Shown: in pieces, positions 1 to 64,000 of the stretch | Numbering within the stretch: position 1 is the stretch's first letter | How the letters are laid out: the number at the start of each line of letters is the position of its first letter | NCBI GenBank assembly: GCA_963835405.1 | Contig: CAWIFV010000013.1 | Coordinates: 78,271 to 142,270 of the forward strand | DNA: 64,000 bases | Direction of reading: 5' to 3' | Origin: an uncultured Actinomycetota bacterium | GTDB lineage: Bacteria; Actinomycetota; Actinomycetes; JAFAQI01 | Notes under the pieces: model-generated | The model's database searches: none | What the model saw: only the letters and a program-made list of their open reading frames with translations | What the model was told of the DNA's origin: nothing | Translations under genes and position numbers: made by a program

Positions 1-693
1 GAAGCTCGCTGCCCACGCCCGCAGCTGCTGCGAGACGTCGTTCTGGGTGTCGAGGACGGTCTTGCCGTCGTCGATCAGCTTGAGCTGCTCGGGGAGGGTC
101 CGGATGGCCTCCTCGGTGAGGGCGTTGCCGTTGTCGATCAGCCGCTGCAGCGCCGGGCCGAGGTCGGCGAAGCCCTTGCCGAGCTCGTCGATCATGGTGG
201 CGAGATGCTTGCGGTTGACGCTGCTGACCAGCTTGTCGAGGTCGAGCAGCAGCGTGGCGTCGTCGAGCGGGATCGTGGCGTTCTCCGCTGTGATCACGCT
301 GCCGTCGTGCAGGAACGGCCCGCCCTCCGCGCGTGGCTGAAGGTCGACGTACTGCTCGCCGACCGCGGAGAGGTTGGCCACGGTGGCGTGGACGTCGGCC
401 GGGATCTTCCGGTCGTGCTCGATCTGGAGCTCGACCCGCACGCAGTTCTGCCGGTCCCCGCACGTCGAGCCGGACGCGAGCTGCAACGATCCCACCCGGC
501 CGACGGTCACCCCGCGCTCGGTCACCGCGGCATTCGGGAAGATCCCGCCGGTCTCGGGCAGCACGAGCGCGACGGTGTAGGGACCGGGACGCAGGAAGTG
601 GAAGCCGACGTAGTTGCTGCCGACGTAGAAGATGCCCAGCAACGAGATCAGCGCGAACGCGACGAGCTGGATCTTGACGGTACGGCGGATCAC
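1..693 (-). CDS. mceF: Mce family protein, sixth Mce gene by position (MceF-like). This is the 5' part only; the gene continues beyond the window start.
   Basis: Reverse-strand translation from GTG at 691-693 gives VIRRTVKIQLVAFALISLLGIFYVGSNY...GRVGSL..., a typical Mce N-terminal TM plus Mce domain. The GTG overlaps the mceE stop (GTGA). Confidence 0.75.
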   Translation of the reverse strand, partial: MIRRTVKIQLVAFALISLLGIFYVGSNYVGFHFLRPGPYTVALVLPETGGIFPNAAVTERGVTVGRVGSLQLASGSTCGDRQNCVRVELQIEHDRKIPADVHATVANLSAVGEQYVDLQPRAEGGPFLHDGSVITAENATIPLDDATLLLDLDKLVSSVNRKHLATMIDELGKGFADLGPALQRLIDNGNALTEEAIRTLPEQLKLIDDGKTVLDTQNDVSQQLRAWAASF

Positions 694-1913
694 AGCCTGC
701 CCCCCGTCAGGCCCGCGCCGAGCAGGCCGTCGAGCAGGTCACCGGGAGACGGCACCGGCGTGGGCGACGTCAGGCCCGGCAGGTCGGGCACGTCGGGCAC
801 GTCGGGCACGTCGGGCAGCTGGAGCCCGTTGCCGCCCGAGCCCTTCCCGGAGTCCTTGGACAACGCCCCCGGCCGGCCCGCACAGCTGGCGAGCGGGGTG
901 GGAGCGAGCGCGCAGAACAGCGGCGCGGCGCCGTTGGTCAGGCTGGGGTCCCCGTTGAACGACAGGTAGAGGCCGTTGTAGTCGCCGGGGATCGCCTTGT
1001 CGATGTTGCGCGGGAACGGATAGGTGATCAGCAGCTCGAGCGAGTGCGGCAGGTTGGTGCCCGCCGCTCGCAGGTGACGCAGGACGGGCTGCAGGTCGCG
1101 CAGGCCCGCGACCGTCTGCTCCCGGCTGGCGGTGATGATCCGGGTCGCCACCTTGCCGAACCGGGACAGGTCCGTGAGCAGGCGGGTGAACTGCGCCCGC
1201 TGGTCGGCGAGCACCTTCAGGCCCGGCCCCAGGTCGTCGAGAGCGGTCGCGATCGTGCCGGTCTGCTTGGCCAGCGCGCCGCTGAACCGGTCGAGCTCGT
1301 CCAGGGCGCGCACGATCTTCTGCTTCTGGCGGTCGAGCCCGCTGACGAACGTGTCGAGCTCGTGCAGCGCGGACTTCACCGCCTGCTCGCGCCCGCTGAG
1401 GGCCTTGGCGACCTCGATGTTGATCGTCTGCAGGTCCTGGATGTCGCCGCCGTTGAGCACGGCGGACAGGACGCCGAAGACCTCGGTGATATCCGGCAGG
1501 TTCGACGTCGCGTTGTCGTCGATGACGGAGCCCTCGGTGAGCCGGCCGGTCGGCTGCTCGCCGGTCGGCTGCTCGACCGCGACGTACTTCTCGCCGAGCA
1601 GCGTCGTCTGCTCCAGGGTTGCGACGGCGTTGGCGGGCAGCTGGACCGAGTCGCGAATCCGGATCCCGACGTGCGCCTTGCCGTCGGAGGGGTCGTACTC
1701 GATCGAGGTCACGTCGCCCACCGCGACGTCGTCGACGCGGACCGCGGCCATCGGCACCAGGTCCTGGACGTCGTCGAACACCGCGGTGACGTGGTAGCTG
1801 TTGCCGCCGGCGTTGCCGCCGGGCAGCGGCAGCGAGTAGGCGCCCTTGAAGCCGCAGCCGGACAGTGCCGCGAGCGCGACGGCGAGGGCGGCGAGCCGGA
1901 TGGACCTGGTCAC
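690..1913 (-). CDS. mceE: Mce family lipoprotein, fifth Mce gene (MceE/LprK-like)
   Basis: ORF track, 407 aa. N-terminal lipobox LAALSGCG, Mce domain, Pro-rich C-terminus. Operon position. Confidence 0.85.
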   Translation of the reverse strand: MTRSIRLAALAVALAALSGCGFKGAYSLPLPGGNAGGNSYHVTAVFDDVQDLVPMAAVRVDDVAVGDVTSIEYDPSDGKAHVGIRIRDSVQLPANAVATLEQTTLLGEKYVAVEQPTGEQPTGRLTEGSVIDDNATSNLPDITEVFGVLSAVLNGGDIQDLQTINIEVAKALSGREQAVKSALHELDTFVSGLDRQKQKIVRALDELDRFSGALAKQTGTIATALDDLGPGLKVLADQRAQFTRLLTDLSRFGKVATRIITASREQTVAGLRDLQPVLRHLRAAGTNLPHSLELLITYPFPRNIDKAIPGDYNGLYLSFNGDPSLTNGAAPLFCALAPTPLASCAGRPGALSKDSGKGSGGNGLQLPDVPDVPDVPDLPGLTSPTPVPSPGDLLDGLLGAGLTGGRL

Positions 1914-3000
1914 GGCTTCACCCCCAGCAGGTCGGCCAGCGATCCGGGGCTGTTGGGCACCGTGCAGAACGGGTCACCGAGCAGCTGACACAGGACGCCG
2001 GTCGGGCCCACCGGCTCCTCGATCGGACCTTGGGCGTCGTCCTTGGTGTCGAGGGTCCGGGCCCGTGGGTCGTAGGCGAGCGCCAGGTTCGACAGGGCGA
2101 ACGGCGCCATGTCGACGACCTCCTTGAGCGCCTCCTTCTCCTTGGCGAGCACGAGGTGACGTCCGTCAGCTGGTGGATGTCGCTCGTCAGCTCGTCACGG
2201 TTGTCCTTGACGAAGGAGTTGACCAGGTCCAGTGCCGTGGACAGGTTGGCCAGGGCCGCGCCCAGCTCCTCACGCTCGCCCGCGAGCTGGTCGCCGACCT
2301 TCGCGAGGTTGCTGTTGAGCTCGCGCAGGCCGCCGTCGTTGCGGGCGAGCATCGTCGTGAACTGCTGCAGCTGTCGCACGGTGGAGAACAGGTCGGTCCG
2401 GCTCCCGGCCAGCGTGGAGATCGCCGCCGAGAACTCCTTCAGGGCACCGTTGAGAGCCTCGCCGTTGCCCTTGAGGTTCTTGGCGCTGATGTCGACGAGG
2501 CGCGGGAGCGCGCCGTGCTTGTTGGCGCCTTCCGGCCCGAGGGCGACGTTGAGCTCGTCGAGGTTCCGGAAGATCTCGTCGAACTCGAGCGGCACCGCGG
2601 TGCGGTCGGTGTCGAGGGTGGCGCCGTCGGCGAGCTTCGGCCCGCCGGTGTAGGCCGGCGAGATCTGGATGAAGCGGTCGCTGACGACCGACGGCGGGAT
2701 GACCGCAGCCTGCGCGTCGGCGGGCAGCGGGTACTTGCCGTCGTACGACATCTCCACCTGCACCCGGTCGCCCTTGACCGTGAGCTTGTCGATGGTGCCG
2801 ATCTTCACGCCCAGGACGCGGACGTCGTTGCCCTCGTAGAGGCCGATGGTGCGCGTGAAGAACGCGGTCAGGTGGCGGGTGCCGCCGCTGTCGCCGCCGC
2901 TCGCGAGCGCCACCCCGGTGCCGATCACGGCCGCGAGGACGGCTACGACGACCGCGGCCAGCAGCCCGCGGCGGCCACGCCAAGTCGCGAGCCGGCTCAT
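1910..3000 (-). CDS. mceD: Mce family protein, fourth Mce gene (MceD-like); apparent frameshift near 2150-2160
   Basis: Start MSRLATWRGRRGLLAAVVV at 3000, ATGA overlap with the mceC stop. The conserved C-terminal segment VLAKEKEALKEVVDMAPFALSNLALAYDP lies in a different frame (ORF 1910..2152). Confidence 0.7.
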
Positions 3001-4010
3001 GGCGTCGCTCCCGATCCGAGCGGCGGGCAGACCTTGGTGCCGCCGACCTTGAGGCAGCTCTGGTTCAGGCCGCCCGGCAGGTTCCACAGCACGGTCTCGA
3101 ACCACCTGCCGTTGCCCAGGACGTCGGTGAAGTCACGGATGAACGGCGCGGCCAGATGGATGGTCGCGTCGAGGTTGTCCTGGTTGCGCTGCAGGATGGC
3201 GAGCGTCTTGTGGAGGTTGCGCAGCGCCGGCCCGATGACCGCGCGGTTCTCCCGCACCAACCCGGCCAGCTGCTTGGACACCGCGGAGGTGTCGACGAGC
3301 AACCGGTGCACGACCACCCGCTGGTCGTAGACCGTCTGCAGGATGAGGTTGGAGTCGTTGATCAGCTTCGCGACCTCCGCGTCGCGCGCGGCAAGGGTCT
3401 GCGTCACGCCGTTGGTGCGCTCGAGCAGGCGCCGCAGCTCGTTGTCCCGGGAGGCGATGGAGGTGGACAGGCGGCGGAGCCCGCGCAGCGACGACTGGAC
3501 GTAGGGCGGGGTGTCCTTGAACGTCGCGCTCAGCGTGTCGAAGGCGTCCGCGAGCTGGCCGGTGTCGATCTCGCCGGCCCGCTGCCCGAGGCCGATGAAA
3601 GCCTGCGTGACGTCCAACGGGGTGGTGGTGCGCGCCAGCGGGATGTCGCCGGCAAGGTCACCCGACCCGGTCGGCACCAGGGCGACGTACTTCTGGCCGA
3701 GCAGCGTCTTGATCTTGATGTCGGCGGTGGTGGCCTCCCCGATGTGCATGCCGGAGTCGACCCGCATGCCCACGCGCACCTTCGCCCCGTCGAGCTCGAC
3801 CGAGGTCACCTTGCCGACCTTGACCCCGGCGATCCGGACGTCGTCGCCCGGCTGCAGGCCGGCCGAGTCGGCGAAGGCGGCGTGATAGGTGCTGCCGCTG
3901 TTGATCAGGGGGAGGCGGTCAGCGTTGAACGCGAGCAGGAGCATGCCGAGGATCACCGCGAGCCCGATCGCGCCGATCGGGACGGGGTTGCGCTCGCGGA
4001 ACGGCTTCAT
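2997..4010 (-). CDS. mceC: Mce family protein, third Mce gene (MceC-like)
   Basis: ORF track. Internal start MKPFRERNPVPIGAIGLAVILGMLLLAF (TM) overlaps the mceB stop (ATGA). Mce domain. Confidence 0.85.
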   Translation of the reverse strand: MKPFRERNPVPIGAIGLAVILGMLLLAFNADRLPLINSGSTYHAAFADSAGLQPGDDVRIAGVKVGKVTSVELDGAKVRVGMRVDSGMHIGEATTADIKIKTLLGQKYVALVPTGSGDLAGDIPLARTTTPLDVTQAFIGLGQRAGEIDTGQLADAFDTLSATFKDTPPYVQSSLRGLRRLSTSIASRDNELRRLLERTNGVTQTLAARDAEVAKLINDSNLILQTVYDQRVVVHRLLVDTSAVSKQLAGLVRENRAVIGPALRNLHKTLAILQRNQDNLDATIHLAAPFIRDFTDVLGNGRWFETVLWNLPGGLNQSCLKVGGTKVCPPLGSGATP

Positions 4011-5125
4011 GACCCACACGCCGGGACGTTGACGACGATGGTCGGCTTGACCCCGTTGTCCTCGAGCAGCTGGCCGAGCTGCCCGGTCATCTCGAGGTCG
4101 CAGAGGTAGAAGTTGAAGTAGGAGCCGTACGTCGCCGTGCGGATGATCTGGATCAGCTTGGTCGGCGCCCGCTTGAGGTACTCGTCGAGCGTGTTGGGCC
4201 CGCTGCACTTGTTGTTGGCGAACCGGTCGACCTTGGGGAACTTGTTCTTGTCCGTGAGCGGCAGCAGGTAGTTGGAGCAGTTCTTCGTCCGGTTGAGGTT
4301 GTGCGCGATCCCGGAGAGGTTCTTCAGGTCGCTGGGCACGTAGGGCCGGATCTGCTGGAGCAGCAGGGCGCTGTTGCTGGCCAGGTCGTCGATGTGGGAC
4401 AGCGACGCGGCGATGGCGTCCCGGTCACCCGCCAGGCCGGTGACGAGCCGTTGCAGCTGGACGATGAGCTGGTTGAGGCCCTGGTCGCGCTGCTCCACCG
4501 TGTCGAGCACCTTGAGCAGGTTGTTGACGACCCCGCCGATGGCGGCGTCCCGGTCGGCCACCGTGTTGGTCAGGCTCGCGGAGCGCTGGACCAGGTCGGC
4601 CACCGTGCCGCCCTCCCCCTGGAGGGTCTTGATGACCTCCATCGAGAAGGCGTTGACGTCGTCCGGCGACAGGGCCTGGAACAGCGGCCGGAAACCGTTG
4701 AACAGGGCGGTCAGGTCGAGCGCAGGCGCCGTACGCGCCAGGGGGATCACGGAGTCCTGCGGCTGGTCCGCCCCCGCACCCGGCTGCTCGATGATCGCGA
4801 TGTAGCGCTGGCCGACCAGGTTGAGGTAGCGCACCTGCAACTTGGTCGTCGTGCGGATCGGCACGGTCTTGTCGACGTCGAACGTGACCTCGGCGTCGTG
4901 GTCGTCGACCACCTTGATCGACTTCACCGTGCCGACGCGGACACCGGCAGCGCGGACACTGTCGCCGGCGAGCAGGCTGGTGACGTCGGTGAAGCGCGCC
5001 TTGAAGCTGCGGGTGTCACCGAAGGTGCGGTTGCTGATCGTCACGGCGAGGACCGCGGTCGCCAGCACGGTGACGATCGTGAAGATCATCAGCTTGACGA
5101 ACGCCGACAGGGTGTGTCCGGTCAC
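4007..5125 (-). CDS. mceB: Mce family protein, second Mce gene (MceB-like)
   Basis: C-terminal half of the fused 842-aa ORF. GTG start (VTGHTLSAFVKLMIFTIVTVLATAVL) overlaps the mceA stop at 5122-5124. The span is divisible by 3. Confidence 0.8.
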   Translation of the reverse strand: MTGHTLSAFVKLMIFTIVTVLATAVLAVTISNRTFGDTRSFKARFTDVTSLLAGDSVRAAGVRVGTVKSIKVVDDHDAEVTFDVDKTVPIRTTTKLQVRYLNLVGQRYIAIIEQPGAGADQPQDSVIPLARTAPALDLTALFNGFRPLFQALSPDDVNAFSMEVIKTLQGEGGTVADLVQRSASLTNTVADRDAAIGGVVNNLLKVLDTVEQRDQGLNQLIVQLQRLVTGLAGDRDAIAASLSHIDDLASNSALLLQQIRPYVPSDLKNLSGIAHNLNRTKNCSNYLLPLTDKNKFPKVDRFANNKCSGPNTLDEYLKRAPTKLIQIIRTATYGSYFNFYLCDLEMTGQLGQLLEDNGVKPTIVVNVPACGS

Positions 5126-6535
5126 GAGATGCTCACCGCCATCCCGCGCAGGATGGGCCCGAGCAGCAGGTCCTGGAGGCCCGGCGACGTCGTCGACGTG
5201 TCGGGTCCGAGCATCGGCCCGAGCATGGCGGTGACGAGCGCCTGTTCTCGCGCCCCGCCCACAGTGCCGTGGCTGTCCACCGACGGCAGCCTCGCGGCGG
5301 CACCCGACGCCTGGGCGGTGCCCGACCGCTTGGAGCCGGCGGGAGCCGCCGGCTGCCCGCCCTGGGGCACGGTGCAGCTGGCGTCCTGCTGGCCGGCGTA
5401 GCCGCCGCAGCCGTAGTTGTCCCGGGGGTGCTCGCCGGGGTAGCGGCTGTTGACCGGGTGCAGGCCCTTGTCGCCGATGGGGCAGGCCGAAGCAGTTCGG
5501 CGGCAGCTTGAGGCTCGTGATGTCCGTCTTCAGCGGCTTGTCCGCCGGCGTGTAGGCGCCGCGGTCACCGACGGGGGTCAGCGTGATGTGGAGGAACGGG
5601 CCGGCGCCGAACGCCTGCTCGAGCCGGGTGCGGTCGTAGATCGCGAGCCCGTTGGGAAGACACTCGAGGACTGGGGAGTACTTCGCGTAGAGGTGGGTCA
5701 CCGGGGCGCTGACGTCGGCCAGCTGGATCAGCCGGTTCGCGTTGTCCCCGAAGACGTCGGCAGCGGTCGAGGCGAAGTCGGACGAACCGGCGAGGAACCG
5801 CGCGAAGACGTCCTGCTTCTCGGTCAGCGTCCGGGCGTTGACCGAGAAGTTGCGCAGCATCGCCATCAGGTCCGGGGTGGCGTCGGCGTAGGTCGAGGCC
5901 ATGTCGGCGAGCGCCCCGAGGTCGTGGGTGAACGTCGGCAGGTCCGGGTTGAACCCGCTGAAGTACTGGTTCACCAGCTCCAGGTTGTGGCCGAGCGCGT
6001 CGCCCCGGCCCCGCAGCGCGTCGGCGAGGTTGGACAGCGTGACCGACAGCTCGGCCGGCTTGAGCGTGCGCAGCAGTGGCACGAGATGGCTGAAGACGGT
6101 CTGCAGCTCGATCGCGGTCTCGGACCGGTCCTGCGCGATGACCGCCCCCGGCTGCAGCTCGCCGGTCGGACTGTCCGGGATGACCAGCTGGACGAACTTC
6201 TCGCCGAACAACGTCTTGGGCAGGATGCGGGCCACGACGTTGGCCGGGATCAGCTTCATCTTCGACGGCTGGATCTGCAGCGTCATGCGGGCGAGCTCGC
6301 CCTTGGTGCTGACCCCGCTGACCCGACCGACGAGGACCCCCTCGAGCTTCACGTCGGCGGGGACCACGAGCTGGTTGCCGGCCCGGTCGGCCTCGAGGAT
6401 GACCTCCTTGGTCGACTGCCACGGCAGCGCCTTGTTGTAGACGGCGATCGTGAGCCCGAGCAGGGCAGCGACGACCGCGAGGAAGGCGACGCCCTGAAGG
6501 CGCCGCTTCACCCGCAGCCCACGCTCGCCCGCCAT
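5122..6535 (-). CDS. mceA: Mce family protein, first Mce gene (MceA-like); net 1-bp frameshift around 5370-5480
   Basis: N-terminus MAGERGLRVKRRLQGVAFLAVVAALLGLTIAVYNK has a TM segment plus Mce domain. The true 3' end is the 82-aa frame 5122..5370 (...GPDTSTTSPGLQDLLLGPILRGMAVSIS). The span is 1414 nt, not a multiple of 3. Confidence 0.7.
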
Positions 6536-6539
6536 CGCG

Positions 6540-7397
6540 CTACCCCGCGATCCGCACGGTGGTGTTGGCGCCCCACAGCGCGAGGCTCAGGAACAGGTCG
6601 ATCACGTTGATCGCGACGATGGACGTCCGCACCGCGCGGCCGACGGCCACTCCCACGCCCGCGGGACCGCCGCGTGCGAAGTAGCCGTAGTAGCAGTGGA
6701 TCAGCATGATCACCACGGAGAAGATGATCACTTTGAGGAACGAGTAGAAGACGTCCGTGGGCACGAGGAACTGATGGAAGTAGTGGTCGTAGGTGCCGCC
6801 GGATTGATGGAAGTAGACGGTCACGATGAACCGCGTGGCGAAGTACGACGCGAACAGGCCGACGACGTAGAGCGGGATGACGGCCACGAGGCCGGCGATC
6901 AGCCGGGTCGTGACGAGGTAGGGCACCGACGGGATGCCCATGACCTCGAGGGCGTCGACCTCCTCGGAGATCCGCATCGCACCGAGCTGGGCGGTGAATC
7001 CCGCGCCGACGGTCGCGGTGAGCGCCAACCCGGCCACGAGCGGCGCGATCTCGCGGGTGTTGAAGTAGGCGGAGATGAAGCCGGCGAAGGCGGAGATCCC
7101 GATCTGGTTGAGGCCCTGGTAACCCTCGAGCCCGACCTCGGTGCCGGTGAAGAAGGTCATGAACATGATCACGCCGACCGACCCGCCGATGACGGCGAGC
7201 GCACCGGAACCGAGAGAGACCTCGGCGATGAGCCGGGTGACCTCCTTCCAGTACGCCGGCAGCGCCCGCGGCACCCAGGCGAGAGCGCGGCCGTAGAACG
7301 ACAGCTGCTCGCCGAGGTCCTCGAGTGCCTCCAGCGGCCGGTTGACGGCGGGCCGCAGGAAGCGCAGCGGGCGGGGGAGCGAGACGGTGCCGGCCAT
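6540..7397 (-). CDS. yrbEB: YrbE/MlaE-family ABC permease of the Mce transporter (YrbEB)
   Basis: ORF track, 285 aa, intact. Multi-TM permease with the EVDALEVMGI motif. Confidence 0.9.
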   Translation of the reverse strand: MAGTVSLPRPLRFLRPAVNRPLEALEDLGEQLSFYGRALAWVPRALPAYWKEVTRLIAEVSLGSGALAVIGGSVGVIMFMTFFTGTEVGLEGYQGLNQIGISAFAGFISAYFNTREIAPLVAGLALTATVGAGFTAQLGAMRISEEVDALEVMGIPSVPYLVTTRLIAGLVAVIPLYVVGLFASYFATRFIVTVYFHQSGGTYDHYFHQFLVPTDVFYSFLKVIIFSVVIMLIHCYYGYFARGGPAGVGVAVGRAVRTSIVAINVIDLFLSLALWGANTTVRIAG

Positions 7398-8185
7398 CAG
7401 ATCGCCTTCTGCGGGACGACCTGGAAGTAGACCGCCGTGACCACGAAGTTCACGACGAACAGCAGCATGAAGGCGATGATCACGGACTGGTTCACGGCGT
7501 CACCGACGCCCTTGGGCCCGCCCTTGGGGTTCAGGCCCTTGTAGGAGGCGACGAGCGCGGCCAGCGCACCGAAGATCAACGCCTTGAACTCCCCCACCCA
7601 GAGGTCGGGTAACTGGGCCAGCGCGGTGAAGGAGGCGATATAGGCCCCGGGTGTGCCGTGTTGGAGCAGGACGTTGAACGTGTACCCGCCGATCACGCCC
7701 ACGACCGAGACCAGCCCGTTGAGCATGACCGCCACGAACATGCTGGCGAACACCCGGGGCACGACGAGGCGCTCGATCGGCGAGATGCCGAGCACCTCCA
7801 TGGCGTCGATCTCGTCGCGGATCTTGCGGCTGCCGAGGTCGGCGCAGATCGCGGAGCCGCCGGCTCCGGAGATCAGCAGCGCGTCACGATCGGCGCCGCC
7901 TCGCGGATGATCGCGAGGACCGCCGCGGAGCCGGTGAACGACTGGGCGCCGACCTGGCGGGACAGGTTGCCGATCTGCAGGGCGATGACGGCACCGAACG
8001 GGATCGACACCAGCGCGGTCGGCAGGATCGTGACGCTGGCGAGGAACCACGCCTGCTCGATCGCCTCGCGCCACTGGAAGCGGCGGTGCACGATCGAGCG
8101 GAAGAGCTGGACGATGGCATCCAGGCAGAGCGCGAAGAAGCTGCCGCTCTGCCGCAGCGGTGCGGCCAGGGTGGAGTGAGCTCAT
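7397..8185 (-). CDS. yrbEA: YrbE/MlaE-family ABC permease (YrbEA); two compensating frameshifts, near 8140 and 7876
   Basis: ATG at 8183-8185 overlaps the mkl stop (ATGA). The middle segment LRQSGSFFALCLDAIVQLFRSIVHRRFQWREAIEQAWFLASVTILPTALVSIPFGAVIALQ is in another frame (ORF 7873..8091). The C-terminal half ALLISGAGGSAICADLGSRKIRDEIDAMEVLGI... returns to the first frame. Confidence 0.7.
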   Translation of the reverse strand: MSSLHPGRTAAAERQLLRALPGCHRPALPLDRAPPLPVARGDRAGVVPRQRHDPADRAGVDPVRCRHRPADRQPVPPGRRPVVHRLRGGPRDHPRGGADRDALLISGAGGSAICADLGSRKIRDEIDAMEVLGISPIERLVVPRVFASMFVAVMLNGLVSVVGVIGGYTFNVLLQHGTPGAYIASFTALAQLPDLWVGEFKALIFGALAALVASYKGLNPKGGPKGVGDAVNQSVIIAFMLLFVVNFVVTAVYFQVVPQKAI

Positions 8186-9324
8186 TCGCCGGACTTCTTC
8201 GCCGCGGTCTTCTTGGCGGCGGTCTTCTTGGCGGCGGACTTGGCCGTCGTCTTCCTCGACTTGGCGGCCGGTCGGTCCTGCGCACCGTCTGCGTTCGACG
8301 TCGTGCCGGCGGCGTCCGGCTGCCGCCCACCCGCGTCCTCCGTCGTCGCCGGTGGGGCGGTCGGCACGGAGGCGGCGCCGTACCCCTCCTCGCCGGTGAA
8401 CGAGCCGGGCGGCGGCTCGATGTCGTTCTCCCGCAGCCACTGACCGGGCGGACGCTGGGTGCGGCGGTCCTCGCCGTTGCTGGGCGTGATCTGAGGCGGG
8501 ATCGGCGGCAGCGGCGGCAGCTCGTGCCCCTCCTCCTCCTCCTGGGCGAGCTCGGCCGCGTCCTTCTCCTCGGCCATGCCGATCGGACCCTGCCGGCGGG
8601 CGTTGAGGAACTGCCGGACCACGGGTTCCTGGCTCGACAGGAGCATCTCCCGGGGGCCGAACATGGCCAGGTGCCGGCGGTAGAGCAGCCCGATGTTGTC
8701 CGGCACGGTGCGCGCGGTGTTCACGTCGTGGGTGACGATGAGCATCGTCGCCTCGATCTGGGCGTTGAGGTCGACGATGAGCTGGTTGAGGTAGGCCGTG
8801 CGAACCGGGTCGAGCCCGGAGTCCGGCTCGTCGAAGAGCAGGATCTCGGGGTCGAGGACCAGCGCGCGCGCGAGACCGGCGCGCTTGCGCATGCCGCCGG
8901 AGATCTCGCCCGGGAGCTTGTCCTCGGAGCCGAGGAGGCCGGTGAGCTCGAGCTTCTCCATGACGATCCGCTTGATGTCGGACTCGTTCTTCTTCGTGTG
9001 CTCCCGCAGCGGGAACGCCACGTTGTCGAAGATCGTCATCGAGCCGAAGAGGGCGCCGTCCTGGAACAGGACGCCGAACATCTTCCGGACCTCGTAGAGC
9101 TCGCGCTCGGGGACGTTCGGGACGTCGCGTCCCTCGATCCAGACGTGACCTCGGTCCGGCCGGAGCAGCCCGACGAGGTGCTTGAGGAACACCGACTTGC
9201 CGGTCCCGGAGGGGCCGAGCAGCACGGAGATCTCGCCCTTGGGCAGGCTCAGGGAGACGTTCTCCCAGATGACCTGGCGCCCGAAGGACTTGGTCAGCCC
9301 TTCGACCTTCACCTCAACGCCCAC
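8182..9324 (-). CDS. mkl: Mce-associated ABC ATPase (Mkl/MceG family) with a long Pro/Ala/Lys-rich C-terminal tail
   Basis: ORF track. Walker A GPSGTGKS, signature LSGGMRKRAGLARAL, Walker B LLFDEPDSGLDP. Tail ...AKSRKTTAKSAAKKTAAKKTAAKKSGE. Confidence 0.9.
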   Translation of the reverse strand: MGVEVKVEGLTKSFGRQVIWENVSLSLPKGEISVLLGPSGTGKSVFLKHLVGLLRPDRGHVWIEGRDVPNVPERELYEVRKMFGVLFQDGALFGSMTIFDNVAFPLREHTKKNESDIKRIVMEKLELTGLLGSEDKLPGEISGGMRKRAGLARALVLDPEILLFDEPDSGLDPVRTAYLNQLIVDLNAQIEATMLIVTHDVNTARTVPDNIGLLYRRHLAMFGPREMLLSSQEPVVRQFLNARRQGPIGMAEEKDAAELAQEEEEGHELPPLPPIPPQITPSNGEDRRTQRPPGQWLRENDIEPPPGSFTGEEGYGAASVPTAPPATTEDAGGRQPDAAGTTSNADGAQDRPAAKSRKTTAKSAAKKTAAKKTAAKKSGE

Positions 9325-9489
9325 GCGTGACCGCCTTCCGTGCTGCGTTCAGGACAACGACCTAAGCCGCCACGGGTGACGCCCCCCGTGTGACCGCGAT
9401 CACAGAGAGAGGCTACCCGCAGGTAGTCACCGAGGCGCTCCGGCCCTCCGCGGCTTACCCCGGCGGTAGCAGGATCTCACCCCCGGACG

Positions 9490-9529
9490 CCCGGGAGGGG
9501 CGGCCCGCTGCCGGGCCGCCCCTCCCGGG
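9490..9529 (-). terminator. GC-rich 18-bp-stem hairpin immediately downstream of rplL. Likely a rplJL terminator or attenuator ahead of the mce operon.
   Basis: cccgggaggggcggcccg-ctgc-cgggccgcccctcccggg is a perfect inverted repeat 13 nt after the rplL stop. Confidence 0.5.
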
Positions 9530-9541
9530 ACCGAGCGGTGC

Positions 9542-9937
9542 CTACTTGACGCTGACGGCGGCGCCGGCGCCCTCGAGCGCCTCCTTGGCCTTGTCAGCGG
9601 TCTCCTTGTTGGCCTTCTCGAGCAGCGTCTTGGGCGCGCCGTCGACGAGGTCCTTGGCCTCCTTGAGACCCAGGCTCGTCAGCTCGCGCACGACCTTGAT
9701 GACCTGGATCTTCTTGTCACCGGCCGACTCGAGGACGACGTCGAACTCCTCCTGCTCGGCGGCGGCGGCGCCGTCGCCGCCCGCCGCGGCCCCGCCCGCA
9801 GGGGCGGCCGCCATCGCGACCGGAGCCGCGGCGGTCACGCCGAAGGTCTCCTCGAACTGCTTCACGAGGTCGGAGATCTCGAGCAGCGACTTCGCCTTGA
9901 GCGCCTCGATGATCTCGTCGTTGGTCAGGGTTGCCAT
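9542..9937 (-). CDS. rplL: 50S ribosomal protein L7/L12
   Basis: ORF track. [34 protein letters not shown]...[40 protein letters not shown]. Confidence 0.95.
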
Positions 9938-9952
9938 TGTCTTCTCCTTGGG

Positions 9953-10842
9953 TCAGCTCGCCGACGTCGCGTCACCGGCGACGTCGGTCTCGGCGGGTAC
10001 GTCGGTGGCGTCGGCAACGGCTTGTGCCTCGGCAACGGCTTGTGCCTCGGCCCCCTCATCGCCCGCCGCTTCGACTGCGGGGGCTGCGGGCACCGCTTCG
10101 GTGCCGGGTGTCGCGTCGGTCGGCGGTTCTCCCACGGGCTCGGCCGCTGCCGCGGGCTCGGCCGCCGCTGCCTCGGGCTCGGGCTCGGCTCAGGCGCCGC
10201 CGATGCCTCGGGCGCCGCCGCTGCCTCGGGCGCCGCCTCGGGCTCGGCGGGCGTGCCGGCGCCGCCGGCGAGGATGCTCGGGTCGGCCTGCGCCTTCGCC
10301 TCGAGGGCGCCGAGCAGCCGGGCGAACTGCTGCATTGGCGCGGCGAGCGCGAGCGCGAGCTTCTGCGCGGGGGCGTTGAGGCCGCCGGCCAGCTTGGTGA
10401 GCAGCACCTCGCGGGACTCGAGGTCGGCGAGCCGGCGGATCTCCTCCGCGGAGATCGCCCGACCGTCGAGGACGCCGCCCTTGACGACGAGCATGGGATG
10501 GTCGCGACCGAACGAACGCAGGCTCTTGGCGACCTCGACCGCGTCGCCGGTCACGAAGGCGATGGCCGAGGGGCCTTCGAGCAGGGGCTCGAGCGTCTCC
10601 ACGCCGGCCTCGCGGGCGGCGATCTTGGTCAGGGTGTTCTTGACCACCGCATAGGTCGCGTTGCCGGCCAGGGACCGTCGCAGCTCCTTGAGCTGGGCCA
10701 CGGTGAGCCCGCGGTACTCCGTCAGCACCGCGGCGGAGGAGTCGCGGAAGGCTTCGGTCAGCTCGGCGACCGCGGCCACCTTGTCGGGCCTCGCCCCGTC
10801 TGCCTGCGTGCGGGGCACATCTGCCTGCGTGCGGGACACGAC
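9953..10842 (-). CDS. rplJ: 50S ribosomal protein L10 with an unusually long acidic Ala/Pro/Glu-rich C-terminal extension; apparent 1-bp frameshift near 10185-10195
   Basis: RBS GAGAGGAG then GTG at 10842. Sequence [42 protein letters not shown]...[36 protein letters not shown]. The tail continues in the frame of ORF 9953..10135 (...[32 protein letters not shown]) and ends 16 nt before rplL. The other frame would read through rplL. Confidence 0.7.
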
Positions 10843-11045
10843 GGGTCTCCTCTCGTGGAACAGCATCGATCCAGGGGCGGAACAGCCGAAACGCCCCGGC
10901 GCAGGCGCGCGGGGCGTCGATCGTCAGGATTCGCTGACGAGGTCCGTCTCACTCACCTGCGCGGGCCGCCCGGTCTCCCGGGCGCTTCGCCCACCCCTCG
11001 AGCGGAGCGGGAACCAGCGGTCTTCGGCAGCGACGAGGCTAGCAG
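10843..11045 (-). promoter_or_regulatory. 5' leader region of the rplJL operon (putative L10-leader autoregulatory RNA)
   Basis: About 200 nt untranslated region between the lipoprotein stop and the rplJ start. Conserved position of the L10 leader. Not structurally verified. Confidence 0.35.
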
Positions 11046-11050
11046 AACGC

Positions 11051-11917
11051 TCAGGTGCCCGGCTGCTGCCCGGCGAGGCGGGCCAGGTCGGTCACCTGTC
11101 CCGGGGGCGGCGGCGAGACGTGGACCGGGACGTCGTAGGCGAGGACGTCGAGGTGGACCTCGACCGAGCCCTCACCCCCGACGCTGCTGCTGGTGATCCG
11201 GCGGGCGAGGCCGTCGTCGTCGAGCCACACGTCGACCCGGGCGCCGGTGAAGCCGGCCGACCGCATCGTCGGTGCCAGCTGGGCGCGGACGTCGGCGCTG
11301 TAGTGGGCCAGTAGCTCGTCGAGGGGCACCGTGCCGGAGTAGTGCGTCGTGGACGTCCCACGCACGCTTTCCCGGCCGACATCGCGGATGTGCCCGGTGG
11401 CGGCGAGCTGCTCGACGTACTGGGCCGGTTGCATCTGGCGGGCCTGGGACAGCACCTGCCGGAGGTCCACTCCCGACAGCCGCTTCATGTCGGCGAAGCG
11501 CATGACGACCCACGGTGTCCCCGTCTGCGCGGCGAGCTGCGGCATCTTCAGGTACATCGCGTCCGGGGTGAGCAGCTCGCGCATGCGGGCGCCCAGCGCG
11601 CTGCCGTTGGTGGTGAGGTTCGACACGGTCAGCCGCGCACCCAGGGGGTCGCTGCGCACCACGCCGGAGAAGTCGCCGGTCACATCGACGTCGACGGGCG
11701 CAGCGCCTTCGCTCGGCGTCACTCCCCGCAGGTGCTCGGCCATCGAGCCGGACACGCGCATCGACGTGGCACCGGCTGTCGCCTTCGCCGCCGCGCGCAC
11801 GACGCTGAGCGCGTCCACCCCGGGCGTCGCCGGCGCGGTCGGGCCGCTCCCCGACCCACATCCGACGGCGAGGAGCAACGTTGCCAAGCCCGACACCGCG
11901 GCAGAGACCGGTCGCAT
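11051..11917 (-). CDS. Hypothetical lipoprotein
   Basis: ORF track. Signal peptide plus lipobox (LLLAVGCGSGSG). Confidence 0.55.
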   Translation of the reverse strand: MRPVSAAVSGLATLLLAVGCGSGSGPTAPATPGVDALSVVRAAAKATAGATSMRVSGSMAEHLRGVTPSEGAAPVDVDVTGDFSGVVRSDPLGARLTVSNLTTNGSALGARMRELLTPDAMYLKMPQLAAQTGTPWVVMRFADMKRLSGVDLRQVLSQARQMQPAQYVEQLAATGHIRDVGRESVRGTSTTHYSGTVPLDELLAHYSADVRAQLAPTMRSAGFTGARVDVWLDDDGLARRITSSSVGGEGSVEVHLDVLAYDVPVHVSPPPPGQVTDLARLAGQQPGT

Positions 11918-11958
11918 CCGCCCAGTGTGGCCGGTGTCGGCGATGATGTCAGCGACGG

Positions 11959-12693
11959 TCAGGAAGGCCCGGAGTCGCCGTCCGCGTCCGCGGCCAGGCT
12001 GCGGGTCCGCGCCGGGTCGATCGCGATGCCGGGCCCCATCGTGGTCGACATCGCGACCTTCTTGAGGTAGCGGCCCTTCGCCGCCGACGGCTTGGCCCGC
12101 AGGACCTCGTCGAGCGCTGCCACGTAGTTGTCGAGCAGCTGCTCCTCGGTGAACGACGTCTTGCCGATGACGATGTGCAGGTTGGCCTGGCGGTCGACGC
12201 GGTACTCGATCTTGCCGCCCTTGATGTCGGCCACCGCCTTGGCGACGTCGTTGGTCACCGTGCCGGTCTTGGGGTTGGGCATGAGGCCGCGCGGACCGAG
12301 GACCCGGCCGAGCCGGCCGACCTTGCCCATCATGTCCGGAGTCGCCACCGCGGCGTCGAAGTCGAGCGCGCCCCCGTTGACCTGCTCGATCAGGTCGTCG
12401 CCGCCGACGACGTCCGCACCCGCCGCCCGGGCCTCCTCGGCCTTCTCGCCGGTGGCGAAGACGGCGACGCGGGCGGTCTTGCCGGTGCCGTGCGGCAGCG
12501 AGACCGTGCCCCGCACCATCTGGTCGGCCTTGCGCGGGTCGACGCCCAGCCGCATCGCGACCTCGACGGTCGCGTCGAACCGCTTCGTCGTGCTCGTCTC
12601 CCGGGCCAGCCGCACCGCCTCGGCGGGGCTGTAGAGGCGGTCCCGGTCGATGAGGGCCGCGGCCTGCTCGTAGGCCTTGCTGCGCTTGGTCAT
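11959..12693 (-). CDS. rplA: 50S ribosomal protein L1
   Basis: ORF track. Internal start [21 protein letters not shown]... Confidence 0.9.
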
Positions 12694-12762
12694 TGCCTCT
12701 CCTCGTGGTGATGGCGGGCGCAGGGTGCGCCCTCCCACTGGTGCATCAGCCCGCGAACGGGC

Positions 12763-13194
12763 TCAGTCGGTGACGTCGATGCCCATCGACCGGGCGGTCC
12801 CGGCGATGATCTTGGCGGCGGCGTCGATGTCGTTGGCGTTGAGGTCGGCCATCTTCGACTCGGCGATCTCGCGCACCTGGTCACGGCTGATGGTCGCCAC
12901 CTTGTTGGTGTGCGGCTCGCCCGAGCCCTTCTCCACGCCCGCGGCCTTGAGGATGAGCTTGGCGGCCGGCGGCGTCTTGGTGATGAAGGTGAAGGTGCGG
13001 TCCTCGTAGACCGTGATCTCGACCGGGACCACGTTGCCGCGCTGGGAGTCGGTGGCGGCGTTGTACTGCTTGCAGAACTCCATGATGTTGACGCCGTGCT
13101 GGCCGAGCGCCGGGCCCACCGGAGGTGCCGGGGTCGCCTGGCCGGCCTGGATCTGGAGCTTGATCAGACCGGCGATCTTCTTCTTCGGAGGCAT
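12763..13194 (-). CDS. rplK: 50S ribosomal protein L11
   Basis: ORF track. [46 protein letters not shown]... Confidence 0.95.
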
Positions 13195-13233
13195 GACTTC
13201 TTCCTTGTACGGAGGGGCCGGAAAGCGGCGGCG

Positions 13234-14199
13234 TCAGATCTTGCTGACCTGGCTGAACGACAGCTCGACCGGGGTCTCCCGGCCGAAGATGGACACGAGA
13301 ACCTTGAGGCGCTGCGCTTCCGCGTTGATCTCGTTGATGGTGGCGGGCAGGGTCGCGAACGGGCCGTCCATGACGGTGACCGACTCGCCGACCTGGTAGT
13401 CGACGACCTTCGGCGCCTCGGCCTTCTTGGCCTCCTTGGGCTTCGGGGCGAGGAACTTCACGACGTCGTCCAGGGACAACGGCGTCGGGTGGGTGGTCCC
13501 GACGAAGCCGGTGACGCTCGGGGTGTTCTTCACCGCCGACCACGACTCGTCGGTCAGGTCCATCCGCACGAGCACGTATCCGGGGAAGACCTTCGACTGC
13601 ACGACCTGCCGTTTGCCCTGCTTGATGACCGTCTCGTCCTGGGTGGGGACCTCGATCTGGTAGATGAAGTCCTCCATGTTGAGCGAGGCGATGCGCGACT
13701 CGATGTTGGCCTTCACCTTGTTCTCGTAGCCGGCGTAGGTGTGCACGACGTACCAGTCGCCGGGAAGGACGCCCAGGCTGCGCCGGAACGCCTCGACCGG
13801 GTCCTCCTCCTCGCCGGGCTCGGCCGGGTAGGCGGACCCGTCGGCGGCGGGCGCCTCCGGCGCGGGGACGTGGTCGGCCGCCGGATCGGGCGTCGTCTCG
13901 GCGTCCGGGGCGAGGTAGCCCGGCGCCGCCTCGTCGGACAGGCCGAGACCGAGGTCGTCGACGGTGTCGGCGCCGGAACCGGCCTCGGTGGCGGCGACGG
14001 CGGCCTCGGGGCCGGGCCCGGGCGCGGGCGCGGCGGGTTCGGCCGGGGCCTCGTCGACCGCGTCAGTGGGGACGTCCGCCCCCGCCGCCGCGACCGCCTC
14101 GGCCTGCTCCGACAGCGGCTCGGTCGGCGCCGGCGGGTCCGCGGGCGACGCGGCCGGTGCCTGGTCGGACCCTGGCTGCTCGGACTGGAACTCGGTCAC
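13234..14199 (-). CDS. nusG: Transcription antitermination factor NusG with a roughly 130-aa Ala/Pro/Glu-rich N-terminal extension
   Basis: ORF track. NGN/KOW core [19 protein letters not shown]...GFVG...; the long acidic N-extension is typical of actinobacteria. Confidence 0.9.
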
Positions 14200-14240
14200 G
14201 GGTGTCGAACCTCAAACTCGATGGCGGTGGAAGGCGGTCG

Positions 14241-14498
14241 TCAGCCGAAGACGCCGAGGACGGCCTTGGTGAAGGCGAAGTCGTAGAGCGAGATCAGGGC
14301 GACCATGGCCGAGACGAACACGATCGAGACGATCGTGTAGGTCACGAGCTCGTTCCGGGTCGGCCAGATGACCTTGCGGAGCTCGGCGACGACCTGCCGG
14401 TTGTAGAGCGCGATGCGGTCGAAAAGGCCGGGCTTCTTGCCGCCGCGGCCACCGCTCGCCGGCTGTGGCGACGGCGGCCGCTCGCTCGTCAACGTCAC
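14241..14498 (-). CDS. secE: Preprotein translocase subunit SecE
   Basis: C-terminal TM segment IVSIVFVSAMVALISLYDF. Start placed at GTG 14498 with an upstream GGAG, because the longer ORF-track start would overlap tRNA-Trp. Confidence 0.7.
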   Translation of the reverse strand: MTLTSERPPSPQPASGGRGGKKPGLFDRIALYNRQVVAELRKVIWPTRNELVTYTIVSIVFVSAMVALISLYDFAFTKAVLGVFG

Positions 14499-14531
14499 CG
14501 GTCGTCCACGCTCCCTTCTCGTCTCACCTCG

Positions 14532-14604
14532 CAGGGCAGGAGGGACTCGAACCCCCAACCACCGGTTTTGGAGACCGGGACTCTGCCAATTGAGCTACTG
14601 CCCT
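14532..14604 (-). tRNA. tRNA-Trp (anticodon CCA)
   Basis: Reverse complement AGGGCAGTAGCTCAATTGGCAGAGTCCCGGTCTCCAAAACCGGTGGTTGGGGGTTCGAGTCCCTCCTGCCCTG. Cloverleaf with 7-bp acceptor stem. Conserved position upstream of secE. Confidence 0.9.
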
Positions 14605-14738
14605 GTGACCGGCAGGGCATGCGGGGACACCCGGCGCCGGACGCGCCAGTGTACGTCGGCGGGCGCGGCCGGGTCGAACCGCGCGACCGTGACGCAACCC
14701 GGTGGACCCACCGCGGCACCCGCTGAGATCATGACGGC

Positions 14739-15956
14739 ATGAGCCCGCGCCAGCCCGCCCGAGTCTCCGGACGCATCGCCGCGATCAGCGAGTCCGCCAC
14801 CCTCGCGGTCGACGCGAAGGCGAAAGCCCTCAAGGCGGCCGGCCGCGACGTCATCGGTTTCGGTGCCGGCGAACCGGACTTCCCCACCCCGGACCCCATC
14901 GTGGAAGCCGCGATCGCTGCCTGCCGCGACCCGAAGATGCACCACTACACGCCCGCCGGCGGCCTCCCCGAGCTGAAGGAGGCGATCGCGGCGAAGACCG
15001 CCCGTGACTCCTCCCTTGCGGTCACCCCCGGACAGGTGCTCGTCACGAACGGCGGCAAGCAGGCGGTCTACGAGGCGTTCGCCACCCTGCTGGACCCCGG
15101 CGACGAGGTGCTGCTGCCCGCGCCGTACTGGACCACCTACCCGGAAAGCATCAAGCTCGCGGGAGGCGTACCCGTCGAGGTCCCGACGGACGAGACCAGC
15201 GGCTACCTCGTGGCGGTGGACCAGCTCGAGGCGGCCCGCACCGACCGGACCAAGGTGCTGCTGTTCTGCTCGCCGTCGAACCCGACCGGTGCGGTCTACC
15301 CCACCGAGCAGGTGGAGGCGATCGGTCGCTGGGCGGCCGAGGCCGGCATCTGGGTGCTCACCGACGAGATCTACGAGCACCTCACGTACGACGGCGTGAC
15401 GGCCGCGTCGATGCCGGTCGTCGTCCCCGACCTGACCGAACGCTGCGTGGTGGTCAACGGTGTCGCGAAGACCTACGCCATGACCGGTTGGCGGGTGGGC
15501 TGGATGCTCGGGCCGGCAGACGTGGTCAAGGCCGCCACCAACCTGCAGTCGCACGCGACGTCCAACGTGTCGAACGTGGCGCAGGCGGCGGCTCTGGCCG
15601 CGCTGCGCGGCGACCTGTCGGCGGCGACCGAGATGCGCACCGCCTTCGACCGGCGCCGGCGCACGATGGTCCGGATGCTGCGCGAGATCCCCGGAGTGGA
15701 CTGTCCCGAGCCGTTCGGGGCGTTCTACTGCTTTCCGTCGGTGCGCGGCGTGATCGGGTCGACGATCCGCGGTCGTACGCCGCAGTCGTCGGCCGAGCTG
15801 GCCGAGCTCGTGCTCGATGAGACGGAGGTCGCGGTGGTGCCCGGGGAGGCCTTCGGCGCGCCGGGCTACTTCCGCCTGTCCTACGCCCTCGGCGACGAGG
15901 ACCTGGCCGAGGGGGTCGGGCGGCTGCAGAAGCTGCTCGCCGAGGCGGAGGCCTGA
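14739..15956 (+). CDS. PLP-dependent aminotransferase (aspartate aminotransferase family)
   Basis: ORF track, 405 aa. Fold-type I aminotransferase motifs (...GEPDFPTP..., [20 protein letters not shown]). Confidence 0.85.
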
Positions 15957-15972
15957 GAGCCGGGCTCGCCCG

Positions 15973-16920
15973 CTATCCGACGTCGGCGGCGACCGAGGCG
16001 CTGCGCTCGGCCGCGATCATCGCCCGGCCGGCCTCCCGGCCCGCCGTAATCAGCGCCGACGTCCGGGAGAAGTCCCGCAGGTCGTGCCGGCCGGTGCGCA
16101 GCGCCGGCAGGGACACGACGCGCTGACCGGGGGCGGTCACCGGCTCCCGGCGGCCCAGGTGCGAGCGCGAGATCGCGAAGCTCTCGAGCAGAACGTCCAT
16201 CGCGGTCATCCGGTCGTCGGCCCAGCCGTGGTACTCCCGGGCCACGTCCAGGACCCACACCCGCCGGGCGCCGAGGTCGAGGGCACGCTGCGTCGGCACC
16301 GGGCAGCTCACGCCGCCGTCGACGTGGACGCTGTCGCCGAGCTCGACCGGCGGGAAGATGCCCGGCAGGCAGGCGCTGGCCGACAGCACCGCAACCGGGT
16401 CACCGGCGGTCCACCAGACGGGCTCGCCGGCGCGCAGGTCGGTGGTGCCGACGTGGACGGGGATCGCGGTGTCGGCGAGGTCGGCGACCGGCACACAGGT
16501 CTCGATGACGCGCCGCAGGCCGCTCGGGGAGTAGAGGTGGTCGTCCTTGCCGACGTACCGGCGGGCGACGCTGAACCGACCGTCCGGGAAGACGACGTCG
16601 CGGCTCAGGCCGCGCCAGATGTGCTCGAGCTCGACGAGCCGGCGGGCGGAGGGGTCGACCGCGACGTACGCGGCGTTGAGGGCTCCGACGGAGACGCCGA
16701 CGACGACGTCCGGCACGATGCCCGCCTCGATCAGTGCCTGCAGCGCGCCGACCTGGGCGGCGCCGAGGCTGCCGCCGCCACTCAGCACGACCGCCTCGCC
16801 CGGAGCGGGCGCGTCCGACGCAACGGGCCGCGTCGCCGGCTCTTGCCGGCCGCGGCGCCAGAACGTCAGGACGGTCATGCGGCCACCTCGTCTGCGCAGA
16901 TCCCTCGGCGGAACCTCCAC
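15973..16920 (-). CDS. Patatin-like phospholipase
   Basis: ORF track. GGGSLG oxyanion motif and GVSVG (GxSxG) nucleophile elbow. Confidence 0.75.
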   Translation of the reverse strand: MEVPPRDLRRRGGRMTVLTFWRRGRQEPATRPVASDAPAPGEAVVLSGGGSLGAAQVGALQALIEAGIVPDVVVGVSVGALNAAYVAVDPSARRLVELEHIWRGLSRDVVFPDGRFSVARRYVGKDDHLYSPSGLRRVIETCVPVADLADTAIPVHVGTTDLRAGEPVWWTAGDPVAVLSASACLPGIFPPVELGDSVHVDGGVSCPVPTQRALDLGARRVWVLDVAREYHGWADDRMTAMDVLLESFAISRSHLGRREPVTAPGQRVVSLPALRTGRHDLRDFSRTSALITAGREAGRAMIAAERSASVAADVG

Positions 16921-17008
16921 GTGCTGTGATCATCGGCAGGTTCACCGGGATCCCTGAGCCCGTGGAGGCTGCCTCGAAAGTACCCCCCTGTCCTGCGCAT
17001 AAGCCCCG

Positions 17009-18430
17009 TCAGGCGGCCGCGGCAGGTGCCGACGCCGCGGGGAGGACCGCCTCGGCCTGCACCCGGGCCGAGCGCCGGGGCACCGCCAGCATGGCCAGCG
17101 CGGCGAGGAAGACCCCGCCCGCTCCGACGGCGACCGCCGGGCGGAGCCCGGCCACGAACTGCGCGCCGGACAGGTACCCGCCGTGGGCGGCGAAGACCGA
17201 GGCGAGCACGGCGACGCCGAAGACACCGCCGAGCTCTCGGAGCGCGTTGGTCGCCCCGGACGCGATGCCCTCCTCCTCCCGGCGGACGCTGCCGAGCACC
17301 AGCGTCGCCGTCGGGGCGAAGAACATCGCCATGCCGATGCCGCTCACGACGAACGCCGGCACCAGTCGGCCGTAGGCGACCGTAGGGGTCGAGATCGCCG
17401 CCAGCCAGGCCAGCCCGGTCGCCTGCAACAGCAGGCCGGTGAGGACGACCGGACGGCCACCCACCCGGTCGGCGAGCAGACCGGCCAGCGGCGAGACCAC
17501 GATCGGCATCCCCGTCCACGGCAGGGTCCGCAGGCCCGCGCTCAGCGGCGAATAGTGCTGGACGGTCTGGAGGAACTGCGCCAGCAGGAAGATCGAGCCG
17601 AACATGCCGAAGAACATGAGGATGCTCGCCAGGTTGGTCGCGGTGAACCCGCGGGAGCCGAACAGGCGCAGCGGCAACATCGGCTCGGCGGCGCGCCGCT
17701 CCCAGGCGACGAAGGCGGCCAGCAGCGCAACGCCCGCCGTGATCGCGCTGACAACCGTCAACGACGTCCAGCCGAGAGCGTCGGCCCGGACCAGACCGAG
17801 CACGACGCCGAACAGCCCCGCGCTGGCGAGCCCCACGCCGGGGAGGTCGAGCCGCATCGCCGGCCCGCGGCTCTCGACGACCCGCAGCCGGGCGATCGGG
17901 ATCAGCGCCAGGCCCAGGGGGACGTTGAGCCAGAAGATCGTCTGCCAGGACCAGCCCTGGACGACGGCGCCCCCGACGACGGGCCCGGTCGCGATGGCGA
18001 GACCCGCGACCGCGCCCCAGATGCCGAGCGCCATGCCGCGCCGCTCGACCGGCACCGCCGCCGACAGCAGCGTCAGGGTGAGCGGCGTGACCACGGCGGC
18101 ACCGGCACCCTGCACGGCGCGGAAGGCCACGAGCGCTCCCGCGCTGGGCGCCAGTGCGGCGGCGGCGGACCCGGCGGTGAACACGACCAGGCCGATGACG
18201 AGCATCCGGCGCCGCCCGAACCGCTCACCGAGCGCCGCCCCGGTGAGGAGCAGCACGGCGAAGGTCAGGGTGTAGGCGTTGACCGTCCACTCCAGCTGCC
18301 CCAGCGACGCGTGGAGGTCGGTCCGGATGACGGGCAGCGCGGTCGTGACCACGAGGTTGTCGAGCTGGGCCATGAACAGCGCGACGCTCGTCACGACGAA
18401 CGTCCAGATGGTGCGCGACCTGGCGGTCAT
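17009..18430 (-). CDS. MFS drug:H+ antiporter (14-TM EmrB/QacA type)
   Basis: Internal start MTARSRTIWTFVVTSVALFMAQLDNLVVTTALP. Many TM segments. Confidence 0.85.
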   Translation of the reverse strand: MTARSRTIWTFVVTSVALFMAQLDNLVVTTALPVIRTDLHASLGQLEWTVNAYTLTFAVLLLTGAALGERFGRRRMLVIGLVVFTAGSAAAALAPSAGALVAFRAVQGAGAAVVTPLTLTLLSAAVPVERRGMALGIWGAVAGLAIATGPVVGGAVVQGWSWQTIFWLNVPLGLALIPIARLRVVESRGPAMRLDLPGVGLASAGLFGVVLGLVRADALGWTSLTVVSAITAGVALLAAFVAWERRAAEPMLPLRLFGSRGFTATNLASILMFFGMFGSIFLLAQFLQTVQHYSPLSAGLRTLPWTGMPIVVSPLAGLLADRVGGRPVVLTGLLLQATGLAWLAAISTPTVAYGRLVPAFVVSGIGMAMFFAPTATLVLGSVRREEEGIASGATNALRELGGVFGVAVLASVFAAHGGYLSGAQFVAGLRPAVAVGAGGVFLAALAMLAVPRRSARVQAEAVLPAASAPAAAA

Positions 18431-18452
18431 CGCGGCCTCCCCTTCGCTATGG

Positions 18453-18470
18453 AGTGAGTAATCACTCACT
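18453..18470. promoter_or_regulatory. Palindromic TetR-type operator candidate between the tetR stop and the MFS start
   Basis: AGTGAGT-aatc-ACTCACT has perfect 7-bp arms. It follows an A8 run that is very unusual for this GC content. Confidence 0.45.
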
Positions 18471-18491
18471 TTCGGGACGAAAAAAAATCGG

Positions 18492-19058
18492 TCAGTTCTC
18501 GTGCCAGGTGGGCGTGAGCCAGGCAGGCGGGATGCATGCCTGCACCCACTGCGACGGGTGGCTGGGGGCGTCCATGGCGGCAAGGACGTTCATCAACATC
18601 CCCTTGGCGAAGAACTCCTGCAGCCCGGCGTCATCGAGGCCGGACAGCCGCGCCACCTCCCGCCAGAGCCGACCGAACTCACGCCGGGTGACCTCGCCGA
18701 TCTCGGGGTCGTGGCAGGCGGCGTAGGCCTGCATCTGGAGCAGGAGCATGTCGCGGTCGCGGAGCAGCTCGCCGTAGCGCTCGCCCATGCGGGCCAGCGC
18801 CTCCTCGCCGGTCGCGTCCCCCGCGGCGTCGACGAACGACTGGCGCACCCGGCCGAACCCGTGGGAGACGAGCGCGAGGAACAGCGCCTTCTTCGTCGGG
18901 AACATCTTGAACAGGTAGGGCTGGCTGATGCCGGCGGCGCGGGCGACGTCCTCGGTGGAGGTCCCCTGGTAGCCGTGCCGGGCGAACTCGGCGACCGCCG
19001 ATCGCAGCACGTCGCTGCGGCGCTCCTCGGCGGTCATCCGCGTGGCCGGCGTCATCAC
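18492..19058 (-). CDS. TetR/AcrR family transcriptional regulator
   Basis: ORF track. N-terminal HTH ...RSAVAEFARHGYQGTSTEDVARAAGISQPYLFKMFPTKKALFLALV. Confidence 0.85.
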   Translation of the reverse strand: MMTPATRMTAEERRSDVLRSAVAEFARHGYQGTSTEDVARAAGISQPYLFKMFPTKKALFLALVSHGFGRVRQSFVDAAGDATGEEALARMGERYGELLRDRDMLLLQMQAYAACHDPEIGEVTRREFGRLWREVARLSGLDDAGLQEFFAKGMLMNVLAAMDAPSHPSQWVQACIPPAWLTPTWHEN

Positions 19059-19065
19059 CGGACCA

Positions 19066-19085
19066 TAGTGAGTGACGACTCACTA
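19066..19085. promoter_or_regulatory. Palindromic TetR-type operator candidate overlapping the tetR promoter and start region
   Basis: TAGTGAGT-gacg-ACTCACTA has perfect 8-bp arms, 8 nt upstream of the tetR GTG. It has the same AGTGAGT-N4-ACTCACT core as the site at 18453. Confidence 0.5.
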
Positions 19086-19123
19086 CCTTGTCAAGCGCAG
19101 CGACGGCAGTGACCGCGGTCGGG

Positions 19124-19867
19124 CTAGCGCGGGGACAGCAGGTCGGTCCGGCCCCGGAACCGCTGCAGGAACCGCGCGAACGTGCGCGCCGACTCCCGGT
19201 CCCGGTACGCCGGGTCGGTGTCGTGGTAACCGCGGTGCCGGCCCTGCTCCACCGGAAGATCGGGCACCGCGACCAGCCGCCCGGCCCGGCCGCGCGCCCG
19301 CTCGCCGGCACGCAGCGCGAGGGAGAACTCCAGGTCGGCGTTGCGGTAGAAGCGCGCCTTGGCATGCGGACCGCCGGCGGCCAGGGCGGCGGCCCGCCGC
19401 ATCGCGAACAGGTAGCCGAGCAGCGCGTCGACGTCCCCCGCCCCCGCCTCCGTCATCGACCGCCACTCGTCGGCCACGTCGACGTGGACACCGCGCCAGC
19501 CGGCCCCGACCACGTCCGGGACGTCGTCGAGTACGGCGAGCAGCGGGGTGACCGCGTCGCCGGTCAGCACGCTCGACAGGTCGCACCACACGTGCACGGC
19601 GGCCGTGTCGGCGCGCAGCAGCGCCAGCCGGGCGGCGGCCCACCCGATGCTGCCGCCCGGCCGCCAGGCCGGCCCGTCCGCAACGTGCCACGCCTCGACC
19701 CGCCCCTTGGCAGCCCGGTCGGCCACCGCCTCGTGCAGGGCGTCACCGGCGCCGTCGACGTTGCCCAGGTCGAGAGCCTGGACGACGACGTCGGCCGGAA
19801 CGTGGGACAGCAGAGCGTCGACACAGGCCCGCACGTCGTCGGGCCAACCGTCGACGAGCACGCTCAC
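19124..19867 (-). CDS. Hypothetical protein (possibly glycosyltransferase-like; no confident family)
   Basis: ORF track, 247 aa. Protein-like composition. No motif I can name with confidence. Confidence 0.35.
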   Translation of the reverse strand: MSVLVDGWPDDVRACVDALLSHVPADVVVQALDLGNVDGAGDALHEAVADRAAKGRVEAWHVADGPAWRPGGSIGWAAARLALLRADTAAVHVWCDLSSVLTGDAVTPLLAVLDDVPDVVGAGWRGVHVDVADEWRSMTEAGAGDVDALLGYLFAMRRAAALAAGGPHAKARFYRNADLEFSLALRAGERARGRAGRLVAVPDLPVEQGRHRGYHDTDPAYRDRESARTFARFLQRFRGRTDLLSPR

Positions 19868-20097
19868 GGTGGCACGGCGCGCGTCGGGCGTCGGCGGTCT
19901 CGTCCGGCAGGTCGGCCAGCCGGACGACGTCGTACGGCGGCTTCGGGCTCAGCTCGAAGCCCGGCGCCGGTGTCCAGCACGAGCCAGCCGGCGGCGGCGA
20001 GCTCGTCCCGCAGCGCGTCGGCGGCGGCGAAGTCGCGCGCCGCCCGGGCACGTGCCCGCTGCTCGGCGAGCGCGACCACCGGCGGCGGGCGGCTCGC

Positions 20098-20526
20098 TCA
20101 CGCGAGCTGGACGACCGCCCGGGCCTTGGCCAGCACCTTGGTGTCGTCGACGCGGGCCTCGAGGTCGACGGCCACGCGGTTGCCGTCGAGCTTCTCCGCG
20201 ACCGTGCCGGACACCTGGAGCGCGGCGCCCTTGTCGTCGTCGGCGACCACGACCGGGGAGGAGAACCGGACGCCGTACTCGACGACGGCACCGGGGTCGC
20301 CCGCCCAGTCGGTCACCACCCGACCGGCCTCCGCCATCGTGAACATGCCGTGGGCGATGACGTTCGGCAGGCCGACGGACGTGGCCACCCGCTCGTTCCA
20401 GTGGATGACGTTGAAGTCACCGGAGGCACCGCAGTACTGGATGAGGTTGGCGCGCTGCACCTGGAACGTCTGCGCGGGCAGCGCGGTCCCGACCTCGACG
20501 TCGTCGTAGCTCACCTTCGCCGTCAT
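20098..20526 (-). CDS. MaoC-like (R)-specific enoyl-CoA hydratase/dehydratase, HadB-like
   Basis: ORF track, 142 aa. Hot-dog fold, motif ...CGASGDFNVIHWNERVATSVGLPNVIAHGM... Confidence 0.8.
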   Translation of the reverse strand: MTAKVSYDDVEVGTALPAQTFQVQRANLIQYCGASGDFNVIHWNERVATSVGLPNVIAHGMFTMAEAGRVVTDWAGDPGAVVEYGVRFSSPVVVADDDKGAALQVSGTVAEKLDGNRVAVDLEARVDDTKVLAKARAVVQLA

Positions 20527-20530
20527 CGGG

Positions 20531-20995
20531 TCAGCCCTCCTGCGCGGACGCCGCGGTGCCGCGGGACACGATCGTGTTGTAGGCGGTGGCGATGGGCTCG
20601 CCCTCGGTGGTGCGGACCTCCTGGCGGATGGTCATCAGCTCGTTGCGGCCGGCGTCCCGGATGTCCTCCACGACGCTCGTCGCGGTGAGGACGTCGCCGG
20701 GCCGCACCGGGCGGTGGTGGACGTAGCGCTGCTCGCCGTGCACGACGAGCGCGTAGTTGAGCCCGAGGTCCGGGTCGGCGACGGGGCCGACGCCGAGCCG
20801 GAACCCCAGCACCGTCAGGAAGGTCGGCGGGGCGATGACGTCGGGGTGGCCCGAGCGCCTTCGCGGCCTCGGGTCCCGGTACGCCGGGTTGGGGTCGCCG
20901 ATGGCGTCCGCGAACTTGCGGATCATCTCGCGGCCGACCTCGTAGGTCTGGTCGGAGGCGTACTCACGACCGATGAAGTCACGGTTCAGCGGCAT
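20531..20995 (-). CDS. MaoC-like dehydratase, HadA-like; probable pair of compensating 1-bp indels near 20845-20875
   Basis: Internal start MPLNRDFIGREYAS...NYALVVHGEQRY. The segment RDPRPRRRSGHPDVIAPPTF becomes RDPEAAKALGHPDVIAPPTF if one G is restored and one G removed, 27 nt apart. Confidence 0.7.
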   Translation of the reverse strand: MPLNRDFIGREYASDQTYEVGREMIRKFADAIGDPNPAYRDPRPRRRSGHPDVIAPPTFLTVLGFRLGVGPVADPDLGLNYALVVHGEQRYVHHRPVRPGDVLTATSVVEDIRDAGRNELMTIRQEVRTTEGEPIATAYNTIVSRGTAASAQEG

Positions 20996-20997
20996 GC

Positions 20998-22132
20998 CGC
21001 GGACGTTATCGCAGCGCCAGGTCGTCCTCGGCGTCCCGGGCCAGCCGCGAGACGGGCACCGGGTCGTCGAAACCGCGGATGACCTGCGGGCCCGAGCGGC
21101 GTCGACGCGGCGACGATCCGCGAGCCGCTCGACGACAGCCTGCGAGACGAGGACGTCACCCGCACTCGGCGAGGGCGACCAGGCGCGCGGCCAGGTTGAC
21201 CACCGGACCGAAGTAGTCGCCGTCGAGCGCCAGGGCAGTGCCGACGGTGACCCCGGCCCGGGCGTCGAGACCCCGCTCCCGGGCCGCACGCACGAGGTCG
21301 TCCGCGACCGCCACCGCCGAGACCGCGTCGTGGGTGACGTACATGACGGCGTCGCCGATGAACTTCATCAGCCGGCCGCCGTGGTCCTGCACGACGTCGG
21401 CGGCGATCTCCTCGAACCGGGTGAGCAGCTGGGACAGTCCGTCCATGGTGAGCTGCTGGGTCAGGCCGGTGAAGCCGCACAGGTCCGCGAAGCCGACGGC
21501 CACCCGGATACCGCTCTCGTCGACGCTCTCCCAGCTCTCGGTCCGCTCGAAGTGCATGCGGGCCGACTCGATGTGGTGGCGGAACAGCACGTCGAGCGCC
21601 CGGCCCAGCTCCGGCACGACGGTGGCGACCCCGGCGAAGGACTTGGCGGTGGCCAGCTCGCTGCCGGAGATCGTCACCGACATGTCGGGCAAGTTGCCGC
21701 GGACGTCGTGCCCAGCGCGTCGCCGAGGCGGGCGAGGGAGGAGCCCATGACGCGGGCGAGCCCGAGCACGGGTGGGAGGCCGAGGACGTCGACCAGGAAC
21801 AGGGCGGTGCGGAGCACGGCGACGTCGTCGGGGGAGGCGACCGCGGAGCCGGGGTCGGCCTCGACCAGGCCGAACGCCCGCCAGAGCGCCCGCACCGTGT
21901 CGGGAGGGGCGTCGATGTGCTCGGCGACCTCGTCGAGGGTCAGCTGGTCGCGCCCGGGGCGGATGACCCGGTCGCCGGCAAGGGCGAACAGCCGGCCGCG
22001 GGCGTGCGCGGCCACCATCTCCTCGATCGTGCAGCCCTGCTCGACGAGGAAGGCGAGGAGCTCGCGGCGCTCGGCAGCGCCGGGCGAGTCTGGTTCGTAC
22101 AGCCCGGCGGCGGCGAACGCCTCCAGGTCCAC
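20998..22132 (-). CDS. Class III adenylate/guanylate cyclase with N-terminal regulatory domain; at least two frameshifts, 3' end uncertain
   Basis: Catalytic core ...VGFADLCGFTGLTQQLTMDGLSQLLTRFEEIAADVVQDHGGRLMKFIGDAVMYV...NLAARLVALAECG (ORF 21156..21692). The N-terminal domain is in ORF 21674..22132. C-terminal continuation DVLVSQAVVERLADRR is in a third frame. Confidence 0.5.
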
Positions 22133-22142
22133 GGCGCGAGCG

Positions 22143-22307
22143 CTACCTGGTCTCTCTGTGCGCCGTGTGCCGGCGACAGTTGGGGCAGAACTTCTTGAGC
22201 TCCATGCGGTCCGGGTCGTTGCGCCGGTTCTTCTTGGTGATGTAGTTCCGGTGCTTGCACTCGTTGCAGGCCAACGTGATCTTCGGCCGGACGTCGGTGG
22301 CTGCCAC
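22143..22307 (-). CDS. rpmG: 50S ribosomal protein L33
   Basis: Reverse translation [54 protein letters not shown], 54 aa. Too short for the ORF track. Confidence 0.9.
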
Positions 22308-22362
22308 GGTGCGGACCTTCCTGAGCGCTGGAGCGGACTGCTGACGAACAGACGGACAAGCG

Positions 22363-22436
22363 TAGCGGAGGCCGGACTTGAACCGGCGACACAGCGATTA
22401 TGAGCCGCTTGCTCTACCTGGCTGAGCTACTCCGCC
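22363..22436 (-). tRNA. tRNA-Met (anticodon CAT, elongator-type)
   Basis: Reverse complement GGCGGAGTAGCTCAGCCAGGTAGAGCAAGCGGCTCATAATCGCTGTGTCGCCGGTTCAAGTCCGGCCTCCGCTA. Confidence 0.85.
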
Positions 22437-22589
22437 GTGGACGTCCTCGCCCCGTGGGGCGGAACGGCCGATCCATTCTGACACAGAGGATGGGTGTCGC
22501 GCCGGGCCGAGACGCTCAGGTCGCGGCCAGGTCGACACCGTCGACGATCGTGGCCGGCGGGCTGCGGTGGGGTCGTCGGCCGACACCGG

Positions 22590-22665
22590 TGGAGCCCCCT
22601 TACGGAATCGAACCGTAGACCTTCTCCTTACCATGGAGACGCTCTGCCGACTGAGCTAAGGGGGC
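22590..22665 (-). tRNA. tRNA-Thr (anticodon GGT), CCA encoded
   Basis: Reverse complement GCCCCCTTAGCTCAGTCGGCAGAGCGTCTCCATGGTAAGGAGAAGGTCTACGGTTCGATTCCGTAAGGGGGCTCCA. Confidence 0.9.
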
Positions 22666-22706
22666 GAGCCGGGCCAGGCTACCCGGGGGCAGGCTGGCTG
22701 GTCTCG

Positions 22707-22788
22707 TGGCGGGTGTTGGGTTCGAACCAACGTAGGCTGAGCCGACGGTTTTACAGACCGTTCCCTTTGACCACTCGGGCAACCCGCC
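22707..22788 (-). tRNA. tRNA-Tyr (anticodon GTA) with long variable arm
   Basis: Reverse complement GGCGGGTTGCCCGAGTGGTCAAAGGGAACGGTCTGTAAAACCGTCGGCTCAGCCTACGTTGGTTCGAACCCAACACCCGCCA. Confidence 0.9.
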
Positions 22789-22824
22789 TGGTTTGCGACC
22801 GACAGAATAGCGGAGGCCGACGCC

Positions 22825-23319
22825 GTGGCTGACTCGTCTTTCGACGTCGTGAGCAAGGTCGACCGGCAAGAGGTCGACAACGCGCTGAACCAAGCCGCGA
22901 AGGAGATCGGACAGCGGTACGACTTCAAGAACACCGGCGCCTCGATCGCGTGGAGCGGGGAGAGCGGCGTCGAGATCAGAGCGAACAGCGACGAGCGGGT
23001 GAAGGCCGTGCTCGACGTGTTCAAGGAGCGCCTGATCAAGCGCAGTGTGTCGCTGAAGGCGCTCGACCACGGCGAGCCGCAAGCCGCCGGCGGCAACACC
23101 TCGCGGCTCCTGGTGACGATCAAGCAGGGCATCGACGACGAGAAGGCACGTGCGATCGTCAAGCGCATCAAGGCGGACGGCCCGAAGGGCGTCCAGTCGC
23201 AGGTGCAGGGCGACACCGTCCGTGTGTCGTCGAAGAAGCGCGACGACCTGCAAGCCGTCATCGCCATGCTGCGCGAGGCCGACTTCGGCATCCCGCTGCA
23301 GTTCCAGAACTACCGCTGA
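22825..23319 (+). CDS. yajQ: YajQ family (UPF0234) nucleotide / cyclic-di-GMP-binding protein
   Basis: ORF track, 164 aa. [36 protein letters not shown]... is a characteristic YajQ N-terminus. Confidence 0.85.
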
Positions 23320-23326
23320 CCCGGCG

Positions 23327-24301
23327 TCAAAGCCAGTCGCGGCGCTTGAACGTCACGTACAGCGCCGCGACGCCGACGACGCACAACGCGAGAGCGACCA
23401 GGCCGCCGACCCAGGTGTCCGCATGGGGCCAGGTGTGCACGTTCATGCCGTAGTAGCCGGTGATGATCGTCGGTACGGCGGCGATCGCCGCCCACGAGGT
23501 GACGGCCTTCATGATCTCGTTCATCCGGTTGCCCTGGATGGTGAGGTTGGTCTCGAGGATCGTCGCGACGAGGTCGCGGAGGGAGTCGGTCCAGTCCGTC
23601 GCACGCAACACGTGGTCGTAGACGTCCTGGTAGTAGGGCATCATCCCGGCGTCGACGAGGTCTGACTGCCGGCGCATCAGGGCGTTGAGAACCTCCCGGG
23701 TCGGCAGCACGACCCGGCGCAGGAGCACCAACGACTTCCGCAGCTCGAAAGACCGCCGCTGGACCTCCGGCCCGCGCGGTCGGTCGTCGAACAGCATGTC
23801 CTCGAGGGTCTCGATCTCGTCGTCGAGCTGCTGCACGGTCTCGAAGTGACCGTCGACGACGACGTCGAGCAGTCCCCAGAGGAGGAAGCCGACCCCGTGC
23901 TGCGCGAGCTGTGCGCTCTCGTCCCAGCGCCGGACGACGTCGTCCATCGGGAAGCGCGGGTCCTTGCGCACCGTGATCAGGTAGCGCGGCGCGGCGAAGA
24001 CCGCGAGCTCCGCGCTGTCGAGCTCACCGGTCTCCCGGTCGAGCTCCACGTCGTAGAGCGCGAGGAAGACGTGGTCGTCGTAGTGGTCGAGCTTCGGCCG
24101 CTGCCGCTCGTGGAGCGCGTCCTCGACCGCGAGCGGGTTCAGCGCGAACTCCTTGGCGATCAGCGCGAACTCGTCGCTGCTGGGCTCGGTGACGTCCATC
24201 CAGACGAACGTCTCGGGCTCGTCGAGGAAGTCGGAGATCCGCTCGGGCGAGAAGCCCTCGTCGGCGCAGCTGCCGTTGCGGTAGACCCGCGTGCGAATCA
24301 C
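23327..24301 (-). CDS. corA: CorA family Mg2+/Co2+ transporter
   Basis: C-terminal TM pair with YGMNV (GMN) motif. GTG start VIRTRVYRNG at 24301. The upstream part of the long ORF is Arg/Pro-rich junk. Confidence 0.8.
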   Translation of the reverse strand: MIRTRVYRNGSCADEGFSPERISDFLDEPETFVWMDVTEPSSDEFALIAKEFALNPLAVEDALHERQRPKLDHYDDHVFLALYDVELDRETGELDSAELAVFAAPRYLITVRKDPRFPMDDVVRRWDESAQLAQHGVGFLLWGLLDVVVDGHFETVQQLDDEIETLEDMLFDDRPRGPEVQRRSFELRKSLVLLRRVVLPTREVLNALMRRQSDLVDAGMMPYYQDVYDHVLRATDWTDSLRDLVATILETNLTIQGNRMNEIMKAVTSWAAIAAVPTIITGYYGMNVHTWPHADTWVGGLVALALCVVGVAALYVTFKRRDWL

Positions 24302-24347
24302 GGGGGGGACAGTACCCGCGAAGCGCCGGCGGTCCGGGGTTGGGCGG

Positions 24348-25895
24348 TCAGGGTTGGGCGGCCCGCGTCGCGCCGGCGGCGTCGTCCGCCCAGTCGAGGA
24401 CGGGCTGCGGGTAGACCGACAGCGCCACGGTCGCGGCGAGAGCGACCCCGAGGCCCGCGACAACCGGCGTGGAGCGCGGTGCGAGGACGGTCGGCTCCCG
24501 GCCGTCCTCTTCGCCACCGGCCGGCCGGCCGGTGGCGAAGAGGACGGCCGTGACCCGCAGGTAGTAGGCAAGCCCGATGACGGTGTTGACGGCCGCGATG
24601 ATCGCCAACCAGGTGGCACCGCCGTGGACGGCGTCCCGAAGCACGACGACCTTGGCGAACAGGCCGGCGACCCCCGGCGGCAGACCGGCGAGGGCAGTGA
24701 GGAACAACCCGAAGACGACGGCCAGGACGGGTGAGCGCCGGACCAGCCCGCGCGCGTCAGCGATGGCGCCCCGGGGCTCGCGCCGGACGATCGCGGCGAC
24801 GCAGGCGAAGGCACCGAGGTTCATCGCGACGTAGACGGCGAGGTAGGTGAGCGTCGCCTGCGCGGCGAGGCGCATCTCGGCGGGCACCCGGCCGCCGCTG
24901 GTCGCCGCGACCCCGAGGGGCACCAGCATGTAGCCGGCCTGGGCGACGGTGGACCACGCGAGCAGCCGGACCAGGTGCCACTGCCGGAGAGCGACGAGGT
25001 TGCCCACGGTCATCGTCACCGCGGCCAGCACGGCCACGACGGGTCCCCATACGTCGGCGTAGGGGCGGAAGGCGTCGAGCAGCAGCACGAGCAGCCCGGC
25101 GAAGCCGGCCGCCTTGGACGCCGTGGACAGGAACGCGGCGACCGGCACCGGAGCGCCCTGATAGGTGTCCGGAACCCAGAAGTGGAAGGGCACCGCGGAG
25201 ACCTTGAAGGCGAAGCCCGCGATGACGAGGACGACAGCGGTGGCGGCGACGGCGGACTTCGACCCACCCGCCTGGTGCACCGGTCCGAGCGCCGCCGCGA
25301 TCCGGTCCACCTGGAGGCTGCCGGTGACGCCGTAGATCATCGCCATGCCGTAGACCGTGATCCCGGTGGAGACGACGGAGAAGAGGAAGAACTTGAGCGC
25401 GGCCTCGCTGCCGCGCGGGTCGCCCCGGCGCAGCCCGACGAGCACGAACGCGGGCAGTGAGACGACCTCGAGGGCGACGACGAGTGACAGGAGGTCGCGA
25501 GCCGCCGCGAGCACGAGCATGCCGGTGACGGAGGCGAGCAGGAGGAAGTGGAACTCCCCCGGAGCGAGCCGATGCTCGACCACGGTCGTGACGGACAGCA
25601 GCAGGACGACGACGAGAGCGAGCAGGACGAGCACCTGGAAGAACGCCGTGAACCCGTCGGCGACGTAGGAGCAACCCCCGTCCGGGAAGCACAGCGTCCG
25701 CCGGGGTGACCGCCCGTCGACCGGCAGCCAGACCGCGAAGCCCAGGGCAGCCACTGCACCCGCCAGCGACAGACCGCTGAGGACCTCCGGCTTGCGCCTG
25801 TCGATGAACAGGTCGGCGAGCAGGACGACGACCGCCCCCACCGCGAGCGCGAGCGACGGTGCCAGCGCCAGGTAGTCGATGCTCTGGATCTTCAT
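24348..25895 (-). CDS. nuoN: Complex I-like antiporter subunit NuoN (second set)
   Basis: Start MKIQSIDYLALAPSLALAVGAVVVLLADLF overlaps the nuoM2 stop (ATGA). Intact polytopic Mrp-like subunit. Confidence 0.85.
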   Translation of the reverse strand: MKIQSIDYLALAPSLALAVGAVVVLLADLFIDRRKPEVLSGLSLAGAVAALGFAVWLPVDGRSPRRTLCFPDGGCSYVADGFTAFFQVLVLLALVVVLLLSVTTVVEHRLAPGEFHFLLLASVTGMLVLAAARDLLSLVVALEVVSLPAFVLVGLRRGDPRGSEAALKFFLFSVVSTGITVYGMAMIYGVTGSLQVDRIAAALGPVHQAGGSKSAVAATAVVLVIAGFAFKVSAVPFHFWVPDTYQGAPVPVAAFLSTASKAAGFAGLLVLLLDAFRPYADVWGPVVAVLAAVTMTVGNLVALRQWHLVRLLAWSTVAQAGYMLVPLGVAATSGGRVPAEMRLAAQATLTYLAVYVAMNLGAFACVAAIVRREPRGAIADARGLVRRSPVLAVVFGLFLTALAGLPPGVAGLFAKVVVLRDAVHGGATWLAIIAAVNTVIGLAYYLRVTAVLFATGRPAGGEEDGREPTVLAPRSTPVVAGLGVALAATVALSVYPQPVLDWADDAAGATRAAQP

Positions 25896-27397
25896 CCGAG
25901 CACCCCCCGCACCGCGGTCTCGCTCATGCCCAGCACCAGTCGGGGCCACAAGCCGACCGCGACGGTCAGCACCACGAGGGGCACCCACGCGGCGAGGTCG
26001 GCGGCGGTGGTGTCGGGCACGGCGGCCTCCCGCCATCGCGCCACGACCAGCCCGAAGTCGACCCGGCGCAGCATGGCGACGAAGTAGCCGACGGTGACGA
26101 CGGTGCCGAGACCGGCCACGACCATCGCGGTGAGGAACAGCGGTCGCGCCAAGGTGGCCGCCGGCGACCAGGCGCCGAGCATCGCGAGCATCTCGCCCCA
26201 GAACCCGGCCAGGCCCGGGAGGCCCAGGCTCGCCACGGCGGCGAACACCGTCAGGCCGCCGAGCGCGGGGGTCTTGGCCAGCATCCCGCCGCCGAGCTCG
26301 TCCATGTCGCTGGTGTGGAAGCGCTCCTTCACGCCGCCGACCAGGAAGAACAGCAGACTCGTGATCAGGCCGTGCGCGATGTTGCCGATGAGTGCCCCCT
26401 GGACGCCGGTCGGCGTGAGCGTCGCGATCCCGAGCAGGACGAACCCCATGTGACCGACGCTCGAGAACGCGATCAGCCTCTTGAGGTCCCCGGCCGGGGC
26501 GCGCGCGATCGCCAGGCAGGCCAGGGTCGCGTAGGCGATGCCCACCACGGCGAGGGCCGCGAGGGCGGGCGCGGCCCGCCGGGCACCGTCGGGCACGGCG
26601 GTGATGGCGATCCGGACCAGGCCGTAGGTGCCCATCTTGAGCAGGAGGCCGGCCAGGAGCACCGAGCCGACCGTCGGTGCCTCGGTGTGCGCGTCCGGGA
26701 GCCAGGTGTGCAGCGGCCACATGGGGCTCTTGATGCCGAAGCCGAGCAGCAGCAGCACGAACGCGAGCAGCTGGGCGCCGGCGCCGATGCCGAAGCCGTG
26801 CGCGGCACGCAGCGCAACCATGTCGAAGGTGCCGGCGCTCGCGTAGATGACGAGGAAGCCGACGAGCATCAGCGCCGACCCGAAAAGCGTGAAGAGGATG
26901 AACTTCGTGGCCGCAGCGGCCCGGCCGGAGCCGCCCCACACCGCGATCAGGAAGTACATCGGGATGAGCACGACCTCGAAGAAGAGGAAGAACACGATGA
27001 GGTCGAGGGCGACGAAGGTGCCCAGAACGCCGACCTCGAGCAGCAGCACGAGCTGCAGCAACTGCGGCACCCGGCCCGCTTCGGGGGGCGAGCCGACCGT
27101 CCAGAGCACGCACAGGACGGTCAGAAGGGTGGTGAGCAGGACCAGGGGCAGGCTGATGCCGTCGACACCGAGGTGGAAGCGGACGTCGATCGCGGGGATC
27201 CACCGGGCGTCGACGACGTGCTGCATGTGGTCGGCGGCGCCGAAGTCGAACCGCGCCGCGACCACGGCGGAGACGACCAGCGCGCCGCCGCTGGCGCCGG
27301 CCGCCACGACCGTCGCCACGCGGTCGGACAGCCGCGGCACGAACAGCGCAAGGGCGCCGAGCGCGGGCAGGCCGAGCAGGACCGGCAGCAGCGTCAT
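25892..27397 (-). CDS. nuoM: Complex I-like antiporter subunit NuoM (second set)
   Basis: Start [19 protein letters not shown] at 27397 overlaps the nuoL2 stop. Intact. Confidence 0.85.
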   Translation of the reverse strand: MTLLPVLLGLPALGALALFVPRLSDRVATVVAAGASGGALVVSAVVAARFDFGAADHMQHVVDARWIPAIDVRFHLGVDGISLPLVLLTTLLTVLCVLWTVGSPPEAGRVPQLLQLVLLLEVGVLGTFVALDLIVFFLFFEVVLIPMYFLIAVWGGSGRAAAATKFILFTLFGSALMLVGFLVIYASAGTFDMVALRAAHGFGIGAGAQLLAFVLLLLGFGIKSPMWPLHTWLPDAHTEAPTVGSVLLAGLLLKMGTYGLVRIAITAVPDGARRAAPALAALAVVGIAYATLACLAIARAPAGDLKRLIAFSSVGHMGFVLLGIATLTPTGVQGALIGNIAHGLITSLLFFLVGGVKERFHTSDMDELGGGMLAKTPALGGLTVFAAVASLGLPGLAGFWGEMLAMLGAWSPAATLARPLFLTAMVVAGLGTVVTVGYFVAMLRRVDFGLVVARWREAAVPDTTAADLAAWVPLVVLTVAVGLWPRLVLGMSETAVRGVLG

Positions 27398-29253
27398 GCG
27401 GCAACCGCCACCGAGACGGAGACCACCACGACGAGGACGCCGACGACGAGGGCGCTGAGGTAGGCCTGCACGTTCCCGTTCTGCAGCCGGCGGAGCCCCC
27501 CGCCGGCGAGCGCGGCCGACCGGCCGGTGCCGACGACGGTCGCGTCGAGACCCCGCCGGTCGGTCACGAGAACCGCCCGGCCCACCGCCTGCGCCGGCCG
27601 GACCACGGCCGCGGCGTAGAGCTCGTCGACCCAGAACGCCCGCTGCAACGGTCGCGCCGCGCGCCCCAGCGCCAGCACCGGGTCGTCGGCCGGGCGGCGG
27701 CGGTGCAGCGCGGCGACCGCGGCCACCGCGAGGAGGGCGACGGCCGTCGCGAGCACGACGCCGACCCAGCCGACGTCCAGCTCCGCGCTGCCTGCCGGGG
27801 CAGCCATCCATCGGGACACGCCGTACGACGAGGGCAGGAGCGGCAGGCCGAGCGCGACGGCCAGCGCGGCGAGCAGCACGAGCGGACCGGTCATGACGGG
27901 AGGCGACTCGTGCAGTGCCGACTCCGGCACGCGCGCGGCGCCGCGGTAGGTGCCCAGGAAGGTGCGGACCACCAGCCTGGTGACGTAGGCCGCGGTCACG
28001 AAGACGGTCGCGAGGCCGGTCGCGAAGACGGCGACCCCCAGCGCGCCGCCCCGGTCGAGAGCGGCAGCGAGGATCCCGTCCTTGCTGAAGGCGCCGGCGA
28101 ACGGCGGCAGGCCGGCCAGCGCGCCCGCCCCCACGAGGGCGGTCCAGAACGTGACGGGCATCGCCCGCCGCAGCCCGCCCATCTCGCTCATGAGGTTGGT
28201 CCCGACCGCGCGGAGCACCGACCCGGCGGCGAGGAAGAGCAGGGCCTTGAACGCGGCGTGGGTGAGCAGGTGCCAGACCCCCGCGGTCCAGCCATGGACG
28301 GACAGCCCGGCCGCCATGTAGGCCAGCTGGCTCACCGTCGACCAGGCCAGGACCCGTTTGAGGTCGTCGTCGGCGAGGGCCGCGAGCGCCGCCCCCAGCA
28401 TGGTGACGCACGCGAGGATGCCGAGCACGGTGAGGGCGACGGGGGCGGCGAGGAAGACCGGGTAGAGCCGGGCGACGAGGTAGATGCCGGCCGCCACCAT
28501 CGTGGCCGCGTGGATGAGAGCGCTGACGGGCGTCGGGCCGGCCATCGCGTCGGGCAGCCAGACGTGCAGCGGGAACTGCGCGCTCTTGCCGACGACACCG
28601 CAGAGCAGCAGCAGCGCCCCCGCGGTCACGGTCGCATGCGGCAACGATGCGGCCCGTGCGCTGACGTCGCCGATGTCGAACGTGCCGGCACCCAGACCCA
28701 GGGCGAAGATGCCGAAGAGGAAGCCGGTGTCACCGAGGCGCGTGGTCACGAATGCCTTGACCGCCGCGGCCCGGGCACCCTCGGTCTGCCAGTAATGGCC
28801 GATGAGGAGGTAGGAGCACAGGCCCATGACCTCCCAGCCGATGAGCAGCTCGAACAGGTCGCTGGCGACGACGACGAGCAGCATGGCGGCCGTGAACAGC
28901 GAGATCTCCGCGGCGTAGACGCGGTAGCGCGGGTCCCCCGCCATGTAGGCGATCGAGTAGACCTGCACGAGGAGAGCGACCACGCACACCATGACCGCGA
29001 CGACCGCGGCCAGGCCGTCGACCCGGGTCCCGACGTTCAGGACCAGACCACCGATCGGGGACCAGTCCGTCGCCGACTCGTGCACGGCTGCCGGGTCGGT
29101 CTCCACCGCGGCGACCAGCGCGACCGCGACGCCGAGGGCCCCGACCGCACCCGTGACGGCGATCCCCGCCGGCCAGCGCCGGAGCGGGCCGAACAGGCCG
29201 AGCACCGCCGCGAGCGCGGGCAGTGCGGGCAGCAACCATGCCCAGCCGGTCAC
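27394..29253 (-). CDS. nuoL: Complex I-like antiporter subunit NuoL (second set)
   Basis: ORF track, 619 aa, intact. Motif [22 protein letters not shown]. Confidence 0.85.
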
Positions 29254-29600
29254 GGCGCTTCCGCCCCCGTCGACTCGACGGGCTGGCGCGGGTCCCGGTC
29301 GGCGAGCTGGGTGAGTTCGTCGATGGCAACGGTGTGGCGCAGCCTGAACACGGACAGGACGATCGCGAGCCCGACCCCGACCTCGGCCGCCGCGATCACC
29401 ACGATGAACAGCGCGAACACCTGCCCGCCGTGCAGCGTGTCCTTGAACCAGGCGTCGAAGGCGACGAGGTCGAGATTGGCCGCGTTGAGCATCAGCTCGA
29501 CCGCCATCAGCACGGCCACTGCGTTGCGGCGGGCGAGCACGCCGTAGACGCCCACCCCGAAGAGCAGCGCCGACAGAGCGACGGCGAGGGACAGATGCAT
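29250..29600 (-). CDS. nuoK: NuoK (second set)
   Basis: ORF track. ...[24 protein letters not shown]... Confidence 0.85.
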
Positions 29601-30139
29601 CAGGGCCGCTCCGCGTCGGCGGCCCGGTCGCCGGGCTGCCCCCGGGTCAGGACGACGGCGCCCACGAGGGCCGCCAGCAGAAGCACGCTCGCCACCTCGA
29701 AGGGCAGCACGAAGTACCGGAAGACCGACTCGCCCAGCACGCGGCCGTCACCGACGGCGGTGCCGTGGACGTCGACGTAGGCACTCCGGAACGCCGACAC
29801 CATCAGGACGGCGAGCAGCCCCCCGGTCGACAGTCCGGCCAGCGCGGCGACGGGCCGGTTGGCGCTGTCGAGCTCCTGCGACCGGCCGACCGGCGCGCGC
29901 GTCAGCATCGCGCCGAAGAGCATGAGCACGACGATGGCCCCGATGTAGATGAGCACCTGGACCCATGCGACGAACTCCGCGGTCAGGACCAGGTAGCAGC
30001 CGGCCAGCGCCCCGAAGCACACCACCAGCCAGAGCGCGGCGTGGATGACGTTGCGCACGGTGACGACCAGCACGGCGGATGCGAGGCAGAGAACCGCGAG
30101 CAGGCCGAAGACGACGTCGGCTCCCGTCACCGCGCTCAC
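29600..30139 (-). CDS. nuoJ: NuoJ (second set)
   Basis: GTG start [19 protein letters not shown] overlaps the nuoI2 stop (GTGA). 179 aa. Confidence 0.8.
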
Positions 30140-30747
30140 GGAGCCGCCTCGTCCGGGGGCGCGGGGCCCGCGTCCGCCTCCGCCGCCTGCTCCGCGGTCG
30201 CGGGTACGTCGGCGGCGTCGCGTGGCGCGCGGCGCGACGCCGGGGCGCCGCCCGCCTCCTTCGCCGGCTCCGCGTTCTCGTCGTCCGCCGGTGGTGCGGG
30301 CACGGTCCACATCCAGTCGCGCAGCCGGTCGCGCTCGTGGGTGAGGCCGAGGATGTCGTCGTCGGCGTACTCGAACTCCGGCGACCAGAACAGCGCGTCG
30401 AACGGGCACACGTCGATGCAGATGCCGCAGTACATGCACAGCGCGTAGTCGATGGCGAAGCGGTCCAGCACGTTGCGCGTGCGCGGCCGCGCCCCCTCCG
30501 ACGCCGGCGGCATCGTCTCCTTGTGGGAGTCGATGTAGATGCACCAGTCCGGGCACTCCCGCGCGCACAGCATGCACACGGTGCAGTTCTCCTCGAGCAA
30601 GGCGATGACGCCGCGGCTGCGCGGCGGCAGCTCGGGCCGCTGGTGCGGGTACTCCTGGGTGACCGAGGGCTGCGTCATCGTGCGCAGCGTCACCGCCAGC
30701 CCCTGCACCAGCCCCTTGCCGGGCACCTTCCGCTTCTCCTCGCTCAC
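30136..30747 (-). CDS. nuoI: NuoI, 2x[4Fe-4S] ferredoxin subunit (second set)
   Basis: ORF track. Two CxxCxxCxxxCP motifs ([24 protein letters not shown]). Confidence 0.85.
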
Positions 30748-30793
30748 CCGTCCACCTCACTGCGGGGGTACCGGCTCCGCCGGCTTCGCCGGA

Positions 30794-31750
30794 TCACGTT
30801 GTTACCCGGACGACGCCGGTCAGGGCGATCTGCGCGAGCGCGGCCGGCACCAGCGCCGCCCAGGCGAACTTCTGCAGCTGGTCGGCCCGCAGCCGTGGAT
30901 AGCTCACCCGCAGCCAGATGACGACGAAGGCGAGGAGGAACGTCTTGATCAGGAGCCACAGCCAGCCGAGCTCGTGCTCCAGGAACGGCCCCTTCCAGCC
31001 GCCGAGGAACAGCACCGCCGTGAGCGCGGAGAAGACGACGATGCCGGCGTACTCGGAGAGGATGAACAGCCCGAACCGCAGCCCGGTGTACTCGGTGAAC
31101 GGGCCGAACACGATCTCGCTGTCGGCCACGGGCATGTCGAACGGCGGCCGGCGCAGCTCGGCCAGCGCCGCCGTGAAGAACACCACGGCGCCGACCCCCT
31201 GGTAGGGCAGCCACCACCACCGCCAGGCGTGCGCGATGCCGTCGAGCGACAGCGTTCCGGCCGCCATCGCGACGCTTGCCGCCGCGAGGACGAGCGGCAG
31301 CTCGTAGGCCATCAGCTGCGCGCCGGCACGCAGCCCGCCGAGCAGCGAGTACTTGTTCGCGCTCGACCAGCCGGCCATGAGCACGCCGATGACACCGACG
31401 CTGACGACCGCGAGCGCGAAGAAGACGCCGACCGACAGGTCGTGGGCGCTCTGCCCCGGCCCGACCGGGATCGTGATCAGCACGAACAGGTAGGGAAGGA
31501 GAGCGACGGCGGGCGCGAGCTCGAACACCCGGCGGTCGGCCCGCGCGGGGACGACGGCCTCCTTCTGGGCGAACTTCACCCCGTCCGCGACGAGCTGGGC
31601 CCAGCCGTGGAAGCCGCCGGCGTACATCGGTCCCAGGCGGGACTGCATGTGGGCCATCGCCTTGTGCTCGAGCTGCCCGACGAGCAGCGGCACGGTGAGG
31701 AAGACGAGCAGGCAGCCGAGGAGCTTGCCCACCACCTCGAGCGCGGTCAT
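30794..31750 (-). CDS. nuoH: NuoH (second set)
   Basis: Start [17 protein letters not shown] overlaps the nuoC2 stop (ATGA). 318 aa polytopic. Confidence 0.8.
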   Translation of the reverse strand: MTALEVVGKLLGCLLVFLTVPLLVGQLEHKAMAHMQSRLGPMYAGGFHGWAQLVADGVKFAQKEAVVPARADRRVFELAPAVALLPYLFVLITIPVGPGQSAHDLSVGVFFALAVVSVGVIGVLMAGWSSANKYSLLGGLRAGAQLMAYELPLVLAAASVAMAAGTLSLDGIAHAWRWWWLPYQGVGAVVFFTAALAELRRPPFDMPVADSEIVFGPFTEYTGLRFGLFILSEYAGIVVFSALTAVLFLGGWKGPFLEHELGWLWLLIKTFLLAFVVIWLRVSYPRLRADQLQKFAWAALVPAALAQIALTGVVRVTT

Positions 31751-32341
31751 CCGCCCGACTCCGGGCCCCACTCGTCCGGCGCCGGTACGCCGGGCGGCAG
31801 CATCCGGCGCCGGCCCGGTGCGGCGGCTTCGGTGTCGTGGTCGGACTCCCCCGGCTCCTTCGCTCCCGGCCAGGCCTTGGCGACCCGCGACGCGAGCACG
31901 AACTCCTTGCGGAGCGGATGCCCCTCGAAGCCGTCCGGCAGCAGCAGGGGGACGAGGTTGGGGTGGCCGTCGAAGACCACACCGAACATCTCGAACGTCT
32001 CCCGCTCGTGCCAGTTGGCCCCGGCCCAGACGCCGGACAGGGTCGCCAGCCGCGCCACCGTCACGGTCGACGGACGTCCGCAGCCGCAGGTGGTGGCGGT
32101 ACCGGTGCGACCAGACGTGCGCGACGACCGCGAGCCGGGCCGGGCCGTCGGCAACCGTCGCGTCGTACGCCGACAGCCAGTCGAAGTACGTGCACGCGAT
32201 GCGGTCGTCGTCCCGGGCGACGGTTGCGGCCTCGACCCACCGGTCCGGTGAGACGTCGACGGTCAGCTGGCCGAACGTCACCTCGACGGTCGCGCCTTCG
32301 ACGGCGGCCGCCACGACGTCCGCGAGGTCCTCAACGGCCAT
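31747..32341 (-). CDS. nuoC: NuoC 30-kDa subunit (second set); net 1-bp frameshift near 32100-32150
   Basis: N-terminus [30 protein letters not shown]...YFDWLSAYD is in one frame. The signature [38 protein letters not shown] is in ORF 31747..32154. The span is 595 nt, not a multiple of 3. It is only about 198 aa, so it is not NuoD and not a NuoCD fusion. Confidence 0.7.
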
Positions 32342-32855
32342 CGCGGGCTCCCGGCGGCCGGACCAGCGGCGCTCGCAGCGCCTCGGCCCCGACCGAGCGG
32401 ATGTGGTGCGCCGGGGTGCGGTAGCGGTCCGCGAGGGACTCGCGACCGATCTTCTCCTGCAGCCGCAGGATGCCGTGCAACAACGCCTCCGGCCGCGGCG
32501 GGCACCCGGGCACGTAGACGTCGACCGGGATGATCTGGTCGACACCCTTGGTCACGCAGTAGGAGTCCCAGTAGGGACCACCGCAGTTGCTGCACGACCC
32601 GAAGGAGATGACGTACTTCGGCTCCGGCATCTGCTCGTAGAGCCGCTTGATCGCCGGCGCCATCTTGTCGGTCACGGTGCCGGAGACGACCATGAGGTCG
32701 GCCTGGCGCGGGCCCGGAGCAAACGGGATGACACCGAGCCGGATGAAGTCGTGCCGGGCCATGGACGTCGCAATGAACTCGATCGCGCAGCACGCGAGGC
32801 CGAAGTTGAACACCCACAGGCTGTAGCGGCGGCCCCAGTTGAGGACGAAGCGCAT
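32331..32855 (-). CDS. nuoB: NuoB, [4Fe-4S] N2 subunit (second set); start may lie somewhat upstream
   Basis: [27 protein letters not shown]...[10 protein letters not shown]...[11 protein letters not shown] carries the four conserved Cys. Confidence 0.8.
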
Positions 32856-32926
32856 CGGCGCGGGGGCCAGCCGGCTCGCCGTCCCCAGGCCCTCGATCCG
32901 CACGTCGGTCGGGCCACGGCCGAGGC

Positions 32927-33298
32927 TCAGACCCACGTCAGCACGCCCTTCCGCCAGGCGTAGAGCAGGCCGACCGCGAGGAACCCGAGAAAGACGAACA
33001 TCTCCGCCAGCGACAGGGCGCCGTAACCGGGGAGGGCGAACACCGTCGCCCACGGGAAGAGGAAGACCGCGTCGACCGCGAAGACGACGTACAGGAAGGC
33101 GTAGACGTAGTAGCGGACCTGCGACTGCGACCAGTCGACCCCGACCGGGTCCACGCCCGACTCGTAGGTCAGCAGCTTCTCCGGCGTGGACCGCCAGGGG
33201 CGGAGCATCCGGTTGGCGCCCAGCCCGACCACGACGAACCCCACCCCGAGCACGCCCAGCAGGGCCACGAGGGCGTAGCCACCGAAGTACCCGCCCAC
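32927..33298 (-). CDS. nuoA: NuoA (second set)
   Basis: GTG start with a GAAGGGGA RBS. ...[29 protein letters not shown]...[22 protein letters not shown]. Confidence 0.7.
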
Positions 33299-33389
33299 GA
33301 TGTCCCCTTCGCCGGTGTGCAGATAGGGCCATTCGACCCTCCCGGGGGAGCCTATTGAACGTAGACTTGGCGGCAAGGAGGGGCTGCTA

Positions 33390-35303
33390 GTGGCCAGCAA
33401 GGAAGTTCGTCAGCAAGACCGGGTGATCATCCGCTTCGCTGGCGACTCCGGCGACGGCATGCAGCTCACCGGTGACCGTTTCACCTCGGAGACGGCGGAG
33501 TTCGGCAACGACATCTCGACGTTGCCAGACTTCCCGGCGGAGATCCGGGCTCCGGCAGGGACCTTGCCGGGGGTGTCGGCGTTCCAGCTGCAGTTCGCCT
33601 CGCACGAGGTGATGACGCCCGGCGACGCGCCGGACGTGCTGGTGGCGATGAACCCGGCGGCGTTGAAGGCGAACCTCGCGGACGTGCCCGCCGGCGGCGA
33701 CCTGATCGTGAACACGGACGAGTTCACCAAACGGAACCTCGCGAAGGTCGGCTATGCGGCGAACCCGCTGGAGGACGGCTCGCTGGAGTCGTTCCGGGTG
33801 CATGCGATCCCACTCACCTCGCTGACCGTCAAGGCGCTCGAGGGGTTCGAGATCACGCGCAAGGACGCGGAGCGGGCGAAGAACATGTTCGCGCTGGGGC
33901 TGCTGTCGTGGCTCTACAGCCGCCCGACCGAGACGACGCTGGCGTTCCTGGAGCGCAAGTTCGCCGACTCGCCGGAGCTCGCGCGGGCCAACGTGACCGC
34001 GTTCACCACCGGCTGGAACTTCGGTGAGACGACCGAGGCCTTCGCCGTGCAGTACGAGGTCAGCCCGGCGGTGATGCCGGCCGGGCTCTACCGCAACATC
34101 ACCGGGAACACCGCGCTGGCCTACGGGCTGCTCGCGGCGAGCGTGCAGTCGCGGCTGCCGCTGTTCCTCGGCTCCTACCCGATCACCCCGGCCTCGGACG
34201 TGCTGCACGAGCTGGCCAAGCACAAGCGGTTCGGGGTGCGCACGTTCCAGGCCGAGGACGAGATCGCCGGGGTGGGCGCGGCGCTGGGAGCGGCGTTCGG
34301 TGGCTCGCTGGGCGTGACGACGACATCCGGGCCGGGCGTGGACCTCAAGAGCGAGACGATCGGCCTGGCCGTCGCCCTGGAGCTGCCGCTGGTGGTGTGT
34401 GACATCCAGCGGGCCGGGCCGTCGACGGGGATGCCGACCAAGGCCGAGCAGTCCGACCTGCTGCTGGCGATGTTCGGCCGGCACGGCGAGGCGCCGGTGC
34501 CGATCGTGGCGCCACGGTCCCCCTCGGACTGCTTCGACGCGGCGATCGAGGCGGTGCGGATCGCCGTCACCTACCGCACACCGGTCTTCCTGCTCTCCGA
34601 CGCCTACCTGGCGAACGGCTCGGAGCCGTGGCTGGTGCCCGACGTCGACACCCTGCCCGGCATCGACGTGACCTTCACCACCGAGCCCAACCACGTCGAC
34701 GCCGACGGCAAGCCCGAGTTCTGGCCGTACCTGCGGGACCCGGCGACGCTGGCCCGGCCGTGGGCGCTGCCGGGTACGGCGGGCCTCGAGCACCGCATCG
34801 GCGGCATCGAGAAGGCCGACGGGTCGGGCAACATCTCCTACGACCCGAGCAACCACGACACGATGGTCCGGCTGCGGCAGGCGAAGATCGACGGGATCGC
34901 CGGCGACATCGCCCCGCTGCAGGTGGACGACCCCGACGGCGACGCCGACGTCCTCGTGCTCGGCTGGGGGTCGACGTACGGGCCGATCGGCGCAGCGGTC
35001 CTCGCGGTGCGCGCCGACGGCGGCAAGGTCGCGCACGCGCACCTGCGCCACCTCAACCCGTTCCCGGCCAACACCGCCGACGTGCTGGCGCGCTACCGGC
35101 GGGTGCTGGTGCCGGAGATGAACCTCGGCCAGCTGGCCCTGCTCATCCGCGCCCGGTTCCTCGTCGACGCGATCTCCTTCACCCAGGTGCGCGGCATGCC
35201 GTTCCGGGCCGCCGAGCTCGCCGCCACGATCCGCCACGTGGTCGACGCCGGGCCGGACGACATCGACAACCGGGCACACCAGACCGAAGGAGCGTCGGCG
35301 TGA
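33390..35303 (+). CDS. korA: 2-oxoglutarate:ferredoxin oxidoreductase subunit alpha (KorA)
   Basis: ORF track, 637 aa. Starts GTG after an AAGGAGG RBS. Fused pyruvate:ferredoxin-oxidoreductase-like gamma and alpha domains, as in mycobacterial KorA. Confidence 0.9.
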   Translation: MASKEVRQQDRVIIRFAGDSGDGMQLTGDRFTSETAEFGNDISTLPDFPAEIRAPAGTLPGVSAFQLQFASHEVMTPGDAPDVLVAMNPAALKANLADVPAGGDLIVNTDEFTKRNLAKVGYAANPLEDGSLESFRVHAIPLTSLTVKALEGFEITRKDAERAKNMFALGLLSWLYSRPTETTLAFLERKFADSPELARANVTAFTTGWNFGETTEAFAVQYEVSPAVMPAGLYRNITGNTALAYGLLAASVQSRLPLFLGSYPITPASDVLHELAKHKRFGVRTFQAEDEIAGVGAALGAAFGGSLGVTTTSGPGVDLKSETIGLAVALELPLVVCDIQRAGPSTGMPTKAEQSDLLLAMFGRHGEAPVPIVAPRSPSDCFDAAIEAVRIAVTYRTPVFLLSDAYLANGSEPWLVPDVDTLPGIDVTFTTEPNHVDADGKPEFWPYLRDPATLARPWALPGTAGLEHRIGGIEKADGSGNISYDPSNHDTMVRLRQAKIDGIAGDIAPLQVDDPDGDADVLVLGWGSTYGPIGAAVLAVRADGGKVAHAHLRHLNPFPANTADVLARYRRVLVPEMNLGQLALLIRARFLVDAISFTQVRGMPFRAAELAATIRHVVDAGPDDIDNRAHQTEGASA

Positions 35304-36379
35304 CCGCCCCGGCGCGCGGCGGTCGCCGCGGCCTCGACCTGGTGCCGGCCACCGACGCCCCCGCGTCGAAGAAGGACTACACCTCCGACCAGGAGGTCCG
35401 CTGGTGCCCCGGCTGCGGGGACTACGCGATCCTCGCGGCGGTCCAGTCCTTCTTGCCCGAGCTCGGGCTCAAGCGGGAGAACATCGTCTGCATCTCCGGG
35501 ATCGGCTGCGCCGCCCGCTTCCCCTACTACCTCAACACCTACGGCATCCACTCCATCCACGGCCGGGCGCCCGCCATCGCGACCGGGCTCGCCACCGCCC
35601 GCCCCGACCTGTCGGTGTGGGTGATCGGCGGTGACGGCGACTTCACCTCGATCGGCGGCAACCACCTCATCCACGCCCTACGGCGCAACGTCAACCTCAA
35701 GCTGCTGCTGTTCAACAACCGCATCTACGGGCTGACCAAGGGCCAGTACTCGCCCACCTCCGAAGTCGGCAAGGTGACGAAGTCGACCCCGGTCGGCTCG
35801 GTGGACACGCCGTTCAACCCGGTGTCGCTCGCTCTCGGCGCCGAGGCGACCTTCGTCGCCCGCACCATCGACTCCGACCGCAAGCACCTAACCGCCGTCC
35901 TGCGCGCCGCCGCCGAGCATCGCGGTGCCGCGTTCGTCGAGATCCTGCAGAACTGCGACATCTTCAACGACGGCGCCTTCGACCTGCTCAAGAAGCCGGA
36001 CACCCGCGACACCGCAGTCGTTCGCCTCGAGCAGGACCAGCCCGTCCGGTTCGGCCCGCCCGCCGACGACGGCGCCGGCCAGAAGGGCGTCCGGCTGTCC
36101 CCGCGCGGAGGCCTCGAGGTCGTCGACGTCGACGCGGGCAACCGCGACGAGATGCTCGTCCACGACGCGCGGCACGACGAACCCTCGCTCGCCTTCATGC
36201 TCTCCCGGCTCGGCAACGTCGACGACGGTGTCACCCCCATCGGCGTCTTCCGGGCCGTCGAGCGACCCACCTACGACGACGAGGTCAACCACCAGCTCGA
36301 CGCGGCCGTCGCCGCCCAGGGCCGCGGCGACCTCGCCGCACTCTTCGCCTCCGGCGACACCTGGACCATCGGGCGCTGA
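35300..36379 (+). CDS. korB: 2-oxoglutarate:ferredoxin oxidoreductase subunit beta (KorB), TPP-binding
   Basis: GTG start overlaps the korA stop. CPGCGDY...GIGC... and GDGD TPP motif. Confidence 0.9.
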   Translation: MTAPARGGRRGLDLVPATDAPASKKDYTSDQEVRWCPGCGDYAILAAVQSFLPELGLKRENIVCISGIGCAARFPYYLNTYGIHSIHGRAPAIATGLATARPDLSVWVIGGDGDFTSIGGNHLIHALRRNVNLKLLLFNNRIYGLTKGQYSPTSEVGKVTKSTPVGSVDTPFNPVSLALGAEATFVARTIDSDRKHLTAVLRAAAEHRGAAFVEILQNCDIFNDGAFDLLKKPDTRDTAVVRLEQDQPVRFGPPADDGAGQKGVRLSPRGGLEVVDVDAGNRDEMLVHDARHDEPSLAFMLSRLGNVDDGVTPIGVFRAVERPTYDDEVNHQLDAAVAAQGRGDLAALFASGDTWTIGR

Positions 36380-36473
36380 CCCGCTCCACTCCCGAAAATG
36401 TTCGGTTTCGGCCGTCACCGGACACCCCGTCCCTCGTTGAACCGGGCGCGGGGGAGGCGAGAGGAGCGAACGC

Positions 36474-37124
36474 ATGGAGCGCACACCTCGGCGACGGCTG
36501 CACCGCAGCGCCGCCGTCTCGATGACCACCGTCGTGCTGTGCCTGGCCGGCGCCGGCCCTGCCCTGGCCGACGGCATCGACCTGCCGCTGCCGTCACCGT
36601 CACCGACGGTGACCGAGGCCACCGACCTGCCCCCGCTGCCGGAGCCCCTCCAGGACACCGTCGACCAGGCGTCCCAGACCCTCGGGATCGACGACGCCAC
36701 CGACGACTCGCAGCCGAAGCACCACCGGCAGAAGGTGACCGACAGCGCGCCGACCGTCACCGTGGACGTGTCGACATCAGCGCCCGCGCCCTCGGACCGG
36801 CCGGACAAGCACCGCTCCGCCCCAGCCGTCCCGGCTTCCCCCCAGCCGGTGACCGTGCCCGTCGGCGCCTGGCCGGGCCTGCGTACCGTGCCGGTCCAGT
36901 CGGCGCCGGTGACGGACGAACCGCCGGCGATCGCCCCGGCGCAGTCCGCCCCCACCACCACCGTCTATGACGCGGCCGCCTCGCTGCCCGCGCCGATCGA
37001 CCCGCGGGGCTGGGACCCGCGCATGACCATGGCGATCCTCGGGACCCTGCTCGTGGGCCTGCTGGCCGCCTTCCACCTCCGGCTCGCGCAGATCCGGGTC
37101 GGGGGCGGGCTCCTCCTCGGCTGA
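36474..37124 (+). CDS. Hypothetical Pro-rich secreted or membrane-anchored protein
   Basis: ORF track. Signal-peptide-like N-terminus (TTVVLCLAGAGPALA), Pro-rich repeats, C-terminal hydrophobic segment. Confidence 0.4.
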   Translation: MERTPRRRLHRSAAVSMTTVVLCLAGAGPALADGIDLPLPSPSPTVTEATDLPPLPEPLQDTVDQASQTLGIDDATDDSQPKHHRQKVTDSAPTVTVDVSTSAPAPSDRPDKHRSAPAVPASPQPVTVPVGAWPGLRTVPVQSAPVTDEPPAIAPAQSAPTTTVYDAAASLPAPIDPRGWDPRMTMAILGTLLVGLLAAFHLRLAQIRVGGGLLLG

Positions 37125-37128
37125 GCGG

Positions 37129-37749
37129 TCAGCGCCCGCCCGCAAGCTCCCGGGCGCGCCGCAGGTCGTCCCCGGTCGCGCAGTCGACGTAGGGGACGTC
37201 CGTGGGCACGAGGTCGACCGCGGTCCGGCTCCACACGACCTCGTAGAGCCCGCTCGGCACCGCGGCCAGCGTGCGGGCAGTCGCCCCGGGCAGCAGCGAC
37301 AGCCCGGCGAAGCGCCAGCGGTCCTCGAAGTCCGGGCGGTCGCGGTCGGCGACGACGAGCAGCCGGGGCCGCTCGCGGTCCCACTGCCGAACGAACCCGA
37401 CCACGTCCACGTCGCCGCCGTACCAGACGTCCCCATTGGCGATCAGCACGTCGCGCCCGGCCAGCCACGGCCGCAGCCGGCCGATCGCTCCGGCCGTGCC
37501 CAACGCCTCCGGCTCCTCGACCGACACGTGCGCCCGCCCGGCCACGTGTGCCACGACCTGCTCGGCCAGCCAGTGCGCGTTCACCGCGACCGTGGCCGGC
37601 GTCACCGCCACCACCCGCGCGACCCGTGCGAGGGCGGCGTCGAGCAGCGTCGTGCCGCCGACCGGGAGCAGCGGCTTGGGGGTGCTGTCGGTCAGAGGTC
37701 GCAGCCGGTTGCCCCGTCCCGCGGCGAGCACGACCGCCGCGAGGCTCAC
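37129..37749 (-). CDS. Sugar-phosphate nucleotidyltransferase (NTP_transferase family, MurU / mannose-1-P guanylyltransferase-like)
   Basis: ORF track. N-terminal motif AAVVLAAGRGNRLRPLTDSTPKPLLPVGG. Confidence 0.7.
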   Translation of the reverse strand: MSLAAVVLAAGRGNRLRPLTDSTPKPLLPVGGTTLLDAALARVARVVAVTPATVAVNAHWLAEQVVAHVAGRAHVSVEEPEALGTAGAIGRLRPWLAGRDVLIANGDVWYGGDVDVVGFVRQWDRERPRLLVVADRDRPDFEDRWRFAGLSLLPGATARTLAAVPSGLYEVVWSRTAVDLVPTDVPYVDCATGDDLRRARELAGGR

Positions 37750-38204
37750 AACAGCCGGACCCCCCGCAGGATGTCCGCGGTCGGCTCGCTCAACTCGGGC
37801 AGGCCGTCCAGAGGAAACCAGCCGCTCCGCCGCACCTCCACGTCGTCCTCCGCCAGCAGCCGGGCGTCGGGCGGCGCGTCGACGAAGAAGACCACGTCGA
37901 CGCGCCGGACGACCGCGTCCACGGCCGCGTAAGGGACCGGCAGCGCGCGCGGATCCAGGCGGATGCCGAGCTCCTCGCGGATCTCGCGGACGAGGGCCAC
38001 TGCCGGGTTCTCGCCCCGCCCCAGCAACCCGCCCGGCAACGCCCAGCCCAGGCTGTGCCGCTGCTCGACCAGCACGAGGTGACCGTCCGCCCGACGGAGC
38101 ACCGCGACCGCCCCGACCGTGAACGACGGCGTCGCGGCGTGCACGACCGACCGGCGCATCGGTCCGGGCATCCGACGAAAGACCGCCATCGCGGACTTCT
38201 TCAC
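37746..38204 (-). CDS. NUDIX hydrolase
   Basis: ORF track. NUDIX box GGLLGRGENPAVALVREIREELGI. Its 4-nt overlap with the nucleotidyltransferase start suggests an operon. Confidence 0.75.
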   Translation of the reverse strand: MKKSAMAVFRRMPGPMRRSVVHAATPSFTVGAVAVLRRADGHLVLVEQRHSLGWALPGGLLGRGENPAVALVREIREELGIRLDPRALPVPYAAVDAVVRRVDVVFFVDAPPDARLLAEDDVEVRRSGWFPLDGLPELSEPTADILRGVRLL

Positions 38205-38242
38205 CGCGTCAGCGTATGCGGGCCCGCTGATAGCGTCCGACC

Positions 38243-40010
38243 GTGGCGCGTCCGGTGCTCGTCGGCAACTGCTCGGGCTTCTACGGCGACCGGTTCGCCG
38301 CGATGCGGGAGATGCTCGACGGCGGCGACCTCGACGTTCTCACCGGTGACTACCTCGCCGAGCTGACCATGCTCATCCTGTTCCGCAGCAAGGCGAAGAG
38401 CCCGGACCGCGGGTACGCCACCTCCTTCGTCCGCCAGCTGGAGGAGTGCCTGGGCCTCGCCTGGGAGAAGGGGGTCCGCATCGTCGCCAACGCAGGTGGG
38501 CTCAACCCGGCCGCCTGCGCGGCAGCGGTGCGCGAGCTGGCCTCCCGGCTCGGGCTGCGGGTCAACGTCGCCCACGTCGAGGGCGACGACCTCATGGACC
38601 GCATCGGCGACCTGCGGGGTCCGGACGGCTCCGGACTGGCCAACCTCGACACCGGCGCCCCGCTGTCGCGCGAGCCGTTGACCGCCAACGCCTACCTCGG
38701 CGGCTGGGGCATCGCCACCGCCCTGGAGGCGGGCGCGCAGGTCGTCGTGACCGGCCGGGTCACCGACGCGGCCCTCGTCATCGGGTCGGCTGCGTGGTGG
38801 CACGGGTGGGCACGGGAGGACTGGGACGCCCTCGCCGGCGCCCTGGTCACCGGGCACATCCTCGAGTGCGGCGCGCAGGCGACCGGTGGCAACTACTCGT
38901 TCTTCACCGAGGTCCCCGGCGGGGAGCACCTCGGCTTCCCGCTCGCCGAGATCGCCTCCGACGGCAGCAGCGTCATCACCAAGCACCCGGGCAGCGGTGG
39001 CACCGTGACCGTCGGGACGGTCACGGCCCAGCTGCTCTACGAGATCGGCCCGCCCCGCTATCTCAACCCGGACGTGAGCGCGGACTTCTCGACCATCCGC
39101 CTCGAGCAGCAGGCGCCGGACCGGGTGCTCGTCGAGCGGGGTGCGGGGCAGCCCGCCGCCGCCCACGACCAAGGTGTGTCTCAACCTGCTCGGTGGCTTC
39201 CGGAACTCCATGACGTTCCTGCTGACCGGTCTCGACATCGAGGCCAAGGCCGACCTGGTCCGCCGCCAGCTCGCCCCCGCCCTCGCCGGTCTCGACTCGG
39301 TCACCTGGTCGCTCGCCCGCACCGACCGGGACGACCCGGAGACCAACGAGGCGGCGGTCGCGTCGCTGCGGGTCACCGTGAAGGACCCGGACGGCAAGCG
39401 CATCGGGCGGCCGTTCTCCTCGGCCGCGGTCGAGCTGGCGCTCGCGTCGTACCCGGGCGCCACGCTGACCTCGCCGCCCGGCGAGGCGAGCATGTACGGC
39501 GTCTACTGGCCCGCGGCTGTCGGCAACGACGTGGTCGAGCACGTCGTCGTCCTCGAGGACGGCCGTCGGGTCCCGGTCGAGCCACCGGCGACCACGGCGC
39601 CGGCGAGCCGGCTCCGGCCGCCCTTGACCGGCCCGCCCGCCCCCGGTGCACCCCCGGCCGGGGGCACGCTGCGGGCGCCGCTGGGCACGCTGGTCGGCGC
39701 ACGCAGCGGGGACAAGGGCGGCAACGCGAACGTCGGCGTGTGGGCTCGGACCGAGGACGCCTATCGATGGCTGTCCCGGGGACTGACGGTGGAGCGGTTC
39801 CAGGAGCTGCTCCCCGAGACCAAGGAGCTGCGGGTGGAGCGGCACGACCTCCCCAACCTGCTCGCGCTGAACTTCGTGGTCCACGGACTGCTCGGGGAGG
39901 GCGTGGCAGCCGGGACCAGGCAGGACCCTCAGGCGAAGGGGCTGGGCGAGTGGCTCCGTGCCAGGCACGTCCAGATCCCGCTCGCCCTGCTGGAGGAGGA
40001 GGGCGTGTGA
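38243..40010 (+). CDS. AtuA-like acyclic-terpene-utilisation family protein (DUF1446); 1-bp frameshift near 39150-39175
   Basis: N-terminal part is ORF 38243.. (MARPVLVGNCSGFYGDRFAAMREMLDGGDLDVLTGDYLAELTM...). C-terminal part is ORF 39141..40010 (PPPTTKVCLNLLGGFRNSMTF...). The span is 1768 nt, not a multiple of 3. Confidence 0.7.
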
Positions 40011-41164
40011 GCACCGCCCAGCCGGCCGACGTCTGGTCGACCCCGGAACGGCTCGCCCTGCGTCGGCTCGCCGCCGACTTCACCCGCAAGGAGATCGCGC
40101 CCCACGTCGCGGAGTGGGAGCGCGCAGGGGAACTGCCCCGTGAGCTGCATCGCAAGACAGCCGCCGCCGGCCTGCTGGGCGTCGCCTTCCCCGAGTCGGC
40201 GGGCGGCCAAGGTGGCGACGGCGTCGACGCGGCGATCGTCAGCGAGGAGCTGCTCTACAACGGCGCGTCGAGCGGCGTGCTGGCGTCGCTGTTCACGCAC
40301 GGCATCGCTCTCCCGCACATCGTCGCCTCGGGCAACGCCGACCTGATCGACCGCTACGCCCGGCCGACGCTCGCGGGCGAGAAGATCGGCTCGCTCGCCG
40401 TCACCGAGCCGGACGCCGGGAGCGACGTGTCCGCGGTGCGCACCCGGGCGGTCCGCGACGGCGACGACTACGTGGTGACCGGCGCGAAGACCTTCATCAC
40501 CTCGTCGACCCGGGCCGACTTCGTCACGACCGTCGTACGGACCGGCGACGACCCGCACCGCGGGTTGTCGTTGCTCGTGGTCGACACCGACCTGCCCGGC
40601 TTCTCGGTGGTCCGGCGGCTGGAGAAGATGGGCTGGCTCTGCAGCGACACCGGCGAGCTGTCCTACGCCGACGTGCGGGTGCCTGCCGCAAACCTGATCG
40701 GAGCGGAGGGGAGCGGCTTCGTGCAGGTCGCGCAGAACTTCGCGAGCGAGCGGCTGGGCCTCGCCACCCACGGCTACGGCATCGCCCAGCGCGCCCTCGA
40801 ACTGAGCGTCGACTGGGTCCGGCAGCGCACGGCGTTCGGCAAGCCGCTGATCGCGAAACAGGTCGTCCGGCACAAGCTGGTGGAGATGAAGCGGGCCGTG
40901 GAGGTCGCCCGCGTCTACGCCCACCACGTGATCGCCCGCAACGCTGCCGGCGAGCAGGTGTTCGCCGAGGCCGCGATGGCCAAGAACGAGGCGGTGGCGG
41001 CCTGCGAGTTCGTGGTCTACGAGGCCGTCCAGCTGCACGGCGGGGCGGGCTACATGCGCGACAGCGAGGTGGAGCGGCACTACCGGGACGCGCGGATCCT
41101 CGGCATCGGAGGCGGCGCCACCGAGGTGATGAACGACCTCATCGCCAAGGCCCTCGGCTGGTAA
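40007..41164 (+). CDS. Acyl-CoA dehydrogenase (AtuD / citronellyl-CoA dehydrogenase-like)
   Basis: GTG overlaps the AtuA stop. ...GSLAVTEPDAGSDVSAVRTRAVRDGDDYVVTGAKTFITS...QLHGGAGYMRDSEVERHYRDARILGIGGG. Confidence 0.85.
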   Translation: MSTAQPADVWSTPERLALRRLAADFTRKEIAPHVAEWERAGELPRELHRKTAAAGLLGVAFPESAGGQGGDGVDAAIVSEELLYNGASSGVLASLFTHGIALPHIVASGNADLIDRYARPTLAGEKIGSLAVTEPDAGSDVSAVRTRAVRDGDDYVVTGAKTFITSSTRADFVTTVVRTGDDPHRGLSLLVVDTDLPGFSVVRRLEKMGWLCSDTGELSYADVRVPAANLIGAEGSGFVQVAQNFASERLGLATHGYGIAQRALELSVDWVRQRTAFGKPLIAKQVVRHKLVEMKRAVEVARVYAHHVIARNAAGEQVFAEAAMAKNEAVAACEFVVYEAVQLHGGAGYMRDSEVERHYRDARILGIGGGATEVMNDLIAKALGW

Positions 41165-41328
41165 CTGGGACTCAAGGCCGGAGCCGGTCCGGCCGAGAAA
41201 CACTGCGAGGCCGACACCGGCGGGCAAACGCCGGGGCCGACCTCGCAACGAATGGGTGCGGCGGCTCGATCAGTGGCTGCGACCGACGCACCAGGCTGCT
41301 AGCTCCACGTGGCTCCGTAGCACATGCG

Positions 41329-41362
41329 AGGTCACCTCCCCCGGCTCGGTGGGAGGTGACCT
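41329..41362 (+). terminator. 12-bp-stem GC hairpin downstream of the acyl-CoA dehydrogenase
   Basis: aggtcacctccc-ccggctcggt-gggaggtgacct. No U-tract. The GC-only hairpin style is common in high-GC actinobacteria. Confidence 0.35.
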
Positions 41363-41582
41363 TTCACCTCCCTGCCGCGCACCGTAGGGAGCAAGCAGCC
41401 GGACATGGGCGGCATTACGCCGAATGGGTCAGCGATTCCCCCCTTCTGCCCATCCGTGACCGCCAGGTCGTAGTCCGATCTTCTCCCCCGGCATCACCTG
41501 CACGGGGGATTGTCCGCGGCCGAACGGACAGTCCGACCGGCGATCCGGGACAGAGCCGGCCGCTGCCGCCAGAATCAGCCGC

Positions 41583-42831
41583 GTGTCGAGCCTGTCCGAG
41601 CCGTTCGCCGTCGCCGCCTTCCGGGGCATGTGGCTCGCCCGCGCGCTGTCCCTGGTCGGGGACCAGCTGGCGCGCGTCGCGCTCGCGGTGCTCGTCTTCG
41701 ACCGCACCGGCTCGGCCGGCTGGACCGGCGTCGTCTACGCCCTCACCTACCTGCCCTACCTCGCCGGTCCACTCTTCGCCGGGATCGCGGACCGGCGCTC
41801 GCGCCGCGCGGTCATGATCTCCCTGGACCTGGCCCGCGCCGCGCTCGTCGGCCTCATGGCGTTGGGCGGGATGCCGCTCGTCGCCATGTGCGCGCTGCTC
41901 GTGCTGGCCACCGCCCTGTCCCCCGTCTACGACGCGGCCCGCTCGGCCACGTTGCCCAACCTGCTCTCGGCGGAGCTCTACCCGACCGGGCTCGCGGTGT
42001 TCTCGATCACCACCGAGGCGGCACAGGTCGTCGGCTTCGCCTGCGGCGGCTTCCTCGTCGCCGGCGTCGGCGCCCGGCCGGCGCTCGCGCTGGACGCGCT
42101 CACCTACCTCGTCGCCGGGCTGGCCATCGCGATGACCGTGCCGGCCCGCCCCGCACCGGCGCGATCGCTGCGGGAGAGCGGCCGGGCGGCGCTCCGCTCG
42201 GCCGCCCGGCTCACGTTCGGCTCGCCCTGGATGCGCTCCCTGGTGTCGCTGGCCTGGATCAACGCGCTGTGGATGGTGCCCGAGGGCCTGGCGGCCCCTT
42301 ATGCCGCCCGGCTGGGCGCCGGCCCGGTCGCGGTCGGGGCGCTGCTCGCCGCCATCCCCGCCGGCGGCGTCATCGGCGCCGCGCTGCTCACCCGGCTGTT
42401 CTCGCACGAGCGGCGGCTCCGCCTCATGCCGGGGCTCGCGCTGCTCGCGTCGGTCCCGCTGATCGGCTGCCTGGCCCACCCCGGCCTCGGCGTGACCCTC
42501 GCACTGTGGGTGACTGTGCGGGATCGGCACCTCCTACAACGTGCCGGCCAACGCCGGGTTCGTGCAGGGCCTCCCCGACCTTCGCCGGGCGCAGGCGATC
42601 GCGCTCGTGACCACCGGCATCGTCATCGGCCAGGGTCTTGCCGTCCTCGCTGCCGGCGTCCTCGCCGGCGTGTTCGGGCCGGCGGCGGTCGTCGGCGCCA
42701 CGGGAGCGGTCGGTGTCGTCGTCGTCGGAGCCCTCGCGCTGACCTGGCTGCGGCCGCCCACGGTCGTGGACGTGCGCGCGGACACGGTCACGGTGCCGGA
42801 GGTCGCGGCCGGGTCGGTCGCGACGAGCTGA
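41583..42831 (+). CDS. MFS transporter; 1-bp frameshift near 42510-42545
   Basis: ORF 41583.. carries 10 or more TM segments (...GLGVTLALWV). The C-terminus (...NVPANAGFVQGLPDLRRAQAIALVTTGIVIGQGLAVLAAG) is in ORF 42541..42831. The span is 1249 nt. Confidence 0.7.
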
Positions 42832-42834
42832 CCG

Positions 42835-43515
42835 TCAGGCGTCGCTGCCGCTGTCGCCACTGGAGTCACCGCTGGTGTCGGTGACGGTGTCCTCGGAGTC
42901 GTCCTGCACGTCGTCGTCGCCGTCGTCGCTGACGTCGTCCGCGCCGTCACCGCCGTCCTCGACGTCGGCGCCCGCGCCGCCGTCGAGGGAATCCTCGCCC
43001 TCGTCGCCGTCGAGGGAGTCCTCGCCGTCGTCGCCCTGCAGGTCGTCGCTGCCGTGACCGCCGGACATCTGGTCGTCGCCGGCGCCGCCGCTCATGGTGT
43101 CGTCCCCACCGCCGCCGAACATGTCGTCGTTGTTGGCCCCGCCGTCCATGGTGTCGTCGCCGGCCCCGCCGTGCTCCACGTCGGCGCCACGACCGCCGTG
43201 GATGTCGTCGCTGCCGTCGCCGCCGAAGACGTGGTCGCTACCGGCGCCGCCGAAGACGACATCGTGCCCGCCTGAGCCGCAGATCAGGTCGTTGCCGCCG
43301 CGCGCACGGACCACGTGGCCGGCGGCCCGGATCTCGATGACGTCCCGGTGGGAGGTGCCGTGAACCACGGCCGGCGCATGTGCGCCGACCACCATCGTCG
43401 CCGCCTTGCCGTGGCAGGTGGGCGAACCGCTCGCAGCGCCGGCGGGCAAGGGGTTGTAGGCGAACAGGCTGATGGGCGCGGCCAGCGCGAGCGTGAGGAA
43501 GCGGGAACGTCGCAT
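42835..43515 (-). CDS. Secreted Ca2+-binding repeat protein (RTX / hemolysin-type GGxGxD beta-roll-like repeats) with a poly-Asp/Gly/Ser C-terminal tail
   Basis: Internal start MRRSRFLTLALAAPISLFAYNPLPAGAASG is a signal peptide. Repeats GGNDLICGSGGHDVVFGGAGSDHVFGGDGSDDIHGGRGADVEHGGAGDDTMDGGANNDDMFGGGGDDTMSGGAGDDQMSGGHGSDDLQGDDGED. Confidence 0.6.
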   Translation of the reverse strand: MRRSRFLTLALAAPISLFAYNPLPAGAASGSPTCHGKAATMVVGAHAPAVVHGTSHRDVIEIRAAGHVVRARGGNDLICGSGGHDVVFGGAGSDHVFGGDGSDDIHGGRGADVEHGGAGDDTMDGGANNDDMFGGGGDDTMSGGAGDDQMSGGHGSDDLQGDDGEDSLDGDEGEDSLDGGAGADVEDGGDGADDVSDDGDDDVQDDSEDTVTDTSGDSSGDSGSDA

Positions 43516-43585
43516 GGGGACACCTCCGGGTCGGGCATCGACTGTCGACGTCTGATGGCCGGCCGGTGACGCGTCGTTACAGCGA

Positions 43586-44578
43586 TCAGTCGCCGCGGCG
43601 TACGACGTAGTCGCAGAGCGACTCCAACGCGGCCCGGGCCGGGACGTCCGGGAGCGGCTCGAGCATCCCGCGGGCGTCGGCGGCCCAGGTCTGCACGACC
43701 CCGCGGGCCTCCTCCATGACGGGGTGTCGACGAAGGGCGGCGACCGCGTCGGCGAGTACACCGTCGTCCTCAGGTCACCCCCGAGCACTCGGAGGAGCTC
43801 CTCGTCGGACTTGCGTCGCGGCCCGCCGCAGGAGCAGCACCGGCAGGGTCGGGACGCCCTCGCGCAGGTCGGTGCCCGGCGTCTTTCCGGACGCTCCGGA
43901 CTCCGCGGTCGACGTCGAGCAGGTCGTCGGACAGCTGGAACGCGACGCCGATCCGCTCGCCGAACCGGGTGAGCACCTCGGTCGCCGACTCGTCGGCGCC
44001 GGACAGCATCGCGCCGAACCGGCCGGACGTGCCGATCAGCGACCCCGTCTTGTCGGCGACCACCTGCAGGTAGTGCTCCGACCGGGTCGTCGCCGTCCGC
44101 GGGCCCGACGGTCTCGCGGATCTGCCCCTGCACCAGCCGCTCGAAGGTGCGGGCCTGGATGCGGACCGCCTCGGGGCCGAGGTCGGCGAGGATGTCCGAG
44201 GCCCGGGCGAACAGGAAGTCGCCGGTGAGGATCGCGACGGTGTTGCCCCACCGCGCGTTCGCGCGAGGCCGCCCCGCGGCGCAGCGACGCCTCGTCCATG
44301 ACGTCGTCGTGGTAGAGCGTCGCGAGGTGGGTGAGCTCGACGACGACGGCGGCCGGGACCACGCCCGGGCGCCGAGGGTCGCCGAACTGCGCGGCCAGCA
44401 GCACGAGCAGCGGCCGGAACCGCTTGCCGCCGGCGTCCACGAGGTGCTGCGAGGTCTCGGTGACGAACGGGTAGTCGCTCTTCACCGAGTCGCGCAGCAG
44501 CGCCTCGACCGCGTCCAGGCCGGCCCGGATCGCCGCCTCCAGCGCCGGGATCGGCGAAGTCGAGCTCGCGGCGCGTCG
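43586..44578 (-). CDS. trans-Polyprenyl diphosphate synthase (GrcC1/HepT-like, menaquinone side chain); multiple frameshifts
   Basis: Fragments lie across three frames: ...VKSDYPFVTETSQHLVDAGGKRFRPLLVLLAAQFGDP...LTHLATLYHDDVMD (first DDxxD), ...RIGVAFQLSDDLLDV (second DDxxD), C-terminus ...CDYVVRRGD. Boundaries are approximate. Confidence 0.5.
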
Positions 44579-44579
44579 C

Positions 44580-46130
44580 CGGCGTCCTCATCGCACGAAC
44601 GGTACGGCGCGCGTCGGCCAGGTCGAGGACCGGCTGCGGGAACATGCCCAGCACCACGGTGACCGCGACCGCGAGGGCGAGCGCGGCGGCGGAGGCGAGC
44701 CGGGAGCAACGACGACCGGCCCGTCCGACCGACCGGCTCGTGGAAGAACATCATGCACGATGACGCGGACGTAGAAGAAGGCGGCCATCGCGCTCGAGCA
44801 TCGCGCCGACGATGACCAGCGGGGTGGCCCCGCCGCTGATACGCGGCCGAGAAGACGGCGAACTTGCCGGTGAACCCGCTGGTGAGCGGGATGCCGGCGA
44901 GCGCGAGCAGGAACAGCGCGAAGACGCCGGCGATGAGCGGGGAGCGCCGGCCGAGACCCGCCCACCGGGACAGGTGCGTGGCCTCGCCGTCGGGGTCGCG
45001 CACCAGGGTCAGGATGGCGAACGCGCCGACCGTCGTCAAGCCGTAGGCGAGCAGGTAGAACAGCGAGCCCGGACAGGCCGGCCGGTTCAGCGCGATGACC
45101 CCGACGAGGATGAAGCCGGCGTGCGCGACCGAGGAGTAGGCGAGCATCCGCTTGACGTCGGTCTGGGTGACCGCGAACAGCGAGCCGACCGACCATCGTG
45201 AGGATGGCGACGGCCCAGACGACCGGCCGCCAGTCCCAGCCCAGGCCGCCGAACGCGACGTAGAACACCCGCAGCAGCGCGCCGAAGGCGGCGACCTTGG
45301 TCGCCGCCGCCATGAGCGCGGTGATCGGCGTCGGCGCGCCCTGGTAGACGTCGGGGGTCCAGCAGTGGAACGGCGCGGCGCCGACCTTGAACAGCAGCCC
45401 GACCGCCGAGCAGCGCCAGGCCGAGGAAGAGCAGCGTGTCGCCGTGGGTGCCGGTGACCGCGGCGTCGTGGATGCCGCCGAGCGACACCGTGCCGGCGTA
45501 GCCGTAGAGCAGGGCCAGGCCGTAGAGGAAGAAGGCCGAGGAGAACGCGCCGAGCAGGAAGTACTTGACCGCCGCCTCCTGCGACAGCAGCCGGCGGCGC
45601 CGGGCCAGGCCGCACAGCAGGTAGAGCGGCAGCGACAGCACCTCGAGCGCCACGAACATGAGCAGCAGGTCGTTCGCCGCGGGGAAGAGCAGCATGCCCG
45701 CGACGGCGAACATCACCAGCGGGAAGACCTCGCTCTGGGCGCGGCCGGCGGCCGACATCTGCCCGCTCCGTCCGGCGAGCCCGGGCACCGCGGATGCCTG
45801 GGCGGCGAACGCGCCGCCGCCCCCTCCGGGCGACCGGTCCGCGACGAGCAGCACGCTGGCGACCGCGATGACCGCGATCGTGCCCTGGAGGAACAGCGTC
45901 GGGCCGTCGACGGCGATCGCGCCGCCGCCGTGACTGCTCGGTGCCGGCGAGGACGCAGACCGCGACGAGCGCGCCGACGAGGCCGGCCAGGCGAGAGGCC
46001 GAGCTGCGTCGGTCCACCGGCACCCGCGGGGCGCGAACGCCTCGACGAGGACGCCCACGAGCGCCGCGACGCACGACGATCAGCATCGGCAGCGAGCGCC
46101 GAGTAGGAGATCGAGGGCGCGGTGAAGTCG
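44580..46130 (-). CDS. nuoN: NADH-quinone oxidoreductase subunit N (main nuo operon); heavily frameshifted, boundaries approximate
   Basis: NuoN segments are scattered over all three minus frames (GVLVEAFAPRG..., ...FVALEVLSLPLYLLCGL..., MAAATKVAAFGALLRVFYVAFGGLGWDWRPVVWAVAILTMVG, ...IAGVFALFLLALAGIPLTSGFTGKFAVFSAAY, ...GMFPQPVLDLADA). At least 5 frame changes. Confidence 0.5.
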
Positions 46131-47729
46131 GCCGCGACGAGGGCGCCCGGCTCACCGGTGTCGTTCCCTCCGATGCGAGCCCTCGGCGATCGGACGGCCG
46201 CTTCGGGTCGCCGGACGGTCGGACGTCGGTGAAGCTGCTGCTTGCACCGCCGGGTTGATGACGTCGAGCAGCGGCTTCGGGTAGACGCCGAGCACGACGA
46301 TCACCGCCATCACCGGCGCGATCGACCCAGGCCTCGCGCACGGTCAGGTCACGCCATGCCCTCGACGCCCGTCGCGCAGCGGGCCGTGGATCGTGCGCTG
46401 GAACATGAGCAGCACGTAGACCGCGGCGAGGACGATGCCGAACGTCGCCACGACGGCGAACCAGCGGTGGAGGGTGAACGTGCCCGACCAGCACGAGGAA
46501 CTCGCTGACGAACGTGGACAGGCCGGGCAGCGACAGCGCGGACAGGCCGGCCAGCGAGGAACATCGCCGGCCAGCCACGGCGCGACCTTGGCTGACACCC
46601 GCCGAAGTCGTCGATGAGCCGGGAGCCGCGCCGGGTGGCGAGGAAGCCGACGAGCAGGAACAGCGCGCCGGTGGAGAAGCCGTGGTTGACCATGTAGAGC
46701 GTCGCGCCGGAACCGCCCTGGCTGGTGAAGGCGAAGACCCCGAGCGTGATGAAGCCGAAGTGCGAGACCGACGTGTAGGCGACCAGCCGCTTCAGGTCAC
46801 GCTGCCCGATCGCCAGCAGCGCGCCGTAGATGATCCCGACGACCGCTAGCGCCAGGACGTACGGCGCGAACGTCCGTGGACGCGTCCGGGAACAGCGGGA
46901 GGCAGAACCGCAGGAAGCCGAACGTGCCGACCTTGTCGAGCACGCCGACGAGCAGCACCGCCACCCCGGTCGGCGCCTCGGCCGCCGCGTCCGGCAGCCA
47001 GGTGTGGAACGGCCACAGCGGCGCCTTGATGGCGAAGGCGATGAAGAAGCCGAGGAACAGCGCGATCTGCTGCGTTGTGGGACATGTGCAGCTGCGTGGT
47101 CAGCGCCGTGTAGTCGAAGGTCGCGTGGCCCACCTGCTGGAGGCGACGACCGACGAGGCGCGATGACCGCGGCGAGCATGAGCAGGCCGCCGGCGAGGCT
47201 GTAGAGCAGGAACTTCATGGCGGCGTACGAGCGCCGCGGGCCCGCCGTAGGAACCGATCAGGAAGTAGATCGGGATGAGCATGGCCTCGAAGAGCACGTA
47301 GAACAGGAACACGTCGGTGGCCGCGAACACGCCGATCACGATCGTCTCGGTCGACGAGCATCAGCGCGAAGAACGTCTTCGCGCGCTGCGCGTCGTGCCG
47401 CCGTCCGCGTCGTGCCACGAGGCGAGGACGATGATCGGCATCAGCACGGCGGTCATGAGGATCAGGGCGAGCGCGATGCCGTCGACACCCACGCGCGTAG
47501 TTGGCGCCGAACTGCTTGATCCACGTCGTGGTCTGGGCGAACTGGAAGCGCGCGCCGCCGGACGTGGAAGACGCCGCCATGCGATGGCCCGGCGAGCACG
47601 AGCAGCGCGTGCCAGCGCGATCTGCTTGGCCAGGTCGCGGCCGCGGGCACGGACCAGAGGCGGCATGCCGACGAGCGGGATGGCGCCGAGGACGGTCGGC
47701 CAGGGAAGCGGTCGGGTCATCGCCGTCAC
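46130..47729 (-). CDS. nuoM: NADH-quinone oxidoreductase subunit M (main operon); heavily frameshifted, boundaries approximate
   Basis: N-terminus [19 protein letters not shown]...[11 protein letters not shown] (ORF 47361..47729). Middle [20 protein letters not shown] (ORF 46349..47218). Other pieces lie in other frames. Confidence 0.5.
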
Positions 47730-49670
47730 CCGACCCGCACGAGCAGCAGCGCGGCGACCAGGGCGACGGCGCCTACCAGCATCGACAGCGCGTAGGAGCG
47801 GACGAACCCGGTCTGCTCCGCCGGGCCCGCGCGGACGACCCGCCGACGAGCGCGGCGAGCCCGTTGACGCCGCCGTCGACGCCGCGGCCGTCGAAGAAGA
47901 CCAGCGCGCGGGTGAGGTACTGGCCGGGCCGCATGAACACCGACTCGTTCACCGCGTCGCCGTAGAGGTCGGCCGGGCGGCGACGGTCAGCGGGGTGACG
48001 TCGAGCGGCGCTCGACCGGCACCGGCCGCGGCCGTACAGCCACGCGGCCGCGACGACGCCGCCGACCAGCACGAGCAGCGTGATCAGCGCCGAGCACGAG
48101 CGGGGAGATGGTGTGCACGCCGGCCTCCTCGGACGGCCCGACGGCCGGCGCGAGGAAGTGCTGCAGCGCGCCGCCCAGCACGAGCAGGCCGCCCGCGACG
48201 GCCGAGCCGATCGCCAGCACGATCATCGGCGCGGTCATGACCGACGGGCACTCGTGCGGGGTGCGCGTCCTTCGGCCCAGCGGCGGTTGCCGAAGAACGT
48301 CATGAGCATCAGCCGGGTCATGTAGAAGGCGGTGATGCCGGCGCCGACGAGCGCGACGGCCCGAGCACGTAGCCGGACGTGCCGCCCTTGTCGAACGCCG
48401 CCTCGATGATCTTGTCCTTGCGACAGAAGCCGGCGAACCCGGGGAAGCCGATGATCGCGAGGTAGCCGGCGGCGAACGTCAGGAAGGTCCACGGCATGAC
48501 GGTGCGCAGGCCGCCGTACCGGCGCATGTCGACCTCGTCGTTCATGGCGTGCATCACCGATCCGGCGCCGAGGAACATGTTGGCCTTGAAGAAGCCGTGG
48601 GTGAGCAGGTGCAGGATGCCGATCGCGTAGGCGCCCGGGCCGAGCCCGACCGCGAGCATCATGTAGCCGATCTGGCTCATCGTGGAGGCGGCGAGCACCT
48701 TCTTGATGTCGTCGTACGCGCAGCCGATGATCGCGCCCATGAGCAGCGTGACGGCGCCGACGACCTCACCGCAGTCCGGGCGTCGACCGCGACGTCGAAG
48801 ATCGGGTGCGACCGGGCGATCAGGTAGACGCCGGCGGTCACCATCGTCGCGGCGTGGATGAGCGCCGACACCGGAGTCGGGCCCTCCATCGCGTCGAGGA
48901 GCCAGGACTGCAGCGGGACCTGGGCCGACTTGCCGCACGCGCCGAGCAGCAGCAGCAGCCCGATCGCGGTCATGGTGCCGGTGTGCGCCCCGCTCGAGCC
49001 GCGCCGTGAAGACGCCGGCGAACGACACCGTGCCGAACGTGGCGAACATCAGCATGATGCCGAGCGAGAGACCGAGGTCGCCGACGCGGTTGACGAGGAA
49101 CGCCTTCTTCGCGGCGGTCGCGGCCGAGGGCTTGTAGGCCAGAAGCCGATCAGCAGGTACGACGCCAGGCCGACGCCTTCCCAGCCGACGTACAGCGAGC
49201 AGGTAGTTGTCGCGCGAGCACGAGCAGCAGCATCGCCGCGACGAACAGGTTGAGCTTGCCGAAGAAGCGGCGGCGGTCCGGGTCGTGCTCCATGTAGCCG
49301 ATCGAGTAGACGTGGATCAGCGAGCCGACGCCGGTGATCAGCAGCACGAAGACCATGGACAGCGGGTCGATCAGCAGGCTGGCGTCGACGTGGAAGCCCG
49401 ACACCGGCATCCAGGAGAACAGGTGCTGGTCGAGTGACGGCGCTGCGCGCCGGCGCGGCCGGGCATCGCGAGGAACTCGGCGACGCCGATGACGAACGCG
49501 AGCAGCGGAGGCAGGCGCCGAGCAGGTGGCCCCAGGCGTTGGTCCGCCGGCCGCCGAGGAGCAGCACCGCGGCGCTGGCAGCCGGGAGCGCGACGAGCAG
49601 CCAGCTCAGGTGGAAAACACCGGTGACCGGGGCGTACGACCGGCGAAGCCTCGGCGAGAGCGGAGATCAT
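47725..49670 (-). CDS. nuoL: NADH-quinone oxidoreductase subunit L (main operon); heavily frameshifted, boundaries approximate
   Basis: N-terminus [11 protein letters not shown] (ORF 49371..49670). Then ...[16 protein letters not shown]...[19 protein letters not shown] (ORF 49049..49567). Then ...[36 protein letters not shown] (ORF 48677..48973). Others follow. Confidence 0.5.
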
Positions 49671-49678
49671 CCAGGTCC

Positions 49679-49978
49679 TCAGTACTTGAGCAGGTTGGCG
49701 TCGTCGACCGAGGCCGACCGGCGGGTGCGGAAGATGGTGATGATGATCGCCAGCCCGATGACCACCTCGGCCGCGGCGACCACCATGACGAAGAACGCGA
49801 TGATCTGGCCGTCGAGGTCACCGTTGATCCGGCTGAACGTGACGAGCGTCAGGTTGACCGCGTTGAGCATGAGCTCGACGCACATGAAGACGACGATGGC
49901 GTTGCGGCGGACGAGCACGCCGACGGCGCCGATCGTGAACAGCATCGCGGACAGGTACAGGTAGTAGTTGGCGCTCAC
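49679..49978 (-). CDS. nuoK: NADH-quinone oxidoreductase subunit K (main operon), intact
   Basis: ORF track, 99 aa. ...[28 protein letters not shown]... Confidence 0.85.
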
Positions 49979-50804
49979 TCCGAGCCCCCAGGGGTGTGGG
50001 GCAGCGCGCGGGCCACGTCAGGGGGACGGCGCTCCAGCTCCTCCTCGGTGACCGGTAGGTGCGGCCGCGCGGCCGACACCTGCAGGTGCTCCGGGACGCT
50101 GCCGGGCGCGAGGCCACCGTCGGGCAGCAGCGCGGGGGTGTCGACGGCGTCGTGGTCGGCGTAGACGCCGGGGCCGGGCAGCGGTGCGACTCCGGCCCCG
50201 CCGCGAGCGACCCGCTCGTGCATGCGCTCCCGCTGCGTCGGCCGGGGTTGACCCGCTCGCGGTGGGCGAGCACCATCGCCCCCAACCCCGCAGTGATGAG
50301 CAGGGCGCTGGTCGCCTCGAAGGCGAAGACATAGCGGCTGAACAGCAGCTCGGCGATCGCGACGACGTTGCCCTTGCCGTCCTCGGCGGCGGCCACGCCC
50401 TTCGGATGGAAGCTGCCGAGCGTCCCGGCGAGAGCGACGACGAGCAGCAGGGCGAAGCCGAGCCCGAGCACGACCGCGGCGACGCGCTGGCCGCGCAGCG
50501 TCTCGACCAGCGAGTCGGTGGAGTCGACGCCCACCAGCATGAGCACGAACAGGAACAGCATCAGGACGGCGCCGGTGTAGACGACGACCTGGACGACCGC
50601 GAGGAACGGCGCCTCCTCCGCGGTGTAGAACACCGCGAGGGACAGCATCACGACCGCGAGCAGCACGGCGGCGTGCACCGCGCTGCGGACGAGGACCATG
50701 CCGAGCGCCGCGGCGACGGCGACGGGCGCCAGGATCCAGAAGACCGCGGCCTCGTGGGTCGTCGCCTCGCCCGCCGCGAGGACGGCACCGTGGAGCGCGC
50801 TCAT
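49975..50804 (-). CDS. nuoJ: NADH-quinone oxidoreductase subunit J (main operon); 1 frameshift near 50260-50290
   Basis: ORF 49818..50804 carries N-terminal [39 protein letters not shown]... up to ...[11 protein letters not shown]. The C-terminus continues in the frame of ORF 49975... The span is 830 nt. Confidence 0.65.
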
Positions 50805-50809
50805 GCGGT

Positions 50810-51413
50810 CCCTTCGGGCAGCTCGGCCTCGGTGGCACCAGCCGACCCTCCTGCCCGGGGTCGCCGGGCACCGGGGTCACCCGACCACCGAGGTAGTAGT
50901 CCTTCTCGTCGTCGCCGAGCCGCATCGGGTGCGGCGGTGCCTCCATGCCCGGCAGCAGCGGGCGAGCAGCTGCTCCTTGGTGTAGATGAGGTCCTCGCGG
51001 CTGTCGTCGGCGAGCTCGTACTCGTTGCTCATCGTCAGGGCGCGCGTCGGGCAGGCCTCGATGCACAGCCCGCAGAAGATGCAGCGCAGGTAGTTGATCT
51101 GGTAGATGCGGCCGTACCGCTCCCCGGGCGAGTACCGCTCCTCCTCGGTGTTGTCGGCGCCCTCGACGTAGATCGCGTCGGCCGGGCAGGCCCAGGCGCA
51201 CAGCTCACAGCCGATGCACTTCTCCAGCCCGTCGGGGTGGCGGTTGAGCACGTGCCGGCCGTGGTAGCGCGGCGCGGTGGGCTGCTTCTCCTCCGGGTAC
51301 TGCTCCGTCACCGGCTTCTTGAACATCGTGGTGAACGTCACCCCGAAGCCGGCGATCGGGGCGAGCAAGTCGTGCAGCGCCCCGCGGGGCTTCGGCTCGC
51401 GTGGCTCAGTCAT
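50810..51413 (-). CDS. nuoI: NADH-quinone oxidoreductase subunit I (main operon); frameshift near the 3' end
   Basis: ORF 50877..51413 has two 4Fe-4S motifs ([24 protein letters not shown]). The conserved C-terminus ...[14 protein letters not shown] is in another frame. Confidence 0.65.
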
Positions 51414-52690
51414 GAGTCACCTCCATCGCCGCGCCGGTCCGGTCGGCCAGCACGGGTATCGGGTAGCCGCCCGGCCCGGGTTCGGCGTCGGCCGACCGCT
51501 CGGCCTCGACGACCTTGTTCTCCGTGAAGAACGACGCGAGCAGGACGATGACCGCGAGCGGGATTCCCACGTAGGCGAGAGTCTCGAACCGGGTGCGGCC
51601 CTCGTTGGTCAGCTCCCGGAAGGCGGCGACGATCAGCACCCAGACGAGGCTGGCCGGGATGAGGACCTTCCAGCCGAGAGCCATGAACTGGTCGTAGCGC
51701 AGCCGCGGGAGCGTGCCCCGCAGCCAGATGAAGAAGAAGAGCAGGAAGACAGCTTGCCGAGGAACCAGATCATCGGCCACCAGCCGGTGTTGGCGCCGTC
51801 GTCGACCGCCGACAGCGGCCACGGTGCGCGCCAGCCGCCGAGGAACAGCGTCGTCGCCAGCGCGGAGACGGTGGTCATGTTGATGTACTCGGCGAGGAAG
51901 AACATCGCGAACTTGATCGAGGAGTACTCGGTGTGGAACCCGGCGACGAGCTCGCTCTCGGCCTCGGGCAGGTCGAACGGCGCCCGGTTGGTCTCGCCCA
52001 CCATCGCGATCAGGTAGATGACGAACGACGGGATCAGCGGCAGCGCGTACCAGAGCTTCGCCTGCGCGCTCGACGATCTCGCTCGTCGACAGCGACCCGG
52101 AGTAGAGGAAGACCGCGGCCAGCGCGAGGCCCATCGCGACCTCGTAGGAGATGACCTGGGCCGCCGACCGCAGCCCGCCGAGCAGCGGGTAGGGCGACTG
52201 CAGGACCAGCCCGCGAGCACGATGCCGTAGACCCCGATGGCGGCCATCGCGAGGATGAACAGCACCGCGACCGGCAGGTCGGTGAGCTGCAGCGGGGTGC
52301 GTGACCGAAGATCGACACGACCGGCCCGAACGGGATGACCGCGAAGGACAGGAACGCCGGGATCGGTCGCGACCAGCGGCGCCAGGATGTAGAGCGGCTG
52401 GTCGGCCAGCGCCGGGATGAGGTCCTCCTTGAGCACGAGCTTGACGCCGTCGGCGAGACCCTGCACCATCCCGAACGGGCCGACCCGGTTGGGCCCGGGC
52501 CGTTGCTGCATCCGGCCGATGACCGGCGCTCGGCCCAGATCATCAGCACGTCGTCACCACCAGGAAGACGAAGATGACGACGGTCTTCAGGATGATCGAG
52601 CCACCACGGGTCCTGGTCGGAACAGCCCGAGGTGGGCGCCGCCGCTCGTGCGACGCCGCGAGCACCTCCCGTCACGGCCATCCCCGCCGC
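51406..52690 (-). CDS. nuoH: NADH-quinone oxidoreductase subunit H (main operon); 3 or more frameshifts, boundaries approximate
   Basis: ...DPWWL...MIWAERR (ORF 52034..53056). [25 protein letters not shown]...[23 protein letters not shown] (ORF 51633..52511). ...[25 protein letters not shown] (ORF 51406..52134). Confidence 0.55.
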
Positions 52691-55111
52691 TGATGCGGAC
52701 GAGCGACACCGGCCGTCACGCCCGAGCGCCGCGTGCACGTGCGAGCCCGGCGAGTACGTCGGGAGCCAGACGACCCGGTCGGGCAGGTCGGCGAGCACGC
52801 ACGGCAGCGTGATCGAGCCCCGCGCTCGGTGCTGACCGTGACGAGCGTCCCCCGCTCGACGCCGATCTCCTTGGCGGTCGTCTCCGCCAGGCGCGCCGGG
52901 CGGCCGCCGGGTGCCGGCGAGGTAGGGCTCGCTGCTCCTGCAGCCGGCCGTCGTCGAGCAGCAAGTGCCACGTCGCGAGGACCGCCTCGCCCGCCTGCGG
53001 ACTGCGGCGGCGCGACGGGAGCCTCCCCGGCGCCGCGGGGCGGACGCCGCCCGCACGCCCGAGCCGGCGGATCTCCTGCTGCACCGGGGCGGGGGTCGCC
53101 GTCACCCAGGTCGAACCCCATCTCGTCGGCGAGCAAGTCGAGCACCCGGCCGTCGGACAGGGCGCCGGTCGCCTCGAGGGTCGCGTCGAACGGGCGCGCG
53201 CGCCCCTCCCAGTCCAGGTAGGTGCCGGCCTTCTCGACCGCCGGCGCGACCGGGAGGACCACGTCGGCCCGGTCGGTGACCGCGGAGTCGCGGAGCTCGA
53301 GGCTGACGAGGAACGGGGCGTTGTCGATCGCGTCGAGGGCGAGCTGCGGGTCGGGGAGGTCGTCCGGGTCGACGCCGGCGACGACGAGCGCAAGCTCGCC
53401 GGCCGCGGCCGCGCGCAGGATCCCGACGGCGTCCCGGCCCGGTTCGGCCGGGGGCTCGGCGCCCCAGACGCCGCGACCTCCGCACGTGCCGCGGCGTCGG
53501 AGAGCGGGCGGCCGCCGGGCAGCAGCCCGGGGAGGCAGCCCGCCTCGACCGCACCGCGGTCGCCGGCCCGGCGTGGCACCCAGGCCAGCCGGGCGCCGGT
53601 CCGGCGGCCAGCCGGCGCCGCGCTGAGAGCGCCGGGGACGGTGGCGAGCCGCTCGCCGACGAGGATGACCGCGCCCGGCTTGGCGCAGCGCCTCGGCGGC
53701 GGCCGCGCCGGCGTCGTCGAGCCGGTCGTCTCCCGCCGCCAACGCGGCGAGCGATCTCGGGCTCGGTGCCGGGGGCGCTGCGCAGCAGCCGGCCGCCGAG
53801 CTTGCGCAGCCCGGCGGTGGCGAACGGCGCGATCCGAGAACACGCCGAGCGTGCCCGCCTGCACCGCCTTGCGCAGCCGCAGGAAGACGATCGGCGACTC
53901 CTCCTCCGGCTCGAAGCCCGGCGAGCAGCACGGCGGGTGCGTGCCTCGAGGTCGGCGTAGGTCGCCTCGAGGTAGCGGCCGGCGACGCGGGCGGCGAGGA
54001 AGTCCTGCTCCTCGACCGAGTGCGGTCGGGCGCGGAAGTCGACGTCGTTGGTGCCGAGCGACGACCCGGGCGAACTTGGCGTAGGCGTAGGCGTCCTCGA
54101 CGGTGAGCCGGCCACCGGTGAGGACGCCGACCCGGCCACGGCGGCGGCCAGACCGTCGGCCGCCCGCGCGAGCGCGTCGCTCCACGACGCCTCGACGAGG
54201 TAGCCGTCGTCGTCGCGGACCAGCGGGGTCGCGGAGCCGGTCCTTGGCGGTGGCGTACTGAACGCCCACCGGCCCTTGTCGCAGTTCCACTCCTCGTTGA
54301 CGGCGGGGTCGTCGCCGGCGAGCCGGCGCATCACCTTGCCGCGCCGCCAGTCGGTGCGCTGCTGGCAGCCGGACGAGCAGTGCTCGCAGACGCTCGGCGT
54401 GGACACGAGGTCGAACGGGCGGGCGCGGAAGCGGTACTGCGCACCGGTGAGGGCACCGACCGGACAGATCTGCACGGTGTTGCCGGAGAAGTAGGAGTCG
54501 AACGGCTCGTCGGTGTAGATCGCGACCTGCTCCAGGGCGCCGCGCTCGAACAGCTCGATGAACGGGTCACCGGCGATCTGCTGGGAGAACCGCGTGCAGC
54601 GGGCGCAGAGCACGCACCGCTCGCGGTCGAGCAGCACCTGGCAGGAGATCGCGATCGGCTTCTCGAAGGTGCGCTTCGGTCGTGGAAGCGCGACTCGCTC
54701 GGAGCCGTTGGTGAGGGTCTGGTTCTGCAGCGGGCACTCGCCGCCCTTGTCGCACATCGGGCAGTCGAGCGGGTGGTTGAGCAGCAGGAGCTCGAGGTTG
54801 CCGCGCTGCGCCTTCTCCGCGACCGGCGACGTGAGCTGGGTCTTGACCACCATGCCGTCGGTGACGGTCGTCGTGCACGACGGCGAGCGGCTTGCGCTGG
54901 CCCTCGACCTCGACGATGCACTGCCGGCAGGCACCGATCGGGTCGAGCAGCGGGTGGTCGCAGAAGCGCGGGATCTGGATGCCGAGCAGCTCGGCGGCCC
55001 GGATGACCAGCGTGCCCTTGGGCACGGCGGATCTCGACGCCGTCGATCGTGCACGTGACGGTCTCGACCGCGGCGTCCGCCGGACGGTTCGGAGGACGTG
55101 GGGCTCGTCAT
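52690..55111 (-). CDS. nuoG: NADH-quinone oxidoreductase subunit G (main operon); 4 or more frameshifts, boundaries approximate
   Basis: MTSPTSSEP start at 55111. ...[47 protein letters not shown] (ORF 54567..55292). ...[21 protein letters not shown]...VCEHCSSGC (ORF 53102..55111). C-terminus ...[26 protein letters not shown] in ORF 52034..53056. Confidence 0.55.
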
Positions 55112-55159
55112 CGGGACGCGCTCCGGCGGCGAAGAGGGTCGACGCCATCGGGTCGAACG

Positions 55160-56403
55160 GGCAGCCGCCCTGCTCGAAGTGCGCGACGTACTCGTCCTTG
55201 AAGTACTTCACCGACGACGTGATCGGGCTGGTCGCGCCGTCGCCGAGCGCGCAGAACGCCCGACCGAAGATGTTGTCGCAGGCGTCGAGCAACGTGTCGA
55301 TGTCCTGTCGCGTCGCCCTCGCCCTTCTCGAGCCGCTCGAGGATCTGCACCATCCAGTAGGTGCCTTCGCGGCACGGCGTGCACTTGCCGCACGACTCGT
55401 GCGCGTAGAACTCGGTCCAGCGCAGCACGGCCCGCACCACGCACGTCGTGTCGTCGAAGATCTGCAGCGCCTTGGTGCCGAGCATCGACCCGGCCGCGCC
55501 GATCGCCTCGTAGTCGAGGGGGACGTCGAGGTGCTCCGCGGTGAGGATCGGGGTCGACGAGCCGCCGGGCGTCCAGAACTTCAGCTCGTGGCCCTCCCGC
55601 ACACCGCCGGCGAGGTCGAGCAGCTCGCGCAGCGTGACGCCGAGCGGCGCCTCGTACTGGCCGGGACGCGTCACGTGGCCGGACAGCGAGTAGAGGGTGA
55701 ACCCGGGCGACTTCTCGGTGCCGAACGAGCGGAACCACTCGACGCCCTTGTCGACGATCGCCGGCACGCTCGCGATCGACTCCACGTTGTTGATGACCGT
55801 CGGGCTGGCGTAGAGGCCCTCGACGGCGGGGAACGGCGGGCGCAACCGCGGCTGGCCGCGGTAACCCTCGAGCGAGTCGAGCAGCGCGGTCTCCTCGCCG
55901 CAGATGTAGGCGCCGGCACCGGCGTGCACGACGACGTCGAGCGAGTAGCCGGTGCCGAGCACGCGCGGACCGAGGATGCCGGCCGCGTAGGCCTCCTTGA
56001 CGGCCGCCTGCAGCCGCCGGACGACGTGCAGCACCTCGCCGCGGACGTAGATGAACGCGAGGTTGGCGCGGATCGCGTACGACGAGATGACGACGCCCTC
56101 CAGCAGCACGTGCGGGCTGGCGAGCATGAGCGGAATGTCCTTGCAGGTGCCCGGCTCGGACTCGTCGGCGTTGACGACCAGGTAGTGCGGCTTGCCGTCG
56201 TCCTGCGGGATGAACCCCCACTTGTTCCCGGTGGGGAAGCCGGCTCCGCCCCGACCGCGCAGACCCGAGTCCTTCACCATCTGGATGACGGCGTCGGGCT
56301 CCATCGCCAGCGCCTTGCGCGCGCCTGCGTAGTCGCCGTAACCGTCGAGGGTCCACGGCCGCTCGTCGCCCCAGTTGGCCGACAGGACCGGCGTCAGGCT
56401 CAT
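55160..56403 (-). CDS. nuoF: NADH-quinone oxidoreductase subunit F (main operon); frameshift near 55330
   Basis: ORF 55108..56553 from [22 protein letters not shown] carries [13 protein letters not shown] and [13 protein letters not shown] motifs. The C-terminus ...[48 protein letters not shown] is in ORF 54567..55292. Confidence 0.65.
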
Positions 56404-57049
56404 TCCCCACCCCCGGCAGCAGCGTCCCGGCGGGCGCCAGCCGCAGCCCCTCGAGCGTGGCCGGACCCGCCGCGCCGCCTTCGTCCGCGCGGCCGTCGTA
56501 GAAGCCGGCGAGCACCCGCTCGGCCTCCCGCCACGTGCACACGCTGTCCGCACCGCGGGTGGGCTGCACGGGCCGGTCGGCCTGCAGGTCGTCGACGAGC
56601 ATCTTCGCCGACTCCGGGGTCTGGTTGTCGAAGAACTCCCAGTTGACCATCACCACCGGGGCGTAGTCGCAGGCCGCGTTGCACTCGACGTGCTCCAGCG
56701 ACACCTTGCCGTCCGACGTGACGCCGTTCTGGGCCTCGATGCCGAGGTGCTCCTTCAGCGTCTCGTAGATGACGTCGCCGCCCATGACGGCGCAGAGCGT
56801 GTTGGTGCAGACGCCGACGTGGTAGTCGCCCACCGGGCGGCGCTTGTACATCGTGTAGAAGGTCGCGACCGCGCCGACCTCGGCCTTGGTGAGGCCCAGC
56901 ATCTCCGCACAGAAACCGATGCCGGCCGGCGACACGTAGCCCTCCTCGCTCTGCACGAGGTGCAGCATCGGCAGCAGCGCCGAGCGGGGCCTGGGATAGC
57001 GACCCATCAGCTCGCGAGCGCGGGCGCGGGTCTCGTCACTGAACGCCAT
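56400..57049 (-). CDS. nuoE: NADH-quinone oxidoreductase subunit E (main operon); 3' end frame uncertain
   Basis: N-terminus of ORF 55208..57049: [40 protein letters not shown]...GVCTNTLCAVMGGD...CNAACDYAPVVMVNWEFFD. No in-frame stop before nuoF, so a frameshift near the 3' end is likely. Confidence 0.7.
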
Positions 57050-58404
57050 CAGCGGTCCACCCCACCCATGACGGGGTCGACGCTCGCGACGCTGGCGACG
57101 ACGTCGGAGACCATGCCGCCCTCGGTGAGAGCCGGCACCGCCTGCAGGTTGACGAACGACGGGTCGCGCACGTGCACGCGGTAGGGCCGGGTGCCGCCGT
57201 CGCTGACCACGTGGGCGACGAGCTCACCGCGCGGGGACTCCACCGGCACGTAGGCCTGCCCCGGCGGCACGCGGAACCCCTCCGTGACCAGCTTGAAGTG
57301 GTGGATCAGTGCCTCCATCGACTGGCCCATGATGTGGCGGATGTGGTCCAGGGAGTTGCCGAGCCCGTCCCCGCCGAGCGCGAGCTGCGCGGGCCAGGCG
57401 ATCTTCTTGTCGGCGATCATGATCGGGCCCGGCGCGAGCCGGTCGACCGCCTGCTCGATGATGCGCAGCGACTGGCGGATCTCGTTGATGCGCACCAGGT
57501 AGCGCGCGTAGTTGTCGCCCGCGGTCTCGGTGACGACGTCGAAGTCGTAGCTGTCGTAACCGCTGTAGGGCATCTCCTTGCGGATGTCCCAGGCGAGCCC
57601 GGAGGCGCGCAACAGCGGGCCGGTGACGCCGAGCTGGAGGCAGGCGCGCGTGTCGAGGAAGCCGACGTCCTTCAACCGCTTCAGCCAGATGGGGTTGGCC
57701 GACAGCATCGACTCGTACTCGTCGACCTTGCCGCGCATGTAGGGGACGAACTCGCGGATCCGGTCGACCGCGCCGGGCGGCAGGTCCTGCGCGAGCCCAC
57801 CCGGACGGATGTAGGCGTGGTTCATCCGCAGGCCGGTGATCATCTCGAGGATCTCGAGGATGCGCTCGCGCTCGCGGAAGCCGAACAGCATCATCGTGAC
57901 CGCGCCGACCTCCATGCCGCCGGTCGCGAGCCAGACCAGGTGGGAGGAGATGCGCTGCAGCTCCGACACGAGCACCCGGATGACCCGCACCCGCTCGGGG
58001 ATCTGGTCCTCGACGCCGAGCAGCCGCTCGACACCGAGGCAGTAGGTCAGCTCGTTGAACAGCGGCGAGAGGTAGTCGCACCTGGTGATGAACGTCACCG
58101 CCTGGGTCCAGGTGCGGTACTCCATGTTCTTCTCGATGCCGGTGTGCAGGTAGCCGATGACGACCCGGGTCCGCTCGACGGTCTCGCCCTCGAGCTCCAG
58201 CACCATCCGCAGCACGCCGTGGGTGGACGGGTGCTGCGGCCCCATGTTGACGACGATGCGCTCGCTCTCCAGCGGATCCACCGCGTTGACGATCTCGTCC
58301 CAGTCGCCGCCGCCGACGGTGAAGACCCGACCGCCCTCGTCCGCCGTCGTACTGCCGTAGGGGTCGCTCGCCGAGTACGTCGAGGTGTAGGTGGTCTCGC
58401 TCAT
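57049..58404 (-). CDS. nuoD: NADH-quinone oxidoreductase subunit D (main operon), intact
   Basis: ORF track, 451 aa. ...[22 protein letters not shown]... Confidence 0.9.
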
Positions 58405-58432
58405 AGGTCCTCCACCCCGTGGTGCCGCCGGC

Positions 58433-59212
58433 TCATGCGTATGACCTTCTGATGTCGGGCGGCGGGATCTGCGCGCCCTTGTACTCCACCGGTACGCCGC
58501 CGAGGGGGTAGTCCTTGCGCTGCGGGTGCCCCGGCCAGTCGTCGGGCATCTCGATCCGGGTGAGGGCCGGGTGGCCGTCGAAGACGATGCCGAAGAAGTC
58601 CCAGGTCTCCCGCTCGTGCCAGTTGGCCGTCGGGTAGACGTCGGTCACGCTCGGCACGTGCGGGTCGGCATCGGAGACCGAGACCTCGAGGCGCAGCCGA
58701 CGGCGGAACGACATCGACAGCAGGTGGTAGACGGCGTGCAGCCGGCGACCGGTGGGGTCGTTGGGATAGTCGACGCCGGACACCCCGCTGCAGTGCTCGA
58801 AGCGAAGCCCGGGGTCGTCGCGCAGCTGCCGGCAGATGTCGACGATCGCCTCGCGCCGCACGAACAACGTCAGCTCGCCCCGGTGCACGACCACGCGCTC
58901 GATGGCGTCGTGGAAGCCGGGGTAGGCCTGCTCCAGCGCATCCGTCGCCTCGTCGAACCAGCCGCCGTAGGGCCTGGGCGAGGACGCCAGCTGCGGCGGC
59001 CGGACGACGAGGCCACCGAAGCCGGACGTGTCACCGAACCCGCTGGCACCGAACATGTCGCTGCGCCGACCGCGCGCGACATCACTGGACGCGCCCACAC
59101 CCGCGGTGTCGCCGGAGGCGGTGTCGCCGGAGGCGGTGTCGCCGCCGGTGTCATCGGAGGCGGCTACGCCGCCGGTGTCATCGACGACGTCCGGACCCTC
59201 GGACTCGCTCAT
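58433..59212 (-). CDS. nuoC: NADH-quinone oxidoreductase subunit C (main operon), intact, with Asp/Gly/Thr-rich N-terminal extension
   Basis: ORF track, 259 aa. ...[42 protein letters not shown]. Confidence 0.9.
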
Positions 59213-60806
59213 ACGTCCTCCACCCCGCCCGGCACCCGAGGGCCGCGCCGGCTCACTGGTGCACCATCCTCAGGTCACTGGTCTCCGATGGATCGGTGAT
59301 GCGCCCCAGGTGCCGCCAGGTCATCGCCCTGCTCGCTTGACGCGGTTGATGTCCAGCATGAGATCTGCGAGATCTGGCGGTTACCCGGGACGTGCAGACC
59401 GTCGACAGGGCTGAGCGCCAAGGCCACGTGCCGCGAGCGCCGATCAGTGAGCGAACCGGCAGCCACGTTCCGGCACCACCGGCACCACAAGCGGGCGCCT
59501 CCCCACTGGGACTAGCAGCGAGGAGGCTGACGTGAAGTCTGCCAGCACAACCCTGCCCGAGACACCCCCCAACGACGTAACCGGCGGCCTGGACTGGTCC
59601 CGCGATGACCACGCAGTGTCGGTCGTGGATGCTCGCGGCCGTGAACTGCTGCGGCACACCGTCGAGCACAGCGCGGCCGGGCTGCGCGAGCTGATCGCGG
59701 TGCTCACCGATGCCGACTGTGAGGAAGTCGCCATCGAACGCCCGGACGGGCCGGTCGTCGACGCGCTGCTCGCCGCCGGGCTGACCGTGGTGGTGATCAG
59801 CCCGAACCAGGTCAAGAACCTGCGTGGCCGCTATGGCTCGGCCGGCAACAAGGACGACCGGTTCGACGCGTTCGTGCTCGCTGACACGCTGCGCACCGAC
59901 CGGGCCCGGCTTCGCCCGCTCACCCCGGACCGTCCGGAGACGGTGACGCTGCGCCGGCTGGGCCGGGCGCGCAAGGACCTCATCCGGCACCGCGTCGCCG
60001 CCGCCAACCAGCTGCGCGCCCACCTGCGCCTGGCGTTCCCCGGCGCGGTCGGCCTGTTCGCCGAGATCGACAGCCCGATCAGCCTGGCGTTTCTGACCCG
60101 CTTCCCCACCCAGGACAAGGCGGACTGGCTGACCCCGCAACGCCTCGGCGACTGGCTGGCTAAGCAGAGATACTCCGGCAAGGTCGACCCCGCAGTGCTG
60201 CACGCCCGACTGCTCGCCGCGCCACGCGGCCTCACCGGCACCGACGCCGCCGTCAACGCGCACATCACCGCGGCCCTGGCCGCGCTGCTGGCCAGCCTGC
60301 TCGAGCAGATCAAGGCCCTGTCCACACAAATCGGCACCCAGCTCGACGCGCACCTCGACGCGCACATCTTCATCAACCTGCCGCGCGCTGGCCGCGTGCG
60401 CGCCGCCCGGCTGCTCGGCGAGATCGGCGACTGCCGCGCCCGCTTCCCCACCCCCGAGTCGCTGACCTGCCTGGCCGGCGCCGCCCCCTCCACCAGGCAG
60501 TCCGGCAAGAGCCGCTCCGTCGGGTTCCGCTGGGCCTGCGACAAACAACTCCGAGACGCCGTCTGCGACTTCGCCGGCGACAGCCGACGCGCCAACCCAT
60601 GGGCCGACAAGCTCTACCGCGACGCCCGCGCCCGAGGACACGACCACCCGCACGCGGTCCGCGTCCTGGCCCGCGCTTGGCTCTACGTGATCTGGCACTG
60701 CTGGCAAGACAGCGTCGCCTACAACCCCAACAAGCACCGCGCCCTGCAACGCGTCCTCGCGGAGGAAAACAAGATCATTCCTCAGGCAGGTTGACACAGG
60801 GGCTTC
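59213..60806 (+). mobile_element. IS110-family insertion sequence (about 1.6 kb) between nuoC and nuoB of the main nuo operon, in the opposite orientation to the operon
   Basis: Bounded by the nuoC start (59212) and the nuoB stop (60807). Contains a single transposase gene with about 320 bp of 5' leader. No terminal inverted repeats, as expected for IS110. Exact ends not determined. Confidence 0.7.
59532..60794 (+). CDS. IS110-family (DEDD-type) transposase
   Basis: ORF track, 420 aa. N-terminal DEDD-like region GLDWSRDDHAVSVVDARGRELL. C-terminal transposase-20-like region ...LPRAGRVRAARLLGEIGDCRARFPTPESLTCLAGAAPSTRQSGKS... Confidence 0.85.
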   Translation: MKSASTTLPETPPNDVTGGLDWSRDDHAVSVVDARGRELLRHTVEHSAAGLRELIAVLTDADCEEVAIERPDGPVVDALLAAGLTVVVISPNQVKNLRGRYGSAGNKDDRFDAFVLADTLRTDRARLRPLTPDRPETVTLRRLGRARKDLIRHRVAAANQLRAHLRLAFPGAVGLFAEIDSPISLAFLTRFPTQDKADWLTPQRLGDWLAKQRYSGKVDPAVLHARLLAAPRGLTGTDAAVNAHITAALAALLASLLEQIKALSTQIGTQLDAHLDAHIFINLPRAGRVRAARLLGEIGDCRARFPTPESLTCLAGAAPSTRQSGKSRSVGFRWACDKQLRDAVCDFAGDSRRANPWADKLYRDARARGHDHPHAVRVLARAWLYVIWHCWQDSVAYNPNKHRALQRVLAEENKIIPQAG

Positions 60807-61409
60807 TCATGCCTGCTCTCCCGGAACAGGCGCGGGGAAGGTGAGCGGCGTGTCCACCGCGAGGCCCTGGGAGACGCGGGTGTCGCGCACGATCGGCTTC
60901 TCGTAGGGAGACTCCTCGAGCGTCGTCCAGGCGGGCTTGCCGTTGATGGGCGCGGCCTTGATCTTGTCGTGCAGCTTGAGGATGGCGTCGAGGAGCATCT
61001 CCGGCCGGGGCGGGCAGCCCGGCAGGTACATGTCCACGGGCACCACGTGGTCGACTCCCTGGACGACGGCGTAGTTGTTGAACATGCCACCGCTGCTGGC
61101 GCACACGCCCATGGCCAGCACCCACTTGGGCTCGGGCATCTGGTCGTAGATCTGGCGCAGGACCGGGGCCATCTTCTGCGACACCCGGCCGGCGACGATC
61201 ATCAGGTCGGCCTGGCGCGGGGTGGCGGAGAACCGCTCCATGCCGAACCGGGCGATGTCGAACCGCGGTCCGCCGACGGCCATCATCTCGATCGCGCAGC
61301 ACGCGAGGCCGAACTGTGCCGGCCACAGCGAGTTCTTCCGGGCGATGTTGAGCACCTTGGCGACCGTCGTCAGCAGGATGCCTTCGGGCAGCTTCTCCTC
61401 GAGACCCAT
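60807..61409 (-). CDS. nuoB: NADH-quinone oxidoreductase subunit B (main operon)
   Basis: Start [20 protein letters not shown]... [10 protein letters not shown]...[10 protein letters not shown]...[11 protein letters not shown]. The stop lies 13 nt from the IS transposase stop. Confidence 0.85.
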
Positions 61410-61413
61410 GGCG

Positions 61414-61764
61414 TCAGTCCCAGTCGAGGCCGCCGCGACGCCAGACATAGGCGTAGACGACGAAGACGGCGACGATGAACAGGATCATCTCGACCAGCCC
61501 GAACATGCCGAGCTTGTCGAACGCGACGGCCCACGGGTAGAGGAAGATGATCTCGATGTCGAAGACGATGAACAGCATCGCGGTGAGGTAGTACTTCACC
61601 GGCATGCGGTGGCCCTGGAACGCCTGGCGGGTGGGTTCGATGCCGCACTCGTAGGACTCGAGCTTCGCCCGGTTGAACCGCTTGGGACCGGTCAGGGCGC
61701 CCGCGACAACCGAGAAGACCGCGAAGCCGGCCCCGATGCCGAAGAGGACCAGGATGGGAACCAC
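61414..61764 (-). CDS. nuoA: NADH-quinone oxidoreductase subunit A (main operon)
   Basis: ORF track, 116 aa. [27 protein letters not shown]... Confidence 0.85.
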
Positions 61765-61823
61765 GGCGTCCTCCTCTCTTCGTTCGCTGGCGGTTGGTCA
61801 GTCTAGGTGTGACGGAGCGTGGG

Positions 61824-63089
61824 TCAGGCGGCGGGTGCGACCCGGTTGAGGGCGGTGATGAGGCGGTCCATGGCGTCGCCGTCGCGGGGGTCGCTGAGGT
61901 TGGCGAGAAGCTTGAGGCAGAAGCGCATGAGCGTGGGGTGCGGCAGTCCGTGCCGGGTGCAGAGCTTCATGACCGAGGGGTGGCCGATGGCCCGCACGAA
62001 GAGCCGGCCCACCGTGAAGTAGCCGCCGTACTCGTCGGACAGCGCCCGCGGATAACCCGCCAGCACGAGCTCCCTCCGGGCTCCCTCCGGCGTGGCCAGC
62101 GCCTGGACCACCACCTCCGCGGCGAGCCGCCCCGACTCCATGGCGTAGGCGATGCCCTCGCCGTTCATCGGGTTGACCATGCCGCCCGCGTCGCCGACGA
62201 GTAGCGCGCCGTTCGCGTAGTGCGGCTTTCGGTTGAAGCCCATCGGCAGCGCGGCGCCGCGGATGGGCCCGGTGGCGTTCTCCTCGACGAAACCCCACTC
62301 CTCGGGCACGTTCGCGAGCCAGCGACCGAGCATCGCGCGGTAGTCGGTCTTGCCGAAGGCGTCACTGGTGTTGAGGATGCCGAGCCCGACGTTGCTGGTG
62401 CCGTCGCCGACGCCGAACACCCAGCCGTAGCCCGGGAGCAGGCGCCCCTCGCCGGGCGTGCCGTCCCACAGCTCGAGCCACGACTCGAGCCAGTCGTCGT
62501 CGTGCCGCGGGGAGCGGAAGTAGCGGCGGTAGGCGACGCCCATGGGCCGGTCCTCGCGGCGGGTCAGTCCCAGCGCCAGCGAGAACCGCGACGAGTTGCC
62601 GTCGGCGACCAGCACCAGCGGCGCGTGCCAGGTGGTCTCCGCACCCGTCTCCTTGGCGACCGCCGTCACCCCGACGACCCGTCCGGTGCGCTCGTCGAGG
62701 ACGGGTCCGGTCACCGTCGTCTGCTCGTAGAGCCGGGCCCCCGCCTTCTGCGCGGTGCGGGCCAGCAGCTCGTCGAAGTCCTGGCGCGGGCGCACCAGCC
62801 CGTACGACGGGAAGCTGGACAGCTCCGGCCACGGCATCTCCAGCCGCATGCCACCGCCGATGATGCGTAGCCCGTGGTTGCGGATCCAGCCTGCCTCGGC
62901 GCTGGTGTCGATGCCCATGGCGACGAGCTGTTTCACCGCGCGGGGGGTGAGGCCGTCGCCGCAGACCTTCTCCCGGGGGAACTGCGACTTCTCCAGGACG
63001 GCGACGTCGAGCCCGGCCTGCGCCAGGTGGTAGGCCGCGGTGGAGCCGCCGGGACCCGCGCCGACCACGATCACCTGCGCGCTGGTCAT
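61824..63089 (-). CDS. Geranylgeranyl reductase family FAD-dependent oxidoreductase (menaquinone side-chain reductase MenJ-like)
   Basis: Internal start MTSAQVIVVGAGPGGSTAAYHLAQAGLDVAVLEKSQFPREKVCGDGLT (FAD Rossmann fold). 422 codons. The upstream part of the ORF is junk. Confidence 0.8.
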   Translation of the reverse strand: MTSAQVIVVGAGPGGSTAAYHLAQAGLDVAVLEKSQFPREKVCGDGLTPRAVKQLVAMGIDTSAEAGWIRNHGLRIIGGGMRLEMPWPELSSFPSYGLVRPRQDFDELLARTAQKAGARLYEQTTVTGPVLDERTGRVVGVTAVAKETGAETTWHAPLVLVADGNSSRFSLALGLTRREDRPMGVAYRRYFRSPRHDDDWLESWLELWDGTPGEGRLLPGYGWVFGVGDGTSNVGLGILNTSDAFGKTDYRAMLGRWLANVPEEWGFVEENATGPIRGAALPMGFNRKPHYANGALLVGDAGGMVNPMNGEGIAYAMESGRLAAEVVVQALATPEGARRELVLAGYPRALSDEYGGYFTVGRLFVRAIGHPSVMKLCTRHGLPHPTLMRFCLKLLANLSDPRDGDAMDRLITALNRVAPAA

Positions 63090-63172
63090 CGGGCCCGTCC
63101 CCTGCCGGAAGGAGAGATTGTGAATGCCTTCACAAGACCGGCCCAGTCTAGGCCGGGCGGGGCGTCCGGTGC

Positions 63173-63964
63173 TCAGCCGGGGTCTGCCCCCGGTCGAACT
63201 GCCCCCGGCCGAACTGCCCCCGGTCGAACTGCCCCCGGTCGAACTGCCCCCGGTCGAACTGCCCCCGGTCGAACTGCAGAGTGCACGGCCACCGCTCCGA
63301 ACAGCAGGTCGCGCCAGGTCACCTGCTCCCAGCCGGCCGACCGCAGCGCCGCGGCCAGCTCGGGCTGGGAGAGCCAGGCCCCGGCGGACTCGGCGAGGTA
63401 GGCATAGGCCGCGGGGTCGGAGGCGAGCACCCGGGCGAAGCGCGGCATCACCGTCGAGGTGTAGAAGCCGTTGGCCGCGCGGAGCAGCCGCGACGGCGGT
63501 GTCGAGGTCTCGAGCACGACGAGCCGGCCCCCGGGGCGGGTGACGCGGGCCAGCTCGGTGAGGGCCGCCCCGACGTCGGCGACGTTGCGCAGGCCGAAGG
63601 AGACGGTGACGACGTCGAAGGCGGCGGCGGCGAACGGGAGCCGGAGCGCATCGCCGGCCACGAACGTCAGCTCGGGATGGCGCCGGTGCCCCTCCGCCAG
63701 CATCCCCGGGGAGAAGTCGCAGGCGACCGTGCGCGCGCCCGCCGCGGCGAACGGCAGCGACGACGTGCCGGTGCCGGCGGCGAGGTCCAGCACCAGATCC
63801 GTGGGCCGGGCCGCCACCGACCGAGCCACGATCCGGCGCCACCGGCGCTCCTGGCCGAAGGTCATGACGGCGTTCATCGCGTCGTACCGAGGGGCGACCG
63901 CGTCGAACATCCGGGCGACGTCGCCCGGTCGCTTCTCCAGCGTGGCGCGGGCCATGGGCGTCAT
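63173..63964 (-). CDS. menG: Demethylmenaquinone methyltransferase MenG/UbiE with a C-terminal (AVRPG)n repeat extension
   Basis: ORF track. SAM motif LDLAAGTGTSS. C-terminus ...AVHSAVRPGAVRPGAVRPGAVRPGAVRPGAVRPGADPG. Confidence 0.85.
   Translation of the reverse strand: MTPMARATLEKRPGDVARMFDAVAPRYDAMNAVMTFGQERRWRRIVARSVAARPTDLVLDLAAGTGTSSLPFAAAGARTVACDFSPGMLAEGHRRHPELTFVAGDALRLPFAAAAFDVVTVSFGLRNVADVGAALTELARVTRPGGRLVVLETSTPPSRLLRAANGFYTSTVMPRFARVLASDPAAYAYLAESAGAWLSQPELAAALRSAGWEQVTWRDLLFGAVAVHSAVRPGAVRPGAVRPGAVRPGAVRPGAVRPGADPG
63181..63278. repeat. Tandem 15-bp direct repeat (gaactgcccccggtc), about 6.5 copies, within the 3' end of menG
   Basis: 63196-63270 carries five perfect or near-perfect head-to-tail units plus degenerate flanking copies. 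Units are in frame, encoding AVRPG. Confidence 0.85.
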
Positions 63965-64000
63965 CCTGCCGTGCCGGCGTCGCGGTCGGCGTCGGTCGCG

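Follow-up and report, generated by a model that had tools for sequence, protein, structure and literature searches.

A conserved actinomycete nuo2 operon lacking nuoD, nuoE, nuoF, and nuoG beside korAB, and the possible supply of NuoD in trans

The ten-gene cluster nuoA2-B2-C2-H2-I2-J2-K2-L2-M2-N2, which occupies positions 24348 to 33298 on the minus strand of the window (the whole 64-kb stretch of DNA that was analyzed), is the actinomycete nuo2 operon that has already been published (PMC3765725, PMC8388888, PMC9239103); it is not new, and its gene content is real and conserved. Its products are predicted to comprise the complete membrane arm of complex I (NuoA, H, J, K, L, M, and N), two FeS connectors, namely, NuoB2 with cluster N2 and NuoI2 with clusters N6a/b, and the scaffold subunit NuoC2. 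As our leading, although tentative, explanation, we propose that they constitute a functional proton-pumping membrane arm plus NuoB, NuoC, and NuoI that would receive NuoD in trans, with ferredoxin as a possible donor.

Gene content and conservation of nuo2

All ten genes match Pfam and NCBIfam models, in agreement with the original prediction, and every open reading frame from nuoA2 to nuoN2 was assigned. Reading from the 5' end of the operon, nuoA2 (32927 to 33298; 123 aa) matches Pfam Oxidored_q4; nuoB2 (32331 to 32936; 201 aa), encoding the N2-cluster subunit, scores above the cutoffs of TIGR01957 and NF005012; the repaired product of nuoC2 (31747 to 32341; 198 aa after repair) covers positions 1 to 123 of the 124 in Complex1_30kDa; nuoH2 (30794 to 31750; 318 aa), for the ND1-type subunit, matches Pfam NADHdh with 335 bits; and nuoI2 (30136 to 30747; 203 aa), for the subunit with two [4Fe-4S] clusters, matches the Fer4 families of Pfam and the NuoI models of NCBIfam. 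These are followed by nuoJ2 (29600 to 30139; 179 aa; Pfam Oxidored_q3), nuoK2 (29250 to 29600; 116 aa; Pfam Oxidored_q2), and three genes for antiporter-like subunits, namely, nuoL2 (27394 to 29253; 619 aa; TIGR01974 NDH_I_L, 517 bits with a cutoff of 408, together with Pfam Proton_antipo_N and Proton_antipo_M), nuoM2 (25892 to 27397; 501 aa; TIGR01972 NDH_I_M, 490 bits with a cutoff of 264), and nuoN2 (24348 to 25895; 515 aa; Pfam Proton_antipo_M and TIGR01770 NDH_I_N above cutoff), the frame of which is unbroken relative to its orthologue in a close relative (locus L002). The predicted stop-start overlaps are found at all junctions except H2/I2, where a 46-nt gap is the sole one between nuo2 genes. 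Overlaps of 4 nt (ATGA/GTGA) join C2/H2, I2/J2, K2/L2, L2/M2, and M2/N2, with M2 having an ATGA overlap with both of its neighbors; the overlap is 1 nt at J2/K2 and 10 to 11 nt at both A2/B2 and B2/C2.

The genes nuoD, nuoE, nuoF, and nuoG are absent from the cluster. Within the window, NuoD and NuoE/F/G are encoded only in the canonical nuo1 operon, and nuo2 is therefore not itself a canonical Nuo14 complex I. An Mrp antiporter or a group 4 [NiFe] hydrogenase-type complex was also rejected, as the subunits score far higher on Nuo/Ndh models than on Mrp/Hyf/MBH models, and the cluster contains no genes of the Mrp, MBH, Ech, or FHL type (MrpE/F/G or a NuoD-like large hydrogenase subunit).

For comparison, 80 species loci were kept from at least 597 species with genomes encoding a NuoC2 relative, and each locus was searched together with its flanks, at most 10 kb per side. 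The NuoD-less order A2-B2-C2-H2 to N2 holds across these actinomycete loci, and the complete H2-to-N2 set, in the same gene order, is present in 60 of the 71 that have enough flank. Parts of nuo2 have been lost or split in some lineages, namely, Kribbella and the Streptosporangiales. Kribbella retains only B2-C2-H2, with B2 identities of 79 to 86%, and this remnant, consisting of the three subunits around NuoD, implies that they can work with partners encoded elsewhere. The surrounding region, which includes nusG-rplKA-rplJL, nuo1, and nuo2, is a strongly syntenic core segment.

The cluster resembles nuo2 of Streptomyces (SCO4599 to SCO4608 in S. coelicolor and nuoA2 to nuoN2 in S. ambofaciens) in its gene order, A2-B2-(C2)-H2-I2-J2-K2-L2-M2-N2 without D, E, F, or G (PMC3765725, PMC8388888, PMC9239103, PMC9739823), in the signature tail of NuoC2, in its coexistence with a 14-gene nuo1 operon, and in the position of korAB upstream on the other strand. 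Streptomyces nuo2 is transcribed as a single operon (PMC3765725, PMC8388888), and Nuo2 proteins have been detected by proteomics (PMC9739823). NuoC2 of the window is 55 to 75% identical to its counterparts in Streptomyces and other nuo2 loci, compared with 37% to NuoC1, and shares with them the tail (a 10-residue stretch, then PPGVP); the cluster is thus orthologous to Streptomyces nuo2 rather than to nuo1. There are also differences: the window has 91 bp between nuoA2 and the start of korA, whereas in Streptomyces, the two genes are separated by ~4.4 kb, reported to hold the genes of the AbrC1-3 two-component system (PMC9739823), and the short NuoC2 of the window contrasts with a Streptomyces protein that carries a low-complexity tail of ~400 aa. 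In the window, corA comes after nuoN2, and the host belongs to a Mycobacteriales/Frankiales-like lineage, its best matches being proteins of metagenome-assembled genomes that are 70 to 90% identical.

Conserved residues and the frameshift in nuoC2

The nuo2 genes are under purifying selection, with dN/dS values of 0.10 to 0.28 relative to the closest relative for eight genes (nuoC2 was left out), and the value for korAB, 0.19, is similar. The ligands of the FeS chain N6a/N6b/N2 and the canonical proton-transfer residues are all retained. The four N2-cluster cysteines of NuoB2 (Cys49, 50, 115, and 145) do not vary among the 80 loci, and all eight cluster cysteines of NuoI2 are invariant in 65; the C-terminal tail of NuoI2 is acidic and nonconserved, and the alignment of related loci contains no conserved docking extension on this subunit. 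Glu/Lys proton-pumping motifs are present in L2, M2, N2, and K2: NuoN2 displays the TM5 Glu, TM7 Lys, TM8 Lys, and TM12 Lys motifs, and across 62 loci, the Glu of NuoK2 in ELMLNAAN is at least 97% conserved and that in AAAEVG is at least 60% conserved (Glu being the consensus). NuoH2, which scores equally well on NdhA and NuoH and has its best PDB matches in these subunits of NDH-1 and complex I, retains the motifs GWSS.NKYSLLG, EY.G, and PR.R.DQ; its ER..Q.R.GP-type motif reads EH..Q.R.GP here (Arg to His), and the family has its own motif, PFDxPVADSE, and its own change in the TM5-6 loop. Judged from the model of an orthologue, NuoC2 folds like a canonical NuoC, and it has a conserved, family-specific, nearly invariant C-terminal tail of 25 residues that has no PDB counterpart. 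A NuoCD fusion between B2 and H2 was considered and rejected, as the Streptomyces gene in that position encodes NuoC2 with a low-complexity tail, and the original assignment of this gene as NuoC was correct.

At 595 bp, the length of nuoC2 is not divisible by 3, and its N-terminal and C-terminal halves lie in different frames, the latter containing a characteristic 11-residue stretch; relative to orthologues, there is one extra base near 32053. Were this frameshift real, the nuo2 operon would be a decaying duplicate that is no longer functional in its host, and the loss or splitting of nuo2 in the lineages named above would be in keeping with such a fate. We consider this improbable. The frameshift is most likely a sequence error, because it consists of a single inserted base with all family-invariant NuoC2 residues present on both sides, because the remaining nine nuo2 genes are intact and free of frameshifts, and because the window has a general signature of indel error, with ~87 random indels in 43.7 to 55.3 kb and several isolated ones elsewhere; the dN/dS values given above also argue against decay. 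The original prediction took the ~595-bp gene as nuoC2 and named decay as evidence that would count against it; it overlooked the insertion, which on paper is a lesion of that kind, though probably a sequence error.

The frameshifting indels run from nuoG1 through nuoN1 into the gene that follows and look like assembly errors. A complete canonical nuoA-N set had been predicted 11 kb from nuo2, and all 14 genes of nuo1 are indeed present by homology at that distance (nuoA1 to nuoN1, 44616 to 61764, minus strand), but both the indels and an IS110 element (~59.2 to 60.8 kb), the transposase gene of which (59616 to 60794) lies between nuoB1 and nuoC1, had been missed.

The korAB neighbor

On the plus strand, korA (33390 to 35303; 637 aa) encodes the alpha subunit of a 2-oxoacid:acceptor oxidoreductase (TIGR03710, 649 bits with a cutoff of 483), and korB (35300 to 36379; 359 aa) encodes the beta (TPP) subunit, with E values of 4e-80 (NF008820) and 7e-76 on beta-subunit models and a score just below the subfamily cutoff (TIGR02177, 255 bits with a cutoff of 262). 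The pair has the KorAB-type architecture of a fused alpha subunit and a TPP-binding beta subunit. In these respects, it is like the two-subunit 2-oxoglutarate:ferredoxin oxidoreductase KorAB of Mycobacterium tuberculosis (Rv2454c/Rv2455c) (PMC2773412), and its resemblance to the enzymes of mycobacteria and Streptomyces suggests that it may be specific for 2-oxoglutarate (PMC2773412, PMC8981147).

The divergent pairing of korAB and nuo2 that had been predicted is recurrent: of 64 informative loci, 48 have korAB on the upstream side in divergent orientation, usually with 2 to 7 kb of intervening genes. The tight spacing, a 91-bp spacer (33299 to 33389) in the window, is limited to it and three close relatives (L002, L003, and L028), and the spacer of the window shares no motif with those of the three relatives. 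The linkage is missing in Kribbella, Streptacidiphilus, and some Streptomyces. To our knowledge, M. tuberculosis has no nuo2. The proposed functional coupling of nuo2 to KorAB is weakened by the loose linkage in most genomes, by the occurrence of korAB also in M. tuberculosis (PMC2773412), and by the lack of a ferredoxin gene within the window.

Supply of NuoD and electrons to Nuo2

A search with NuoD1 (tblastn) identified no NuoD-like frame in the nuo2 cluster, bearing out the earlier statement that none is hidden in overlapping frames, and no NuoD-like sequence in the 80 related loci with flanks of up to 10 kb (E ≤ 0.01), and the view of nuo2 as a second set without NuoD/E/F/G is upheld as a conserved absence. 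The sole NuoD in the window is NuoD1 (57049 to 58404, minus strand), which is intact, 94% identical to that of a relative, and a candidate in-trans partner; protein searches from it retrieved just canonical NuoD and one unrelated orphan. In all solved structures of complex I, NDH-1, and MBH-type enzymes known to us, the interface between NuoB and NuoD houses both the substrate pocket and the N2 or proximal cluster, with NuoC packed against NuoD. A truly NuoD-less, ferredoxin-driven pump dedicated to KorAB, with an unconventional acceptor site in place of the 49-kDa subunit, was the main reading of the original prediction. The consistent absence of NuoD from the 80 loci, the nearly invariant NuoC2 tail, the change in the TM5-6 loop of NuoH2, and the directly divergent korAB in the window and its three relatives speak for such an enzyme; the structural arrangement described above, the canonical cores kept in B2, C2, and H2, and the looseness of the korAB linkage in most genomes speak against it, and we regard it as unlikely, indeed as doubtful as decay. 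An orphan nuoD2 has been reported elsewhere in Streptomyces genomes (PMC3765725, PMC8388888), and for this reason, we prefer NuoD in trans, the fallback of the original prediction, to an unconventional acceptor site.

On the explanation that we favor, the Nuo2 subunits would form a complex I-like enzyme that reduces menaquinone and pumps protons, with the missing 49-kDa subunit provided in trans either by NuoD1 or by an orphan nuoD2 such as Streptomyces is reported to have. We infer this because NuoC, NuoB, and NuoH keep features that are sensible in known structures only around NuoD; the fit of NuoD1 with B2, C2, and H2 is not obvious, since nuo1 and nuo2 paralogues are only 33 to 54% identical. 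More speculatively, since the cluster comes without genes for an N-module, a low-potential ferredoxin would most likely feed electrons into NuoI2, as happens in cyanobacterial NDH-1 or Fpo-like enzymes; ferredoxin is a plausible donor, and KorAB, as a recurrent neighbor, may be one source of it. The lack of a ferredoxin gene in the window, the lack of a conserved docking extension on NuoI2, and the strong synteny of the whole region weigh against the favored explanation. Cyanobacterial and chloroplast NDH-1, Fpo-like enzymes, and the "Nuo11" of Moparthi and Hagerhall (PMC3144371), whose electrons are known or proposed to come from ferredoxin, likewise lack NuoE/F/G and have the same membrane arm and NuoB/I FeS chain. 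In those systems, however, the NuoD homologue (NdhH/FpoD) is encoded with the other genes, whereas nuo2 encodes 10 of 11 core subunits and has no NuoD in cis, and accessory genes of the NdhS/O and FpoF/O types are absent beside it. The "nNDH" of Marinimicrobia, which lacks nuoDEF, is also a second, NuoD-less set in the same genome as a canonical one, the comparison being of gene content, but it occurs in another phylum and has another subunit set that keeps NuoG and, as defined, is without L to N (PMC6143742).

Nuo2 subunits might instead replace their nuo1 paralogues within the canonical complex, sharing its NuoD/E/F/G, so that the NADH:menaquinone oxidoreductase would exist in a second form that differs in its membrane arm and quinone-site shell, as proposed in two Streptomyces papers (PMC3765725, PMC9239103). 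What nuo2 lacks is precisely one contiguous block, nuoD-E-F-G, and nuo1, which lies 11 kb away in the window, can supply all four genes; the B2-C2-H2 remnant of Kribbella fits such an exchange. Many interfaces would need to have stayed compatible at the paralogue identities given above, however, nuo1 of the window is interrupted by the IS110 element between nuoB1 and nuoC1, and ten cotranscribed genes for every subunit other than D, E, F, and G look like a self-contained module; we rate this exchange as rather unlikely, though less so than decay or a NuoD-less enzyme. It bears on the preferred reading of NuoD supplied in trans, given that D-E-F-G is one contiguous block in canonical operons: if NuoD is borrowed, NuoE, NuoF, and NuoG could be borrowed as well, and the Nuo2 enzyme may then be driven by NADH.

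Architecture and conservation of the nuo2 operon

Because the window has a G+C content of about 72%, genes were called by means of third-position GC and a codon model. Ten consecutive minus-strand genes, running from 33298 to 24348 and matching Pfam and NCBIfam models for NuoA, B, C, H, I, J, K, L, M, and N, constitute nuo2, the second complex I gene set; overlaps of 4 nt join nuoC2 to nuoH2, nuoI2 to nuoJ2, nuoK2 to nuoL2, nuoL2 to nuoM2, and nuoM2 to nuoN2, the nuoJ2-nuoK2 overlap is 1 nt, those of nuoA2-nuoB2 and nuoB2-nuoC2 are 10 to 11 nt, and the sole gap is the 46 nt between nuoH2 and nuoI2. The gene after nuoN2 is corA, and at the opposite end the 2-oxoacid:ferredoxin oxidoreductase genes korA (33390 to 35303), 91 bp from nuoA2, and korB (35300 to 36379), next to korA, diverge on the plus strand. 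A tblastn search of all 64 kb with the window's own NuoD1, a product of the canonical nuo1 operon, detected no other NuoD. The original prediction of ten tightly coupled nuo genes without NuoD, E, F, or G, with korAB diverging about 90 bp away, was correct in this core observation; taken as a whole, the observation held for the most part but left things out, and the reading placed on it has partial support.

NuoC2-like proteins of about 190 to 215 aa populate more than 7000 database clusters, and when a single genome was scanned for each species, NuoC2 relatives turned up in at least 597 species; 80 loci were retrieved together with as much as 10 kb of flanking sequence per side. Relatives of nuo2 occur in Streptomyces, Streptacidiphilus, Embleya, Kribbella, Actinomadura, Nonomuraea, Actinoallomurus, and Spirillospora and in several Mycobacteriales and Actinomycetota MAGs. 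The order A2-B2-C2-H2-I2-J2-K2-L2-M2-N2 is recurrent, with H2 through N2 present in 60 of the 71 loci that have enough downstream flank, and the closest relative, L002 from a Mycobacteriales MAG, is identical in layout to the window, including the divergent korBA and the downstream corA. NuoD-like sequence was found in none of the 80 loci (tblastn with NuoD1, E <= 0.01, flanks of up to 10 kb), so that the absence of NuoD from nuo2 is conserved, and this conservation far beyond Streptomyces is an addition of the present analysis. NuoC2 was present in all 80; NuoC is said to be lacking from nuo2 in at least one paper, and its membership of the operon is a small correction to such accounts.

A hidden NuoD or a NuoCD fusion was rejected, given the negative NuoD1 searches and the nature of the long Streptomyces gene, which is a NuoC2 with an Ala/Pro/Glu-rich tail. 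In Streptomyces this repetitive extension comprises about 400 residues beyond the conserved PPGVP..WGP tail (e.g., L034, positions 10001 to 11705, from Streptomyces lutosisoli). Six Kribbella loci (L011, L022, L029, L033, L035, and L065) contain only nuoB2, nuoC2, and nuoH2; nuoC2 and nuoH2 are separated there by an NmrA/SnoaL or GNAT gene, and neither nuoA2 nor nuoI2 to nuoN2 was detected within 10 kb. Kribbella NuoB2 is 79 to 86% identical to that of the window, and this genus seems to retain the shell subunits of the Q site, B2, C2, and H2, by themselves. Streptosporangiales-type loci have the operon broken between nuoH2 and nuoI2 by 0.9 to 6.9 kb of unrelated genes (L003, L006, L008, L014, L017, L018, L023, L026, L047, L052, L062, L069, L072, and L076). 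These inserts consist wholly or mostly of reverse-strand genes in the three loci that were gene called (L003, L014, and L023), and the only one annotated, that of L003, contains an MFS transporter gene and genes for xanthine-dehydrogenase-like subunits. As candidates for the missing partners, the inserted genes of both groups were rejected on account of these identities and their reverse orientation.

Frame breaks and sequence quality

At 595 bp, nuoC2 (31747 to 32341) is not a multiple of three in length, and its N-terminal and C-terminal halves lie in different frames. Alignment with orthologues places an extra base near 32053 (GGTGGCGCGGCTG in the window versus GG.GG.-CG.CT. in relatives); the repaired protein of 198 aa covers the whole Complex1_30kDa domain and has all family-invariant residues on either side of the break. 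The gene of about 595 bp had been rightly recognized as a nuoC, but the one-base insertion was missed. No frameshifts occur in the remaining nine nuo2 genes, in korAB, or in corA.

Similarly, the set described as a complete canonical nuoA-N does have all 14 nuo1 genes by homology (44.6 to 61.8 kb) but is not uninterrupted. An IS110-family transposase gene (59616 to 60794, plus strand), with DEDD_Tnp_IS110 and Transposase_20 domains, lies between nuoB1 and nuoC1; the insertion (59157 to 60817) is in the short nuoB1-nuoC1 spacer, the syntenic relative L081 lacks the element, and the insertion may exert a polar effect on nuoC1 to nuoN1. Furthermore, one- or two-base indels that shift the frame, about 87 in all, fall between 43700 and 55300, in nuoG1, H1, I1, J1, L1, M1, and N1 and in the polyprenyl synthase gene downstream. 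Frame-aware protein-to-DNA alignment with L081 proteins gave no frameshifts in nuoC1, nuoD1, and nuoK1, one each in nuoE1, nuoF1, nuoI1, and nuoJ1, 10 in nuoH1, 15 in nuoL1, 16 each in nuoM1 and nuoN1, 20 in nuoG1, and 6 in the polyprenyl synthase gene. Natural pseudogenization of nuo1 following IS110 insertion was rejected as the main cause because frameshift density goes from zero in nuoC1 and nuoD1 to 7.5 per kb once nuoG1 is reached, the damage extends past the end of the operon into the polyprenyl synthase gene, the indels (58 insertions and 29 deletion-like events, a 2:1 insertion bias) are random and are not associated with homopolymers, and the frame-corrected proteins retain 76 to 88% amino acid identity to those of L081. 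The crossing of operon boundaries, the randomness of the indels, and the preserved identity make the 43.7- to 55.3-kb zone look like an unpolished, low-quality stretch of assembly and not a site of gene decay.

Frame breaks standing alone outside this zone occur at about 2164, 5485, 21690, 39146, and 42523. In regions of such breaks, two Mce genes are joined in one 842-aa ORF (4007 to 6535), an adenylate cyclase is broken into separate regulatory and catalytic ORFs (21156 to 22132), AtuA is broken into ORFs at 38243 to 39151 and 39141 to 40010, and the frame of an MFS gene shifts at 42523. Between the MFS and polyprenyl synthase genes, at the edge of the low-quality zone, lies a gene for an RTX (HemolysinCabind) repeat protein (42835 to 43515), at whose position L081 has only a small ORF of 102 aa. 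Against this background of clustered indels and isolated breaks, the nuoC2 insertion is most economically read as a sequence error; the same insertion could signify that nuo2 is truly decaying in this organism, and we consider that very unlikely.

Linkage to korAB

With respect to korAB, the linkage recurs in relatives but the tight spacing seldom does: korA(B) lies upstream on the opposite strand in 48 of the 64 loci with enough upstream sequence, and a korA-nuoA2 spacer of <250 bp is found only in the window, L002, L003, and L028, the distance elsewhere being typically 1.8 to 4.9 kb and reaching 7.5 kb. No korAB was found within reach of nuo2 in Kribbella, Streptacidiphilus, and five Streptomyces, and in S. 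coelicolor the genes reported to lie between korAB and nuo2 are those of the AbrC1-3 two-component system (PMC9739823, PMC9239103). The spacers of the window, L002, L028, and L003 have no conserved regulatory motif, a Rex box for example, in common; no ferredoxin gene is present anywhere in the window, where the ORF after korB (36441 to 37124) encodes a nonconserved low-complexity membrane protein. The region in its entirety is a core segment of strong synteny, comprising the mce operon, rplJL, rplKA, nusG, nuo2, korAB, and nuo1. Looser spacing, the absent motif and ferredoxin gene, and core synteny thus render the linkage a suggestive but weak sign of functional coupling. S. coelicolor contains far more of both KorA and the SCO4599-4608 proteins than does S. 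lividans (PMC8981147, PMC9739823), a faint hint of coregulation. That korAB is a recurrent neighbor of nuo2, directly divergent from nuoA2 in a basal Mycobacteriales-like group, is a small addition made here.

Constraint, mechanism, and significance

The nuo2 operon encodes a complete, constrained membrane arm together with NuoB, NuoI, and NuoC. Across loci, there is no variation in the four cysteines of NuoB2 that ligate N2 or in the eight of NuoI2 that ligate its clusters, the NuoK2 glutamates and NuoH2 core motifs are conserved, and TM5 Glu, TM7 Lys, TM8 Lys/His, and TM12 Lys/Glu motifs can be read from the sequences of NuoL2, NuoM2, and NuoN2, assignments that follow established knowledge of complex I. 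Between the window and L002, dN/dS is 0.10 to 0.28 for nuo2 genes and 0.19 for korAB. NuoH2 is about as similar to NdhA of NDH-1 as to NuoH of complex I; its TM5-6 loop (31111 to 31140, residues ~204 to 213) has the family motif PFDxPVADSE, as judged from the window and 74 related loci, versus PFD.(P/A)E.E.E in canonical NuoH/ND1/NdhA, the Val that replaces the first Glu being at least 85% conserved within the family. A NuoC2 orthologue was modeled with a confident NuoC/NDUFS3 fold over residues 1 to 130. The C-terminal ~45 residues (31747 to 31890) are nearly invariant and NuoC2 specific, have no match among PDB sequences, and, modeled alone, are of low confidence and predicted to be disordered, as one expects of a segment that would become ordered only within a complex; they may serve the Nuo2 complex as an interface element.

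In every solved relative known to us, NuoB and NuoD share an interface at which the terminal FeS cluster and also the substrate pocket are found, and NuoC is packed onto NuoD. This arrangement, together with the conserved canonical cores of NuoB2, NuoC2, and NuoH2, argues that NuoD would be supplied in trans, by NuoD1 or an orphan NuoD2, and the retention by Kribbella of B2, C2, and H2 alone, at high identity, supports such assembly. A candidate electron donor is ferredoxin entering at NuoI2, by analogy with NDH-1 and Fpo-like enzymes, for which KorAB would be a plausible source, and we tentatively suggest that Nuo2 is a ferredoxin-fed pump with NuoD in trans. The missing genes form exactly the contiguous D-E-F-G block, making it conceivable that NADH is instead the donor through borrowed NuoEFG; a hybrid of nuo2 subunits with nuo1-supplied NuoEFG strikes us as possible but rather unlikely. 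A truly NuoD-less enzyme, at odds with the NuoB-NuoD interface of the solved relatives, seems very unlikely, and we give least credence to a scheme in which there is no 49-kDa subunit at all and the N2 cluster of NuoB2, capped by NuoC2 and its invariant tail, would feed a noncanonical acceptor as a dedicated energy-conserving outlet for KorAB-reduced ferredoxin in aerobic actinomycetes.

Searches starting from NuoD1 (representatives, cluster names, and three context look-ups) yielded canonical operons plus a single rare, unrelated orphan NuoD and did not recover an orphan NuoD2 family. The orphan, in locus L082 (4082 to 5392; Mycobacterium sp. MAG, GCA_050700595.1), has 436 aa, is 51% identical to NuoD1, and lies alone, outside any nuo operon, between Calvin-cycle (CBB) genes for FBPase, GAPDH, and phosphoribulokinase on one side and a hypF-hypC-hypE-hypD cluster on the other.

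Moody et al. (PMC3765725) described nuo2 genes that are contiguous except for nuoD2 and are expressed as one operon, as did Pinatel et al. in 2021 for S. ambofaciens (PMC8388888); Du et al. in 2022 called the role of nuo2 unclear and suggested hybrid complexes with nuo1 (PMC9239103). The nuo2 operon of the window is the rediscovery, in a non-Streptomyces lineage, of a known, annotated, functionally uncharacterized system and will therefore hold little surprise for the specialist. The operon is nevertheless found in hundreds of actinomycete species, antibiotic producers among them, and the four additions of this analysis, one of which is the strong constraint on the FeS chain and pump residues, together frame a concrete experimental question in S. 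coelicolor.

Follow-up and report, generated by a model that had tools for sequence, protein, structure and literature searches.

A dense block of short indels across a complex I operon of an uncultured actinobacterium probably reflects poor local consensus rather than gene decay

The stretch of actinobacterial DNA analysed here (64,000 nucleotides, hereafter the window) contains a block of about 81 frameshifting indels at positions 43,772 to 55,308 of the minus strand (11.5 kb, about one per 145 nt), which covers most of the complex I (nuo) operon together with a polyprenyl synthase gene. The limits of the block come from aligning proteins of four intact related operons to the DNA in a frameshift-aware manner, and from spacing and Poisson tests. 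The initial annotation had noticed it and put it at 25 frameshifts or more; the block itself is real, but its lesions had been under-counted. Judging from the sequence, the block very probably represents a locally low-quality consensus in an indel-prone assembly, and not the loss of complex I, and the real nuo and synthase genes of the organism are most probably intact. Because the indels have the look of sequencing or assembly errors, the finding is an ordinary one.

By gene order and predicted domains, the locus is an ordinary nuoA-N operon for complex I, with 14 genes and a polyprenyl diphosphate synthase gene downstream. The fourteen subunit genes lie in canonical order and were matched to the called nuoA-N genes of two related loci, L081 and L084; look-ups of the exact NuoB, NuoC and NuoD proteins gave no entry, and the closest NuoJ among 5.8 billion proteins is 91% identical. 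All genes are on the minus strand, except that of an IS110-family transposase, located on the plus strand between nuoB and nuoC and outside the indel block (59,532-60,794), which was recognised by an N-terminal DEDD_Tnp_IS110 and a C-terminal Transposase_20 domain (E = 6e-36 and 8e-17, respectively). This element is absent from L081 and L084, where nuoB and nuoC abut, and the operon in the window appears to be interrupted by it. On one side of IS110, nuoB and nuoA (60,807-61,764) are intact, as are nuoE, nuoD and nuoC (56,438-59,212) downstream of it. Next comes nuoF (55,119-56,403), whose single frameshift at 55,305-55,308 (codon ~370 of 433) forms the upstream edge of the block; here the window reads GACGC[G]ACAGG and a relative GACGCACAGG.

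Further downstream, nuoG (52,683-55,071) carries 18-20 frameshifts and nuoH (51,409-52,665) 8-10, followed by nuoI (50,809-51,413) and nuoJ (50,029-50,804) with one each, at 50,962 by alignment to the related operons and at ~50,251 by alignment to L081 and L084, respectively. The nuoK gene (49,682-49,978; 85-88% identity to L081/L084) is intact, whereas nuoL (47,729-49,660), nuoM (46,132-47,717) and nuoN (44,591-46,147) harbour 15-16, 15-16 and 16-17 frameshifts, and the synthase gene (43,586-44,575), which overlaps the nuoN stop codon by 4 nt in L081 and L084, has 5-6. The earlier statement that every long gene of this stretch needs multiple frame changes thus fails for nuoF, nuoI and nuoJ, and the accompanying remark that nuoK and nuoA-E are clean is borne out, since no frameshift was found in them by alignment. 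Once repaired, the proteins all display full-length Pfam domains: Fer2_4, NADH-G_4Fe-4S_3, Fer4_Nqo3 and Molybdopterin domains in NuoG, NADHdh (2-298/298) in NuoH, Proton_antipo_N (1-51/51) and Proton_antipo_M (1-289/294) in NuoL, Proton_antipo_M (1-293/294) in both NuoM and NuoN, and polyprenyl_synt (4-249/251) in the synthase.

The frameshifts were counted with a purpose-written frameshift-aware Smith-Waterman aligner (protein against DNA), using intact orthologues from L001, L020 and the closer L081 and L084 as references. Shift positions obtained with the four references coincide or lie only a few nucleotides apart; a handful of calls that are close together depend on the reference, for instance near 47.4-47.6 kb and 52.7 kb. 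Intact relatives at the orthologous loci comprise L001, L020, L081, L082 and L084 to L087. The density in the block amounts to ~7 frameshifts per kb, or ~0.7% single-base indels. The 81 events comprise 74 of ±1 nt and seven of ±2 nt; in-frame gaps are few. Insertions outnumber deletions by 49 to 32 (p = 0.07), and a gene-to-gene difference in the direction of error, which would hint at separate reads, was not significant (chi-square p = 0.16). Many shifts are flanked on both sides by perfectly conserved residues, as in VLADNYLL/LYVGWEGV and FFYVRVIV/MMFFHEPV, where the slash marks the shift. With regard to coding phase, a GC3 frame plot combined with a 7-state HMM showed that the minus-strand frame switches every 60-500 nt between ~43.6 and 55.3 kb, whereas the flanking genes form same-frame segments of at least 900 nt.

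The distribution of the events is independent of genes, operon and selective units. Two dense stretches (43,772-49,661 and 51,748-55,308) are separated by a sparse island of ~2.1 kb (49.66-51.75 kb), in which two events were found against 14.6 expected (Poisson test, P = 5e-5). Upstream, the block edge falls within nuoF, and the region from 55,309 to 59,212, encompassing nuoE, nuoD, nuoC and most of nuoF, is devoid of events, while the block rate predicts 27.4 (P = 1.2e-12); at the other end, the block takes in the separate synthase gene. In the remaining ~52 kb of the window, 7-8 frameshifts were confirmed in unrelated genes, namely in Mce (2158 and 5478), MlaE (7885), an adenylate cyclase (~21711), nuoC2 (32065), AtuA (~39150) and an MFS gene (42513). 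This background of about one per 6-7 kb, and the resulting ~45-fold enrichment in the block, replace the figures of one per 4-5 kb and 15-fold given in the initial annotation. Suspected in-frame stops between NusG, L11 and L1 and between the ABC ATPase and MlaE turned out to be ordinary same-frame gene boundaries, and a suspected shift in the ribosomal protein L10 gene was dismissed since the Pfam domain is complete and a low-GC3 tail is found instead.

Errors concentrated in homopolymers are the classic signature of Nanopore, 454 and Ion Torrent sequencing, and homopolymer errors had been put forward as a cause of the block. Tabulation of run lengths does not sustain this: the mean longest run near the events is 2.33, versus 2.41 at random positions, revealing no homopolymer association; about 60% of the inserted bases are unlike the base on either side, and of the deletions two-thirds occur at a run length of 1. 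Since run lengths match the null and most indels lie at run length 1, the errors are not of the homopolymer type and look random. Searches of the sites for an enriched 3-mer or 4-mer, as expected of a methylation-type motif (GATC included), and for a slippery motif yielded none. In Mycobacterium smegmatis, 78.7% of natural small indels lie in simple repeats, and they are insertion-biased and mostly of 1 bp (PMC4938668). The insertion excess of the block resembles both this natural bias and PacBio CLR-type error and, as it fits two sources, the spectrum alone names no technology.

The lesions are very short indels, with neither nonsense mutations nor a large substitution excess. No true in-frame stop exists among the 3,727 repaired codons of the block, and GC3 is 0.969 there versus 0.961 in the clean nuoA-F genes. 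When substitutions were simulated at five times the indel count, ~8-9 stops were added; at ten times, ~15-18 stops were added and GC3 fell to 0.91-0.92. Mutation accumulation in M. smegmatis produced 856 substitutions versus 207 small indels (PMC4938668), a ratio of ~4:1. At ~4 substitutions per indel, ~6-7 new stops are expected by interpolation of the simulation, so that the chance of observing zero is ~0.002. Amino-acid branch lengths leading to the window, scaled by gene-specific divergence, showed no large excess in broken compared with clean genes; they leave room for a small excess of divergence in the block, up to ~2-3%, which may stem from undetected compensating pairs of shifts. The alignments, the stop count and the full-length Pfam domains all agree with the initial annotation that large deletions and nonsense codons are lacking and that motifs are retained.

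It is highly improbable that the calls themselves are an artefact of the analysis, generated by misaligning divergent GC-rich sequence with open wrong frames, the genes being mostly intact as deposited. A hazard of this kind does exist: plain tblastn with the ORFs of the relatives was discarded, as its HSPs, at 40-57% identity, continued through wrong frames in this DNA of 72% GC, so that shifts were under-counted; besides, the few closely spaced calls mentioned above are reference-dependent. However, the independent GC3 phase signal switches at the same places, the four references agree, no single frame is open across the whole of any affected gene, and nucleotide comparisons reveal clean one-base differences inside otherwise identical 24-mers, for example at 44,755 and 54,261. 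Moreover, of 87 related loci (identities down to ~50%), 73 gave no frameshift call with the same aligner under a stricter penalty, compared with 69 calls in the window. All five control loci with at least two calls are MFD-type Nanopore MAG contigs, which also account for eight of the eleven loci with a call in a gene actually present (1-7 calls each). Among the remaining control loci, one call each came from two MAG contigs (platform unidentified), from two contigs that are short fragments and from L083, where the gene is absent; isolates had none. The MFD MAGs are Nanopore-only assemblies polished with one Medaka round (PMC12313526). Restoration of the frames by the cell, through programmed ribosomal frameshifting, transcriptional slippage or insertional RNA editing, has a practically negligible probability. 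The repaired genes are perfectly conserved, as expected if their products are still made, but each of ~81 sites, in both directions, would need correction, the sites share neither a slippery or homopolymeric motif nor a k-mer, and no site is common to any relative in the alignments or in the 87-locus control. To our knowledge, no such recoding system exists in bacteria at this density.

Genuine recent pseudogenisation is quite unlikely. It supposes that polarity of IS110 silenced the downstream operon and that, under relaxed selection, nuoF-N and the co-transcribed synthase gene became frameshifted, the organism then depending on the nuo2 operon or on other NADH dehydrogenases. The transposase inside the operon is a plausible trigger for such relaxed selection, the overlap of synthase and nuoN genes in relatives means that they could share a transcript, a second cluster (nuo2, nuoA2-N2, 24.4-33.3 kb) is nearly intact in the same window, and small indels that arise naturally in M. 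smegmatis, a related actinobacterium, are insertion-biased and mostly of 1 bp (PMC4938668). Yet nuoC, nuoD, nuoE and ~85% of nuoF, all downstream of IS110, bear no lesion where 27 would be expected, and neither the start of the block inside a gene nor its sparse 2-kb island has a selective rationale. Nonsense codons (some 6-7 expected), larger deletions and GC3 erosion are lacking, the indels are not tied to homopolymers, whereas ~79% of natural ones lie in simple repeats, and similar isolated frameshifts affect unrelated genes across the window. In other words, we found neither a mixture of nonsense, frameshift and deletion lesions with relaxed-selection substitutions, nor an extent that includes everything downstream of IS110. 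It is likewise very unlikely that the indels are real and that, after the IS110 insertion, the canonical complex I and the linked synthase are being destroyed by a local, almost purely indel, non-homopolymer mutational process; were this the case, the nuo2 cluster would encode the only complex I-like enzyme left.

Local consensus error, which the initial annotation had already favoured over decay, accords with the restriction to short indels, the absence of stops, the preserved GC3, the disregard of gene boundaries and the intact relatives. Under this explanation, the deposited consensus between ~43.77 and 55.31 kb would be much poorer than its surroundings, with random single-base indels breaking the frames, and the most likely cause would be that reads were locally too few or in conflict at the consensus or polishing step of a noisy long-read-type assembly; low coverage, bridging by a single read or very few, and mixed strain variants in the metagenome are candidates. 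A raised background of isolated frameshifts is already present in the window as a whole. The practical consequence concerns automatic annotation, which would call nuoF-N and the apparently essential polyprenyl synthase gene pseudogenes, and complex I loss in an uncultured soil actinobacterium would be wrongly inferred from the annotated contig. Metabolic or pseudogene claims should await polishing of the contig and, probably, of the entire assembly. The IS110 copy between nuoB and nuoC represents the only possibly biological point nearby.

Compared with the nuoA-N operons of soil actinobacteria, the locus has the same gene order and subunit domains and likewise a polyprenyl synthase gene downstream, with 77-93% amino-acid identity to L081 depending on the gene; synteny extends to the geranylgeranyl reductase, MFS, acyl-CoA dehydrogenase and AtuA genes nearby. 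It differs by the IS110 copy that parts nuoB from nuoC, by a repeat-containing N-terminal extension of nuoC, and by an RTX-repeat protein that replaces a YbaK-like gene after the synthase. In real reductive decay, nonsense mutations occur together with deletions of many sizes and a raised level of substitution, and whole genes or operons are affected. The block recalls decay of the Mycobacterium leprae type in that interruptions affect many neighbouring genes of a single pathway, which are still recognisable, but it contains only 1-2-nt indels and no stops, its GC3 is unchanged and its edges lie inside genes. With respect to errors of long-read (Nanopore or PacBio CLR) assemblies, in which gene-fragmenting indels are documented (PMC12007338, PMC8442456), the block stands out by its ~7 events per kb over 11.5 kb, ~10 times the level in the most affected of the related contigs (7 per ~8.6 kb), and by errors that are not tied to homopolymers. 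In other respects the likeness is close: single-base indels split conserved genes into apparent pseudogenes, they occur sporadically along the contig and become worse where the consensus is weak (PMC12007338, PMC8442456, PMC12313526), and calls of the same kind are encountered in related Nanopore MAG contigs.

The window has a G+C content of 72% (actinobacterial DNA). Between 61.8 and 43.6 kb, its minus strand carries a canonical nuoA-N operon and, downstream of it, a polyprenyl diphosphate synthase gene. Because GC3 exceeds 95% in this genome, composition by itself shows which frame is coding. Both a sliding frame plot and a 7-state HMM revealed minus-strand frame changes every 60-500 nt between ~43.6 and 55.3 kb, the composition segments being gene-sized outside this stretch. 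Plain tblastn proved misleading for counting the shifts, since wrong frames remain open in GC-rich DNA, and a purpose-written program for local protein-to-DNA alignment, which models frameshifts as explicit states, was therefore used; it was checked on a synthetic case. The references were the operons of two GTDB MAGs labelled Mycobacteriales (L001 and L020, with NuoJ 77-80% identical to that of the window) and two JGI soil-metagenome contigs (L081 and L084, 88-89%). In all four, the nuoA-N genes are unbroken and tightly packed, and in L081 and L084 the synthase gene and the nuoN stop codon overlap by 4 nt. Among public sequences, the nearest relatives come from uncultured soil actinobacteria; no sequence from the same species was found in the searched collections, where the top NuoJ match has 91% identity.

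Alignment to both pairs of references gave 18-20 frameshifts in nuoG, 8-10 in nuoH, 15-16 each in nuoL and nuoM, 16-17 in nuoN and 5-6 in the synthase gene, with a single shift in nuoF (55,305-55,308), nuoI (50,962) and nuoJ (50,251). Event positions were identical or a few nucleotides apart across the four references, and the residues beside the shifts are often perfectly conserved. In the consensus list, 81 events span 43,772-55,305; their median spacing is 85 nt. The cluster from nuoF to the synthase is thus real, but the initial annotation, with 'at least 25' frameshifts, had underestimated it three-fold. As had been noted there for the short genes, nuoK and nuoA to nuoE carry no shift. 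The 'clean short genes' of that annotation are attributed to a 2.1-kb stretch of low density at 49.66-51.75 kb (2 events vs 14.6 expected, P = 5e-5).

With regard to their nature, 74 events are of ±1 nt and seven of ±2 nt, and no other sizes occur. Net frame changes are insertion-like in 49 cases and deletion-like in 32 (p = 0.07), a balance that does not differ significantly among genes. Homopolymer errors had been suggested as a source, but the sites do not lie near homopolymers, the longest run within ±5 nt averaging 2.33 vs 2.41 at random positions, and event sites show no enriched 3-mer or 4-mer. Where the 24-nt context was comparable to L081 or L084, ~60% of inserted bases were unlike both neighbours (for example, CGCGTCATCGTG[C]ATGATGTTCTTC in the window vs CGCGTCATCGTGATGATGTTCTTC in the relative), and two-thirds of deletions occurred at run length 1. 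This non-homopolymer spectrum fits classic Nanopore error poorly and is assignable to no platform, the technology being a matter of inference.

Once repaired, nuoG-N and the synthase gene contain no genuine stop in 3,727 codons; an apparent one at 52,716 occurs in one of two alignments only, in the poorly conserved NuoG C-terminus. GC3 after repair is 0.969, vs 0.961 in the clean nuoA-F genes. Pfam matches become full-length for NADHdh (2-298/298), Proton_antipo_M (1-289 to 1-293 of 294), polyprenyl_synt (4-249/251) and the NuoG cluster-binding domains. When three-point branch lengths were scaled by the L081-L084 divergence of each gene, the amino-acid divergence of the broken genes lay within the range of the clean ones, with an excess of at most ~2-3%, which could be explained by undetected compensating pairs of shifts.

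These features bear on whether the operon is decaying, in which case polarity of an IS110 insertion between nuoB and nuoC would have freed it from selection and let its nuo genes accumulate lesions. Such polarity would predict lesions in nuoC, nuoD, nuoE and nuoF as well, but the 3.9 kb at 55,309-59,212 contain no event vs 27.4 expected (P = 1.2e-12). The block, which has its upstream edge five-sixths of the way into nuoF, includes a clean island and extends into the synthase gene; it matches no selective unit. Real decay is also expected to bring substitutions alongside indels. Mutation-accumulation lines of Mycobacterium smegmatis yielded 856 substitutions vs 207 small indels, 78.7% of the latter in simple repeats (PMC4938668). 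Substitutions simulated on the repaired block produced ~8-9 new stop codons at 5 per indel, and 15-18, with GC3 down to 0.91-0.92, at 10 per indel; neither the added stops nor the lowered GC3 is present in the repaired block.

To assess the specificity of the calls, the same aligner was run with a more severe frameshift penalty on five genes (nuoG, H, L, M and N) in each of the 87 related loci fetched. There were 69 calls in the window, none in 73 of the 87 loci and 1-7 in a few, isolates and most other loci having zero. All five loci with at least two calls (L007, L019, L057, L002 and L074, 2-7 each) are contigs of MFD MAGs, as are eight of the 11 with a call in a gene actually present; the non-MFD calls were all single and came from short fragment contigs and two MAG contigs without identified platform. 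MFD MAGs were assembled with Flye from Nanopore reads only and polished by one Medaka round (PMC12313526), and indels that fragment genes are well recognised in long-read assemblies (PMC12007338, PMC8442456). The 2-7 calls of the five MFD contigs represent a useful base rate for indel errors of long-read MAGs.

Outside the block, shifts were recognised by Pfam profile coordinates running on across a frame change, in two Mce genes (2,158 and 5,478), MlaE/YrbE (7,885), adenylate cyclase (~21,711), nuoC2 (32,065), AtuA (~39,150) and an MFS transporter (42,513). The total of 7-8 events in ~52 kb is close to the initially proposed rate of about 1 per 4-5 kb, and the block is enriched ~45-fold over this observed background. 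These isolated single-base shifts in unrelated genes, several of them within short runs (GG to G, CCC to CCCC), suggest a general indel-error background of ~1 per 6-7 kb; the sequence of the whole window is indel-prone. The second, partial complex I-like cluster, nuo2 (nuoA2, B2, C2, H2, probable I2, J2, K2, L2, M2 and N2; 24,381-33,322, minus strand) is, as reported, intact except for the nuoC2 shift.

Taken together, the indel spectrum, absence of stops, GC3, extent, background shifts and MFD control indicate that the block is very probably a locally poor consensus, which probably stems from low or conflicting read support or from very few reads bridging the stretch. The artefact reading originally preferred is thus supported by 1-2-nt indels, the lack of stops, preserved GC3 and an extent unlike a selective unit, and the frameshift block is not a real biological feature.

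Other local features were noticed. In the adenylate cyclase gene (21,009-21,710), the Guanylate_cyc match ends at profile position 140/183, just before a stop codon at ~21,156-21,158 that possibly reflects a nonsense change or a substitution error; coding-like signal continues without change of frame at 21,012-21,086. A minus-strand ORF of 77 residues (19,867-20,097) matches only CysS_C, the C-terminal anticodon-binding domain of cysteinyl-tRNA ligase, and several GC3 frame changes lie between 19.87 and 20.1 kb. Perfect tandem repeats with 15-nt and 27-nt units in the 5' portion of the nuoC ORF (59,103-59,183) encode a (GDTAS)-like N-terminal extension of ~50 residues, which the relatives lack. 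Another repeat (63,184-63,277; 15-nt unit, 6.3 copies, 97% matches) forms the (GAVRP)n C-terminal tail of a UbiE/MenG-type methyltransferase ORF and, on the opposite strand, lies within an upstream extension of a geranylgeranyl reductase ORF.

The IS110-family element, within 59,212-60,807, carries a plus-strand transposase gene (59,532-60,794) with DEDD_Tnp_IS110 and Transposase_20 domains. Its insertion is independent of the frameshift block and could be genuine; if real, it would interrupt the complex I operon and matter for complex I expression. In L081 and L084, nuoB directly adjoins nuoC without IS110, whereas the element separates the two genes in the window. Both relatives harbour a YbaK/tRNA_edit gene downstream of the polyprenyl synthase, where the window has an RTX/HemolysinCabind-repeat protein gene (42,838-43,500).

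What the first reader, a model, noticed from the sequence alone, without database searches (positions are those of the whole stretch)
59213..60806. IS110-family element inserted between nuoB and nuoC of the canonical complex I operon
Seen: a 420-aa IS110/DEDD-type transposase gene (plus strand) with about 320 bp of leader exactly fills the gap between the nuoC start (59212) and the nuoB stop (60807). The two run antiparallel to the 14-gene nuo operon. No terminal inverted repeats are present, which is normal for this family.

Established: IS110 elements insert site-specifically without target duplications and can create outward promoters when inserted.

Inference: the insertion splits nuoAB from nuoC-N and should be polar on 12 downstream genes unless the IS supplies a promoter. 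The downstream genes are the same ones riddled with frameshifts. So either the operon is being inactivated, or the organism tolerates or compensates for this, for example via nuo2 or NDH-2.
Basis: partly seen in the sequence, partly recalled or inferred. Interest (0 to 1): 0.6.

Follow-up and report, generated by a model that had tools for sequence, protein, structure and literature searches.

The report
Bridge-RNA insertion sequence between nuoB and nuoC
A real, RNA-guided IS110-family mobile element sits exactly at the stop codon of nuoB in a complex I operon, in the orientation and at the kind of gene junction this clade favours, and there is no sound evidence that it is killing the operon.

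Summary
A 420-aa IS110-family transposase gene lies antiparallel to nuo, between nuoB and nuoC. The element itself is shorter than the gap, about 59252-60807, a net insertion of 1554 bp. The 39 nt next to nuoC are a native spacer carrying nuoC's ribosome-binding site.

Its 278-nt leader encodes a bridge RNA. The right target guide (59356-59362, GCATGAG) is the exact reverse complement of the right junction CTCATGC. The same position covaries with the flank in about 60 related elements. An uninterrupted paralogous spacer at nuoC/nuoD serves as an empty site. Eight relatives have nuoB and nuoC contiguous. So this is a genuine, lineage-specific, guide-matched insertion and not a mis-join.

The indel tract runs from about 43.5 to 55.3 kb. 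It starts inside nuoF, spares nuoC, nuoD and nuoE, and extends into a polyprenyl synthetase gene beyond nuoN. It looks like consensus error.

The clade also keeps an element-spanning antisense ORF, like hed of IS900. It enters at a host ATG or GTG supplied by the target and exits at a GTGA overlap. Related copies are enriched at stop/start gene junctions. The insertion may therefore be only weakly polar. In this copy, one extra G breaks that ORF's link to the ATG.

The parts
59252..60807 (+). IS110-family element including both copies of the CT core (59252-53 and 60806-07). The net insertion is 1554 bp.
   Evidence: Sharp homology boundaries against 80 related loci. The paralogous uninterrupted spacer reads GCATGAG|CCGGCG at nuoC/nuoD.
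59532..60794 (+). Transposase / bridge recombinase gene, 420 aa, GTG start preceded by GAGGAGG (59520-26). Motif candidates for the catalytic residues are D21, E69, D109, D112 and S324-G325.
   Evidence: Pfam and NCBIfam matches. The start position is conserved as ATG, GTG or TTG in relatives. The residues were picked by eye from short motifs located in the translation, not from an alignment to IS621.
59254..59531 (+). Left end encoding the bridge RNA. It has a 5' stem-loop (59274-59300), a closing stem (59301-05 with 59494-98), a target-binding loop module (59309-59385) and a donor-binding loop module (59386-59472).
   Evidence: RNAalifold on 54 sequences gave 70 pairs, 28 of them with compensatory changes.
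59331..59337 (+). Left target guide GCTCGCT, ending in the core CU. It matches the actual left flank only at G+CT.
   Evidence: The CGCT/CACT variants track a G or A at the flank base before the core in L033 and L052. 31 of about 57 sites have CG|CT.
59356..59363 (+). Right target guide GCATGAG, the reverse complement of the right junction CTCATGC (60806-60812). It is followed by handshake base A59363, which is complementary to donor T60805.
   Evidence: The 7-mer at this offset matches each locus's own flank in about 60 of 69 loci. The three variable positions match 2.84 of 3, against 1.29 in shuffles (0 of 10000 shuffles reached the observed value). The handshake concept is from PMC11208158.
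59405..59412 (+). Left donor guide ACAGGGCU, matching the right end ACA(C/T)AGGGCT.
   Evidence: The C/T in the guide covaries with the C/T in the right end across the clade. In the window the right end has GGGG where the guide has GGG.
59445..59452 (+). Right donor guide CAGUGAG, the reverse complement of the left-end start CTCACTG. It is followed by handshake base C59452, which is complementary to the conserved G before the core in targets.
   Evidence: L033 has T here and A in its target.
60791..60796 (+). TTGACA -35 box in the right end, overlapping the transposase stop codon. On a circular right-end/left-end junction it would lie 19 nt (18 nt in relatives) from CACCAT (TACCTT in relatives) at 59262-67.
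   Evidence: Conserved in all relatives. The junction-promoter principle is from PMC11208160. The promoter itself is inferred.
60799..60802 (+). GGGG run carrying one G more than every related element and more than the element's own donor guide.
   Evidence: Removing one G restores a 518-codon antisense ORF starting at the flank ATG.
59253..60797 (-). Element-spanning antisense ORF, hed-like, 514 codons from GTG 60797, running in the same direction as nuo. Its stop codon TGA (59255-53) lies inside the left-end terminus.
   Evidence: A stop-free antisense frame spans 58 of 61 relatives. In the left end it is open in 53 of 57, and indels come in multiples of three at four hot spots.
59209..59256 (-). 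15-codon mini-ORF running from GTG (59256-54, supplied by the IS end and overlapping the antisense ORF's TGA) to TGA (59211-09, overlapping the nuoC ATG at 59212-10). It contains the native spacer and the GGAGGA ribosome-binding site.
   Evidence: Read from the sequence. A paralogous 11-codon mini-ORF lies between nuoC and nuoD.
58405..58432 (-). nuoC-nuoD spacer. It is a paralogue of the nuoB-nuoC spacer and an unoccupied copy of the same target (GCCGGCTCATGC).
60807..61448 (-). nuoB, intact. Its TGA stop (60809-07) straddles the core T and the right flank CA, so it is preserved by the insertion.
58433..59212 (-). nuoC, intact, with its own ribosome-binding site.

Best explanation
This is a genuine, lineage-specific insertion of an actinobacterial IS110-family element of the IS110 group, with IS900-like organisation. 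Its left end encodes a bridge RNA.

Shown:
- The bridge RNA's right target guide pairs with CT+CATGC at the nuoB stop codon, and its donor guides pair with the element's own ends.
- The target GC-ATGAG-C is a stop/start overlap motif. Insertion after the AG (CT on the plus strand) leaves the nuoB TGA intact and leaves nuoC with its own ribosome-binding site.
- The orientation, with the transposase antiparallel to nuo, is fixed by the target sequence. It places the clade's conserved element-spanning antisense ORF in the operon's reading direction.
- The frameshift-dense tract further downstream is unrelated to the IS.

Inferred:
- In relatives the antisense ORF starts at the host ATG or GTG that the target supplies, and it ends at a TGA inside a GTGA overlap that restarts the host frame. 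Host transcription and translation could therefore run through the element, which would limit polarity.
- In this copy a +1 G in the right end disconnects the ORF from the ATG and mismatches the donor guide. The copy may be partly disabled.
For: Family and boundaries:
- Family membership by Pfam and NCBIfam.
- Sharp element ends against 80 related loci.

Guide RNA:
- The right target guide matches the right flank in the window and in about 60 of 69 relatives. 0 of 10000 shuffles reached the observed match.
- The donor guides and handshake bases covary with the element ends and with the target.
- The left-end fold carries 28 compensatory pairs.

Insertion site:
- A paralogous empty site exists at nuoC/nuoD.
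- Relatives have contiguous nuoB/nuoC.

Antisense ORF and target preference:
- The ORF from the flank xTG to the terminal TGA is intact in 53 of 61 elements.
- Left-end length classes differ by multiples of three at four separate hot spots. All three sense frames are closed in 57 of 57.
- 42% of related sites lie exactly at an upstream gene's TGA, against 5.6% of random xTGAG sites (p = 3e-13).

Frameshift tract:
- It is not specific to nuo and has the profile of sequence error.

Literature:
- Bridge RNA model, PMC11208160.
- Handshake guides, PMC11208158.
- IS900 hed, PMC8141618.
Against: - No reads, transcripts or second copy of this exact element were available. Population frequency, activity and polarity are therefore untested.
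- The left target guide matches the actual left flank only at G+CT.
- The donor-guide match is offset by 3 nt from the core, unlike IS621.
- In this copy the antisense ORF is out of frame with the captured ATG.
- The left-end part of the ORF shows no third-position excess of variation, so a functional protein is not indicated.
- Long antisense ORFs are common in this 70% G+C genome.
- Two weak terminator-like hairpins lie on the nuo-sense strand inside the IS.
Confidence: 0.85

Rival explanations
1. Polar, inactivating insertion. The IS blocks expression of nuoC-N, selection on them is relaxed, and the frameshifts record the decay of complex I.
For: About 1.55 kb of foreign DNA separates nuoAB from nuoC-N, and no promoter-like site faces nuoC. 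In this copy the antisense ORF is detached from the ATG. Many frame breaks exist in nuoF-N.
Against: nuoC, nuoD, nuoE and most of nuoF, the genes nearest the IS, are intact. The tract starts mid-gene at 55308 and runs beyond nuoN into a polyprenyl synthetase gene. Its indels are symmetric and 1-2 nt long. There are no substitution stops in about 2600 corrected codons, and synonymous changes still dominate. The nuo2-like cluster lacks D, E, F and G, so loss of complex I would not be backed up by it.
Confidence: 0.12
2. Assembly artefact. A multicopy IS was wrongly placed or chimerically joined between nuoB and nuoC.
For: The same contig contains a 12-kb stretch of poor consensus. IS elements are classic sites of mis-assembly.
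Against: The two flanks reconstitute one continuous spacer with a paralogue at nuoC/nuoD. The site matches the element's own right target guide at 7 of 7 positions. The region 55.3-64 kb has no frame breaks in eight genes.
Confidence: 0.03
3. The insertion is real, but the antisense ORF and the gene-junction preference have no function. The open frame is a by-product of high G+C. The enrichment at TGA/ATG junctions arises only because insertions elsewhere are purged.
For: Antisense ORFs opposite nuoC, nuoD and nuoF are equally long in this window. There is no codon-position signal in the left-end part. The translated ORF has no family match. The function of hed in IS900 has remained unknown since 1997.
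Against: G+C content cannot explain indels restricted to multiples of three at four separate hot spots of a non-coding RNA region. It also cannot explain why only one of six frames is open there. Nor can it explain the in-frame ATG, GTG or CTG supplied by the guide-specified target together with a terminal GTGA.
Confidence: 0.3

Closest known systems
IS621 / IS110-group bridge recombinases (Durrant et al. 2024, PMC11208160; Hiraizumi et al. 2024, PMC11208158)
   Same: It has a DEDD RuvC-like domain plus a Tnp domain. The left end encodes an RNA with a 5' stem-loop and two internal-loop modules. All four guides end in core-pairing bases (CU or AG). The core is CT. Handshake positions covary with the opposite DNA partner. 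A -35 box sits in the right end, suited to a circle-junction promoter. There are no terminal inverted repeats and no target duplication.
   Different: The protein is too diverged for phmmer to reach any PDB entry: 420 aa against 326 aa for IS621. Target reading is dominated by a 7-nt right guide with a short left guide of about 4 nt, the reverse of IS621 (9 and 4). The left donor guide matches a stretch offset 3 nt from the core. The element also carries a conserved full-length antisense ORF, which the two bridge-RNA papers consulted here do not discuss in the passages read.
IS900 of Mycobacterium avium subsp. paratuberculosis and its hed ORF (Doran et al. 1997, as cited in PMC8141618)
   Same: It is an actinobacterial IS110-family element. 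An ORF on the strand complementary to the transposase spans the whole element and has no start codon or ribosome-binding site of its own. Insertion occurs in a fixed orientation at host translation-initiation signals.
   Different: Sequence relatedness to IS900 was not tested here. From my memory, IS900 is said to insert between the ribosome-binding site and the ATG. This clade inserts just after xTG-AG, so the host start codon itself is captured and a GTGA overlap is created at the exit. The link between this geometry and a bridge-RNA guide is not mentioned in any paper held in the searched library.
IS1111 group / seekRNA elements (Siddiquee et al. 2024, PMC11187229)
   Same: They have the same transposase type and RNA-guided target choice.
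   Different: IS1111-type elements have subterminal inverted repeats. From my knowledge, their long non-coding region lies downstream of the transposase. Here the 278-nt non-coding region is upstream, only 11-13 nt follow the stop codon, and no terminal repeats are present.

Membership tests
IS110 family (IS110 group) | N-terminal DEDD / RuvC-like transposase domain | tested here: met
   PF01548, E = 6e-36, covering profile positions 2-155 of 155. Motifs GLD21WS, AIE69RP and D109-x2-D112 are present (residues assigned by analogy).
IS110 family (IS110 group) | C-terminal Tnp domain (Transposase_20) with a conserved Ser-Gly | tested here: met
   PF02371, E = 8e-17, covering 2-87 of 87. RQS324G325K is present.
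IS110 family (IS110 group) | Curated whole-protein model reached | tested here: met
   NF033542 'IS110 family RNA-guided transposase', 165.4 bits against a cut-off of 140.
IS110 family (IS110 group) | No terminal inverted repeats and no target duplication beyond the core dinucleotide | tested here: met
   No inverted repeat links the two ends (the ends were also read directly). Comparison with the paralogous empty spacer shows that only CT is shared.
IS110 family (IS110 group) | Long non-coding left end encoding a bridge RNA whose two loops pair with target and donor | tested here: met
   Structure with 28 compensatory pairs. Covariation between the right target guide and the flank. Donor guides match the ends and covary with them. 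No Rfam family reached threshold.
IS110 family (IS110 group) | Excision to a circle that rebuilds a promoter across the right-end/left-end junction | not testable with these tools
   Only the conserved TTGACA in the right end and a candidate -10 in the left end are seen.
IS900-like elements with a hed ORF | ORF on the complementary strand spanning the whole element, without its own start codon or ribosome-binding site | tested here: met
   Present in 58 of 61 relatives, and in the window as 59253-60797. In the window it is out of frame with the captured ATG because of one extra G.
IS900-like elements with a hed ORF | Orientation-specific insertion at host translation-initiation signals | tested here: met
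   The flank supplies an in-frame ATG (39), GTG (15) or CTG (5). 27 of 48 sites lie at a gene start or stop in the matching frame, and the TGA classes are enriched 7.5-fold.
IS900-like elements with a hed ORF | Sequence relatedness to IS900 itself | not tested
   No IS900 sequence was available in the collections used.
IS1111 group | Subterminal inverted repeats and a guide RNA region downstream of the transposase | tested here: not met
   The non-coding region is upstream (278 nt). Only 11-13 nt lie downstream. No terminal repeats were found.

The most novel reading that the evidence does not exclude
In this actinobacterial IS110 clade, the bridge RNA's right target guide is constrained to read xx-xTG-AG, which is the ATGA/GTGA stop/start overlap of operon genes. 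Insertion therefore fuses an element-long antisense ORF to the host start codon. The left-end terminus supplies a GTGA overlap that hands ribosomes back to the downstream host gene. The ORF, the long-unexplained hed of IS900-type elements, would then act as a translational bridge that makes insertions inside operons non-polar. It would be selected for being open, not for its protein product, even though it overlaps the bridge RNA.
Probability: 0.4. Interest if true: 0.7.

Novelty: new member of a known kind. Interest (0 to 1): 0.42.

Why it matters
As a single locus this is an ordinary IS insertion in an uncultured Mycobacteriales-like genome. It does show that the apparent 'decay' of complex I in this window should not be read as biology without checking the reads.

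The wider value lies in the clade. About 60 natural guide/target pairs show a bridge-RNA design in which the right guide dominates. The elements home to stop/start overlaps inside operons. They maintain a reading frame straight through their guide-RNA gene.

If the antisense ORF really carries host translation across the element, two things follow. It would explain the hed ORF of IS900-type elements. It would also describe a way for a mobile element to sit inside essential operons at little cost. That is relevant to IS900 biology and to the design rules of bridge recombinases.

Tried and rejected
- Rfam scan of the region. Nothing meaningful was found; the best hit had E = 0.08 to an unrelated sRNA.
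- PDB sequence search with the transposase. No hit.
- Search for further copies or an empty allele. There is no repeat in the window. Two metagenome scans, one for the empty site and one for the right end, found nothing. Exact-protein look-ups for the transposase and for NuoC found nothing. The one genome-contig scan returned only relatives at 81% identity or less.
- Alternative core position, with the CT inside GGG-CT-TCTCA. This was suggested by the left donor guide ending in GGGCU. I rejected it for three reasons. The paralogous empty spacer reads GCATGAG|CCGGCG with no extra TCT. The right target and right donor guides both end in the AG that pairs with the CT next to CA. The base after the right target guide behaves as a handshake base for donor position 7.
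- The idea that the 39-44 nt between the IS and nuoC were brought in by the IS, or arose as a duplication caused by it. I rejected it because the same cassette occurs natively between nuoC and nuoD.
- The idea that the right flank CATGCCTG was carried over from an earlier site. I rejected it because it conflicts with the guide logic.
- Test for amino-acid-level selection on the antisense ORF in the left end, using variability by codon position. The result was negative.
- Pfam and NCBIfam scans of the antisense ORF product. No match.
Full report
**1. Checking the observation**

The ORF map confirms nuoC (58433-59212), nuoB (60807-61448) and nuoA (61414-61764) on the minus strand. It also confirms a 420-aa plus-strand ORF at 59532-60794. 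Pfam assigns the three nuo products to Complex1_30kDa, Oxidored_q6 and Oxidored_q4. It assigns the 420-aa product to DEDD_Tnp_IS110 (6e-36) plus Transposase_20 (8e-17). NCBIfam NF033542, 'IS110 family RNA-guided transposase', is passed at 165 bits against a cut-off of 140. No second copy of the element lies in the window.

**2. Exact boundaries**

A scan of one genome per species found 463 relatives. The best 80 are 71-81% identical in protein, and none is identical.

- Nucleotide homology to them starts abruptly at 59251/59252 (G|CTCACTGG...). It ends at ...TTGACA-CAGGGGCTT-CTCA (60809). Beyond these points every locus has different sequence.
- Both ends share CTCA.
- I place the 2-nt core at CT (59252-53 and 60806-07), for a net insertion of 1554 bp.
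- The strongest support is an internal control. The nuoC-stop/nuoD-start spacer reads GCATGAG-CCGGCGGC...CGGGGTGGAGGACCT-ATGAGCGAG. The nuoB/nuoC region reads GCATGAG-[IS]-CCGGCGCGGC...CGGGGTGGAGGACGT-ATGAGCGAG.
- The nuoC/nuoD spacer is therefore an unoccupied paralogue of the target. It also shows that the 39 nt between the IS and nuoC, including GGAGGA 5 nt before the ATG, are native.
- The nuoB stop codon TGA (60809-07) is made of the core T plus the flank CA, so it existed before insertion.
- No terminal inverted repeats link the ends.

**3. The leader encodes a bridge RNA**

Durrant et al. showed that IS110 left ends encode an RNA with two internal loops. The left guides have the sense of the top strand of the left target or left donor plus the core. 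The right guides are complementary to the core plus the right target or right donor (PMC11208160).

*Right target guide.* The heptamer GCATGAG at 59356-59362 is the exact reverse complement of the right junction CTCATGC. In about 60 of 69 related loci, the heptamer at the same left-end offset is the reverse complement of that locus's own flank. Examples are CACAG with CTGTGAG, CAGAG with CTCTGAG, CATCG with CGATGAG, CACGC with GCGTGAG and CGTTC with GAACGAG. At least 13 guide types occur. Over 57 distinct pairs, the three variable positions match 2.84 of 3. Shuffled flanks give 1.29, with a maximum of 1.79 in 10000 shuffles.

*Donor guides.* CAGTGAG (59445-51) is complementary to the left-end start CTCACTG. 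ACAGGGCT (59405-12) equals the right end ACA(C/T)AGGGCT, and its C/T covaries with the C/T in the right end.

*Handshake bases.* The base after the right target guide (A, T or G) is complementary to the last right-end base before the core (T, A or C). The base after the right donor guide (C) is complementary to the conserved G before the core in targets. L033 has T in the guide and A in its target. This is the 'handshake guide' pattern of Hiraizumi et al. (PMC11208158).

*Left target guide.* GCTCGCT (59331-37) is nearly invariant in the clade. Flanks agree with it mainly at (C)G+CT. The window's flank matches only G+CT.

*Fold.* RNAalifold on 54 left ends gives a 5' stem-loop, a closing stem and two stem/internal-loop modules. 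There are 70 pairs, 28 of them with compensatory changes.

*Other checks.* Rfam has no matching family. The protein is too far from IS621 for phmmer against the PDB.

The site occupied in nuo is thus the site this element's own RNA specifies. That argues strongly against a mis-join.

**4. Relatives of the host**

The best NuoD homologues are 94% identical or less and come from Mycobacteriales-type MAGs and soil metagenomes. The window's own genome is not in the collections. In eight related contigs nuoB and nuoC overlap by ATGA or GTGA, with no IS (alignment). The insertion is lineage-specific. Metagenome scans found no empty allele and no further copy.

**5. The frameshifts**

I compared the window with the intact operon of GCA_035776655.1, which is 83% identical in nucleotides.

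- nuoA, nuoC, nuoD, nuoE and nuoK each align in a single frame. The nuoB ORF is intact, with its Pfam domain and a gap-free alignment to that relative.
- nuoF changes frame at 55308.
- nuoG, nuoH, nuoI, nuoJ, nuoL and nuoM are broken many times.
- A GC3 hidden-Markov segmentation shows that fragmentation is confined to about 43.5-55.3 kb. The rest of the window, including the IS region and a nuo2-like cluster, is clean.
- The tract contains 47 one-nt deletions, 43 one-nt insertions and 20 two-nt indels in 8157 aligned bases.
- After projection onto the reference frame, the broken genes keep 82-91% amino-acid identity. Synonymous differences mostly outnumber non-synonymous ones. No stop codon is created by substitution.
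- The tract starts inside nuoF. It continues past nuoN into a polyprenyl synthetase gene, which is also split between frames.

This is the signature of a locally unpolished consensus, not of decay triggered by the IS. Reads are needed for certainty.

**6. An unexpected clade property that bears on polarity**

The minus strand of the element, which is the nuo direction, carries an ORF from 60797 to 59253. Such ORFs are common in high-G+C DNA, so I tested it against the relatives.

- In 58 of 61 distinct relatives, one antisense frame is stop-free over at least 95% of the element. The other two antisense frames carry mostly 6-25 stops.
- Within the left end, which is non-coding on the sense strand, all three sense frames are closed in 57 of 57 sequences. 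The antisense frame in phase with the terminal TGA is open in 53 of 57.
- At four separate indel hot spots of the bridge-RNA region, length classes differ by multiples of three. The classes are 3/6; 3/6/12/15; 10/22/25/28/34/37/40; and 5/11/14/17/23/26/29. Only singletons fall outside these classes.
- The ORF is open into the right flank. The first flank base after CTCA makes an in-frame ATG (39 cases), GTG (15) or CTG (5). In 53 of 61 elements the ORF runs from that codon exactly to the TGA inside the left-end terminus CCA-GTGA-G.
- That terminus offers a GTG in the frame of the displaced host codon.
- No third-position excess of variation is seen in the left-end part. The product matches no family. 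What is conserved is openness, not a protein sequence.

IS900 is reported to carry just such an element-spanning complementary ORF, named hed for 'host expression dependent'. It lacks its own start codon and ribosome-binding site (PMC8141618, citing Doran et al. 1997). Only that one paper in the searched library mentions hed together with IS110.

**7. Target niche**

I examined 48 distinct related sites with clean flanks.

- 12 sit at a 4-nt stop/start overlap, with an upstream high-GC3 ORF ending at the TGA and a downstream ORF starting at the xTG.
- 8 sit at an upstream stop only. The window belongs to this group.
- 7 sit at a downstream start only.
- Among 1056 random [AG]TGAG sites in the same flanks, the two TGA classes make up 5.6%. 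Among the IS sites they make up 42% (p = 3e-13).

The nuoB/nuoC site is therefore typical of the clade. The antiparallel orientation of the transposase is dictated by the target strand.

**8. What this means for the window**

As sequenced, the chain in the nuo direction is as follows.

- nuoB ends at TGA (60809-07).
- The antisense ORF runs from GTG 60797 to TGA 59255-53.
- A 15-codon mini-ORF starts at the overlapping GTG (59256-54) and ends at a TGA that overlaps the nuoC ATG (59212-10).
- nuoC follows, with its own GGAGGA.

The captured ATG (60811-09) overlaps the nuoB TGA. It is out of frame with the long ORF only because the right end has GGGG (60799-60802). All relatives, and the element's own donor guide, have GGG there. 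Deleting one G restores a 518-codon ORF from that ATG. The extra G may be a real mutation that would also weaken donor recognition, or it may be a homopolymer error. The surrounding 8.7 kb shows no frame errors, so I lean slightly toward a real mutation.

No sigma-70-like promoter faces nuoC. Two weak terminator-like hairpins lie on the nuo-sense strand inside the IS. Polarity is therefore undetermined. The architecture argues that it need not be strong.

The nuo2-like cluster at 24.3-33.4 kb has A, a probable B (inferred from DNA similarity to nuoB, with no Pfam hit), part of C, and H-N. It has no D, E, F or G, so it could not substitute for complex I.

**9. Verdict**

This is a real, guide-matched, lineage-specific insertion of a new member of the IS110 family. 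The inference that it is inactivating the operon is not supported by the sequence. Taken alone, the locus is of modest interest. The more interesting result is the clade-level link between bridge-RNA targeting of stop/start overlaps and a conserved element-spanning antisense ORF. That link is a hypothesis here and needs transcript, ribosome and reporter tests.

Noticed in passing
window 43500-55310: A 12-kb tract holds about 110 one- or two-nt indels, with insertions about as frequent as deletions. It breaks the 3' end of nuoF, nuoG-J, nuoL-N and the polyprenyl synthetase gene after nuoN, while the rest of the window is frame-clean. After frame correction there are no substitution stops and amino-acid identity is 82-91%. 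It looks like an unpolished consensus patch.
   Followed up: yes
window 24350-33400: A second, intact nuo-like cluster on the minus strand has A, a probable B, a partial C, and H, I, J, K, L, M and N. It has no D, E, F or G homologues. It is about 70% identical in DNA to patches of the main operon.
   Followed up: partly
window 58405-58432 and 59213-59251: The nuoC-nuoD and nuoB-nuoC spacers are paralogous cassettes (GCATGAGCCGGCG...CGGGGTGGAGGACNT-ATGAGCGAG). Each forms a mini-ORF of 11 or 15 codons, chained by ATGA overlaps to the genes on both sides. Relatives have the nuoC-nuoD spacer but not the nuoB-nuoC one, so the latter looks like a lineage-specific copy or gene conversion.
   Followed up: partly
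window 59030-59190: NuoC has an N-terminal insertion of about 32 aa made of DTASG/DDTGG-type repeats that relatives lack. NuoB in turn has a shorter C-terminal tail than some relatives.
   Followed up: no
window 42924-43294: Eleven tandem 27-nt units encode RTX-type calcium-binding nonapeptide repeats (PF00353) in the ORF 42835-44133, just downstream of the polyprenyl synthetase gene.
   Followed up: no
window 63169-63288: Six tandem 15-nt repeats (CTGCCCCCGGTCGAA) lie at the 3' end of the UbiE-like methyltransferase gene. They encode a PGAVR pentapeptide repeat that is absent from relatives.
   Followed up: no
L046, L061, L064, L070 (left ends) and L017, L046 (right ends): Some related elements carry short tandem duplications of their termini: a second copy of the first ~45 nt of the left end, or of GGCTTGACAYAGGGC in the right end. 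These may be traces of aberrant recombination at the ends.
   Followed up: no
L043, L071, L008, L080, L076 and others: About 9 of 69 related copies sit at flanks that do not match their own right target guide. These may be off-target insertions, or guide or flank mutations that arose after insertion.
   Followed up: no
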